A stretch of DNA of 64,000 nucleotides from the NCBI GenBank assembly GCA_002269645.1, contig NIVC01000059.1, positions 682,001 through 746,000 on the forward strand, written 5' to 3'. Source of the stretch: Macrostomum lignano. Its lineage: Eukaryota. This document shows, one piece after another, positions 1 through 64,000 of this stretch (the stretch's first letter is position 1; every line of letters begins with the position of its first letter). The notes beneath the pieces are model-generated. The model was not told where the DNA came from, did not search any database, and saw only the letters and a list, made by a program, of their open reading frames with translations. The position numbers were made by a program, and so were the translations under genes.

Positions 1-42
<42 letters not shown>

Positions 43-104
43 GTGTCTGTCTGTCTTAGCGTCTGTCTGTCTGTCTGTCCGTCTGTCTGTCTGTCTGTCT
101 GTCC

Positions 105-200
<96 letters not shown>

Positions 201-236
201 TAGCGTCTGTCTGTCTGTCTGTCCGTCTGTCTGTCC
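1..236. repeat. (GTCT)n/(GTCC) microsatellite, probably intronic to TNFR-like gene 1
   Basis: Direct tetranucleotide array; ORFs 41..268 and 43..243 are its translation. Confidence 0.97.
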
Positions 237-580
237 TGTTTAATTATTTCCTGAGATGCTTGACCTAATATGCATTTCCTTTCGAATTCGCTTGTACTCT
301 ACGTGTATTCCTTTCGTATCTGTTTCTAGACAAGCTGTTGAGGTGTGGGATATAGAAAAAAGTAACATCTTGTAAAGTACTCTTCTTTCTACATTCATGT
401 GGGATAAATTTTGAAAAAATTTTTGTTACCAAGTTTGCATTTATCGATAGATTTCAAAACTTGACAATTAAAATTTATCTGACTATGGTTTCTTGAGTTC
501 ATCAATTGCTTTCGATATTTTATCTTGCTGTATCTTTATTATATTTTGAAGTTTTTTCAATTTTCTACTTTCACTTTCAG

Positions 581-1025
581 AAAGTACGCCCAAGACTGCC
601 CTAAGCTCGACGAGGTCAAGCCAACTACTACTACACTCCATCCTGCATCGAGATCGAGTAAGATGACTCAATTTTCCACTAATAATATTGGAAAGTTACC
701 GGAACAGACTAACATCGTTCATACCAATCGAGCGGGTGATTACGTCACCAAGAATGTCTCCATCACGCCGCAACCGGATGGCAAATCAACTCTTTCCAGA
801 ATTCCAATCTGGTTGTGGATTGCCATTGGTATCGTCGTTACTGCAGTGATTATAGCGATAGTGCTTTTAATTATTAGAGTTTGCCTCAATAAGAGACGTC
901 CAAGGTCGAATTCAAAAGAGGGTCAGACGGCACCTCTTGTCCGCCAGGAGGAGGGCTGTATTGGTAATTCTGTGCCCTCGATTGTTCTAGCAGCTGGTGC
1001 GATTAGAGAGCGCAGTCAGATTTGA
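581..1025 (+). CDS. TNFR-like receptor paralog 1, terminal exon (end of CRD, S/T stalk, TM, cytoplasmic tail); exon 1 lies upstream of the window
   Basis: Acceptor ttcactttcag|a at 580/581, phase 2. It reads (R)KYAQDCPKL, matching (R)RYAFDCPQL of paralog 3 exon 2. TM is LWIAIGIVVTAVIIAIVLLII followed by RVCLNKRR. Confidence 0.75.
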
Positions 1026-2156
1026 ATCATCGACTCGTTTGTAATATACTCGCAGCAACATTGAAAAGTCGCCACTCTATGCGCCGGTGAACAATTTCTC
1101 TTGGACTATTCTGAAATAAAATATACGAGAAAACTGATCGAGCTAGCTTTAATCCGCCCCTTCTGTGATGGCGACTTTTTGATGTTGCTGAGTATAGATG
1201 TACTGCATGCTACACTTTACTATCCAAGTTGAAATATGTTTGATTTTTTAAATATTTTGACGAGATTTATTTAACCGGATTTTGTAATCTAGCTGTGTAA
1301 TTTAATTGATATTTATCCCAGAAATCAGAAGCGTATGATAGATTTTCGATAGGATATACGAGCCTTATATGCTGCATCTGTATACATGTAAATAATTGAA
1401 CAATATTAAAACAGTTTTTTACTACACATAAATAGCCAATCGACTAAACTTTACCTAACTGCTGTACATTATACGAGTACCAATATTTTCGTAGCATATG
1501 TCCAAAATTAACTTGAACATGGTACTGAATATGCGTTAATGAAATTCTGAACTCAACACCATTCTTTGGAGTTTTCTGTTCCTTTTTATGAGTATTCTCC
1601 TGACAGTCCTATTTATATGTAGCTTGCAATACAATCATAACAAAAAACGTTCTGAGCCATATACTACTAAATGTATTACCGATTCGATAAATACACGTTC
1701 CTAACCGGTTTTCACGGCCCACTTCTAACACAATCGAGGGTTGCGTCTAATTTCTAGTGTAGACTTTTCCATTTTGCAGGTATACTCCTGCAAAATCCTG
1801 TGTACTCCGATTGCTTCGCTATTTGAAATCTTCTTGGCTTGCTCTTGTGGCGTCAATGTAATGACTAAAGCGAACAATTAATATAAGTCACGCTACTAGC
1901 TGAATAATTAATTTACCATGCCTGTGTGCCGTTACGCAATTATGCAATCACTACAGCTTGGAGTAGCTAGTAATACGAGAGTGCATTCGAGCGTAGTATT
2001 CACATGGACAACTAGAGTTAAAGGAATCTAGCACGCGCACTCGTGTTTCAGCCATAGACGCACAAGTCAAAGTGCTTGATTCCCATTCTTATTTGATCCA
2101 ACATGTGTTGCTAAAGTAGACAAGGGTGGAGCTGGGGGTGTGGAGTTAGACTTGAA

Positions 2157-2667
2157 CCATAGACAAAATATGCGCGAGCTAGTCTGAACATTCTTGCACG
2201 ATTGAAAGAAGATAATGCTTGTAGTCTATGGCTGTTGTGCTAAATATAGATACATTGCGCATTACATTCTTGCACGATTGACATTCCTGCACGGTGTGCA
2301 CATGTAAATTCAAGGTGCTTTTACCATAGACACTTGCATTTCTGCACGCATATGGCGACTTTCAAAGCATTCTTGCACGCTGGATCAAATAAGAATGATA
2401 TATTCCTGCACGGTCACGAGTGCGGGAATGACATCTGCACGAGTGCGCGCTAGCGCACGAGTGCACGATGTCCTTCACGCACGAGTGAACGTGAAGGAAT
2501 TCCATTGTCGGATGATTCATCGTGCAGGAATGCACAAAACCGTGCAGGAATGCATTTCTGCGCCTAATGCTTTTTCAGTGAGATTTTACCATAGACATCC
2601 ATTCCTGCACGCAAAAGAGTGCAAGAATGCCATTCTTGCATGGAAAATCAGCCGACAATGTCTATGA
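2157..2667. repeat. Cluster of CCATAGAC/GTCTATGG termini and CATTCYTGCACG motifs in both orientations (probable MITE remnants)
   Basis: CCATAGAC near 2157, 2325 and 2589; GTCTATG(G) near 2224 and 2660; many cattc(c/t)tgcacg and cgtgcaggaatg copies. Confidence 0.55.
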
Positions 2668-3151
2668 GTATTCAAAAACTGGGTGTGGCTAAGCTTTGCT
2701 AGGTATGGTTACAAATATGGAAACCGCCGCCGACAGATCATTCTGAATAATTCTAAAAATAGCATTTAGCCTAAAAATTAAAACGTACAGTAGCTACACC
2801 TGAAAACATACGTATTAGCAACGTTAAAGAAATCCTGGGTAAGCACAGTAATTGAATGCACAATTGCAGTCCAAGAGGTACACTGAGTAACTAAAAATAG
2901 CTCTGAATCAAATAGTTTTGGAGGATTCCAGCTTAACAGCGATATATATGTAAGAGGGGTAGTAAGCCAAAAATTGTCACTCAGTGCACGCAAAGAACTA
3001 CCTGCCCAAAACTTCACTATCTCGGTGAGCCTCCATTAGACTTCGTTGATGTCTGACACACCAGTGGACAACTCAGTGAACCAACCACCTTAAGCCCAAT
3101 CACTCGTCGACGGCAGGCCCGGCACCCGTCGACGAGAGTAGCGTCTCGATC

Positions 3152-3841
3152 ATGTTCAAGACAATGTCCGTACACACTATGACAGCCGTCATGTCGCTGA
3201 TGTTTGTCACAGTTGCTGCTGTATCCGTCGAGAAACTTCAAATCCACTACTGTCCACCTGACGAGTTCGCCGACTCGATGGGCCACTGTCAGAGCTGCGA
3301 CTGGTGTCGAAGAATCCAACCGGTGGATGGCGATGTCGAGCAAGTCTCGCTTGAACATCTGCACAGACAGGACATCTGCGATCGGTTTGGCGCGCTCTGC
3401 TTCGCCTCGCAGATGAGCACCGCTGTTCAGAAGCTGGAAGCGAAGCTTGAAGCATTTCAAACGACGCCAAACAGCATCAAATCGGCGGATTTAATTGCAA
3501 CACGAGATGCGCAGAAGAAGATCGCGGGAGCTGTTCTCATTGAATTCAAGTCGTCATCAATAAACTCCACAAAGCATAGCGAGACTCGTCCACGGTCCAA
3601 GCCTGCTCCAATCATTGCTGGAGCCGTTTCAGTGGTAGGTCTGGCTACAATCGTGTCGATTGTAGCCGTTTTTCTCCGGAGACGAAGGTCAGCTCAAAAA
3701 CGACGTCAGAAAGCGTTGCTGCATGATTCACTGGACAACGCTAAGAGTACAGAGGAAGGACTCTGTGACTCGAGGAGCTCAATTGAGCGGACACGGGAGT
3801 GCATACAGGACAGAAATGCAGGGCGAGTCATTGCAGGTTAA
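3152..3841 (+). CDS. TNFR-like receptor paralog 2, single open frame of 229 aa
   Basis: Signal-peptide-like N-terminus; CRD C-x11-C-x2-C-x2-C-x23-C-x6-C (CPPDEFADSMGHCQSCDWC...LHRQDICDRFGALC); TM IIAGAVSVVGLATIVSIVAVFL then RRRR. A possible donor at gcag|gttaat (3837) could extend the C-terminus. Confidence 0.8.
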   Translation: MFKTMSVHTMTAVMSLMFVTVAAVSVEKLQIHYCPPDEFADSMGHCQSCDWCRRIQPVDGDVEQVSLEHLHRQDICDRFGALCFASQMSTAVQKLEAKLEAFQTTPNSIKSADLIATRDAQKKIAGAVLIEFKSSSINSTKHSETRPRSKPAPIIAGAVSVVGLATIVSIVAVFLRRRRSAQKRRQKALLHDSLDNAKSTEEGLCDSRSSIERTRECIQDRNAGRVIAG

Positions 3842-5465
3842 TGTGTAGTTATGAGGGTCAGGGGTGTCGCCACCAGGGGGACATTGGGACATGTCCCCCA
3901 CCAAAAGCTATGGGGGGACATACAAATGCTTTTCCCACCGCCCCACCGTGATGGAAATCAATAGTTTTGCTTTAGGGCGCCAAAATATAGCGCCTGTGGC
4001 GCCCAAAGGAGTTGCTATACAAAATTACCACGATTCCAAAAATAATGTAGGAATTTAGTCATGTAAAATTCTTAACTCAAATTCTTAAATCAAATTCTTA
4101 AATCAAAGTGCTCCATTTAGCCCCTCATCCCTCTTATCTATAGTGGCTTGAAATTTCCATCATTGGTAAATCTTGAATTATGTAGCTGTAGCCTGTAGGG
4201 TCTTCTTACGCTCGTATAGTTAAAATTGAATCCATTACCAATACAACAAGTGAATTATTGTCGTTCAATTTATGTATATATTTTTTGTATTTATTGGACA
4301 TTCATTTTTTGTTTTACTGTGTTTCTGTTGCTAAACAAGAATTATTTGCAGATAGCTACTATAGGGGCCCTACTCCGTCGCTCGCTAATTTTCATTTAGT
4401 AAAAAATAAATATCGAATCAGAATCATTAACTGTACAAGCATATATGCGTTGATTCTATTCCATGTGCATGTACATGGCTCCTATAATGCTCGAACTTTC
4501 ATTTGTCATGCAAGCAATCAAAAGCCGTGTCCAAGAAAAAATTAGACATGGCTAATTCTGTTAAACAATTATTTTGTTTAACAGAAATCGTGTTTGAGGT
4601 TGATTTTTCTAACAGTAGCTAGCTAAGAACATTTCCCTTGTACATTAATTAGATTGCTTTTCAAATCATCAATAATCGACTCTCATATGTAAGCTAAGTT
4701 CAATTTGAAATTTTCGCGTTGTACTATTTTAGCGGAGAAAATGTGTCGATTGAAATAAACTTTTTATTAGCAGGCTGCTTTTATAGCTTGTGTTTCGGTA
4801 TATTTTCTTCAAAACATTGACTTCCAAAGAAAATTTATTCATGAACTTAATTATTCACCGCAATGAGTGCGGCCTGTGGCGCTAAAATGACTGCTAACAA
4901 TGCCTTCCCCAAAAATATATAGGAATTTGTTATTTGCCATGTAGAAATATTGGCTTTACGTGTCCCCTCCATAAAATACCTGGTGGCCTGGCGACCATTA
5001 TTAAAGCCATTAATAACGAAATTTTCCATTTGCTTTTTTTTATTTTAACGTTCTCTTTCTACTAAATAACTGCCTATTTTAGGTTAAGACATGCATATAT
5101 GGAGAATCTCCAATTGACATGGACAATTTAAACTTTGGTTTAGTTCCATGTTGCACTGCTTGACAAAAATGCGTGAGCAATTGTTTTATCCAACCCTCCC
5201 CGCATGCACGATCCACGTACACGGTAGATTTATACTAAGTAAATGTACATTTTTACATAATGTACAATTAGCTACAGTTCTAAATTTAGAAGCACTATTC
5301 ATTATGGGTACAGGTATGACGTTTGAACTCGCGTACAGCTATATAAATAGGCATAAGTAGCCATGTAAGTTTACAAGCCAACCTTTCTTCGGAGTAGCAG
5401 AGCTACTGCAGCCTTGACGCAACTTTAACAAGATTAAACAATCTGGTTCTAAATTGCACAGAGTC

Positions 5466-5683
5466 ATGAGACCAATGGCTTCGCATCTAATTTTTGGAGT
5501 GACAATTATTGTAATTTCTATTAACAATTATGTCGCAATAGCAACTACAATGACAGAAAATCAAACGGTTCGGTGCAAGGAGGGAGAGTTTGCTAACTTT
5601 CACGGAGAATGCATAAACTGCTCCTGGTGCAACAGCGAGTCCCTGGAGGGTCAAGAGCGTCTTCATCGACAGTCTATTTGCAG
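5466..5683 (+). CDS. TNFR-like receptor paralog 3, exon 1
   Basis: ATG 5466; hydrophobic leader; CKEGEFANFHGECINCSWC...LHRQSIC; donor tgcag|gtaaat, phase 2. Confidence 0.8.
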
Positions 5684-6613
5684 GTAAATACTAATTATTT
5701 ATTCTAAATTTAGTAAGCCAACATGGACTACTTTTAAGTCACTAAAATACGAGCTATATGTGCATGCAAAGCGTGCCGTTAGTCAACTGTTTAAACATTA
5801 AATTTCACTTTAAAAATGCAAGTTTCAAACCGAAGAAGTCTGAAACATTATATATTATTGAAGAGCGGCAATGTAAGCATGTTTGTCAGCAAGATCCGGA
5901 TGATTATTATTGTTATTTTTTATATCTATGACCACTGGTTATGTGTTTGGAGCTCTTACGTCTATGGCCAAGATAAATGACTGTTGCCGACTAGCTACTG
6001 GTCTGTCTATGTCTATGGCCAAGTAGCTGTGGGCAAAAATAGTAGTTAGCTAAACACATGTTCATCGGATTTCCAAAAAGGGGACATACTCGTACATGTA
6101 TTTGAGCTAGAATTTTGTGAGAGAAACTGCATGATTGAATTATTTGAATTTTTTGTGGCGACCCCTTTTCATCGGTCTATAACACATGTTGCAGAAGAAA
6201 ACTTTAGCAGTTCAGCTATACTAAATTTTCACTTACCCAAGACACTGACATTAGCTATGACGTTGCCCAGAAGTCATTTCTCAATTTCGAATAACAAACA
6301 AACCAGAAAAAAACTAAGTTTTTATAATTATCAGGTCCAAGCAAGCTACACTACAGTACAAAGTTTTTTAACAGTTTTTCCTTCGTAAACTTTTATCAAA
6401 ACGGAATTTAGATAACAACCAAGCGTTTCTGACTCACTCTTAGTATAATCTAAAGCTACGAACTATAAAGTGCTCTAAAAATAAAATCTAATCGATAGAA
6501 GATATCTAAGAAAAACAGTAACAATTGAGCATATTGCATACTAATTTCGTATAGATCAATTTCTTTATTAAACCTTGCTTATTTAAATGTACGTAATTCC
6601 TAACTTTTTTCAG

Positions 6614-7058
6614 ACGGTACGCATTTGACTGTCCTCAGCTGCAGCGAGAGCTGAGTACGGAGCAGCCTGAATCGGCAGGACCTACAAGCCCGTCAACTGC
6701 ACAAACTGACAACCGAGATTCACCTGTCACTTCAAGCCCATCATCACCGTCACCATCCGACGTGACTGACAATGGCCCAGCCGTCCACTCAGTTCCCAAT
6801 GCTCCCCCTCCGGTGTGGGCTTGGGTTGTCGGCTTCAGCGCACTTGTTGTTGTCGGTTTAGGAGTGGCTTTGATCATTTATACTCGGCGAGAAGAAATAT
6901 TCGCCACGTTTAAACGCCGGGATTTAAGAAGAAACGAGGAACAGACACAGCAGACTGAGCCGTTTGTTGGCAACCGCTTGCAACCGGCGAACTCATCGAT
7001 TTCAATTGAAATGACGGCCAGAGAGCAGATCGCATGCAGAAATAATCGGTCTTTGTAA
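6614..7058 (+). CDS. TNFR-like receptor paralog 3, exon 2
   Basis: Acceptor tttttcag|a. The frame joins exon 1 (663 nt in total, 220 aa). It contains RYAFDC, an S/P/T stalk and TM VWAWVVGFSALVVVGLGVALIIY. Confidence 0.8.
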
Positions 7059-7550
7059 ATTTTATGTGTTTAAAGTTCGGCCTTAATTTTTTTTTTCAAA
7101 TCATTTTGTCATTCGATTGTTATGATTGTTATCAATCACCATTCTACCGATATACTCCTAGCTAACCGATTATTTATGCTCTTTGACATAATACATACAT
7201 GTATACTTATCAATAATTGTTTATAGTTGGTACAATCCCCACCTACGTATTCATTTCTTAAATTTTAAAGAATATTTGTCATTCAACTATCATTCTACGA
7301 ACTATATATACTCGGAATGTATGATTTATGCTCTTTAACAGAATACAATGTAATCATTATAAATATTTATTCCATATTTCAATGCAAGTACCTCGATTGT
7401 AAAACAACAAGTTTATGGTACTGTTGCGCCTATATTTATATCATATTCTCATATTTTTTAGCTTTTTTCGTTAGCGTTAGCGAAAATGCCGCTAATTTTG
7501 TTTTCATTTAACGCATTAGCCATTTCCGCAATTGTTTCAGTTCTTCTATT

Positions 7551-8076
7551 TGTTGTGAGCCCCGTCCTCCGGAGCAACGCCTACAGCTTTAACCTGTCGG
7601 GAAGCTGCGACCCCCAGGTCCCCAGTCAGAGCTCCCGTCCCGCGCCCTAGGGAGAAGCAGAAAAAGGACAGTAAATCGCGAACACGAACTACACACCGTA
7701 GTCGATGCAGTTCGCCGTGCACTTTTTATGGTACAATAGATCGACGAGTCGTTTTATTCAATAGCCAACGGAGGCGGACCAACGCGCGCAAGGGAGGAGT
7801 CTGCCCTCCAGACAGCGACTATATATTTTTGATTGGTCCTACGCGTACATGAATATACCTTAAAAACAAATGTACGGTACAGCAGGGGAGGTGGGGCGGG
7901 GTGGCGTGATCGGCGTACGCATTGATTATTGATTGGAGGGGTGGGGCAGACTGGAGGGTTGGGGCGGGGCAGGAGGGCGAGAAAGGGCACGATTGCACAA
8001 CATATTCTTTATAGTCTGCCGCACGCCCGCGTAATTTATAATACGTATTTTTTCAACTCGTACCGCTCTCACAACA
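7551..8076 (-). mobile_element. Putative solo LTR
   Basis: Inverted ends TGTTGTGAG...CTCACAACA. On the minus strand the order is GC boxes, CCAAT (~7935, ~7833), TATATA (~7822), AATAAA (7753-7758). No TSD found. Confidence 0.55.
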
Positions 8077-8656
8077 AGCGCAGGGACATGATATTCGACA
8101 ACGTCAGCCTAGCTTGTAATCATCTCATTGAACGAATACATTAGGTCTAGTTTGCTTTCTTTATTTTTAAATTGCATGAATAGCGATTTTTAGGAATAGC
8201 TCTACTTCCGCTAATTTAGACTTAAGCTAGCGCGTTCAGCTAATTAAAAGTGGTCCGCTATGACAAAACGTTAATCACGTACGAGTCAAAGTTTAGATTG
8301 CGCGAAAAGTACAATAAGTTGATCGGAAAAATGACCACATAAACTTGCTCATCAGGTTTTTAACATTGGTTTATTTGAAGGTGTTATAAAAAAGACAATA
8401 TGACGTATTCGTATATCAGCATAAGCATGTGTATAGATTTGAGATAGAACTTGAAGGTTAAAATAAAATTCATGTACAAATATCATTAAAAAAACTATCA
8501 TAATAGGATAACTATGCAAAAGTTCCTGGTAGTATAGGTTAGGAGAGAAATTAGACCTTAGGATCAATGAGAAAGCAGACACAGTGAGGCTAGATGGAGG
8601 ATAGAGTAGTAAGAATCTAAAGAACGAATAAATGGTAGGTAGAGGGACAGAAAAGG

Positions 8657-10172
8657 TGGGTAGAGGGAAGGGAGAGGATGGGCAGAGGGAAGGGAGAGGA
8701 TAGGCAGAGGGAAGGGAGAGGATGGGCAGAGGGAAGGGAGAGGATAGGCAGAGGGAAGGGAGAGGATGGGCAGAGGGAAGGAAGAGGATGGGCAGAGGGA
8801 AGGAAGAGGATGGGCAGAGGGAAGGGAGAGGATGGGCAGAGGGAAGGGAGAGGATGGGCAGAGGGAAGGGAGAGGATGGGCAGAGGGAAGGGAGAGGATG
8901 GGCAGAGGGAAGGGAGAGGATGGGCAGAGGGAAGGGAGAGGATGGGCAGAGGGAAGGGAGAGGATGGGCAGAGGGAAGGGAGAGGATGGGCAGAGGGAAG
9001 AGAGAGGATGGGCAGAGGGAAGGGAGAGGATGGGCAGAGGGAAGGGAGAGGATGGGCAGAGGGAAGGGAGAGGATGGGCAGAGGGAAGGTAGAGGATGGG
9101 CAGAGGGAAGGGAGAGGATGGGCAGAGGGAAGGGAGAGGATGGGCAGAGGGAAGGGAGAGGATGGCAGAGGGAAGGGAGAGGATGGGCAGAGGGAAGGGA
9201 GAGGATGGGCAGAGGGAAGGGAGAGGATGGGCAGAGGGAAGGGAGAGGATGGGCAGAGGGAAGGTAGAGGATGGGTAGAGGGAAGGGAGAGGATGGGTAG
9301 AGGGAAGGGAAAAGATGGGCAGAGGGAAGGAAGAGGATGGGCAGAGGGAAGGGAGAGGATGGGCAGAGGGAAGGAAGAGGATGGGCAGAGGGAAGGGAGA
9401 GGATGGGCAGAGGGAAGGGAGAGGATGGGCAGAGGGAAGGGAGAGGATGGGCAGAGGGAAGGAAGAGGATGGGCAGAGGGAAGGGAGAGGATGGGCAGAG
9501 GGAAGGGAGAGGATGGGCAGAGGGAAGGGAGAGGATGGGCAGAGGGAAGGGAGAGGATGGGCAGAGGGAAGGGAGAGGATGGGCAGAGGGAAGGGAGAGG
9601 ATGGGCAGAGGGAAGGGAGAGGATGGGCAGAGGGAAGGGAGAGGATGGGTAGAGGGAAGGGAGAGGATGGGCAGAGGGAAGGGAGAGGATGGGCAGAGGG
9701 AAGGAAGAGGATGGGCAGAGGGAAGGGAGAGGATGGGCAGAGGGAAGGGAGAGGATGGGCAGAGGGAAGGAAGAGGATGGGCAGAGGGAAGGGAGAGGAT
9801 GGGCAGAGGGAAGGGAGAGGATGGGCAGAGGGAAGGGAGAGGATGGGCAGAGGGAAGGGAGAGGATGGGCAGAGGGAAGGGAGAGGATGGGCAGAGGGAA
9901 GGGAGAGGATGGGCAGAGGGAAGGGAGAGGATGGGCAGAGGGAAGGGAGAGGATGGGCAGAGGGAAGGGAGAGGATGGGCAGAGGGAAGGGAGAGGATGG
10001 GTAGAGGGAAGGGAGAGGATGGGCAGAGGGAAGGGAGAGGATGGGTAGAGGGAAGGGAGAGGATGGGTAGAGGGAAGGGAGAGGATGGGCAGAGGGAAGG
10101 GAGAGGATGGGCAGAGGGAAGGGAGAGGATGGGCAGAGGGAAGGGAGAGGATGGGCAGAGGGAAGGGAGAGG
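8657..10172. repeat. 22-bp purine-rich minisatellite (GATGGGCAGAGGGAAGGGAGAG)n
   Basis: Direct reading; near-perfect units, three GGG tracts each. Confidence 0.97.
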
Positions 10173-10949
10173 GTGGATTGGGAGAAAGCTTGATACGGAG
10201 AGGGGAAGGGTAGGGGGGATGGAAAAAGAAGTGGGGTGCTTGTAGGTGCGGAGATGAATAGATAGCAGAACAGTAGAGGAGGAGGTTGATATAAGAATGG
10301 TGAGATTAGATATGAAGGCTGAGGATGATATATGCGTAGCGTAATAAGAATAGGTAGCCCCTTTTATACATCATGCAATCTCTAAATTTCATATCTAATG
10401 TCTATTCTCTGGATAATTAGCAAAAATTAATCTCAGGATACATGAAAACTTTTCCTTTGATTAATGCTGAATGCAGGGAATAATAGCTCACGGAATATAT
10501 TCCCAAAAATGTTTCATTTACTAGGTTTCCGAGTTAAAAAGTGTTTTTTTTATTTAAAACTTATTATTTCTGTGTTTAAAGACCTTATTTTAATCTAATA
10601 AATCTAGATGAAAGAATTCATATGAGCTACATGTATTAGCTAAATGATGACAAGTTGATTCTGCAGTTAGACTCCATTGTCACGCACGTACAATGCCTAA
10701 AACGCTAACAATTATCACTGATTCTGAAGTCACCAATTAATAAAAGAAACTTAAATTTCGGTTTTTACCTTGATTTAGGATTATCTCAGCTATTGTATAT
10801 CCATATTTCGTTGAGGACTAAAATCTTTGAACTCAAACAGGTAAAGTGCAACTCTTGCTTGCGGGTGACAGATGTTCAAAGCTTTACTAGATTGCTGTAA
10901 AAAAAGAATAATTGATTACACCTGCCCCAATTGGGCCAGATGTGCAACC

Positions 10950-11085
10950 GACAGCTCAGCCGCAGCTATTGCGCGGCGCATCTGAAGGCTCCGTACGGCT
11001 GTTCAGTCCAAGGACTGGGGGATCGCCACACATACCCTTAATTACCCCAGCTAATGCTGGTACCTAGTTTGGGAACACTGACTGC
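10950..11085 (-). mobile_element. SINE fragment related to the element at ~56900
   Basis: Reverse complement ggtaccagcattagctggggtaattaaggg matches ggtgccagcattagctgggataattgaggg at ~57038 (27/30 by eye). Confidence 0.55.
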
Positions 11086-12509
11086 ATTTACCACAATTGA
11101 GAAATGAAAGACGAAAATGCGTCAACTACTGTTGTGCCTTGCCAGCTCTATAGATCGAATTCGCGTCAGGTGATTTTAGACTCGACGGACATTGACTGTG
11201 TGACACCAGGCGGAAGGTTCTGTGCATGTGAATCTCCAAACATGCATGAGTTTGGAGACTGTTGTCAAAAGATCATGCGTCTGTCTAAATCTCATTTCGC
11301 TGGGCATGACCGCCCATTTTGCTAACCCTTGAACAGCCGACGTGTCACCCTGGACGAAGGGTTGACGTAGAGCGCATGCGCTGATTGAAACATTTTTTGG
11401 AAATCACACTCTTCAGTCAACGATGAGTGTTGGTCATAGGTAGTCCGTGAAGTGAGTCCGACTGAAGCATTAAGCGGTTTCGTCATGTGAGTAGCAAAAA
11501 CTGCAGTTGGTTGCATTGCCCTGAAGATTTGGTTCACGGAGAACCATGCAGCCGTGACCTGAGAGCCTGAGAGGTGCATTGTTGCAGTCTGGATGCCTCT
11601 TCGCGAAAGGTGCAAGAAAAGCACCCAGAGCTGGTGAGATTACTGCCTCTAAGTTAGCTTCAGATGGTGCAGTTTGCCTAAAATCTTGATCCAAATCGAG
11701 AGGCCGGTCTGGGGAGTTGAGCTGGGAACGTTTTCCGAAGTTGAGACTAAGAAGTATTTGTAGTATTAGAATACATGTAAATGCAATTAATTTTTTTTTG
11801 CTGTCAAGATAAACACGCTCGACAAATGCTTGGAATGCTAGGATTTTCTTTTTAATCTTGTCCAGTAAGGAGACGTCGAACTTCCTAAGCCCCTATTGTA
11901 GGGTTGGACAACGACGTTCGGAATCGGTGGCATTCTGTACCAAAAACGTGCGAGCCTATTTTGTTCTTTGAAAAGATCATGTTCTCGTAGGAGTATACCT
12001 AGCGATTCATCTGTCATTCTGATAACCGTCCCGTTTTGCATGGAACAAAAAACCGATGGCTAATCCCTTCGCCTTATCAAGACGAGTCAGACGTCTGGAA
12101 GTAATCAACATGAAACTCCAAGTGCTTTATCGGCTTGATTCAAAGTGTAAGATAGCTCACTACTTGACATTCCTGAGCCTCAAAAAAACAGTTTCAAATT
12201 GCTGACGTTGATGCCAAAAATTTAGAGCTAGCGATTCCTTAGAAGACGCGATTCAGGATGCAGGACTCATGACTTCTATAAAGATGCAACTCTCCATCAA
12301 GTCAGCCAAGGCGTCTTTAAAGGAGTAAAGGAGTAAGGAAATGAGACTGAATCACCTAGGCTGTTTAAATGCAGTTAGGATTTCCCATCCAAATAGGAGA
12401 GAAATGACCTTGAAGGTTTAAAAACTGAGCAAGCGATCCACGGCTTCTCGATAAAGCAATGCATGAGCTATGCATGAGTGCTTGTCTAGTTGTCTCAAGT
12501 TAGATAGAC

Positions 12510-14110
12510 CTTCAGAGAGAATGAGAGGGCGGGAGAGGGAGGGAAAAAGAAGGGACACAGAGGAGGAAAGGAAGCGAGAGAGGTGTAGAGAGGAAGGAAG
12601 AGAGGGGTGGAGAAGGGAGAGAGGGGTGGAGAGGAAGGAAGAGGAAAGGAGAGGGCTGAAGGGGAAGGGAGAGAGGGGTGGTGAGGAAGGGAGAGAGGGG
12701 TGGTGAGGAAGGGAGAGAGGGGAGGTGAGGAAGAGAGAGAGGGGTGGTGAGGAAGAGAGAGAGGGGTGGTGAGGAAGAGAGAGAGGGGTGGTGAGGAAGA
12801 GAGAGAGGGGTGGTGAGGAAGAGAGAGAGGGGTGGTGAGGAAGAGAGAGGAAAGGAGAGGGGTGAAGGGGAAGGGAGAGGAAAGGAGAGGAGTGGAGAGG
12901 AAGGGAGAGGGGTGGAGAGGAAAGGGGAGGAAAGGAGAGGAGTGGAGAGGAAGGGAAAGGGGTGGAGAGGAAGGGGGAGGAAAGGAGAGGGGTGGAGAGG
13001 AAGGGAAAGGGGTGGAGAGGAAAGGGAGAGGGGTGGAGAGGAAGGGAGAGAGGGGTGGTGAGGAAGGGAGAGAGGGGTGGTGAGGAAGGGAGAGAGGGGT
13101 GGTGAGGAAGGGAGAGAGGGGTGATGAGGAAGAGAGAGGGGTGGAGAGGAAGGGAAAGGGGTGGAGAGGAAGGGGGAGAAAAGGAGAGGGGTGGAGAGGA
13201 AAGGGAGAGAGGGGTGGTGAGGAAGAGAGAGAGGGGTGGTGAGGAAGGGAGAGAGGGGTGGTGAGGAAGAGAGAGGAAAGGAGAGGGGTGGAGAGGAAGG
13301 GGGAGAGGGGTGGTGAGGAAGGAAGAGAGGGGAGGTGAGGAAGAGAGAGAAGGGTGATGAGGAAGGGAGAGAGGGGTGGTGAGGAAGAGAGAGAGGGGTG
13401 GTGAAGAAGGGAGAGAGGGGTGGTGAGGAAGGAAGAGAGGGGTGGTGAGGAAGAGAGAGAGGGGTGGTAAGGGAGGGAGAGAGGGGTGGTGAGGAAGAGA
13501 GAGAGGGGTGGTGAAGAAGGGAGAGAGGGGTGGTGAGGAAGAGAGAGAGGGGTGGTGAGGAAGAGAGAGAGGGGTGGTGAGGAAGAGAGAGAGGGGTGGT
13601 GAGGAAGAGAGAGAGGGGTGGTGAGGAAGAGAGAGAGGGGTGGTGAAGAAGGGAGAGAGGGGTGGTGAGGAAGAGAGAGAGGGGTGATGAGGAAGAGAGA
13701 GAGGGGTGGTGAGGAAGAGAGAGAGGGGTGGTGAGGAAGAGAGAGAGGGGTGGTGAGGAAGAGAGAGAGGGGTGGTGAGGAAGAGAGAGAGGGGTGGTGA
13801 AGAAGGGAGAGAGGGGTGGTGAGGAAGAGAGAGAGGGGTGGTGAGGAAGAGAGAGAGGGGTGGTGAAGAAGGGAGAAGGGGGGTGAGGAAGAGAGAGAGA
13901 GGTGGTGAGGAAGAGAGAGAGGGGTGGTGAGGAAGAGAGAGAGGGGTGGTGAAGAAGGGAGAGAGGGGTGGTGAGGAAGAGAGAGAGGGGTGGTGAGGAA
14001 GAGAGAAAGGAGTGGTGAGGAAGGGAGAGAGGGGTGGTGAGGAAGAGAGAAAGGGGTGGTGAGGAAGGGAGAAAGGGGTGGTGAGGAAGGGAGAGAGGGG
14101 TGGAGAGGAA
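12510..14110. repeat. 22-bp purine-rich minisatellite (GAGGAAGAGAGAGAGGGGTGGT)n and variants
   Basis: Direct reading; ORFs 12418..14376 and 12512..14134 are its translation. Confidence 0.95.
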
Positions 14111-14599
14111 GGAAAAGGGATGGGGAGAAAGCAATATGCCGTAGGGAGCAGGTTGATGGGCAGATAAAGATGGGGTAAGCGAGGGAGAATAAATTTTAGG
14201 AATAATGAGAGAGAGAGCCGGGGGGGGGAGAAAAAGAGAAAAGGGAAAGAGAGGGATGAGACGGTGGAAAGGAAAGGAGAGATGGGAACGGAGAGAGGGA
14301 AGATGAGAGAGGGGATCTGAGAAGATACAGAAATGAAAATAAGAGAGAAGTGAGAAATAAGGGTAGTGAGAAACACTGGAGCAGTGATCTGTTAGAACAG
14401 GAACAGTGTTAATTTCTCAATGTCTAATTATCTTGCTGTTTTTCAACTTCCAACATCAGTAGCGTTAAGGGGTAAATTTACGTCACCTGTGTCCTCTCCA
14501 CTTACCTAAACTCCTCTAACCCAGCTAATTAATTAAAGCATACAAACAACAGCAAACCCAGAACCTCAGCATGAAAAACAGACGCAGTGAGTCTGTATG

Positions 14600-16443
14600 C
14601 TACTCGAACCTCACGGGCGCCTCGGCTCGAATCACTTTCCGACAGATGGGGCATGTCTGCAGGTTGGCAGAGCAGCGGCTGCAGCAGCACAGGTGACCGC
14701 AGTCCAGCAGAATTACGTTAATCCGATGCACCATGCACACCTTGCAGGTGCGCCAGTCCGTCTCGGGCGACTCCTCCGGCTCTCCGAACGCTGACGAGCT
14801 TCGCAGACGGTGCAGCTCGGACTCTCTGAATGTTTCGATGTCCATGGAACGCACAGTCAGAACGTCGTGTTGGCTGACAACGGCCGCCAGCAGCTGATCA
14901 GAAGTCGCGAAGTCGTCACCCACAAACATCAGCCGCATCTCCATTGCTGTGCGAACCTCGGCAGCTGAGAATCCCAGACGGATGGCCATTCGAGCTGACG
15001 GAACGTCGGATCGAGCTCGGATCTCTCTCGCCTCGATTCGATACCTGACTCCCAGGTTTCCAGAGTACGACATTTTCACCTGTGATTGTTGCTCATCCTG
15101 CTGTCCGTGATTACGGCTCGAGCTCAGGACCTCTGAAAAGCGGGCCACAACGTCAGGCGCCACGAACTGTCGAACCCGTCGCACAAACGCGGCGCCTCGA
15201 CGGCTCAGCAGGTGGCCGCACCTCGGAGACCACACGGCGTGGGCGATCCACGCGTTGCCGAGCAGCTGGGAGCCCGCAACGGACAACCGCAGGTTGCACG
15301 CGAAGCAGATCAGCAAGTTGAACGTCCCGACTGTCTGCAGGAAGAACCCCGCTGACGCGACCTGATCTGCCGGTTCAAACAGCTCGACATTCTCCAGAGT
15401 CCTCAGACGGTCGCTCTGACGGACGAAGCCCGGATGCTCGATCGGCAGCAGAGACGCCTCCAGCTCGAGCATCTCGAGTGCCTGCACCGCTCGAGGCTCC
15501 GCGGCTGACCTTAGCGTCTGTGGTGGAGGCAGCGACGTCTGGGAAACCGCAGCGAGAATTTCCGGTTCCGACAGTGTGACAGTCGGACGTCCCGTGCTTC
15601 CGTCCGACATCGCCAGCGACCGCCACTCGTCCTCCGTCTGGGGCTCCGTCACGACCTCCGTTGACATCTCAGACGCCTCGCTGCACTGCTCTGACTGCGA
15701 CACGCTGTCCATCTCGAGGTCCGGCTTGTTGCCGACGTCCATCCCCAGCACGAACGGACACGTGGGGAACTCCTTGGCGTGGAGCTGCATCGGCGACTCT
15801 CCTTCAGCGAGGCTGCCGGGCTCCAGTGCTCCCTGGCAGAAGGCGCACCGAACTCGGCCATCGGTGGCCGATTGGAACAGCCCCGCCGATGCCATCGACC
15901 TTGCCGTGTCAGCGGTCACGGATGGGCCGAAACTGCGAGCTCTGGCCGACTCCGACATCATCTCCCTGACTGCTCCGCTGCCCTCCGCGAAGCTGAGCTG
16001 CTGGGGCACGCGGCTGTCGCTGCTGGCTCCGGTGTAGTAGCGGAGCAGCTTGCAGATCGCTGAGCTGACGGCATGATCCGCTGACCCGCTCGCTTGAAGA
16101 GTTTTCAAAAACCTTGTTCCAAAATATTGTAGTGCCATGCCAAGCATTGCGAGGTACGGAATGTTCAAGGCTGACGGAACCCCTGAAATTCCTAGATTTT
16201 CGATATGATTGATTATCTGAGTGTAACAAAGCGTCATTGCGTTATTTTCTCCCTCCAGTTTTTTGGCAACTTTTTGTTTTCCTTCAGTTTCCAATGAAGT
16301 CATGTTTTTGAACAGAGCTTTCGTTTTATTGGTAAACCATTTGAAAGCATTCCATGCAGTTCTCCTGAAGCTGGCCTTCTTGTCCTCCTGATCTTGCGTT
16401 GCCGACGACCTTGATCCAGAAATCGAGTTTCGAGCTTCCTGTT
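14600..16443 (-). CDS. Inhibitor of apoptosis (IAP/BIRC family): N-terminal extension, BIR, BIR, UBA-like, RING; one large terminal exon
   Basis: BIR1 CAFC-x18-H-x6-C; BIR2 CFAC-x18-H-x6-C; UBA-like MAIRLGF...GDDFATSDQLL; RING CKVC...CGHLCCCSRC...CPIC. The frame stays open 46 codons upstream of ATG 16303 to an acceptor (tacttgcag|aa) at 16443. Confidence 0.9.
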
Positions 16444-18129
16444 CTGCAAGTAGTTATTAAGGTTGTTGATAAAAATCCTGAATAACTTTTTGTCTAAATA
16501 AAGCTGCTAAATTCCTGAATGCACTACTGCTGGTAAAAAGAAACTTTTAAGACCGAGGCTTTATTCCTATTTTCTGTTGTGCTGTTAAATTTTCGTCTTA
16601 TGTAAGAAAGGTACGACGATAAAAATGACACATGGAAGTATTACGAGCTAAAACTGAATTTTTATCTATACTTCGCTTTTTGCCCCCCCCCCACCGAAGC
16701 CTAAACCGAAGTTCATTTTCTAACTAAGCATATGTTGTTAAAAGTTATGCACGCCAGTCTTAAGAAAGTTCATTCAGACTCCAACGCAAAATTGCTGAAA
16801 GGGTTATCTCATGTGCTTCCGATCACATGGTGGCATTCTCTCTGGAGTACGCTCAGAGCCAGGCAGACTGCCTTGATTACAATATCCAAAAGAGCATTAT
16901 TTTGTACCGGGCCTCATTAGTAAATTGCCCAGTGCAGACTCCATCATCAATAGACTAGCTAAAATGAGTAGTGGAATAATACAAAACTTTCAACATGGCT
17001 GAGTAGAAAAAATCAATCAGAACACACAAAGCTATGAGTACTAGTTTTGAATTGAAAATAGTCGAGTACTCAGCTAAGATAAGGTCACAGCTTTTACTAC
17101 AAACTGGCCTGCGAAACAATGAGAACTGCGAGACCAAAGATCCCCTTAGGAGAATTGGACCTACCCAAAGTGCCATGTGCTGGGGGGGGGGTAGAAAGTG
17201 CAGTTCACTTCCTGTTCAAGTGCAGATGGAACTTTTAGTGCCCCTTCCTGTGATCAATTTAAACAGGAAATCTCGGACGGTTAAGTTTCTAATATTAAAC
17301 CTTACTGCAGGGGTTGAAGTATTTTACGCACTTAGTTTTAATAAAAAAATCGTTGTCTCATGATATCTAAAGTTTATGTGATTTTCATAAACTGCTAAGG
17401 TCATAGATTTTTATAAAAGGAAAATGCTTTAGGTGGGAGCCCTTGTCTCTTTAGGTGGGCGCCCCTGTCTCTTCAGTTGGGCAAAAGGTAGTACCGGATA
17501 CTGATATAAAGTTTGCCTAAATCAAATTAAATGTGCTGGCTCACCTATATAGCCATTGTTGCTCATTTTTCATATCTTTTTTTAATACTTAACGTTTTTT
17601 AGTTAAAGTACAGCTCAAGATTGTCGATTTTTAATAGAAAAATTGCATGTATTCTATCTTACTTTCTGTCGCTGTGAAAGATACGAAAGCCCTGAAATAC
17701 CCCGCGCACAGCAATTACTAGGAACGATATCGTCAGCAAACAACTGCTGCCCCAAAAATGCGTACACTGGCAGGAGTGTACAATACAATGTACACTACCC
17801 TAAAAAAGCGATTTTGCCTCGAGAGTTGATGTCAGTTGTTTGGCATTAGTTCCTACTAGCAATCTAGTGCGGCCCCCCTTCGGGGCGCCCAATAAGAAAG
17901 GAGCAAAAATATTTCATGGAAAACAATAAAAAAACACATTTTCTTAAACACTAATTCCTTCTTCACATTTTAAAAATCACCTTATTCGTGTAAAATTGTC
18001 ACGGACTAAGATGTTTGCAAAATTAAAAAATCACTTTTTCTCTAAAATTAACAAACAGTCAACAAAATATCGTTTCCCTAAATAGAAAATATTCCCAAGA
18101 CAGCAAGCAACCCCCTCCAAAAGTGAACA

Positions 18130-18415
18130 ATCGCAGATAGCAAGCATCCTCTAATGCTCATAGCAAGAATCGCCACAGATAGCAAGCATCTGCAGATTAG
18201 CAAGCACCCCCCAGATATTATAGAAGCATCCTGCAGATAGCAAGCACCCCCCAGATATTATAGAAGCATCCACCCAGATAGCAAGCATCCTGCAGATAGC
18301 AAGAATCCCTAAATAGCAAGCATCCTGCAGATAGCAAGAATCCCTAAATAGCAAGCATCCTGCAGATAGCAAGAATCCCTAAATAGCAAGCATCCCTGGA
18401 TAGAAAGAATCCCAT
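18130..18415. repeat. ~19-bp minisatellite (ATAGCAAGCATCCTGCAG-like), resuming after the hAT insertion at 19623
   Basis: Direct reading. Confidence 0.85.
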
Positions 18416-18447
18416 GCATGTAGCCAGTACCCCCTCTCCCAAATAGC

Positions 18448-19622
18448 CAGTGTTGGGCACTTCCGTTACCGAGTAACTTGTAAATGGTAACGCAAGTTAC
18501 TTTTTCGTAAAGCGTTCCTTACGCAAGTTACTTTCCTATTTTGGTAACGGAGTAACGGTAAGTTACTCAAATTTCGGAAGTCCGTTACAGTTACTTTGCA
18601 ACAATCGCAATATTTAAATTTAAAACTGATATGCTTAGCTATTACGCCAGTTGTCACATTTTTAGCATTTTTCATTCTTAAATTCAAAACTAAGTGAATA
18701 ATATCATACGGTATTACGCTGTAATTAATAAAGAAATACTTGAAACATGTTTTTACTTTGTTATTTTCGGTAAAATATTTTTGCTTTTCGTTTTTAAGTT
18801 AATAAAAATATTTTGTTTAGTTCTTAGAAACAAACAACCAAAGAAAGAAATTCATCTGTAGTCTCCACAAATCCACTCAGTGATCGACGTAGCCAGGAAT
18901 TTTAATTGGGGGGGGGGGCGGGTTGGCCTGGCTGGCCATGCCTCATGCACCCGCCACGCCCAACCCCACCCCCCCCTGGTGGGGTGTCTTGCAGGTGGGG
19001 TGAAGTTGCCGCCCCAACGATTGTTAAGGCGGCCTCCCTGGCTACACCACTAAAGTCCACTGGCACTGCACTGCACTGCACAATAATTTAATATTAATGA
19101 ATTGAAAAATAATTGAAAAAATTGAAAAAAATTTCAAATAATTGAAAATAAAAAGACTAGTAAAGCAGACTGTAGAGTGGAGTAAAGCCAGGTACTTATT
19201 ACGAGCGATGTATTATCAAGGACAACTGAAGTTACGTTAAGTTGTCCTTGTGTATTATAACTTATAATGTTATTAAAAATTAAATTGCGTTTTGCCTTTA
19301 ACGTTTCTGACCTTCAGCTTCTCTTCTTTTTACGGAAAGGGCCTAAAGTGATTAAAATTTAATACAGTTACTGAAATTAATTTTGTTGTATTTTTCCTTC
19401 TGGCTTTCGCGATCATTTGTGCTGTTCCAGCACATTTGCAATGTTAAAAAAGCAGAAAATTTTGTTTATAACATAGGTAACGGAAGTAAGTAACGGAAGT
19501 AACTTAAAAGTTACCGGGTTTTTGTTCAAAGTTACTAGGCTAACGTAAGTTACTTTTTAAAAAGTGGTAACTTAAGTTACAGTAACGCAAGTTACTTTTT
19601 TTGAGTAACTTGCCCAACACTG
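18448..19622. mobile_element. hAT-type non-autonomous element
   Basis: TIR CAGTGTTGGGCA...TGCCCAACACTG, perfect 8-bp TSD CAAATAGC (18440-18447, 19623-19630), subterminal GTAAC/GTTAC repeats. Confidence 0.9.
18878..19053. mobile_element. Small hAT-like MITE nested in the previous element
   Basis: Ends cagtga..cgtagccagg / cctggctacaccact; flanks aatccact / agtccact (7/8 TSD). Confidence 0.55.
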
Positions 19623-19689
19623 CAAATAGCAAGTATCCCCCCTCGAGAGCAAGCATCCACGAGACAGCAAGTAGCTAGTGCAAATGTTA

Positions 19690-21310
19690 CTTCCGCTAAT
19701 GCAATAATCGCTTTCTCAGGTTGTGCAACAATCCACGTCTCAGCGAGCGCAATAATCTCTTTTTTAGACAGCGCAGTAATCAGCTTCTCAGCTAGTGCAA
19801 TAATCCTTGGTTTATTAATAGCAATAATCCTTGATTAATCAAGTGCAATAATCCTTGATTAATCAAGTGCAATAATCCTTGGTTTATCAAGTGCAGTAAT
19901 CTTTGGCTTATCAAGTGAAATAATCCTTGGTTCATCAAGTGCAATAATCCTTTGTTTATCAAGTGCAATAATCCTTGGTTTATCAAGTGCAATAATCCTT
20001 GGTTTATTAAGTGCAATAATCCTTGGTTTATCAAGTGCAATAATCCTTGGTTTATCTAGCGCAGTAATCCTTGGCTTATCAGGTGCAATAATCCTTGGTT
20101 TATCAAGTGCAATATTTGTTTATCAAGTGCAATAATCCTTGGTTTATCAAGTGCAATAATCCTTGGTTTATCAAGTGCAATAATCCTTGGTTTATCTAGC
20201 GCAGTAATCCTTGGCTTATCAAGAGCAATAATCCTTGGTTTATCAAGTGCAATAATCCTTGGTTTATCAAGTGCAATAATCCTTGGTTTATCAAGCGCAG
20301 TAATCTTTGGCCTATCAAGTGCAATAATCCTTGGCCTATCAAGTGCAACAATCCTTGGTTTATCAAGTGCAGTAATCCTTGGTTTATCAAGTGCAATAGT
20401 CCTTGGTTTATCAAGTGCAATAATCCTTGGTTTATCAAGTGCAGTAATCCTTGGTTTATTAAGAGCAATAATCCTTGGCTTATCGAGTGCAGTAATCCTT
20501 GGTTTGCCAAGAGCAATAATCCTTGGTTTATCGAGTGCAGTAATCCTTAGTTTTCCAAGTGCAGTAATCCTTGGTTTATTAAGAGCAATAATCCTTGGCT
20601 TATCGAGTGCAGTAGTCCTTGGTTTATTAATAGCAATAATCCTTGAATAATCCAGTGCATTAATCCTTGGCTTATCAAGTGCAACATTCTTTACTATCAA
20701 GTGCAATAATCCATGGCTTATCAAGCGCTGTAATCCTTGGCTTATCAAGTGCAATAATCCTTGGTTTATCAAGTGCAATAATCCTTGGTTTATCAAGTGC
20801 AATAATTCTTTGTTTATCAAGTGCAATAATCCTTGGTTTATCAAGCGCAGTAATCCTTGGCTTATCAAGTGCAGTAATCCTTGGTTTATCAAGTGCAATA
20901 ATCCTTGGTTTATCAAGCGCAGTAATCTTTGGCCTATCAAGTGCAATAATCCTTGGTTTATCAAGTGCAGTAATCCTTGGCCTATCAAGTGCAATAATCC
21001 TTGGTTTATCAAGTGCAATAGTCCTTGGTTTATCGAGTGCAGTAATCCTTGGTTTTTCAAGTGCAATAATCCTTGGCTTCTTGAGTGCAGTAATCCTTGG
21101 TTTGCCAAGAGCAATAGTCCTTGGTTTATCGAGTGCAGTAATCCTTGGTTTTCCAAGTGCAGTAATCCTTGGTTTATTAATAGCAATAATCCTTGGCTTC
21201 TTGAGTGCAGTAATCCTTGGTTTGCTAAGAGCAATAGTCCTTGGTTTATCGAGTGCAGTAGTCCTTGGTTTATTAATAGCAATAATCCTTGGCTTATCGA
21301 GTGCAGTAAT
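19690..21310. repeat. 24-bp minisatellite (GTGCAATAATCCTTGGTTTATCAA)n
   Basis: Direct reading; source of the LINQGLLH / DKPRIIAL pseudo-ORFs. Confidence 0.97.
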
Positions 21311-22489
21311 CTAAGTGTTTTTATTTAGTCCTTTAATAAAACCTTTTAATAAAAAATTTAACTCTACTTTTTTTAAACTACTTAGATTCGAACCTAGGTC
21401 GCTGCATTAGCAGTCTGGTCTGTTCAGCTCTAGGCTAGCTCTCATCGAAGTTATCAGTGATGTTGTACCACTTATATAATTCAACACTCACACCAAGTCA
21501 GGTAGAGTAAAAAGTCTCACGAAGCAGTTATGACATACTCAATTTCTTAGGCAAGTCAGTACCAGTGTCTATGAAAGTTTACAATATGGTTACGTAATAT
21601 AAATTCAGTACTGCGCTATGCTTTCACACTCAAAGCTGTGACGCAATTCAATTGAGTGTCAAATTCAGCCAGTACACAGACGATAAATAAAGTGTATTGT
21701 GATGCAATCTATTTCAGAATCAGAATTCAACCAGTCAGTTTTTCTGCTAGCATTCTTACAATGCATTTCAAGTCGAAAGAGCTGCTTGACCTTTGCAAAA
21801 AAGCATGTTTTTCGAATATTTAATCGCTTTAGCATCGAGCAATTTCTTAGCCACGATGCATGTACCGTCACGGAAAAATTTCTGATCGAATGGTGCAAGT
21901 TTGAAGAAAATCGGTTCAGCCGTTTTTGCTAAAATCGATCACACACGCACGCACTCACAAACAGACCATTTTTAGTATATTAGACTAGCCATTTAGCCCC
22001 CCGCTGGGGAGCCCGAAAATGACACCAATTGGTTTTTATTTTGACACAAAAGTAACCTTACTATAATTATCCAAAATGTTGATTTCCATTAATCAAAAAT
22101 TATCTTTTCTCATTTTGGCAAAAATAAATTGCCATGAATCAGAACTTTCAACAGCCAAAAAAGTTTCCTTCATCAGCCCAAAACCCTTTCTCAATCAGCA
22201 AATAGTGCTGATCCTTTCAAGCACAAACTCTTAGTGCATATCGTCGCTGGCCGGGGCATATTCTGATCCGCAGAAAATATGCAAATCATTGACGTCCTTA
22301 GACCCTCTCTCTTAATTAGCCTAAATCAAAGAATGAAACCTTTAATAAATGCGCTGGTATTTCCTATTAGCAGAAATCAGCATCACTTGTGTGTACAATT
22401 TCATTATCTGAATTACATGAGCTACTTCAGCCGTACTACCTGACTACCTGACAATCGCCCAACAACCATGAGTCCATGAGCCTTGGCAT

Positions 22490-24250
22490 CTTAGCAATTC
22501 CTCCCCAGTAAGCCTTGACATATCAGCAATTCCCCCAGTAAGCCTTGACATCTCAGCAATTCCCCCAGTAAGCCTTGAAATCTCACCAATTCCCCCCAGT
22601 AAGCCTTGACATCTCAGCAATTCCCCCAGTAAGCCTTGACATCTCAGCAATTCCCCCAGTAAGCCTTGAAATCTCACCAATTCCCCCCAGTAAGCCTTGA
22701 CATCCCAACAACCTAACTTCCCTCCCCCAAGAATTCAGCAATCCCCTTATGAGCCTTGATATCTCAGCAATTTCTTCATGAGCCTTGTCAACTCAGCGAT
22801 TCCATCCATGAGCTTTGATATCTTAGCAATTCCCATCTAGTAAGTCTTTAGTTGATGGCAAGTCCTTGGTTGATGGTTAACAGAGTGGTTATTCTATGAT
22901 TGAACCAAAACTGACCCCAAGCCCCTAACCCTAACCCATAAGTGAGTCTTGGCATGTTAGCAATCTCCCCCGTGAGCCTTGAGCCTGAGCATTTAAGTAA
23001 CTTCCTCATAAGCTTTGAAATCTAAATTTCACCGAAAGCCTTGACCTGTCACCAATTCCCGAAGAGCCAAAGCATATAACTAATTCGCGCCAAGAGCCTT
23101 TAATCTTAGAAATTCCTTAATGAATCATTTATGATTGACACGACGATGGCTCTATAATTGAACTCAAACCCTAACCCTTAACCTGCAGCCGAGTCACAGC
23201 ATTTCAGCAACTCCTTCTCAGCCCAAGAATTTCAAAAATTCCCCAAGGAGCTTTTGAAATCATAGCAATTTTCCCAGTAGCCTGAAAATCAAGCGACTAA
23301 CCTTTTGATATCTTGGCACTTTCACACGAGTCTTATGATTGAACCCTAACCCTGCCAAGTCACAGCATTTCAGCAATTCCCACTATGAACCACAGCATTT
23401 CAACAATTACCCAATTAACCTTGACATTTCCTGAATTTCAGCTATTCCCTTTAGGAGCCTTTAAAATCTCAGCCATTCCCCTGTGAGCCTTAGTATCTCA
23501 GCAATACCCAAGAGTCACAGCCCACAGCATTACAGTTACAGGGATCCCCCGTGAGCTTTGAAATCTCAGCTATTCCCCAATGAGCCTTGATATCTCAACA
23601 ACTCTCTATTTGAGCCACAAAATGAGCAGGTGCTGCAATCAACAATCCCCCTGAGCATTGAGCCACATTATAATTCGGATATCCCCCCATGAGCCTTGAC
23701 AACTTAGCAATTCCCAATAAGTATTTAATGTTAGACAGGCCTATTCATTTATATGGTTTACGTCTTACTCTTACCCTAACAATGTCGGCAATTCCCCCAA
23801 GAGCCACAGCATTCCAGAAATTATCTCCATGAGCCTTGACAGCAAATAATTTTAATGAGCCTTGATACCTCAGCAATTTCTCAAATGAACTTTGAAATCA
23901 AAGCAATTCTGCCCAGAATCACATCAGTATAGGAATTTCCCTCTGAGCCTTGACAAGACATCTCCGAATTTCTCCCATGGGCCTTGATCTGGCCCATGGC
24001 CCAGTAAGCCTTGAAATCTCAATAATTCCTCAGTAAGCCTTGACATCTCAGAAATTCCCTCATTAAGATCGACATCGCAGCAATTGAACTCAAGCTTTGA
24101 AATCAAAGCAATTCTCCCCAGAATTACATCATTATAGCAATTACCGCTGAGCCTTGAGATCTTAGAAATTCTCCCATGAGTCTTGATATCACAGAAATTT
24201 TCCATACCAGCCCTGACATCTTAGAAATTCACATTGAGTATTTTATTCTC
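22490..24250. repeat. ~30-bp satellite (CCCCCAGTAAGCCTTGACATCTCAGCAATT), decaying rightward, with embedded CCCTAACCCT motifs
   Basis: Direct reading; reverse complement of the family at 31.9 kb and 33.1-34.2 kb. Confidence 0.85.
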
Positions 24251-24391
24251 GACAGACTGCTTCTTTATGGTTGACATGGTGATTCTTTTGTCGCTTTTTC
24301 TTGTGTTGAGTTTTCTTCTGTTTAAAGTAGCATTTATTAAAATCTTACTTTTCAATTAATTACTCAGAAAAACAAAGAAAAACAGGTAAAC

Positions 24392-24500
24392 ACTTTAGCA
24401 ATGGTTTACCATCACTTTAGTAATGGTTTACCATCACTTTAGCAATGGTTCACCAGCAGTTTAGCAATGGTTCACCAGCAGTTTAGCAATGGTTCACCGG
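24392..24500. repeat. 22-bp tandem repeat (TTAGCAATGGTTYACCAKCAST), about 5 copies
   Basis: Direct reading. Confidence 0.85.
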
Positions 24501-25212
24501 CACTGTTCCGCAAAATCTGCATAGGATACAATCATTATTGTCACAGGTCACAAAGATAAATTCGCTGCTTCAATGCAGGCTCGAACTGCTGACATCAAAG
24601 CATTCTGCTTAGCTTCTGCCGGATACTGCCTGCCTACTGCGGCTGTTTTGCCTATTGACATGTGGTCGAAATAATCTAGTTTACCAACTTCAGCCGTTTG
24701 AAGTTAACCCCCAGAAATAGGCATTTATCCCTACAACAACCTGAAATTATCCCTGCATCTAATCCCGCAAAAAGACTGCAGTTATTTCTTAGCAGCCGGC
24801 ATCTATCATCCACTTTGCATTCTACAACTTTTACTAAAATTAAGCATGTATACCCTCAGCTCATAGAATTTTCCTCTTAGCAAAAAATATTTCACTTAGC
24901 AGCCCGCAGTAATCCCCTCAACAACGTGTACTTAATATTCCACAGTTAATATCCACTCAAAGCTCAATAGTTAGTTATTACCCTCAGAAGTCTGCCATTA
25001 TCCTCGAATTAGTCCGCAGTTTTCCCTCTCAGCAGTCTGCAGCTATACGCTCATACGTCTGGAGGAACTACCTCAGCAGTTTGCAGTTGTTTCCCCTTTG
25101 CAATCTGCAATGATCCCTTCGACAATCTGCAGTTCCCCTAAGCAGTCTGCAGTCATTCCATTTGCAGTCTACAAGTGTTCAATTAACAATTTTCATTCAT
25201 CCTCTCAGCAGC

Positions 25213-26430
25213 CTGCAGTTCTTCTTTCAGCCGGCACCTCAGCTCCTCAGGAAACTGCAATTTGCTAAGAATTTTACGGCTCACTAATAAATTTTCGATA
25301 CATATCGGCAGTCTTGCAAAACCCAGCATTTTGCAATACCGTCAACAGTTTTTTCAGAATGGTCTGTAGTTTAGCAATTTCATACTTTCATGGAACTAGG
25401 CAATATACCCATTGATGGGATCAGTACACTCGTAATATATGTACTTGAAGCAGTTTTTACAAATCTAATTTGCTTAGCGACTTGTGCTAAATAGCAAAAA
25501 TACATGTAGTTTATTTAGTGTGCCTTGTTAATTAAGCATAAAACTTCCAATTAGTCGAAGCACAAGCTAACAAGTTCAATTTCAATTGTCCGCTGCGAGC
25601 CAGACTCGCACCTGGGACCTTACGCCTATCCTAAACCTGGTCCTAGTGCCTACAGTGCGGCTACTCCGCCTTTTGATCGGAGGGCGACAAAATCAGCCAT
25701 ATATGCTTTGGCACTGCAGTGAAATACACAGCAGTGATAGGCTGCTTAGTGCACGGGTTGTATGCAGGCAGAGCCAATGCGCAGTTAAGTGAAATCTATA
25801 AATTAGATAGATTTAAGTCTGGAGGAACTAATTCACAGTATGCAGTTCTTCTCTGGCCGGCACCTCAGTCCCCTCAGAAAACTGCAATTTTCTCAGAATT
25901 GTACGGCTCACTAATCAATTTTCGATACATATCGGCAGTCTCGGAAAGCTCTGCATTTAGCAATACCTTTAAGCAATTTAGCAGCATTGTCTGCAGTTTA
26001 GTAATTTCGTACTTTTATGGAGCTGGACAATACCCATTGATGGGATCAGTTAAACTCGAAGCAGTTTTAACAAATCAAATTTGATTAGTTGCTTGTGCCG
26101 AGTAGCAAAGAATGAATTGCGAATTAATGAAAAATGTTTCAATTGAAATTAAATAAAAAATGTTTCAATTAGTCCAGGCACAAGCTATAAATTATTGAAT
26201 TATTTGAATTTTTATTATCCGCCGGGGAGGCAGACTCGAACCTTGGACCTTACGCCTAGCCTAAACCTAGTCCTAAGTGCCTACAGTGCGGCTACTCCGC
26301 CTATTGATGGGAGGACAACAAAATCAGCCATATATGCTTCAGAACTGCAGTTAAAATACATAGCAGTGATAGGCTGCTCAGTGTGTAGGCGTGCAGGCGG
26401 AGCCAATGCACAGTTGATTGAGTGAAATCT
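25213..26430. repeat. Imperfect ~625-bp tandem duplication containing a tRNA/SINE-like head (minus strand, ~25590-25670 and ~26230-26300)
   Basis: Shared blocks such as gccggcacctcag...ttttcgatacatatcggcagtc at ~25230 and ~25855; B-box-like GGTTCGAGTC on the minus strand in copy 2. Confidence 0.75.
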
Positions 26431-27295
26431 ATAAATAGCAATTTTCTATGGAGTCCGCCAGTCAGAGCCAGGGTCAGAATGTACACACACAGCCACTGAG
26501 CATTTTTTCTCCTTGCACACTGCAACCAGTATTGAAGCTTACACAGTGGAGAGAGAAAAGTTATGGCGCAATCATAATTGGAATTGGAATTCAGCCAGTC
26601 CAGTCAAGAATTCAAAGTTTGCCCTACCATTAAAAGCATTGGGAAAACTCGTTTTTCGAATATTTAATACCTTTAGCATTAAAGCCGATTAAAGAAATTT
26701 TAACTGTCTTCTTTTCAGATAATTACAAATCTTTTGGCGAAAACGCGATTAAAATTGGTCAATCGGTTCGATCTCTAGAACGTTACACGAATACTAACAC
26801 AAATTCTCTTCGAGTGAAAGTCACACGAAGCAGCTATGACATAATCAAATACTCAGGCAGTCAGCATCAGTCTCAATTAAAGTTAGCAATATGGTTACGC
26901 AATTTCTGTCTTTCAACTTGGCACAGTGTTTTCAACTTGTTGTGATGCAATCTTTATCAGGATCAGAATTCAGCCAGTCAGTTTTTTCTCTAGCATTCTT
27001 ACAATGCATTTCAAGTCAAAAGAGCTGCTTGACCTTTGCAAAAAATCATGTTTTCGAATATTTAATACCTTTAGCATTGAAGCAGACACAAGAAATTTTA
27101 ACCATACAATCCCAGGCTGATTACAAATCTTTTGACGAAAACGCGATCAAAATCGGTGAAGAATTGCAATCTCTAGAGCGTTATGGACAAGCAAGCAAGC
27201 AAGCAAGCATACAAATATTAGAGATTTAGTATATGTAGAAGTCTCTAGAGCGTTATGGACATACAAATATTAGAGATTTAGTATATTTAGATAGA

Positions 27296-27641
27296 CTAGC
27301 TAATTAGAGCTGGCTGCCAGCATCCAGAATAATTTTTTTATTGCCCCCCTTTAAGTGGAGCGGAGTGAGTTTTCTTATCAGTTGGCTCTGGCGCAATCAA
27401 TTAAAATTGACTGTGAAGTTTCTCGCTGATAAAATTTGCATTGAAAAAGGCCATTTAAAACAGTTTTTCGAATATTTAATCCCTTAAGCATTGAAGCAGA
27501 TACAAGAAATTTGAACCATACAATCCCAGGCTGATAAGAAATCTTTTGGCGAAAACGCGATGAAAATCGGTCGAGAATTGCAATCTCTAGAGCGTTATGG
27601 ACATTCAAGCATACAAACCTTAGAGATTTAGTATATTTAGA
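27296..27641 (-). mobile_element. Short Helitron-like unit C
   Basis: Hairpin GCTGGCAGCCAGC plus CTAG at the 3' end (27296); 5' TCTAAATATACTAAATCTC at 27641. Confidence 0.75.
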
Positions 27642-27997
27642 CTAGCTAATTAGAGCTGGCTGCCAGCAGCCAGAATAATTTTTATTGCCCCCCCTTTAAG
27701 TGGGGCCCAGTGAGTTTTCTTATCAGTTGGCTCTGGCGCAATCAATTAAAAATGACTGTGAAGTTTTTCGCTGATAAAATTTGCATTAAAAAAGCCCATT
27801 TAAAACAGTTTTTCGAATATTTAATCCCTTTAGCATTGAAGCAGATACAAGAAATTTTAACTGTCTTCTTTCCAGACAATTTTGAATGTTTTGGCGAAAA
27901 CGCGATGAAAATCGGTGAAGAATTGCTCTCTCTAGAGCGTTATGGACATTCAAGCAAGCAAGCATACAAACCTTAGAGATTTAGTATATTTAATAGA
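27642..27997 (-). mobile_element. Short Helitron-like unit D (tandem copy of C)
   Basis: Same hairpin/CTAG; abuts unit C with no spacer; 5' end A|TC near 27997. Confidence 0.75.
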
Positions 27998-28487
27998 TAG
28001 AAAAGAAGATAGCTCGTACGTATGGAATATGGAAAGGGAACTTCAGCAACGCAAGACGTACACTCATGATGACATTAAATGCTATTACGAAGGTTATATA
28101 ACAAGCTCATGTAGGTTTGCTTAAAAATCTTTTCAGTCCAAAACTATAAAGACTATGAGTTGATTGTTTGCCACTTTCATGTTTTACGGACAGAAAATTG
28201 TCGGACGCCGCCTTGTCAGAGACAAGAGGAGATTGTGAAATACAAAAATGCCGATTGAACTCGTTTCTGGTGGCTTTTCTGGTGAAATAAATAAGTGGTT
28301 TTATTGCATTGACTTCTGAATTGAAAACGAGTAAGCTAACAAAATTAAGCTGCAAAAAGGCTATGGTAGGTAAATACTCGCGCAATATTACTAATACAAT
28401 AATTTATTTTTCAAGCCATAGACATCTAAATCACATTTGCATTAGTGTAGTTGTCTATGGTCTAATGTCCAGATGGCTATGAAATTA

Positions 28488-28705
28488 ATGTCGGCGAAAC
28501 GAGAATCGGCAAAATGATCATGTCGGCGAAACGAGAATCGGCAAAATGATAATGTCGGCGAAACGAGAATCGGCAAAATGATAATGTCGGCGAAACGAGA
28601 ATCGGCAAAATGATAATGTCGGCGAAACGAGAATCGGCAAAATGATCATGTCGGCGAAACGAGAATCGGCAAAATGATAATGTCGGCGAAACGAGAATCG
28701 GCGAA
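28488..28705. repeat. 32-bp tandem repeat (ATGTCGGCGAAACGAGAATCGGCAAAATGATM), about 6.7 copies
   Basis: Period 32 (28488, 28520, ...); no spacers. Confidence 0.95.
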
Positions 28706-28814
28706 ACCCACCCTAGCATAGAGTTCGTGCAGGGTGACGACTTTGCGACTTCTTCACTGCAATGTTTGAAGCGCTACTTGTTGGGAAAGTAAAAATAATC
28801 GACTGGAACTTTGA

Positions 28815-30960
<2,146 letters not shown>

Positions 30961-31499
30961 GCTCTAAGTGTCTACAATGACTGCTACGAGCATAGCTTTG
31001 ATTTTCTACAGATGGGAGCCATTAATCAATTGGACCATGAACTGCAGTTTTTTATTTTCATTTCTAGTAGCTAAATTCAATGCTTCTATATTGTGTGTCT
31101 TTCTACTTACAATGCAACCTAACTACATTAGATTAACTAGATCTACCAGCGTATTTACAAGCTGACAAGGAAAGGAGTATAGAGCTTATTTACTGAAAAA
31201 ATCAATTTAATTAAAATAATCATCAAGTAAAGGTCAAGATAAAACTTTAGATCTGGAAGTAGTCCTTTGGGCATAGCCTTCAGCTACAGCTAGAGCCCAT
31301 AGAGCCTTTCTTTTCGTCCTAGCGTACAGTTGCTGCGTACTTTAAATATAATGAATGTACATAAATGTACATTTAGCCTATGTAGCTAAACTTGTAATTA
31401 TACGCTCGTAGCTTGCTAAATTTAGCATCTGCGTTAGTTCCATGTTCATGAGCCGCATAGAATGTAGTCATATTTGCGAAGGGCGGCTGCATGTGAGTC

Positions 31500-32111
31500 A
31501 GAAGTCAGAAGCTACATGTAGTTTATTCAAAACTTTTTATTATTTGTTGGCTCCTCAGGGGGGGGGTCGCTGATAGAAAAAGCCTCATGTAAAAAATAAA
31601 AGAAGCTTCATGTCGAAGTTAAAAGATTCATTTGGGAATCCCTACGATGTCGAGGCTTGCAGGGAATCGCTATAATTCTGTAGTGCTATAATAACTCTGG
31701 GGAGAATTACTGAAATGTCAACAATGCTTTAGGGTTAGGGTTAGGTTTAGGGTTAGGCTAGGGTTAGGGTTAGGTTTAGGGTTAGGCTAGGGTTAGGGTT
31801 AGGTTTAGGGTTAGGCTAGGGTTAGGGTTAGGTTTAGGGTTAGGCTAGGGTTAGGGTTAGGTTTAGGGTTAGGCTAGGGTTAGGGTCAGAAGGTCGACAG
31901 ATTTTTTTATATTTCAAGGCTTATGGGGGGCATCGCTGAGATGTCAAGGGGGGAAGTTGATATGCATGCTAAGGCTTGTGGGGGAATTGCTGACATGCCA
32001 AGGCTTACAAGGGACTGCTGAGGTATATTGCAAAGAGACGCTACATGTAGTAGTTTATTAAAAAACTTGTGCTGCATTTTTGGCTCCCCAACGGGGGGTG
32101 CTAATTGCTAG
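31500..32111 (+). mobile_element. Helitron-like 3' portion in plus orientation (5' end unresolved)
   Basis: ggctccccaacggggggtgctaattgCTAG|T at 32108-32112 mirrors the 3' end of element B; carries the same satellite. Confidence 0.55.
31729..31885 (+). repeat. Interstitial telomere-like higher-order repeat, 29-bp unit TTAGGG-TTAGGT-TTAGGG-TTAGGC-TAGGG x5
   Basis: Direct parsing. Confidence 0.95.
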
Positions 32112-33139
32112 TCTGTTCTATGTAGCTTATAAGAAACCGCGTTCCCACGCCCATGCTAGTGTTTAAAATAAAATGAGAGACAGTGAAGGCGCTCGCTTCA
32201 CTCTTTTCTCTCGCCCGCTTCTGTGGGCCCAAAGGCATGGCCATTGCCTCGGCTGGGCTGTAGACCGCAGCAGCCTGGGAAATTCGAGTACCGTGCTTCG
32301 AGTTAAATCCTTCGTTATCCAACGTGAGCAGAAGGTACAGGCAGGACACAAAACCATACTGTTACAATGTTCATGTAATAATTTTTCATTAATCGGGGTA
32401 CGATCTAGCATAGAGATGTAGTAGCTTAAGCCTTAGAATTCAAAGAATTGCAACTATGAGCCTACTAAAAAATATGCGATTTATATTTTTCGAAATTTGT
32501 TCACCATTTTGCTGACACTTTATACCGCCCACATATCTACTGGGCAGTAGTATTAGCTGTAAATAGATACTTTTTGCAAAAGACAACAAGTTTGAAAGTA
32601 AAGTAGGTACTTGCTTTTATTAAAAAATCTATAGCTACGTAAAAATTTTAGTTACTGTTGCTGCTCAATTTAATGTTAAGGTATACTGTACCGCGCCCCA
32701 TTAAAACACAATTACGTATCAAATAGAAAGTTAGCGTCTCCAGTAACGTATTTTTAGGCGGTAGTTTTAAGTAACGTCCCTAAGAAGAACCAGTCACTTC
32801 ACTTATGATTCTCCTAGAAACTGGTGTCTACAGAAATGATGAATAAATAATAAATGTACTATATCAAGCATTAAGCATAAGCCTTGCTGTCTGGTTGCTT
32901 ATTGTTGTACAATACTGCAATTCGTTACGCACGTGTTGATGATCAATTTCCAAGAATCTTATGTTGATGCAAATACTCGTAGGTTTAAGTGACCATTCTT
33001 TGTCGAAGGGCTTTGTCGTTATTTTTGTACGACCACTGTACTATGAAGATAGAATTGAATTATCGCAAAAAACAACAAATTTGACGTTACATTGAAGGAC
33101 TCGCATAAGATGCAAGGTTATATGCTGGGAATGACCCTG

Positions 33140-34160
33140 ACAAGGGACTTGCTGAGATGCCAATTGGCTCAAATTGGGGGAGTTGCTGAGATGCCAATTG
33201 GCTCAAATTGGGGGAGTTGCTGAGATGCCATGGCTTAAACTGGGGGAGCTGCTGAGATGCCAAGGCTCAAACTGGGAGAGTTGCTGAGATGCCAATTGGC
33301 TCAAACTGGGGGAGTTGCTGAGATGCCATGGCTCAAACTGGGGGATTTGCTGAGATGCCATGGCTTAAATTGGGGGAGTTGCTGAGATGCCAATTGGCTC
33401 AAATTGGGGGAGGGGGGTTGCTGAGATGCCAAGGCTCAAATTGGGGGAGTTGCTGAGATGCCATGGCTTAAACTGGGGGAGCTGCTGAGATGCCATGGCT
33501 CAAATTGGGGGAGTTGCTGAGATGCCAAGGCTAAAACTGGGGGAGTTGCTGAGATGCCAAGGCTAAAACTGGGGGAGCTGCTGAGATGCCAAGGCTAAAA
33601 CTGGGGGAGTTGCTGAGATGCCAAGGCTAAAACTGGGGGAGTTGCTGAGATGCCAAGGCTAAAACTGGGGGAGTTGCTGAGATGCCAAGGCCCAAACTGG
33701 GGGAGCTGCTGAGATGCCATGGCTCAAATTGGGGGAGTGGCTGAGATGCCATGGCTCAAATTGGGGGAGTTGCTGAGATGCCAAGGCTAAAAATGGGGGA
33801 GTTGCTGAGATGCCATGGCTCAAATTGGGGGTTGCTGAGATGCCAAGGCTCAAACTGGGGAGTTGCTGAGATGCCATGGCTCAAACTGGGGGAGTTGCTG
33901 AGATGCCAAGGCTAAAAATGGGGGAGTTGCTGAGATGCCATGGCTCAAATTGGGGGTTGCTGAGATGCCAAGGCTCAAACTGGGGAGTTGCTGAGATGCC
34001 ATGGCTCAAACTGGGGGATTTGCTGAGATGCCATGGCTCAAATTGGGGGAGTTGCTGGGATGCTAAGGCTCAAAGTGGGGGAGTTGCTGAGATTCCAAGG
34101 CTCGAATTGGGGGAGGGGTGCTGAGATGCCAAGGCTCAAACTGGGGGAGTTGCTGAGATT
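33140..34160. repeat. ~30-bp satellite (GGGGGAGTTGCTGAGATGCCAAGGCTCAAA[C/T]T)n
   Basis: Direct reading. Confidence 0.95.
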
Positions 34161-35067
34161 TTCTTCGCTATTTACTAAATTGTGACAAAAAACAAAGTGA
34201 AAAGTACGTTGAAGGTTGAACTAACAGATATTTTAGTTAGAAAACAAATCTGCAAGCAGTTTAGACAAAAGAAATATTTTATTTGCATAGCCTTCGTAAT
34301 TATTTGCTTTAAAATAAAATCGTTATGATGTTTGTCTTTTTCAAGTTCTAACAATTATGAATAACTTGAAAGCATTGATAATTTTACCAATCATAGATAG
34401 CTGTACTCGTAAACTTGAATAACATTACTTGAAAGTTATTAATAAGGAGAAATTAGATAATAATATCCATAATTAATTATCAATGACCCTTGCACGTCTT
34501 GCAGCAGAGATATGTCACGCTATAACAATTATAAATGATCGAAAATAAGATTAAAAAAACGATACAATTATGTGATAATTGCTGCAGTTATGTTCATTTC
34601 AATAAGGGAAGATCAACGGATTTCAAGGTATGCCAGGCATAAACTAAGATCATAAACTAAGCTAAGGTAATAAACCGCAATTAAACCCCACTAAGGCAAC
34701 TTGTCGATTTTTTATAGAAGCACATTTTATTTGCTCAGCGCTACACTAAGCTTATATTCTTACTTTATCATGGGTGAGAGTCTTGATATAAAACATGCCT
34801 ATAATAAACACATTAAGCAAAAAGTCGACAGCATGAACAGGTAGAAACCAGAAAATCTGCTGCTAAAATATAATGAGACACGCTTCTAATTTCACCTTTG
34901 TTTCAAAAAAGCATGACAAAAAATCCACTAAGTTTACTACTTAAGCAAAGTAGTAGGTTAGAAAGCATTGTTTCATAAATAAATAAATGTGTGTAGGGTG
35001 CTCTGCTACTGTAGATCCAGCCTGGCACTGGCTAAATTAAAGTCTTCTTTCAGTCAATCAATTGTTG

Positions 35068-35132
35068 TCAAGTCTGGGCAGTTTGGCTATTGACGTGCTC
35101 AACAAACTCGTCTATGAGGGAGGGCCAGGCAC
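35068..35132 (-). CDS. DCUN1D1: DCN1-like, last exon
   Basis: Acceptor ttttcag|gt; (G)AWPSLIDEFVEHVNSQTAQT* matches the DCN1 C-terminal GAWPVLIDDFVE motif. Confidence 0.9.
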
Positions 35133-35234
35133 CTGAAAATAGAGTGATTAATTATCAGCTCTTGACATTAGCTTTATTTAAGAAAAAAGCAAATTTTATT
35201 AGCAACTGAAATTAGAAACACTTTGATATCATAA

Positions 35235-35670
35235 TTAACAGGTGCTAGTGACTCACACATGATTATCAACATGTGATGGAGTGACTCAGACATGATTCTC
35301 AACAGGTGTTAGAGTGACTCAGACATGATTATCAACATGTGATGGAGTGACTCAGACATGATTATCAGCAGGTGATGGAGTGACTCAGACATGATTCTCA
35401 ACATGTGATGGAGTGACTCAGACATGATTATCAACATGTGATGGAGTGACTCAGACATGATTCTCAACAGGTGTTAGAGTGACTCAGACATGATTATCAA
35501 CATGTGATGGAGTGACTCAGACATGATTATCAACATGTGATGGAGTGACTCAGACATGATTATCAACATGTGATGGAGTGACTCAGATATGATTATCAAC
35601 ATGTGATGCAGTGACTCAGATATGATTATCAACATGTGATGCAGTGACTCAGATATGATTATCAACAGGT
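35235..35670. repeat. 33-bp intronic minisatellite (GAGTGACTCAGACATGATTATCAACATGTGATG)n
   Basis: Direct reading; each unit contains TGACTCA. Confidence 0.95.
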
Positions 35671-35713
35671 GGTAAACTGATCTGGGAGCTGCTGATGGTC
35701 GCTGGAAACTCAC

Positions 35714-35896
35714 CATTGGGATCGTATTCAGCCAAATTGTCCGGATTGCTAATAAAATCGAAGAACAAATTCCAAGTGTCCCTTGAGATGCCCCGCACTT
35801 TGTTCTCCTGAAGGAACTGGCACCATTGCTTCAGTAGCTTAGCGAACGGACGGCCCTCCAGCAGAAGCTGCCAGTACGGGATGGCTGTGTCTATGG
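35714..35896 (-). CDS. DCUN1D1: DCN1-like exon
   Basis: (A)IDTAIPYWQLLL...ISRDTWNLFFDF...EYDPN(G); cag|cc acceptor, g|gtgagt donor. Confidence 0.92.
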
Positions 35897-35944
35897 CTGA
35901 AAAGGGTGCGCGTCATTGAGACAGTGCACTGCCTTTAGTTGGCG

Positions 35945-36780
35945 GCTCTGGGGTCTGGGAGGCTGGTGGCCCAGCAACTGGGGATCTGGGAGGCTAGTGG
36001 CTCAGCAACTGGGGATCTGGGAGGCTGGTGGCTCAGCAACTGGGGATCTGGGAGGCTGGCCAAGCATTAAGCAACTGAGGATCTTGGAGGCTGGTTGCCC
36101 AGCAACTGAGGATCTGGGAGGCTGGCTCAGCAACTGAGGATCTGGGAGGCTGATGGCCCAGAAACTGGGGATCTGGGAGGCTGGTGGCCCAGCAACTGGG
36201 GATCTGGGAGGCTGGTGGCTCAGCAACTGAGGATCTGGGAGCATACATGCGCAACAGTCGGCCGAGTCGGCCGATCGATTTGGCGGCCAACCAAGGAAGT
36301 CACAAAAATGCCCACCCGAAAAAATACCAAGTAGTAGTACTAAGTAGCTGACGAGGCATTTTGACTTAATAAGACAGTTATAGTTACTCCTGCCGTTTAC
36401 CCAAAGTTGCGTTAATTTTGCGTTAGGGTTTTTTTACATGTAAGTCGCATTTTTGGCCAAAAACTACCAGTACGTCGCATTTTTGTTAAAACTAAGTCGC
36501 ATGGCCGACCGAATTTTGGAGGTTGCGCATGTATGTCTGGGAGGCTGATGGCCCAGAAACTGGGGATCTGGGAGGCTGGTGGCCCAGCAACTGGGGATCT
36601 GGGAGGCTGGTGGCCCAGCAACTGAGGATCTGGGGGGCTGGTGGCTCAGCAACTGAGGATCTGGGAGGCTGATGGCCCAGCAACTAAGGATCTGGGAGGC
36701 TGGTGGCCCAGCAACTGAGGATCTGGGAGGCTGGTGGCCCAGCAACTGAGGATTTAGGAGGCTGGCCTATCTGGGGATCT
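35945..36780. repeat. Two blocks (~35945-36245, ~36535-36780) of a 27-31-bp satellite GGATCTGGGAGGCTGGTGGCCCAGCAACTG
   Basis: Direct reading; same family as 51640-53650. Confidence 0.9.
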
Positions 36781-36802
36781 GAAGGGGCGACAGACGACTC
36801 AC

Positions 36803-37110
36803 CGAGCACCTTAGCATCGCGAGACTCCCTGGCAAAGTTGAAGGTGAAGGCGTACAGATCCCTGAGCTGTTCCCTATTCTGGCCGAGTCCCCGCTCCACC
36901 TGGTTTAGCCTCGGTTTCAGTTTGTCCAGCGAGTCGACGCCCAGTCTGGCCATGCCCCGCACAAATTCTGTCCGGGTGAACTCGCCCTGTACACTGGCGT
37001 CCAGTTGCCAGGCAAGCACAAGGGCAGTGAGAGACACCGGATCGATTGAGGTGTCCTCCAATAGTCTGAAGATACCGCTAGCTGACATTTTGTCCGGATC
37101 TTCGATGGAC
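36803..37110 (-). CDS. DCUN1D1: DCN1-like exon (PONY domain)
   Basis: SIEDPDKMSASG...LVLAWQL...GEFTRTEFVRGM..LGVDSLDKLK...LYAFTFNFA; phases fit both neighbours. Confidence 0.93.
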
Positions 37111-37184
37111 CTGAGTTTGTATTTTATAATTAGAGCAGAGGATTAAGAGATTAACAGAACGATATCGTTCTAAGGCAGTTTTGG

Positions 37185-37830
37185 AGAAAGCGATTTTCTT
37201 GTAAGGTTGAGGGGCGATTTTTTCGTGGGGCTGAGGGGCGATTTTCTTGTGGGGTTGAGGGGCGATTTTTTTCGTGGGGCTGAGGGGCGATTTTTTTCGT
37301 GGGGCTGAGGGGCGATTTTTTTCGTGGGGCTGAGGGGCGATTTTCTTGTGGGGACGTGGGATTGAGGGGCGATTTTCTTGTGGGGTTGAGGGGCGATTTT
37401 TTTTGTGGGGCTGAGGGGCGATTTTTTCGTGGGGCTGAGGGGCGATTTTTTTCGTGGGGCTGAGGGGCGATTTTCTTGTAAGGTTGAGGGGCGATTTTTT
37501 TCGTGGGGCTGGAGGGCGATTTTTTGTAGGGTCGAGGGGCGATTTTTTGTGGGGTTGAGGGGCGATTTTTTTAGGCTTAGGGGCGATTTTTTGTGAGACT
37601 GAGGGGCGATTTTATTGTAGGGTTTAGGGGCGATTTTCTTGTGAGGCTGAAGGACGGTTTTCTTGTTGAGCTGAGGGGCGATTTTATTGTGGGGCTGAGG
37701 GGCGATTTTATTGTGGGGCTGAGGGGCGATTTTAGTGTGGGGCTGAGGGGCGATTTTAGTGTGGGGCTGAGGGGCAATTTTATTGTGGGGCTGAGGGGCG
37801 ATTTTATAGTGATGTTGAGGGCGATTTTCT
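37185..37830. repeat. ~24-bp intronic minisatellite (TGAGGGGCGATTTTWTYGTGGGGC)n
   Basis: Direct reading. Confidence 0.93.
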
Positions 37831-38015
37831 TATGAGGCTTTATTATGTTTTTATTGGATGTTTTGCATTTGACTAGAGAATCTGGAGAAAATGTTGAGAA
37901 CAAAATTTTAGATATTTTATGGACTTTAAAACGCTGTGAATCAAGAGCTCACTGGGAACATTGATCACGCAAGTAGGGTTTATGGCAGGCTACTCAGAAA
38001 ACAAGTCAGACTCAC

Positions 38016-38221
38016 TTATAGGAGTTGAACAGAGCTGTAATTTTTCTAGTGTCAGCACCTGGTTTATCTTCGTACTTTGCCGGGCTGCTATAAAAATCGT
38101 CAACTGCAGCGTCCAACTTCCAGGAATTCTGGCTTAGACAGAAAATGGCAACAGACTCTGAGGCCTCTGTGCATTGGATGAACCTCTGCACCACCTCCCT
38201 CTGGTCGCGGCGTAATTGATG
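38016..38221 (-). CDS. DCUN1D1: DCN1-like exon (UBA domain); the initiator Met must come from an unlocated upstream exon
   Basis: HQLRRDQREVVQRFIQCTEASESVAIFCLSQNSWKLDAAVDDFY resembles human NKLKSSQKDKVRQF...CLSQNDWKLDVATDNFF. The four exons total 762 nt in frame. Confidence 0.92.
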
Positions 38222-41200
38222 CTGAAATAATATTTGTTAAATTTAACAAAATTCTTATTTAAATCTTCTTAGTTGTCTGCAGTTAGGGATACAACAAAAG
38301 ATGCATGGAATCAGAGATACAGCAGGTGTTCAACCAAATAAGTTACTTTAGAAGTAAAAAGTGAGAATGATATTAAGAAAGAATTCTGAGGCATTATATA
38401 AGATTTAAATATTCAAACAGCATTTACCATAACCTTAGATTCTCAATACTGCCTAGGATTTTATATGCAATTACATAAAATCAAAACCAAATATCAACCA
38501 AAAAGAAAAATTGTTTTAAAATATAGATTTGAGTTTCATTAAGATATTAACAAACTATCACCTTCTTGATAAAGAACAAGTTAAAAACTATAACATTAGT
38601 AAAAAAAGGGCTTTAGCATTTAAACAATTGAATAAAAATGGTCAGTTGAGTTCTCTCTAGCATAAAAGCTTATTAGAAAATGCTAAGCCAATATAATAAA
38701 CTACATCTGTTTTACAATTTTGAACCAATAATACAATATATCAAATATCTCATAATTGATATTATATATTATTAGACTTTTGCAATTGACAATAATTGTA
38801 ACCTTCTAGTGTTAGCATCTTTCTTTTAGTGTCTTTTTCTTTCTTTTGTTTCTATTTTTGTCTCTATGCAATTTTTTAATGATAGCCCCCAATTGGGCCA
38901 TTTTATTCTTTGTGCATATGTATTTAGAACTCTTTTGCAAATAGTTGAGCAATCAAAAATTTTACTGCCTCTATGTATGTATGTATGTATATATTTTATT
39001 TTATACATATATTTTATACAAGAACCTACAAAGGATAAGTCTTTAGGAAGAAGACAAGCAATATCATGGTGCTAGACAGTTTGTAGCCTCTTTAATAGCA
39101 ACTACACCACAGATGCCAGAAGCAGGCTTGCAACTTTGTGTATATCTGCCGCATCTGTGAGGCTTTGTGCTTAGCCTATTAGCACAACAATGGCTTGGGT
39201 CCAAAAAAACTAATAAATGCCACCTAAACCTCTACCTTGTCATCTACCATTCATTCCTGCTCCATCTTTAACTTTGCCTCTCACCATGCCTATAGCTTCA
39301 TTCTATCCATTTTGCCTCATCCATCAGTGGCTTTAGCCATACCTAGTGGTGCCATAGCTGCCACCAAATTGCCTAACCTGCAATTGATGTGCCAGCATAT
39401 GGAAGCTAGCATTGATATGACTCAGTTCAACTCAGGAGGTGTCAATTTTACTATAGATAAGGCCACTATCCATAGGTCATTTTGTGCTGACCCATTGGTT
39501 TATAATCTGGCAGTTAAGCCTATGTGTATACTGCTTGATTTTGCATTGCATTGCAGTGGAACAGGTGCAATTGCATTTACAAAACTAGTACTTGCAGTTG
39601 TTTGCTATGCTCTAAAGTCAAAATTTGTATTTAAGTTTATTGTCAATGAGCAATTTGCATTTTGATTGTTAGAATAGCCACTTAGTAGACTTTTGGGCAT
39701 TTAAAATGTGTGCTTACTTTATGGAGACCATTTTTGAGTCATTCTATTCAACAATGCAGTCTTGATAGCAGCATGGGGACCAAAGCAATGAAATGTTACA
39801 GCTCTGTCAAAGCTGCATTAGATATGTCTATTGCTTGGTAGCAGTGACAAAGAGCAGTTTCTTCTGAGCACAGTGAGAACTGCTCTTTAAGTATAACCGG
39901 CAGCTAAGTACAAAACCAACAAATTGGTCAACCAGCAAAAAGACCAGCATTTGCATTGCTTATTCATTGGCTCAATAGTTACCATTGCAAAGATTATACT
40001 GATGCCAATGACAATTATGACCTAGCAGCTACATTGCTTTTGTAGCTGACCATTGAGTAGTTTAAAACTCTTAGTTCTTAAAAGTTGTAATACAAAAAGT
40101 TTGCTACCAATAGACTGGGTTAGAATGCTTGACAATTAAGGGTTTAGGCAAAAATGGTACACAATGCACATATACCATTCTTCTTGGCATACATGGTGAT
40201 ATACATGGCACACATAATAATTTTTGGGGTGGCTTCTGGTGCACCCTATTGTAGCAAATAGAAGTGTCTAGATAGTGTCCTGCATGCATATGAAAATTTT
40301 GAAAATCTATTGATACACTTGCATACTAATATATTTATTTGCCTGCATAAATATAGATTATGTAAACAAGTGTGGATGTAGTCTATGCTACAAAATGGAG
40401 CTTCATGTATTATAGTAATAGTGCATTAGTGAATGATACATATAGATATACAAAATGGAGCTGCATATATAGCAATGTTGGCACATGATATATATATATG
40501 AAATGGAGCTATGCATAGTGTGCAATGGTACTGCAGGATACATGCACAAAATAGAGCTATGCTGCACAACTTTAATGTTGGCATATGATACATGCACTAG
40601 ATAGAGCTGAGCTATATGCACTCCACTGTTAATTTACAATGAAATTTTGGACAGCCTTTGTGTATACTCTATGACTGGGTGCTAGCCAAAGGCTAACCAG
40701 AGGCCATTGTAGAAAGCTTTTATATAGCCATGGACTGTCAATGTACTCAATGTGCTCTATTGTCACCATACATACGCAACCTTGGGAATTACTTGGCTGT
40801 TTCTATTGGCAACATACACATGTTAAGTTGTGAAGTGAGCACTAGTTTAGTGTTAGGTGCCCCACTTTTGTCAGCAGTTTCCTGCACCCTTTGGGGCTAT
40901 TGACTGCCACTGGTTGCAGCTCTCCCTCTCACTCTTCCTTCTTCCTCTCCTTTTCCATTTTTCCCATTTGTTCTTTTGGCTGCCTACATTTCCTCCCTTG
41001 CCCCCTCCCCCCTTTTTCAGTTCCTCTGCATTTCCAGTGTCTGAGCTTCTCTGCTCAGCCTGCTCTTGGTTCATTGTCTATCTGGCCTCTCTCCCCCTTT
41101 CTTGTGTGGCTGCATTCGTTTAGTCCCAGTTCAGCATTCAGGCTGTACTCTCTTTCCGGCTTGTACAGTAGCAGATCACGTGACCTAGGCACTCTATCAT

Positions 41201-43078
41201 TTTCTTGCACTGCCTTGTGCAATCTCAGGCGTCAGCCTCTAAATTTGGAACAGTGTCTTTGCCTCCCCGGCAGGGTTCTGCACTTGTTTCTAAAAATAGA
41301 ACTGAATCATTCCAGGTTGGGGGCGCAGTGAGAGCAATCTTGCGTACTCTGACGCAATGGGGGCTTGCACTGTATGGTGAAATCAATCTGCTATCCTATA
41401 AGTATGGGTCTCTTCTCTTGTGCCTTGTTTGGCAACCTCTCACTTGACTGCCCTTCATTTTATAAGTCTGGGCTAAGCATTGTCCTAACTTATAAGACTT
41501 GTGCATCTTTTACTAGTCTTTGCAAACTCCATTCTAACTTCAGATCCATCTTTGACTGTGTGACTGAGCTTGTGCAGATAATCTCAACTAAGATAACGAG
41601 AAACTAGCACAGTCCCCAATCCTTGCACTTGAGCCTGGCAGGACTGCTGCCGAGGTGTGCACTTGTGCAAACTGTCAAATCTGCATGGCATGCTGAGTTT
41701 CTGAGTCTCGTTTATTTTACTCAGCCTGGATTCTCCCTCATTGAAGGACAAGATCCAAGTGAGTTGGTGGCAGCATCTACCAATGCTACTAAGAGCAACT
41801 AGGAGGCTTCTTAGGAGAGTCGGCTGACAGCCTAAGTGACTAATTGGGAAGCGAACAACAGTCTGTACTTCACTGGTGGTAGCGGTGGGATTTCAAGACC
41901 TGCTAGGCCATCTCCAGACCAACAAAAACCCAAAATACTTCAGTTGCTATTGGCTGAGGGCAGTCACGTGACTACTTTTCTATCCAATAGCGACTTATGT
42001 GTGTTGCCAATAGAAATGGCTAGGTGAATCCCTAGGTTGCACCCAAGCATGATTGTCACTATACTCTAGAGCTGCATACCTACCTTGCTTGGTATTTGAT
42101 TTTGAATGTTGCAGCAATTCCTGAAGAGGTGCTTCTGTAGATTAGCTGACAGTGGCTGCAGACCTACTTTGTTGTGTTCAAGTCAGCAATTGGTGACAAA
42201 AAGTAAGAGGTCTAGTAATGGCTAAATAGTAAGACTAAGCATCCTCAATTTATATTCAGTAGATATAAATTCTTAACAAAAACTTGATTTGATCTTTCTT
42301 TATTTATATGTAGCAAGGGCAAAATTCTTTTTTCTATGCATTATATAGCTGCATTTGCATACCTCTAATAAAGTTTAGTTTACATAGGGGCAATGTGTCT
42401 ATACATTTTGAAAATTTGCTGTAATAGGGCTGATACATGTATAGAATGATCCTAACTATGGGTAATTTCTTTTCTTGCACCTTTATTTACTTGACAATGT
42501 GGACATTGTCCATCCTTCTAAAAAGAGGAAAATATAATGCATTTGCCTATCTATTTTAAAAATAATTTAATTTTGTATTTATTTCACATTTTAAGCTACT
42601 TATATTTGCACTCTTTAGATTTAAAATTATATGATTTTTTTATTGCTTAGCCTAATATTGACAAATATATAGGGCCTAATAAATTGTCAAATTGATTGTA
42701 AGAGTGCATGATTTGATTTAGCATTATCAAAAAATTCAAAATGAGTTTTGGCTTTTATAACATTATATTAATGTACTTAAAATTTTGAAAAAATCTGACT
42801 TACTTTTTTAAAGTTAGGCCTAGCTTTGCTGTTGTTAAATGAGGTTAGGAAGCCAGGGGCAACTTGCAGATCAGCCTTGAGAAGGGCTCTATTACAATAG
42901 TTAAGAGACTTATCTAGCAGGGGCATAAAGCCTTAGTAGCCCAGGTTTAGACTAGGACTTAAGGCCTAGTGAGAGTGCCTTATTGGTGCTACTAACCTAG
43001 CCTTTGGACTAAGACACCACCAACCTAATAGTAGAAGTGGAAACCTTTTAAACTTTGTATGACTTGGAATATTCCAAC

Positions 43079-44038
43079 TAGGGTGTCCTAAAAGTCAGTG
43101 CACTTTCTTCACTATACAGCCTTTTCTGACCAATCAGAAATATTAAGTCTTTTGCAGTTGAAAAGAGAATGTTAAAATGACTTTCTGTTTATTTATCTAT
43201 CTGCTGGCATTCTTGAGATATGAGTACTTTTCTGCCCACCCCCTGTGCTACTTTTACAAACTGCCTTAGACCAAAGCTTTGTACCTGATGCACAAAACAA
43301 CAAAACATTCAACAAATCAACAAAACATCTACAACATGGAAGCTGAGGAAAGAACAGTTAAAAGTTAATCATCAACATTGTCCTGAGGCTTCTCCACATA
43401 GTCACCACTGCGCTGCACACTTCTGCCATCAGCTATGCATGTTGTCAATGTCGTTAATCAGCAAAATCTAAGCGCAACATCTAATGAAGGAGAACTTGGC
43501 AAGTCAATGCTTCTAGGCTCCCACGACAAGCAAAGATTTTTCCATGCAGCAGCTTCTTCCTCTTTGGAAAGAAGGCAAAGTCAGCTGTTGACAAATCTGG
43601 AAAGTAGGGTGGCAGTGAGAGCAGCACAAAATTTGCCTGCTTGATTGTCTCCTCCAGTTTCTTGGCCGTGTGGGACATGCATTGTTGACATGCACAGCCA
43701 ATGGCAGAAGTGTGCAGCGCAGTGGCAACTATGTGGAGAAGCATTTGGACAATGTTGATTAACTTTTAACTGTTCTTTCCCTAGCTTTTATTTTGCAGAT
43801 GTTTTGTTGTTTCGTGCATCAGGTACAAAGCTTTGGTTTAAGGCAATTTATAAAAGTAGCACAGGGGGTGGGCAGAAAAGTACTCATATCTCAAGAATGC
43901 TAGCAGATACAAAAATAAACAGAAAGTCATTTTAACATGCAGATAATTCTCTTTTCAACTGCAACAGACTTAATATTTCTGATTGGTCAGAAAAGGCTAT
44001 AATGAAGAAAGTGCACCGACTTTAGGACACCCCTCATA
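43079..44038. mobile_element. Mariner-derived foldback element: ~370-bp inverted arms around a transposase remnant
   Basis: Arms ~43081-43450 and ~43680-44034 are reverse complements, starting GGGTGTCCTAAA. The core encodes LPPYFPDLSTADFAFFPKRK (YSPDL motif) on the minus strand. Confidence 0.85.
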
Positions 44039-45052
44039 AATACAATTGCAAGAGTCTAAATATCATTCTGACTCTTATTTTGACTGATTATTTAAGAAAA
44101 TTGTGCATTTAACAGTCAGAATGATATTTAGACTCTTGCAATTTGTATTAAAAAATCAGTCAAAATAAGAGTCGAAATATTCTAACCATTATTCCAACTT
44201 GTACTTTAACCATATTACGAGTTGGAATAATGGTCGGAAAATTCCAAATCAAACAAAGTTTAAAATGTGAAGTGGAAATGGAAATAGAAATGGAAGTGCA
44301 AGTTGGAAGTAGAAGTGGACAGTGGAAGTGGCCTAGCTTTATTGAACCTAGTTAGGCATAGGAAACAACTTTAACTAAGCAAAATAACAAGAGAAAAAAT
44401 TTAGAAGCATGGGCTATAAGAAAAAGTGACAAAAAAATTTATATCCTTTTATGCTTTTTAATCCTAGAGTCCCTAGACTTAGGCCTAGAGCTAACTTTGT
44501 AAGATAAGTTAGTAATGGATCTAAATATTTGGATTTGGAAAAATTGTTTAATACTTTATAGAAATATAAATGTTTTGGATTTGGAAATTTCATTTTCTAA
44601 ATATTTCTAAATATGCTAATGCTTTTGAATATGAAAAAATACAATACTTACATTTTATTATTCATTTTTGCTATAATATGTATATTTATTATAGGAAAGT
44701 TATATCAAGTAAAGTTAGGCCTACTAAACTTAGGGACCTTTGAGGCATTGAACCTAAAGTGGCAAAAACATTTTGGCAATCATTGTTTTAGCAGAATTAT
44801 TATTTGTTTTTTTAAATGTAAATGCACTATGGTTAAAGTTCTTAAATTACCTAAATATAATGTCAGTTAATATTAAGCCCTAGTAATTAGAATTAGCTGG
44901 ATTACTTATTAAGGAGTTAAGTTTAATTCAAACTTATTTACTTTTTTAATTCTTAAGTTTAAATTCTTGCAATTTGATTTGAAAAGTAGAATAGTTGCTT
45001 ATTTAGATCACTAATTAGATAATAAGGTAGGCCAATTTTCATTACTTAAAAG

Positions 45053-45451
45053 TAGAGGTCGGACGGGATTGAAATCTTCAGGCGGGATCGGGATCGGGAA
45101 TAATTTTTTTCTCGGGATCAGGATCGGGATAGGGATTCGGGAATCGGGATCAGGTCTTTTAATGTATTGTCCATGTAAAGTTAAACAAAATTGAGAAAAG
45201 ATTGTCAAGATCAAGAAGTAAAACACAACGAAATTGATGTGAAGTTTTGTAACCAACAAAGTAAATAATGTAACGAGTACAAGTTAAAGCAAAATACCTT
45301 CAAGTAATCACTAATTCTATAAAGTATTAATCGAAAGACCTGTTCCCGAACCTAGAGTTTTTTAGGGTCGGGATTCTGGTCCCGCGGGAATTCAATTTTC
45401 CTCGGGATCCCAAGATTTTGGGATCGGGATCGGGATCCCATCTGACCTCTA
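45053..45451. mobile_element. hAT-like MITE with GGGATC subterminal repeats
   Basis: TIR TAGAGGTCGGACGGGAT / ATCCCATCTGACCTCTA; flanks cttaaaag / cttaagtg (6/8); CpG-rich relative to its flanks. Confidence 0.75.
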
Positions 45452-48400
45452 CTTAAGTGTCATAGTTACTCCCACCATTTACCATTTACTTTTTGTTGAC
45501 ATTCAGAAACACATTTGGATTCATTCAGATATTTAGATTTGGCTTAGGAAACTTGCAAAAATCCATTTTTTGTCTATCACTGAGATAGGCCCTCTACCCC
45601 CTATGGCTATTGTTATAAAGGTTTTTTTCATTAATGAATTAGAGATAGGTCTAATTGTTAAATTTATATTGTCTTGTCTTATTATTGCATAGACCTAACA
45701 TAACAATAATAACTTTATAGAATTAATGCCAAATAGCAAATAGGCCTAGCCATGGGAGTTAAAAGAATTGTTAGTGACAAAAAGAAAATAACCATTACAA
45801 CTTAGTCTCACCACTTATTAGTAGCAGGTGAAAGGTCTTGTACTTTTGTCTAGTACTAACCTAGTATATTGTATATTGTATGTAGGCCCTAGGCCTATTG
45901 AGATTGAGGACAACACATATTTTAGAATAGTATAATAGCCTCAGCATGCCATAATGTATGCTTACTAAACATTATATAAAAATTATGAATAGGCCCCAGT
46001 CGATGAAAAAGCTAGGCGTAAAGCTTAGCCTATAGATATTATAAATATACGCCTAATATAGCAAATTAAAGACAAAAATGTCTGTCTTAAGAGCGATGCC
46101 GATGCATAAAAGCCAAGGTCATTAGGGAGGCAAGGTGCCATTATATTTAGGCGTAGTAGTAGGTCTAGTGCTCAATTCTTTAAGTTATATTAACACAAAC
46201 AGAGGCCAGGGGCATAAAGTTAAAAGACAACTAGGCCCTTCACTCGCACTAAGCTTAGGCCGTAGGCTCTAGTAGTAGTAGAAAAGTTAGCCTAATTCTA
46301 GGAAAGCTTTCATTTTGTTAACAAAATATTTACTTGCATAATTTTGCAAAATATTTAGCCTAGTATTTTTGTAAGACACTTTTTCACCTTAAAAATAGCT
46401 TTTTTATAGAAATAGTTTCTATGATTAAACAACGTTTTATCAAGTAGGAGGTCCTAGAAATAAACATTACACTTTTTTGAATTTCAACCCACTTGTACCA
46501 AGTACTATACATAAGTGTATTTTTGCTAATAATATAGTTATATAACTCTGTAATCTATTTTTTCTCGTTTTGATTTTAATTTTAGTTGTAAAGCAAGTTT
46601 TCTCTATTTAGGTATGCATCTTGTATTATTGATATCGATTTTATATATCGTGAGCAGTGACATGCAACAGTCAACACTATGCTCACAGGCATAGCCTCAC
46701 ACTAACAGGGGCCAATCTGTATGTTCTAGATTCTAGTTCTCATTTGTCTACAACAATAATTAATGACTATTGGTTGCAAACTTGCAATATGGTTCTGTCT
46801 GCCACCCTTTTGACTGCAAACCTAATATTCATAGAGTCAAGTCATTTATTTTAGTCTACCAATTTCATCATTTAATTTGATTTTGCCTAGGGCTGGGGCC
46901 TACAATATACATTTTTAGACTTTCTATATAAAATACCTTTTTTGTAGACCTAGCACTCAGAACTCTAAATAAAAAGTTCTAGGCCTAATCTCAATCAGGA
47001 GCTTTGAGGCATACCCCACAATGATTTTTGCTTAGGTCTCAGTTTTACTTTGCTATATTTAGGCCTATATGTTCTAGGCCTTTTTATTTAAGTTTTAAAA
47101 TAAAAGAATAAAAAAAAATAAAACAAATATTCAAGTTTAAGTATCTAAATAAATCAAATATTGGACTACACTATACAAATAATTTAGTAGAATCTAAAAT
47201 ATTAGATTAGGCCTAGGGCCTATTCTAACTTAAATCAATTTTTTTGTTATTAGACTAAGCCTATTGTTTAGCATACTAGCAACACTTCATTTAAAAATAT
47301 ATTGTTTAACAATGTTTTTTAAAAATATTATTATTATAGGAATATAGGGCCTAGACATATAAACATGGTAAATAATGAGGTTTTATTCATAAAACAGGCT
47401 TTATTTTTTAGAATCATTTTCTTAGAAAGTAGGCCTATTGTATTTGGAATTAGGCTAGGCCTACTTTGTTTTAATATGATTAATATTAGTAACATTGTAA
47501 ATATTATGAATAGGGCCTATTATATTTTATTTGTTTAAAACCATGCTGAAAAAGGGTAGGCTATAAATATATAAGCTACTAGCAAGAGAAAAGGCAACTT
47601 GATACTGGCCACAGATACTAGAATAACTAGATAGGTCACTCGCTATTTAAATTGTGAAAAAGTAGAGCCTCTACTCTTTTTTCAGTAGTTGTCTGCATTA
47701 ATGTAAATTAAATTTGATGTAACAGATAAAATTCCTTTCCTTCCTCAGGGCTTGCAGCCTCAAGAGCATATGGGGTTAAGAATTAACAAGCATTTGTTAA
47801 CTCAATGTACACAAATGAACGCAAGACGGACGAAACTCAGCCTGGGGGGCAGGCCCAATCTAGCTCAGCCAATGAGAGAGCAGTAGAGAGATGCCTGGCT
47901 AGGGGGCTGGGACGCCAGCACTGAATTTTCTCTTGCTCTCTATGCCAAGCACTGAATTTGGGAATTTTACATTTTTATAGTTTTCTATAGTCCTAAGTCT
48001 TTAATTCGTTTTTTTTAACTGGTAAAACTGAGCAGACATGCTTATTTAATTAGCCTGCTTGTAGAAAGACATGGACAAATTTTGCAGCTTTAAAAACTTT
48101 AAGTTTCATTTAAAACAAGATAAATTTTAATTTCACTTTCATAAAGGCAAAAAATGCTAATTTTGCTACTGAAAAAAGAGTAGAGAAACGCATTTTTTGT
48201 GAGTGACATATCTAGTTATTCTAGTATCTGTGATACTGGCTTACAATTTGTTCCAGTATCTTATATTGAAGCTTGAAAACAATACTGACTTAGTTAGAAG
48301 TTTCAAAAGCCCTAGGATTTAATTCAATTCCAAATTCAATCCATTCCTAGAAAATGAGACATCTAAATCTAGAATCTAAGAAATCATCTTTAGAAGGCAG

Positions 48401-49589
48401 AAATCCTACCAAAGGATAGAGTAATCCAAACTCAAAGTCTAAGAATTTAGACCTTAGGGTAGAATACCCAGCAAGTAAAGTGTGACCCTCTGATCCTATG
48501 AATGCCTAGGACTAAAATAATAAACTTTTAAAGTATAATGATAAGATAGACAATGCTATAAGTCTACTTAGGCCAGAAGTACAGTACATGTACATACACT
48601 TACCAGTAGATTAATATATGCATTACTAGTAGATAAATATATACACTACTAGAAGTATAAATACCTATAAATGTACAATAATTATAGGAACTATTAGTAC
48701 AACTTTGGAGACTTAACAGAAAGATTTTTATTAGAGAGAAGTTAGCCCTGTGACAACTTGGTGGCAGTTTGCAAGATTATATCTGGGACAAAAAAAACCT
48801 CTAAGTCATTCAAAAAATAGTAGAAACCATATTAACACATAATATAAGTAATCAGATAGTAATAACCAGTTCAAATTGTTATTATAGTACTGCATGTTCT
48901 TTTCTATGCCCCTTGGCCCTGATTCAAACATGCAATATTTTGATTCTATGGATATTTTTGGATATAGCTATGATATAAATTTATATTTATATCACTGTAT
49001 AACTCATGTGTATACTATGCCTAATATGTATGAATACATGCCAATGCGTGGTCCTCTATCTGGCCTTCAGGTCCTTTAAAACTTCACAATAAGCAATGGT
49101 CTAATCAGGGTTCATGTCTCTTCTCAGCTCCCTTCTCTCTTATCTCCTCTCTCTTCTCTCCTCTCTTCTCTCCTCTCCTCTCTCTTCTCCTCTTCTCTAC
49201 CAACTTCTCTCCCTTCCTCTCTTTTTTTTCAGATCTCCTTCTCTAGTCCTCTCTCCTCATGTCTCATTTCTTCTCATTCATTCCCTTGCCTCTCTTTTCT
49301 CCTATCTCTCTTTCTATTCCCTCTCCTCTCACCCCTCCTCTGGCTCGCAGTCATGCGCTAGATTCTTTATCCAGCCTTCGAGTTAAAAATGTTTACCAAC
49401 CCTGATAAAGATATTGATATATTGGGTTTATATATTTGGATATATTGGGTTATATCGCTACCAATGTAGATACCAATGATAACATTTCTGAATGCAAGTT
49501 TGTTTATTAAGTATTTGCGGCAATCTTTCAGACGCCTTCAGAACCAAGATATTATTTGATCAGCTAAAAAAGCAACTAGGCAAAAGAGC

Positions 49590-50152
49590 ATGCCTGTCAA
49601 TCAACTAATCCGAGGTCCAAGACGCAGCCTAGCAACTGCACTCCTGTTGGGTATCTGTTTGGTTGCTGCTACGCATCTGATTTTACCAATTCTGTCTCCA
49701 TTGCCCCAGCCGGCCTACACTGGCCAAGATGCTGTTCCCAGTTCTCTCCCAGACTATGCTCAGCCAGATGACTTGCACGCCGCCCGTCTTGGTCGTCGGT
49801 ACCTTAACAACGATCAACCGTCGCCTTGGGGTCACCCAGTGATGGACATGTCCTGCAGTATGCACACCTGCTTCAATTTCTCCCGCTGTCGTCAAGGCTT
49901 CACAGTTTATGTTTATCCAAAGCCAACTGGCGAGGCCGATGGTGTTCTTGGCAGCGATGACGAGTCCAATGCCGAGTTGAGTGGCGGAGGCGAAACCTAT
50001 GATAAAATTTTGCGAGCTATCCGACTGTCGCCCTATTATACTGACGATCCGGAGAAGGCCTGCATATTTGTGCCTGGCATCGATACACTAGACAGGGACT
50101 CGTTAAGTCCTAGGTTTAAGGCTAAAGCTGCTGCCGTGATCACCGGATACAG
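49590..50152 (+). CDS. EXT1: Exostosin-1-like glycosyltransferase, exon 1
   Basis: Type II TM; CSMHTCFNFSRC, VYVYP, SPYYTDDPEKACIFVPGIDTLDRD; donor ag|gttagt. Confidence 0.95.
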
Positions 50153-50274
50153 GTTAGTTTATTATGCAGTTTCCCTGTAAACTGTTCAACCCTATCTATC
50201 AGAGATGCAACTTTTTCTGTTGACAGCAAACTGTAAAATGTAGATATATCCGTTTGTGTCTCAGTAATCTATCG

Positions 50275-51150
50275 ATATCTTCTCAGCCCAGGTGTCTCAT
50301 AAACTCTCTAGATCTCAGCCCAGGTGTCTTATCTCTATCGCTATCTCAGCCCACGTGTCTCATCTCTATCGCTATCTCAGCCCAGGTGTCTCATCTCTAT
50401 CGCTATCTCAGCCCAGGTGTCTTATCTCTATCGCTATCTCAGCCCAGGTGTCTTATCTCTATCGCTATCTCAGCCCAGGTGTCTTATCTCTATCGCTATC
50501 TCAGCCCAGGTGTCTTATCTCTATCGCTATCTCAGCCCAGGTGTCTTATCTCTATCGCTATCTCAGCCCACTTGTCTTATCTCTATCGCTATCTCAGCCC
50601 AGGTGTCTTATCTCTATCGCTATCTCAGCCCAGGTGTCTTATCTCTATCGCTATCTCAGCCCACGTGTCTTATCTCTGTCGCTATCTCAGCCCAGGTGTC
50701 TTATCTCTGTCGCTATCTCAGCCCAGGTGTCTTATCTCTATTGCTATCTCAGCCCAGGTGTCTTATCTCTATTGCTATCTCAGCCCAGGTGTCTCATTAT
50801 CTGTCTCAATCTCAGTCTAGGTGTCTTATCTCTATTGCTATCTCAGCCCAGGTGTCTTATCTCTATTGCTATCTCAGCCCAGGTGTCTTATCTCTATTGC
50901 TATCTCAGCCCAGGTGTCTCATCTCTATCGCTATCTCAGCCCAGGTAATGTCATCAATAGTCTATCTCAATCTCAAATCATGTATCTCATCAGTAGTCTA
51001 TCTCAATCTCAAATCATGTATCTTATCAATATTCTATCGCTATCTCAGCCCAGGTATCTCATCATTAGTTTATGGCTATCTCAGCCCAGGTGTCTCATCA
51101 ATAGTCTATGGCTATCTCAGCCCAGGTATCTCCCCAGCCAGCCCAGGTAT
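50275..51150. repeat. 31-bp intronic minisatellite (CTATCTCAGCCCAGGTGTCTTATCTCTATCG)n
   Basis: Period 31 (50401, 50432, ...). Confidence 0.95.
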
Positions 51151-51160
51151 TAAATTATAG

Positions 51161-51613
51161 CTCACTACACCGCACCTGTCGCACCCGCAGTCACTGGCAC
51201 GGCCGTGGCGAGAACCATTTAATATTCAACCTGTACGCCGGCACCTGGCCTAATTATTACGAGCACGAGTTGGGTATACCCACTAACCGGGCCATTCTGG
51301 CTAAGGCCAGCTTCTCTACTACAAATATTCGATCTTTATTCGACCTGTCATTCCCTCTGGTGCACTCGCAGCACCCGCTGTCCGCGCCAGCCCAGACCGT
51401 GGCGGCCTCGCCCGAGCCCTACTTGGCCAAGGCTAGGCGGCCCATTCTGCTGTCCTTCAAAGGCAAGCGGTACGTTATTGGCAGCGGCAGTGCTAGTAGA
51501 AACTCGCTGTACCATCTGGACAATGGCAAGGATATTCTGCTGTTTACCACCTGCAAGCACGGGGATAATTGGCGACGGTACAGTGATTCCAGATGCGCCT
51601 TGGATAATGCCAG
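51161..51613 (+). CDS. EXT1: EXT1-like exon 2
   Basis: GENHLIFNLYAGTWP, ILAKAS, FKGKRY, LFTTCKHG; phase 2 at both ends. Confidence 0.95.
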
Positions 51614-51639
51614 GTTTGCTTTAATGCTTTATGAGCACT

Positions 51640-53650
51640 CAATCCCCAGTTACTGGGCCAGTCACACAGATCCCAGTTGCTGGGCCAGTGCTGGGCCAAC
51701 CTCCCAGATTCTCAGTTGCTGGGCCAGCCTTCCAGATCCTCAGTTGCTGGGTCACCAGCCTCCCAAATCCTCAGTTGCTGAGCCAGCCTCCCAGATCCTC
51801 AGTTGCTGGGCCAGCCTCCCAGATCCTCAGTTGCTGCTGGGCCAGCCTCCCAGATCCTCAGTTGCTGGGCCAGCCTCCCAGATCCTCAGTTGCTGGGCCA
51901 GCCTCCCAGATCCTCAGTTGCTGCTGAGCCAGCCTCCCAGATCCTCAGTTGCTGGGCCACCCACAAATCCTCAGCTGCTGGGCCACCCTCCCAGATCCTC
52001 AGTTGCTGGGCCAGCCTCCCAGATCCTCAGTTGCTGGGCCAGCCTCCCAGATCCTCAGTTGCTGGGCCAGCCTCCCAGATCCTCAGTTGCTGCTGAGCCA
52101 GCCTCCCAGATCCTCAGTTGCTGGGCCAGCCTCCCAGATCCTCAGTTGCTGGGCCAGCCTCCTAGATACTCAGTTGCTGCTGAGCCAGCCTCCCAGATCC
52201 TCAGTTGCTGGGCCAGCCTCCCAGATCCTCAGTTGCTGGGTCACCAGCCTCCCAAATCCTCAGTTGCTGAGCCAGCCTCCCAGATCCTCAGTTGCTGCTG
52301 AGCCAGCCTCCCAGATCCTCAGTTGCTGCTGAGCCAGCCTCCCAGATCCTCAGTTGCTGAGCCAGCCTCCTAGATCCTCAGTTGCTGCTGAGCCAGCCTC
52401 CCAGATCCTCAGTTGCTGAGCCAGCCTCCTAGATCCTCAGTTGCTGCTGAGCCAGCCTCCCAGATCCTCAGTTGCTGGGCCAGCCTCCCAGATCCTCAGT
52501 TGCTGCTGGGCCAGCCTCCCAGATCCCCAGTTGCTGGGCCAGCCTCCCAGATCCTCAGTTGCTGGGCCAGCCTCCCAGATCCTCAGTTGCTGCTGAGCCA
52601 GCCTCCCAGATCCTCAGTTGCTGGGCCACCCACAAATCCTCAGCTGCTGGGCCACCCTCCCAGATCCTCAGTTGCTGGGCCAGCCTCCCAGATCCTCAGT
52701 TGCTGGGCCAGCCTCCCAGATCCTCAGTTGCTGGGCCAGCCTCCCAGATCCTCAGTTGCTGCTGAGCCAGCCTCCCAGATCCTCAGTTGCTGGGCCAGCC
52801 TCCCAGATCCTCAGTTGCTGGGCCAGCCTCCTAGATACTCAGTTGCTGCTGAGCCAGCCTCCCAGATCCTCAGTTGCTGGGCCAGCCTCCCAGATCCTCA
52901 GTTGCTGGGTCACCAGCCTCCCAAATCCTCAGTTGCTGAGCCAGCCTCCCAGATCCTCAGTTGCTGCTGAGCCAGCCTCCCAGATCCTCAGTTGCTGCTG
53001 AGCCAGCCTCCCAGATCCTCAGTTGCTGAGCCAGCCTCCTAGATCCTCAGTTGCTGCTGAGCCAGCCTCCCAGATCCTCAGTTGCTGAGCCAGCCTCCTA
53101 GATCCTCAGTTGCTGCTGAGCCAGCCTCCCAGATCCTCAGTTGCTGGGCCAGCCTCCCAGATCCTCAGTTGCTGCTGGGCCAGCCTCCCAGATCCTCAGT
53201 TGCTGGGCCAGCCTCCCAGATCCTCAGTTGCTGGGCCAGCCTCCCAGATCCTCAGTTGCTGGGCCAGCCTCCCAGATCCTCAGTTGCTGGGCCACCCACA
53301 AATCCTCAGCTGCTGGGCCACCCTCCCAGATCCTCAGTTGCTGGGCCAGCCTCCCAGATCCTCAGTTGCTGGGCCAGCCTCCCAGATCCTCAGTTGCTGG
53401 GCCAGCCTCCCAGATCCTCAGTTGCTGCTGAGCCAGCCTCCCAGATCCTCAGTTGCTGGGCCAGCCTCCCAGATCCTCAGTTGCTGGGCCAGCCTCCTAG
53501 ATACTCAGTTGCTGCTGAGCCAGCCTCCCAGATCCTCAGTTGCTGGGCCAGCCTCCCAGATCCTCAGTTGCTGGGCCAGCCTCCCAGATCCTCAGTTGCT
53601 GGGCCAGCCTCACAGAGCCTCAGTTGCTGGGCCACCCACAAATCCTCAGC
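51640..53650. repeat. 27-31-bp intronic satellite (CAGTTGCTGGGCCAGCCTCCCAGATCCT)n with a 669-bp higher-order period
   Basis: Direct reading; equivalent ORFs start at 51803, 52472 and 53141. Confidence 0.97.
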
Positions 53651-53706
53651 GGCTCACTCTCATTCAAGTTTATTGCATCTGTATAACTGAATTCAACCGC
53701 TTGCAG

Positions 53707-53809
53707 GTACGGCATGTGGGATTACGACAACTTACTGCAGAATTCCACATTTTGTTTGGTGCCTCGAGGTCGTCGTCTTGGTTCGTATCGCTTCTTGGAG
53801 GTTCTTCAG
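53707..53809 (+). CDS. EXT1: EXT1-like exon 3
   Basis: YGMWDYDNLLQNSTFCLVPRGRRLGSYRFLEVLQ; donor cag|gtgagt. Confidence 0.96.
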
Positions 53810-53884
53810 GTGAGTGGCTGTTATCTAATTTTTTTAAACAAATCATTGGGAATCATATTTGACTCCCTACCTTGAGACAAAGAC

Positions 53885-55530
53885 TTCCAACCCTGACAAT
53901 AAGAATCCCAACCCTGACAATAAGAATCCCAATCCTGACAACAAGAATCCCAATCCTAACTATAAGAGTCCCAATCCTAACTATAAGAGTCCCAATCATG
54001 ACAATAAGAATCCCAATCCTGACAATAAGAATCTCAATCCTGACAATAAGAATCCCAATCCTGACAATAAGAATCCCAATCCTGACAATAAGAATCTCAA
54101 TCCTGACAATAAGAATCCCAATCCTGACAATAAGAATCCCAATCCTGACAATAAGAATCTCAATCCTGACTATAAGACTCCCAATCCTGACTATAAGAAT
54201 CCCAATCCTGACAATAAGAATCCCAATCCTGACAATAAGAATCTCAATCCTGACAATAAGAATCTCAATCCTGACAATAAGAATCCCAACCCTGACAATA
54301 AGAATCCCAATCCTGACAATAAGAATCCCAACCCTGACAATAAGAATCTCAATCCTGACAATAAGAATCCCAATCCTGACAATAAGAATCCCAACCCTGA
54401 CAATAAGAATCTCAATCCTGACAATAAGAATCCCAATCCTGACTATAAGAATCCCAATCCTGACTATAAGAATCCCAACCCTGACTATAAGAGTCCCAAT
54501 CATGACAATAAGAATCCCAATCCTGACAATAAGAATCTCAATCCTGACAATAAGAATCTCAATCCTGACAATAAGAATCTCAATCCTGACAATAAGAATC
54601 CCAATCCTGACTATAAGAATCCCAATCCTGACAATAAGAATCCCAATCCTGACAAAAGAATCTCAATCCTGACAATAAGAATCTCAATCCTGACAATAAG
54701 AGTCCCAATCCTGACTATAAGAATCCCAATCCTGACAATAAGAATCCCAATCCTGACAATAAGAATCTCAATCCTGACAATAAGAATCCCAATCCTGACT
54801 ATAAGAATCCCAATCCTGACTATAAGAATCCCAATCCTGACAATAAGAATCCCAATCCTGACAATAAGAATCTCAATCCTGACAATAAGAATCCCAATCC
54901 TGACTATAAGAATCTTAATCCTGACAATAAGAATCTTAATCCTGACAATAAGAATCTTAATCCTGACAATAAGAATCCCAATCCTGACAATAAGAATCCC
55001 AATCCTGACTATAAGAATATTAATCCTGACAATAAGAATCTTAATCCTGACAATAAGAATCCCAATCCTGACAATAAGAATCTCAATCCTGACAATAAGA
55101 ATCCCAATCCTGACAATAAGAATCTTAATCCTGACAATAAGAATCTTAATCCTGACAATAAGAATCCCAATCCTGACAATAAGAATCCCAATCCTGACTA
55201 TAAGAATCCCAATCCTGACTATAAGAATCCCAATCCTGACAATAAGAATCCCAATCCTGACTATAAGAATCCCAATCCTGACAATAAGAATCCCAATCCT
55301 GACTATAAGAATATTAATCCTGACAATAAGAATCTTAATCCTGACAATAAGAATCCCAATCCTGACAATAAGAATCTCAATCCTGACAATAAGAATCCCA
55401 ATCCTGACAATAAGAATCTTAATCCTGACAATAAGAATCTTAATCCTGACAATAAGAATCCCAATCCTGACAATAAGAATCCCAATCCTGACTATAAGAA
55501 TCCCAATCCTGACTATAAGAATCCCACTCT
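53885..55530. repeat. 21-bp intronic minisatellite (CCTGACAATAAGAATCCCAAT)n
   Basis: Direct reading; source of the NPDNKNP pseudo-ORF. Confidence 0.97.
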
Positions 55531-55600
55531 TTAGGAACAGTTTTCCCAATCCTGAAATTCAGAATCCCAAGTTCTCCACAATCCCGATCACTTCGCACAG

Positions 55601-55990
55601 GCCGGTTGCATCCCCGTGGTGCTGTCTAACGACTGGGAGCTGCCATTCTCCGAGGTGATCGACTGGCGCCGAGCCGCAGTCTGGGCAGACGAGCGTCAGC
55701 TACTTCAACTGCCGGACATTGTGCGCTCTATACCGGATTGGCGCGTGATTCAGATGCGCCAGCAGTGCAGATTTTTATACAGCGCATATTTCTCTTCGGT
55801 CCAATCGATTGTGCGAGTGACGCTGGAGATTCTGGCGGACCGGATTGCCTATCTGAGGCGGCCCGGCCTGTTCTGGAATAGCCGGCCTGGCGGCTTGTTG
55901 GTCAGGCCGCAGTTCTCCCTTAATCCCTGCTATTATCCCTTCTATGGGCCAAGGCCTGGGCCGCCTTGCCCTGCTGGCCGGGTTGAGCAC
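55601..55990 (+). CDS. EXT1: EXT1-like exon 4 (donor at 55990, or alternatively 55981)
   Basis: AGCIPVVLSNDWELPFSEVIDW...YFSSV...WNSRPGGL; two phase-0 GT options. Confidence 0.88.
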
Positions 55991-56049
55991 GTGAGGATTT
56001 GAATGGCTAGGATTTTTAGTTGTGTCTTAATTCTTTGTTTCTTTCTCAC

Positions 56050-56450
56050 TTAAGTCCTCTTCTTCCCCTCCATTTCTTCCCTTATTGACTCCCTTCCATA
56101 CCTTATTTTCCCCTCCTGATTTCCCTTTTCCCGTCCGTGTTTTCTTCTCTTAATTCCCCTTCTTCCCCTCCATGTTTCCCCTCTCAGTTCCCCTTCTTCC
56201 CCTTCGTGTTTTTCCCTCTTAATTCCCCTTCTTCCCCTTCGTGTTTTCCCTCTCAATTCCCCCTCTTCCCCTTCGTGTTTTCCCCTCTTAATTCCTCTTC
56301 TTCCCCTTCGTGTTTTCCCTCTTAATTCCTCTTCTTCCCCTTCGTGTTTTCCCCTCTTAATTCCCCTTCTTTCCCTTCGTGTTTTCCCCTCTTAATTCCC
56401 CTTCTTTCCCTTCGTGTTTTCCCCTCTTAATTCCCCTTCGTGTCCCTCTC
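56050..56450. repeat. Pyrimidine-rich ~35-bp intronic repeat (TTCCCCTTCGTGTTTTCCCCTCTTAATTCC..)
   Basis: Direct reading. Confidence 0.85.
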
Positions 56451-56538
56451 TTCCCATTCTTCTCCATCTATCCCCTCTTGAGTCGATTCCTACAATATAC
56501 TTGATGTCCTTCCTGTTTCCCCATACACGACCCCCCAG

Positions 56539-56793
56539 GTCACCGCTGTGCTGTTCTGCGGCCCCGGCTGCCACAACTCGCTGCTGCTGGGAGTTCTCCG
56601 CTCCCTGACCGGCAACGGCGGTCTCGTCCGCCAGATATTCGTTGCCTGGCGATCGTCGCTATCGCCGACGCCGCCATCGATGTCGACATTGCGTCGACTG
56701 GTTGGCAACAAGATTCGAATTGCGCTGAGTGAGGGCGGCGGCGGCCCAGATGGCAACCCGCTGAGTCTGATTGAGATGCCGGACTGGAGTCTG
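56539..56793 (+). CDS. EXT1: EXT1-like exon 5 (start of GT64 domain)
   Basis: VTAVLF...LVRQIFVAW aligns to EXT1 FTAVI...CAQIIVLW; donor ctg|gtaaga. Confidence 0.85.
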
Positions 56794-56899
56794 GTAAGAG
56801 CTACTCGTAATAGGCCTGGTCGCTGGCTTAGCTAAGAAAAGCTAAATGGCGTATTATTAGTATTTACACCGAGTTATTTAAACCTCCTTAATAGTTGTA

Positions 56900-57070
56900 G
56901 ATTGTAGCCTAGTGGTTAGAGAGCGTCGGACTCTCGACTGAGGTCGGGGGTTCGATTCTCGACCCACTCAGGACAATCTGTGTCCTTCAGCAAGGAACTT
57001 AACTCTGCATTGCTTCAGTTCACCCAGCTGTAAAATGGGTGCCAGCATTAGCTGGGATAATTGAGGGTAT
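56900..57070 (+). mobile_element. tRNA-derived SINE with CORE-like central domain
   Basis: A-box tagcctagtggttaga, B-box ggttcgattct, then tgtgtccttcagcaaggaacttaac...cagtt..cccagctgtaaaatggg, resembling the MIR/CORE consensus. Confidence 0.75.
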
Positions 57071-57848
57071 TGTTGGGATTCTTGAGGTGTTAACACTTAT
57101 TTTAATTGTCATATTTGAATAACCTGTAGACATGGAGTCTGCAGACATCTGCATGTCAGAGAGGCTTATAAGTGTAAGGGTTTGGGTAGAAATGTTGGTT
57201 TTTAATTGATTTTGAGGCTGAATTGGAATCTCGGCTTGGCTCTGCTTTTGCAATTAACGACCGGGCCAACCCCCAAGGCACAGTGAAGTGTACATGCCTA
57301 ACGATAAATAAAGTTAGGGCCGCTGTACACTCCTGTGTGAGTGTGCGCCTGTGCGTATGACTGCGTACGCATCCGCGCGCTTGTGTGCCTGCTTAGGGGA
57401 GTCGGCAGAATGGGCAGCAATGCCTCTCACCGGTTTTGTGACAGTGGCGCCTAAAGTGCGCCAAGGTGCGCACAACCCCAGCTTTAAAAATAGTATTGTA
57501 GTAGTATATTACTACTGTAGTAGTGAGATAGTAGTATATAAAAGGTTAAATTTTAATAGTTCTCTGTGTACTTTTAATTGCTGGTTCTCCCAAATCTCAA
57601 CAATATGCTTGTTGAACAAGTTTTCTTTTTACTCGGGTTTTTTGGTTGAGCAGTTTAAAAATAAAATAGTAATATACCTTGACGTCCTTAGTTCGACTAC
57701 CGTGTTTAGTTTATTATTTAATTTACGCTGTAAAACGTTTATCAAAGGTTCCGGGTTCGAATTCTCATCCGATATGTTGCGTTGCACCTATAATTGGCGT
57801 GCCTATATACCTACAGTTAATTAATGATTTATTAATGCCCCCTCGCAG

Positions 57849-58022
57849 ATCTCCCAAGACGCAGTGCTATTGATCAACGCCTCTGCTCTGTCGGCGCCAA
57901 TTCCTCAGCATCGGCAGCAGCAGTTGCAGCAGCTCTACAGGCTGGCGTTCAGCGTTTGGCGAGCGCAAACCGACCGAGCTGTTGGGCTCCAGGGCGGCCT
58001 GCACTTTTATGACGACTTCCAG
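57849..58022 (+). CDS. EXT1: EXT1-like exon 6
   Basis: ISQDAVLLINAS...LAFSVWRAQTDRAVG aligns to IITDAVLSLDED...FAFTVWQSFPERIVG; donor cag|gtaaat. Confidence 0.85.
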
Positions 58023-58059
58023 GTAAATATTGAGAAGTAATGCTGGGTTGCTGCTACTA

Positions 58060-58186
58060 AATCTCTACTACTGTACTGCTACCACTAATACTATTACTAC
58101 TTATGCTACTTATACTTATACTACTACTAATGATGCTACTATTGTTAATACTACTAATACTACTACTACTAGTATTACTACTACTA

Positions 58187-58219
<33 letters not shown>

Positions 58220-58237
58220 ATGCTACTACTACTACTA
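58060..58237. repeat. (ACT)n microsatellite, resuming at 58881
   Basis: Direct reading. Confidence 0.95.
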
Positions 58238-58880
58238 TTGGTTTTTGCATGCTAAGTGAGACATTTTTCAAGCGATCTGAGACTGAATAGCAAAACCACT
58301 ATTGTCTATGGCCACCCCTCGCTGCAGCCCAGCTTTTTGGGCGCGCCTTGCAAGCAAAGTGAGACATTTTTTCAAGCTAAGTGAGAACCATATTGAAAAC
58401 AAAGGGGTGGTTTTACGAAATTACAAAATGATGTACTGTCGGAAACTATATATTTAGAAAAGGATACGCAGGAACACAACAAAACAAGCGGTACAAAAAT
58501 TGTTGATAATGTTATAAGCGTTCAAATAAAGAGTTGCATGTTGATACACTGAGCAAACTTTCGAGTGCAGTGGAGCTCCCAGCCTGCGATCTTGTGCGGA
58601 GTAATGACATGCAGCGATTCCTCTTGAAATTGAGTAACCATCTTCGACGGCATTGACCAGGCGCTCTCTATCCTCGTTGCTTGTTAGACGCAGTTGATTT
58701 GCCATAGCCCAGCCTTTGTTTTCAATATGGTTCTCACTTAGCTTTAAAAAATTTCTCACTGTGCTTGCAAGGCGATCCCAAAAAGCTGGGCTGCAGCGAA
58801 GGGTGGCCATAGACAATAGTGTTTTTGCTATTCAGTCTCAGATTGCTTGAAAAAAGTCTCACTTAGCATGCAAAAACCAA
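58238..58880. mobile_element. Foldback MITE with ~190-bp TIRs inserted in (ACT)n
   Basis: TTGGTTTTTGCATGCTAAGTGAGAC... / ...GTCTCACTTAGCATGCAAAAACCAA; TA on both flanks. Confidence 0.88.
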
Positions 58881-59067
58881 TACTACTACTACTACTACTG
58901 AATAGGTCTGATTAATTACTCAATGAGAACCCCGCGTATTAGCTCAATATCATTAATACGACACAGTAAATATGAAGAAAAAATGTCTAAAGAAATTTTG
59001 ACCATCGTATCTAAGCCAATAAAAAAGCTGTTTTATTTCGAAATGTTAATATTATAATCTACCGAAG

Positions 59068-59409
59068 GAGCGTTGGAGTCTCACTACGGCGCCAGCCTCA
59101 GGCGTCTCCTGCCTGCTTGGGCCGGTGCTCATGCTGCACCGCTATTACGCCTACCTGATGTCCAGCCCGTTTGCCGAACGACTGCGTCGTGTAGCCTCAG
59201 TGTTTGACGGCTGCGACCTGCTAGCCTGGAGTTTTCTAGTCAGTCACGTGACTGGCCGCCCGCCTGCCCAGCTGCTGGAGCACCGGACGGCATGGGCCCA
59301 GCCGGAGTTCCTTGGCAGTCGGCAGCTGTGCCTGCAACCGCTGGTAAATGCGCTGGGCTCGGCTATGCCTCTGACTGTGTCCAGGGCAAGGATGGACCCT
59401 GTGTCATAG
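59068..59409 (+). CDS. EXT1: EXT1-like exon 7 (last)
   Basis: ERWSLT...LHRYYAYL...FLVSHVTGRPP...MPLTVSRARMDPVS*. The seven exons total 2280 nt (759 aa). Confidence 0.88.
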   Translation, partial: ERWSLTTAPASGVSCLLGPVLMLHRYYAYLMSSPFAERLRRVASVFDGCDLLAWSFLVSHVTGRPPAQLLEHRTAWAQPEFLGSRQLCLQPLVNALGSAMPLTVSRARMDPVS

Positions 59410-59479
59410 CTGACGTTTTAACCTCTGTTTGCTGGTGCTCCATTATCTTGGATTCTCAGTTTTTTGTCACATGCCAAAC

Positions 59480-59660
59480 TGCCAGATGTTCAGCTGCTGA
59501 GCCACCAGCTTCCCAGACCCTCAGTTGCTGGGCCACCAGCTTCCCAGACCCTCAGTTGCTGGGCCAGCCTCCCAGATCCTCAGTTTCTGAGCCACCAGCC
59601 TCCCAGATCCTCAGTTGCTGAGCCAGCCTCCCAGATCCTCAGTTGCTGGGCCAGCCTCCA
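59480..59660. repeat. Short block of the CAGTTGCTGGGCCAGCCTCCCAGATCCT satellite downstream of the EXT1 stop
   Basis: Direct reading. Confidence 0.9.
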
Positions 59661-60039
59661 TTGACATTTGCAATTACAGTCTATAGCTCGTTACAAAATG
59701 CAGTTTCATAGCTGCAATTTTATGTCTTCCCAGCTGTTATCAGTATATATATATGCAATACATATATCATTATATGTATGATATATGTATTGTAATCAAT
59801 ATTATGCATTCAATTCTTGTTAGCTAAGCTATTCGACTGGTCACCCTTGCTCTGCAATGAAGAAAAATACCACTTTGTGCTTTCAGAAAAATCGCCCTCA
59901 AACAGAAATTCGCAAGTCTCTTTGTAAATTGATTGAAATAAAATTTTGTTGAGTCGGACCTCGATTCGCTCATTCGACTGTTTTATGATTTTCAACTGTT
60001 TGTCAATTGAATCTCAGATCTGTTTTTTTTTAAATACAA

Positions 60040-61245
60040 CTCGATAGGTGCTTTGACGAAATTTTGCATGCTTCACTGGATAAATTTATGTCATGCGAGT
60101 CTTCAATTTGTGTTTTCTTAGTCTAAAATACTACCTTAAAGACGCGGTCGTAACACAGTTTTTAGAAAATGGGGTAAAAATGAACTGTGATTTCGTCAAA
60201 AAGGTCGGAGTCTCCAATACGCCGTCATCAGGTTTCAGAAAGTTAAAGACCGAAACTGTATCTGCGTGAATTCTCGTCCAGTATTTTATCGGGCAGTACA
60301 GCGGCTGCGTGCTACCAGACCCTCTGTTCAGCCCTCGGTGACCAAGCCCCATCCATCTGTATGGTCTACGGCTAGTTCAGCCGCTTCCAGAGTCGAAAGT
60401 CGTTGCTTTCTTGCAGTGACACCTTGATGAAGATCAGCGAGTGTGACGAATCGACAGTTAAAGAATCTTGTCTGGGTTTTTCGGATTCAACCAGTCGTTA
60501 AGATCCTGTTCAGTGTCGCTCAGAAGCAGGCCGGCATGGAGTTCGCGCGTCTTATGCTTGACAATTTTGAAAGCGACGTCTCAAAATCAGTTGGATAATA
60601 TCCTCAAAGGGGGTGAAAGCTGGGTCGTCATTGGGTCACCATAGACGGTGATGCGCCGCTGAAATTCTGCCGCGAGCGAACCGTTGAAAGGTGATGCGAT
60701 GGCTGCCAACTTTTTCCCCGTCACTGCGGCATCTTGCGGCCAGTGTTGCTTGAGCACGGCGCCACAGTGAGTGCTGGATTGTACAGCACCGTCTTCTTGC
60801 CGCAGGTGCTGCAACCATTTGATCAAGAGCGGCCAAAGTCTGGGGGAGAAGGGCAGCTTCCTTCGCCCAAAATTATACCGAGGCACAGAGCAGGGGCGAC
60901 CCAGCAATACAAGACAACGCAGCTGCCGCATCCGGCATATTCGCCCGGCCCCGCGCCTTGTGATTTCTTCCTCTTTCAAAAACTGAAGAACTTGATGGAG
61001 AGGCGATTCGACTTGAGATAGGAGCTCGGGAATGTCCTGCAAGCTGAGCTGGGCTCAATCCAAAAATCTGATTTAAGGAGGTTTTTCAACTCTTGGTTCA
61101 AGCGAATGCAACAAATGTTTGGATCTGGATGGAAATTCTGTTTAGAAATGCGATTAGCTCCTTTAATTGTAGATATACAAATTTAGCTGAATCCAACTAT
61201 GTGAAGTACAATTTTATGAGAACTTCATAAGAGACACCTCGCATA
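60040..61245 (+). mobile_element. Degenerate mariner transposon (transposase pseudogene); boundaries approximate
   Basis: ALGDQAPSICMVYG*FSRF (HTH region) near 60330; HPAYSPGPAPCDFFLFQKLK near 60930; multiple stops and frameshifts. Confidence 0.75.
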
Positions 61246-61480
61246 TGTAAATTGAGTAGCTTGAATAAACATTACTATCGAAACTCGAGTGGACTAATCT
61301 AGGTCCTATGGGACAGACTTTTGTACGTGTGCTTTTGTTTATGGAACAACAAATAGGACATCTCTTGTTTAGCTAGACAATTTTTGGTAGTTGAGCCTAC
61401 GCTCTCATTTTTCTCAATTGTTGCTTCTTCAATTGACTTCTTTTGCAACGTTGAAACCCCAAAGAAACTGGGTGCGGAAA

Positions 61481-63133
61481 ATGTACAGACCAGTCAGCAG
61501 CATTGGCCCTCAGACCAGTGTTGATCCGATGGAAGTTATGGAAACTCTAGTCGCTATGGAGCAGCGGTTTCGCCAAGTGTTCCAACAGATACTGATAGAC
61601 ACGGATTTCCCGCTGAAGTACGACGTCGCTTCTAACGAGGCAGACGGACCACTGTTCTTCGTGTTCACGAAGCAGCCAACGTCTTTAACCTACGTGATCG
61701 AAGCGCTCCCGGTTGTTTTCGACCAATCAGCATCAAAAGCGCATGTTAAACGAGTCGAAGAGCTGACCTATCACCCAGTGTTTGAAGATGTGATTGAAAG
61801 GTACACCAAAACCCGGAGGAAACCAAACCCAGTCATCCTGGAGACTAGGTCTGCCGATTTTTGCTACATGGTTACTATCAAGATCGAAGTGCTGCCACTT
61901 GACCGTAGTGTACGAGCGGTGAATTTCACTCTACTGCGCGAGTACCAGATCCTGCTTCACATTTGGGAGAGCTACAGAAGCGACCTCAACGCTAATAAGT
62001 GCAACTCTGATCAGCTGATCGGCTTCCCGATGCCATTCGAATTTCGAAACATCGAGGGCACAAAATACGATCTTCCGCACGGCCACAGCTGGGAGTATTA
62101 TAGCCCGTTTGGTAAGCTTGAATCTCTGCAGCGAGTCTCCTTGACGTCTATAACATCCAGCAAGAACAGTCGGCCGATCAAGTCAACTCTGAGCTACATG
62201 TCCATAGAGAAAGTCGGGCCCAGCCTCAGCTACCTAATGGATCTGATGCTGTCGCAGCGCAAGTTTTTCAACATGTCCTCGGCGCTGAAAATCTACGACC
62301 AGCTTATCTGCCGACTATTAGTGATGCACAAATACTCGGTTATTCATGGCGACATCAATCCGTCGGCGTTATGTTTTGGCACCGGTGAGGCCGTCAATGT
62401 GCTCTATTTAAACAATTTCGAGGCCGCCTTGCTGGCGCCCACATTCGGCCTACCGCTGCCTTTCTTTCACGACCGCTTCGTCTCGTACAGCCGTGTGAAG
62501 GACAAATCGGTCCACTTCATCCACGACCTCGAGTCAGCTTTCTACGTGTTCCTATACTTGATGCTTGGCCGACTGCCGTGGGACTCTCGTCTGGGCGTTA
62601 GCGAAACTGAGAGTTCGACTGTTGCGCCCGTTGGCGTCGACATCTCGGTCAATGATTTCCGCTCAGAGAAGAGTCGCACCATGGAGGAGAAGGAAAAGTT
62701 CTGGCAGTCGTCTAATCAACTGCTGTGGATGGTGAAGTCAATAGACACAGAGTTCAGGGACTCCATGTATCGGAACTTTGCGTCCGACATTGTGGAGGCG
62801 ATCTATGCCAGAGTAAAGGAGAGCATGTCCACTTGCCAGTCGCTTAGTCAGTCTGCCTACGCGAAGAGTGTCTTCATCACCGGCACGGCTCCTTACAATG
62901 CCTACTTTGGTGTTAGAAAGATAATTGCCAGTTTCTTCCGCTTTGAGTCGCGAAGCAACGCCTTGAAAGATCCGGTGTGGTCAGCCAAGACCGACATGCT
63001 GTTTAAGGAGGACGCTAACGACCGTCGCATAGCCTGGGATTTGAGCTCCTGGTGCTGGAACTACTTGGAAGCCGATGCCAATTCTGTTAAACGACAGTCG
63101 TCAAGGAAGTCGCAGATCGTCGTTAGTTCATAA
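61481..63133 (+). CDS. Intronless casein kinase 1-family probable pseudokinase (550 aa from ATG 61481)
   Basis: VTIKIE, VGPSLSYL, IHGDINPSA, LYLNNFE, HDLESAFYVFLYLMLGRLPW align to CK1 [50 protein letters not shown]. Confidence 0.8.
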   Translation: MYRPVSSIGPQTSVDPMEVMETLVAMEQRFRQVFQQILIDTDFPLKYDVASNEADGPLFFVFTKQPTSLTYVIEALPVVFDQSASKAHVKRVEELTYHPVFEDVIERYTKTRRKPNPVILETRSADFCYMVTIKIEVLPLDRSVRAVNFTLLREYQILLHIWESYRSDLNANKCNSDQLIGFPMPFEFRNIEGTKYDLPHGHSWEYYSPFGKLESLQRVSLTSITSSKNSRPIKSTLSYMSIEKVGPSLSYLMDLMLSQRKFFNMSSALKIYDQLICRLLVMHKYSVIHGDINPSALCFGTGEAVNVLYLNNFEAALLAPTFGLPLPFFHDRFVSYSRVKDKSVHFIHDLESAFYVFLYLMLGRLPWDSRLGVSETESSTVAPVGVDISVNDFRSEKSRTMEEKEKFWQSSNQLLWMVKSIDTEFRDSMYRNFASDIVEAIYARVKESMSTCQSLSQSAYAKSVFITGTAPYNAYFGVRKIIASFFRFESRSNALKDPVWSAKTDMLFKEDANDRRIAWDLSSWCWNYLEADANSVKRQSSRKSQIVVSS

Positions 63134-64000
63134 TCAGACAGTTTGGTCAGAAAACCAGGTTCATTCGAACACTTCCGACGTCAGCTTTAGGATACTTTAT
63201 TAGGTCTAGGGCATTTCTTATCAGATGGCATACAAGTAGCGTGTCACAATGGTACCGATTCTGATTATTGCATCTAAGCATAGGTTTTTTATTTAGAATC
63301 TCTGCGTCTAGAGCGTATATGCAGTCTTTTCTTCTAAGCTTTTTCTAAATATATGGTCAGTCTGATTCGTTTGAGAATCAGCAGCTAAGTAGCCATTTGA
63401 AATAGCGCTTATAACTCTAAAATTCATATTTTTCTGCATTAATTATCTTGGATCTGTGGCTAATTTTTTATGCGTAATGTCAGAATGGAATGAAAATTGT
63501 CATTGTCCGGCGCTGTACGCTCATTAGTTAACTCTTGGAAATCATTGCGTACGGCTACTGAGTATTCATTCATGAGACAATGCGCTTGGTTATGAATGGT
63601 TTTGGAGGTTAACAGTATTTACGTAAATACGAGTATACGAGCCTGATTTTTCACGAGTGACTAGAATTAAGAGTAATCACTCTCCAACCCTCAAAACCCA
63701 AAACCATATACAAAATCTACCATCGTTGGTTTGGTTCTTGCCCCTAGTTCACAATTGAACTCAAAAATGTTGAAAAAGTGTAAAAAGTACAAACTAAAAT
63801 GAACCTAAAACAGTAGTAACCTTTTACGAGGTTCAGTAAAGTAATTAATGGTTTCACTTGATTAAAACTCTACTTTTTTGTTTAGTTGAACCAAAATTGT
63901 CATACTGTATTTGTTAATACCTCTCGCCTCTTTGCTATTGGCCTACTACAATTTACAGTTTAATTTGATTTATGGTTCTCCCAGTCTTCTCGCTTTTTGG

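What the first reader, a model, noticed from the sequence alone, without database searches (positions are those of the whole stretch)
581..7058. Tandem triplet of divergent single-CRD TNF-receptor-like genes
Seen: three same-strand ORFs share the layout leader, 6-Cys domain, S/T/P stalk, TM and short tail without a death domain. They share C-x11-C-x2-C-x2-C-x16/23-C-x6-C, a private LHRQxIC motif (paralogs 2 and 3) and YAxDCPxL (paralogs 1 and 3). Known: this spacing and E-F/Y-x-D-x-L/M resemble the single CRD of BCMA/TACI (CSQNEYFDSLLHACIPC) and Drosophila Grindelwald. Inference: a lineage-specific, fast-evolving invertebrate TNFR array that automated annotation would likely miss, since paralogs 1 and 3 are split by an intron inside the CRD.
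Basis: partly seen in the sequence, partly recalled or inferred. Interest (0 to 1): 0.78.

Follow-up and report, generated by a model that had tools for sequence, protein, structure and literature searches.

The report
Flatworm tandem TNF-receptor-like gene trio
Three neighbouring genes of the flatworm Macrostomum lignano encode small single-pass membrane proteins whose one cysteine-rich outer domain looks weakly like half of a TNF-receptor module; the genes are real and transcribed but already annotated, and the TNF-receptor link is plausible, not proven.

Summary
The window is Macrostomum lignano DNA (GenBank NIVC01000059.1). It carries three same-strand paralogs with the layout leader, 6-Cys domain, stalk, TM and a 45-58 aa tail. 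The Cys spacing is C-x11-C-x2-C-x2-C-x16/18/23-C-x6-C. Paralogs 1 and 3 share a phase-2 intron right after the fifth Cys; paralog 2 has none.

All three are already gene models in an RNA-seq-derived annotation, and their proteins are 100% identical to my spliced models. UniProt auto-names two of them 'TNFR-Cys domain-containing protein'. So the claim that annotation would miss them is wrong.

The TNF-receptor reading is only weakly supported:
- Pfam TNFR_c6 is the top hit for the domain but stays below threshold (family consensus E 0.0017, 19 bits against a cut-off of 29.4) and covers only the N-terminal half.
- The family profile scores human TNFR1 CRD2 better than 299 of 300 Cys-fixed shuffles.
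- It shows no specific similarity to BCMA, TACI, Fn14 or BAFF-R.
- AlphaFold models (pLDDT about 77) show a beta-hairpin followed by helices. Foldseek finds no significant match, TNFR or otherwise.
- No relatives turn up outside M. lignano among 1.8 billion representative proteins.

A diverged second copy of the locus carries the whole trio, with the Cys domain the most conserved part. Interest is modest.

The parts
1..235 (.). (GTCT)n microsatellite inside the intron of paralog 1. The intron runs from window -421 to 580, and exon 1 lies outside the window at -672..-422.
581..1025 (+). Paralog 1 exon 2 (PAA92230.1, BOX15_Mlig028822g1, 231 aa). It encodes the last CRD cysteine (597..599), the stalk, the TM (801..887) and a 45-aa tail with the stop codon.
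3152..3841 (+). Paralog 2, a CDS without introns (229 aa, called gene). CRD 3251..3400, TM 3605..3676, 54-aa tail.
5466..5683 (+). Paralog 3 exon 1 (PAA92232.1, BOX15_Mlig025889g1, 220 aa). It encodes the leader and CRD cysteines 1-5 (CRD starts at 5574). GT donor at 5684.
5684..6613 (+). Paralog 3 intron, phase 2, at the same position and phase as the paralog 1 intron.
6614..7058 (+). Paralog 3 exon 2. It encodes the sixth CRD cysteine (6630..6632), the S/T/P stalk, the TM (6810..6881) and a 58-aa tail with the stop codon.

Best explanation
**What is shown**
- This is a lineage-specific tandem trio of transcribed Macrostomum lignano genes.
- Each encodes a small type I membrane protein of 220-231 aa: cleavable leader, one roughly 50-residue 6-Cys ectodomain, a variable stalk, one TM, and a 45-58 aa cytoplasmic tail without a death domain.

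**What is inferred**
- The ectodomain is most likely a highly diverged TNF-receptor-type cysteine-rich domain.
- Its N-terminal half keeps the canonical TNFR signature, C-x4-F-x6-C-x2-C-x2-C, predicted as a beta-hairpin plus a CxxC turn.
- Its C-terminal half is a family-specific helical segment that carries Cys5 and Cys6 seven residues apart.
- The proteins would bind the trimeric TNF ligands that are expanded in this free-living flatworm (6-10 genes reported).
- They would signal through adaptors that recognise the conserved acidic E-E-G and N-S-x-x-S-I tail motifs, not through a death domain.
For: **Gene models and transcription**
- The spliced models equal the annotated proteins.
- The annotation is built from RNA-seq (PMC5730564).

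**Topology**
- Hydropathy and positive-inside charge fit a type I protein.

**Pfam TNFR_c6**
- It is the best Pfam family for the isolated domain: p3 E 0.0056, p2 0.012, the p3 second copy 0.026.
- The score rises for the family consensus (E 0.0017, 19.1 bits).
- None of 6 Cys-fixed and 4 full shuffles hit any TNFR model.

**Profile against TNFR1**
- The family HMM aligns C1, F, C2, C3 and C4 to TNFR1 CRD2 at 8.1 bits.
- Only 1 of 300 Cys-fixed shuffles reaches that score.
- The N-terminal half of the PROSITE TNFR pattern, as I recall it, is matched by all three.

**Source names and structure**
- UniProt names p1, p3 and the p3 second copy 'TNFR-Cys domain-containing'.
- AF2 models of the p3 and p1 domains (pLDDT 76.8 and 76.6) give a beta-hairpin followed by helices. 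That is the order of elements described for Fn14 and Grnd CRDs (PMC8024323).

**Constraint**
- Between the two copies of the locus, the Cys domain is the most conserved part: dN 0.015-0.018 against 0.07-0.2 in stalk and TM.
- Tail residues are conserved across all six copies.

**Biological context**
- M. lignano has multiple TNF ligands (PMC7519573).
- A preprint counts 6 Eiger-like, 16 Wengen-like and 1 Grnd-like genes in the species.
Against: - Every TNFR sequence match is below the curated threshold (19 bits at most, against 29.4) and covers only 24-25 of 39 profile positions. The p1 domain gives no Pfam hit at all.
- One shuffled control gave an unrelated hit at E 0.014, so E near 0.01 is close to noise here.
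- A profile search of PDB sequences finds nothing at E<=10.
- hhalign and HMM scores against Fn14, BCMA, TACI and BAFF-R are at noise level.
- Foldseek of both models against PDB gives no TNFR hit. It returns only non-significant LDLR class A modules (E>=2.3, TM<=0.39).
- The second half of the domain (x16-23, x6) fits no described TNFR module spacing.
- Ligand binding, disulfide connectivity and signalling were not tested.
Confidence: 0.55

Rival explanations
1. This is an orphan, Macrostomum-specific family of Cys-rich type I membrane proteins that is not homologous to TNF receptors. The C-x11-C-x2-C-x2-C spacing and the aromatic residue would be convergent or chance features. The proteins would serve another extracellular recognition or adhesion role.
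For: - No homolog outside M. lignano was found among 5.8 billion clustered or 1.84 billion representative proteins.
- No significant Pfam, PDB-sequence or Foldseek match exists.
- The C-terminal helical half has no TNFR counterpart.
- A chance Pfam hit at E 0.014 in a shuffled control shows how weak the TNFR E-values are.
Against: - The same TNFR family is the top domain hit for several members, and the score improves with the consensus.
- Cys-fixed shuffles never hit a TNFR model.
- The TNFR1 CRD2 alignment beats 299 of 300 shuffles.
- UniProt's independent rule-based naming agrees.
Confidence: 0.35
2. The trio are true TNFR-type ectodomains but act as non-signalling decoys or co-receptors. 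One or more copies would be decaying duplicates rather than independent signalling receptors.
For: - The tails are short, with no recognisable domain.
- Overall dN/dS between the two locus copies is high: 0.57 for p2 and 0.98 for p3.
- In the second locus, paralog 1 has lost exon 1, and only one of the three genes is called there.
Against: - All reading frames in the window are intact and transcribed.
- Tail motifs (E-E-G, N-S-x-x-S-I) are conserved across paralogs that are only 25-31% identical.
- The Cys-domain dN is low.
Confidence: 0.1

Closest known systems
Canonical TNFR/NGFR cysteine-rich domain (Pfam PF00020 TNFR_c6; for example human TNFR1 CRD2, PDB 1EXT)
   Same: - The first four cysteines and the aromatic residue match: C-x4-F-x6-C-x2-C-x2-C here, C-x4-F-x9-C-x2-C-x2-C in TNFR1 CRD2.
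- The domain is extracellular in a type I membrane protein.
- It is the best, though sub-threshold, Pfam and profile match.
   Different: - The second half has 16-23 residues before Cys5 and 6 before Cys6, against 7-11 and 7-9.
- That half is predicted helical.
- There is only one domain per protein.
- Scores stay below the curated cut-off.
Single-CRD vertebrate TNFRs: Fn14 (TNFRSF12A), BCMA (TNFRSF17), TACI CRD2, BAFF-R
   Same: - The architecture matches: one CRD, stalk, TM, and a short tail without a death domain.
- The first-half Cys spacing is similar. Fn14 is C-x12-C-x2-C-x2-C.
- The beta-hairpin is followed by helical elements, as in the Fn14 C2 module.
   Different: - There is no sequence similarity beyond Cys-fixed shuffles, and hhalign probability is at most 1.5%.
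- Pfam models for these families give no hit.
- The second-half spacing differs: x8/x2-3 against x16-23/x6.
- The DxL hairpin motif is not conserved. Only p2 has the EFADSM motif.
Drosophila Grindelwald and Wengen
   Same: They are invertebrate single-CRD TNF receptors without death domains. The Grnd ectodomain is a beta-hairpin plus two helices (PMC8024323).
   Different: - Grnd has 8 cysteines, in an X2 module plus a C2 module spaced C-x3-C-x11-C-x3-C. This family has 6, with a different spacing.
- The profile search of PDB sequences, which include 6ZSY and 6ZT0, gave no hit.
- Wengen was not compared directly.
Platyhelminth NGFR-like TNFR (SmTNFR family; Bertevello et al. 2020, PMC7519573)
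   Same: It belongs to the same phylum and the same proposed ligand class. M. lignano has one such receptor and several TNF ligands.
   Different: - Those receptors have four CRDs and a putative death domain. That paper concluded there is one TNFR per flatworm species.
- The trio has one divergent CRD and no death domain, and was not reported there.

Membership tests
TNFR superfamily CRD (Pfam PF00020 / PROSITE TNFR-Cys) | Score at or above the curated Pfam gathering threshold (29.4 bits) | tested here: not met
   Best scores are 17.5 bits (p3), 16.5 (p2), 15.4 (p3 second copy) and 19.1 (family consensus). p1 gives none.
TNFR superfamily CRD (Pfam PF00020 / PROSITE TNFR-Cys) | N-terminal module signature C-x(4,6)-[FYH]-x(5,10)-C-x(0,2)-C-x(2,3)-C (pattern recalled from PROSITE PS00652) | tested here: met
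   All three paralogs match. None of 6 Cys-fixed shuffles hit TNFR models.
TNFR superfamily CRD (Pfam PF00020 / PROSITE TNFR-Cys) | C-terminal module spacing x(7,11)-C-x(4,6)-[DNEQSKP]-x2-C | tested here: not met
   The spacing here is x16/18/23 then x6. Pfam alignments stop at profile position 24-25 of 39.
TNFR superfamily CRD (Pfam PF00020 / PROSITE TNFR-Cys) | PROSITE profile PS50050 match | not testable with these tools
   This is known only indirectly. UniProt names p1, p3 and the p3 second copy 'TNFR-Cys domain-containing protein'.
TNFR superfamily CRD (Pfam PF00020 / PROSITE TNFR-Cys) | TNFR-like fold and disulfide connectivity | tested here: inconclusive
   AF2 models (pLDDT about 77) show a beta-hairpin plus helices. 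Foldseek gives no significant hit to TNFRs or anything else. Coordinates and disulfides could not be inspected.
TNFR superfamily CRD (Pfam PF00020 / PROSITE TNFR-Cys) | Binds a trimeric TNF-family ligand | not testable with these tools
   This needs binding assays or complex modelling with M. lignano TNF ligands.
BCMA/TACI/BAFF-R group | Sequence similarity to the A1-D2 CRD, including the DxL hairpin motif | tested here: not met
   HMM scores are 1.7, 0.0 and -0.7 bits, within the shuffle distributions. hhalign probability is at most 1.2%. The family Pfam models give no hit.
Fn14 (TNFRSF12A) | A1-C2 CRD with spacing C-x12-C-x2-C-x2-C-x8-C-x2-C | tested here: not met
   Only the first half is similar. 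The HMM score is 1.1 bits, and 99 of 300 shuffles reach it.
Grindelwald | 8-Cys X2 + C2 ectodomain (C-x3-C-x11-C-x3-C), per PMC8024323 | tested here: not met
   This family has 6 Cys and a different spacing. There is no PDB sequence hit at E<=10.
LDL-receptor class A module (top, non-significant Foldseek hits) | Significant structural or sequence match and an acidic Ca-binding cluster | tested here: not met
   Foldseek gives E>=2.3 and TM<=0.39. There is no Pfam Ldl_recept_a hit, and no DxSDE-type cluster in the sequences.

The most novel reading that the evidence does not exclude
The trio would be the first non-NGFR-type TNF receptors of flatworms. Their hybrid ectodomain would join a canonical TNFR A1-type hairpin to a new disulfide-stapled helical module. 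They would have arisen by tandem duplication to match the TNF ligand expansion in Macrostomum. That would contradict the published view that platyhelminths have one undiversified TNFR.
Probability: 0.35. Interest if true: 0.5.

Novelty: new member of a known kind. Interest (0 to 1): 0.3.

Why it matters
- A published survey concluded that every flatworm has a single NGFR-like TNF receptor, yet M. lignano has 6-10 TNF ligands.
- Extra small receptors without death domains would help explain that mismatch.
- They would also give this transgenic, regenerating model a tractable TNF ligand-receptor set.
- The value is limited. The genes are already annotated and auto-named, and a preprint already counts many TNFR-like genes in this species. 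The TNFR assignment for this trio remains weak.

Tried and rejected
- **Homolog searches** with p3, p2 and a 4-sequence full-length alignment, and a CRD profile against 1.84 billion representatives, returned only the M. lignano proteins themselves.
- **PDB sequence searches** with p3 and with the CRD profile found nothing relevant.
- **hhalign and HMM comparison** with PDB-verified Fn14, BCMA, TACI and BAFF-R sequences gave noise.
- **Foldseek** of the two AF2 models against PDB, and of the p3 model against BFVD, gave no significant hit. The LDLR class A reading was rejected: non-significant scores, no Pfam hit, no Ca-binding acidic cluster.
- **Zinc-ribbon reading** of the CxxC pairs (Pfam DUF2614, E 0.13) was rejected. 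The domain lies between the leader and the TM, so it is extracellular.
- **Extra copies in the window:** none found.
- **Literature search** for the gene identifiers: none found.
- **Exact look-up of the neighbouring IAP ORF** failed because the annotated model is longer. It was resolved through the gene list.
Full report
**Source and anatomy**

The window is genomic DNA of the free-living flatworm Macrostomum lignano. It lies in assembly GCA_002269645.1, contig NIVC01000059.1, and window position 1 is about record position 682001.

Reading the sequence confirms three same-strand genes:
- Paralog 2 is a single ORF, 3152..3841 (229 aa).
- Paralog 3 is 5466..5683 joined to 6614..7058 across a GT..AG intron (220 aa).
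- Paralog 1 has its second exon at 581..1025.

I fetched the DNA 5' of the window. Exon 1 of paralog 1 lies at window -672..-422 and completes a 231-aa protein. The (GTCT)n microsatellite at window 1..235 is inside its intron.

**Is the shared pattern real?**

Yes.
- The ectodomains carry six cysteines spaced C-x11-C-x2-C-x2-C-x18-C-x6-C (p1), with x23 in p2 and x16 in p3.
- Invariant residues are F, A, G and W in the first half and H-R-x-x-I-C in the second.
LHRQxIC is in p2 and p3 (FHRVKIC in p1). YAxDCPxL is in p1 and p3.
- Pairwise blastp E-values are 3e-15 (p1/p3), 1e-10 (p2/p3) and 1.5e-6 (p1/p2).
- p1 and p3 share a phase-2 intron directly after the fifth cysteine. p2 lacks it.
- Hydropathy shows an N-terminal leader and one TM followed by a basic cluster, which indicates type I topology. 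Tails are 45, 54 and 58 aa with no death domain.
- One correction: only p3, and partly p1, has an S/T/P-rich stalk.
- No further copy is in the window.

**Annotation status**
- All three genes are already called on the contig.
- My spliced models are 100% identical over 100% of their length to PAA92230.1 (BOX15_Mlig028822g1, p1) and PAA92232.1 (BOX15_Mlig025889g1, p3). The 229-aa p2 product is also on record.
- UniProt names p1 (A0A1I8HG65) and p3 (A0A267H3V3) 'TNFR-Cys domain-containing protein'.
- The GenBank annotation of this assembly was made from RNA-seq and transcriptome assemblies with StringTie, TACO and TransDecoder (PMC5730564). The introns are therefore transcript-supported.

**A second copy of the locus**
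- Contig NIVC01000366.1 (L002) carries the whole trio in the same order.
- p2' is 85% and p3' 84% identical at protein level to the window copies. p1' exon 2 is only 63% identical.
- p1' exon 1 is missing. Conserved upstream sequence runs straight into the (GTCT)n array.
- Nei-Gojobori estimates between the two copies give dN/dS of 0.98 for p3 and 0.57 for p2 overall.
- The Cys domain is the most conserved part: dN 0.018 and 0.015, against dS 0.035 and 0.128.
- Stalk and TM evolve at or above the synonymous rate.
- Counts are small. A Fisher test of CRD against the rest gives p = 0.12.
- Across paralogs the tail keeps an acidic E-E-G-like block and an N-S-x-x-S-I motif.

**Is the domain a TNF-receptor CRD?**

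The evidence is weak but points one way.

In favour:
- Pfam TNFR_c6 is the best family for the isolated domains: p3 E 0.0056, p2 0.012, p3' 0.026.
- The score rises for the family consensus (E 0.0017, 19.1 bits).
- Ten shuffled controls (six with cysteines held in place) never hit a TNFR model.
- A family HMM scored against PDB-verified sequences aligns C1, F, C2, C3 and C4 to TNFR1 CRD2 at 8.1 bits. Only 1 of 300 Cys-fixed shuffles reaches that score.

Against:
- All Pfam scores are below the 29.4-bit cut-off and cover only profile positions 1-25 of 39. p1 gives nothing.
- One shuffled control gave an unrelated hit at E 0.014, which shows where the noise lies.
- Fn14, BCMA, TACI CRD2 and BAFF-R score no better than their shuffles, and hhalign probabilities are at most 1.5%.
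- The profile finds nothing among PDB sequences and nothing outside M. lignano among 1.84 billion representatives.

**Structure**
- AlphaFold2 models of the p3 and p1 domains (4-sequence alignments, mean pLDDT 76.8 and 76.6) agree on the layout.
- Both show a beta-hairpin between Cys1 and Cys2, a helical turn over C-x2-C, and a long helix carrying Cys5 and Cys6.
- Hairpin followed by helices is the order described for the Fn14 and Grindelwald ectodomains (PMC8024323).
- Foldseek against PDB returns no significant match. The top, meaningless hits are LDL-receptor class A modules (E>=2.3, TM<=0.39), with no TNFR among them. BFVD gives nothing for the p3 model, the only one searched there.
- Grindelwald membership fails on its published definition: 8 Cys, X2 plus C2 modules.

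**Most likely function**

The proteins are probably divergent, lineage-specific TNFR-type receptors. They keep the N-terminal module of a TNFR CRD and have a family-specific helical second half.

The context fits. M. lignano has several TNF ligands, while a survey reported only one NGFR-like receptor per flatworm (PMC7519573). A preprint counts 6 Eiger-like, 16 Wengen-like and 1 Grnd-like genes in this species. I could not verify whether the trio is among them.

Ligand binding, and signalling through the conserved tail motifs rather than a death domain, are inferences. The main rival is an unrelated orphan Cys-rich membrane protein family. It is not excluded.

**Verdict**
- Novelty is modest. 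These are uncharacterised but annotated members of a known kind.

Noticed in passing
window 14600..16303 (-), gene continues upstream beyond 17058: An inhibitor-of-apoptosis-like gene (BIR domain plus C3HC4 RING; annotated product 621 aa) lies about 7.5 kb downstream of the trio on the opposite strand. IAPs act in TNFR signalling complexes in other animals, so the proximity is suggestive, but it may be chance.
   Followed up: partly
L002 (NIVC01000366.1) 4150..6214: In the second copy of the locus, paralog 1 lacks exon 1. Conserved upstream sequence runs directly into the (GTCT)n array. Yet the exon 2 frame is still open, with dS 0.52 and dN/dS 0.32 against the window copy, far more diverged than p2 (dS 0.12) or p3 (dS 0.065). 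Only p3' is called as a gene there.
   Followed up: partly
window 2190..2611: Ten copies of ATTCYTGCACG in both orientations (11 in the window against 1.7 expected) cluster 540-960 bp upstream of paralog 2. The cluster is absent from the second locus, whose intergenic spacer is about 660 bp shorter. It is probably a transposable-element or MITE insertion rather than a conserved regulatory block.
   Followed up: partly
window 31729..31886: An interstitial block of telomere-type TTAGGG repeats, about 27 copies.
   Followed up: no
window 8657..10176, 12649..14112, 19794..21311, 33144..34159, 51689..53649, 53880..55526: Large 21-32 bp minisatellite arrays with strong GC skew. They create long spurious ORFs of up to 652 aa with no Pfam match.
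   Followed up: partly
window 49590..52301 (+) and 28833..29780 (-): ORF fragments with an Exostosin GT47 glycosyltransferase domain, probably exons of one gene interrupted by repeat arrays, and an RNase H ORF that indicates a retroelement remnant.
   Followed up: no
window 3152..3166: The annotated paralog 2 starts at MFKTM. The second copy starts at the equivalent of the second Met (MSVHT), so the true start may be the downstream ATG at 3164.
   Followed up: no
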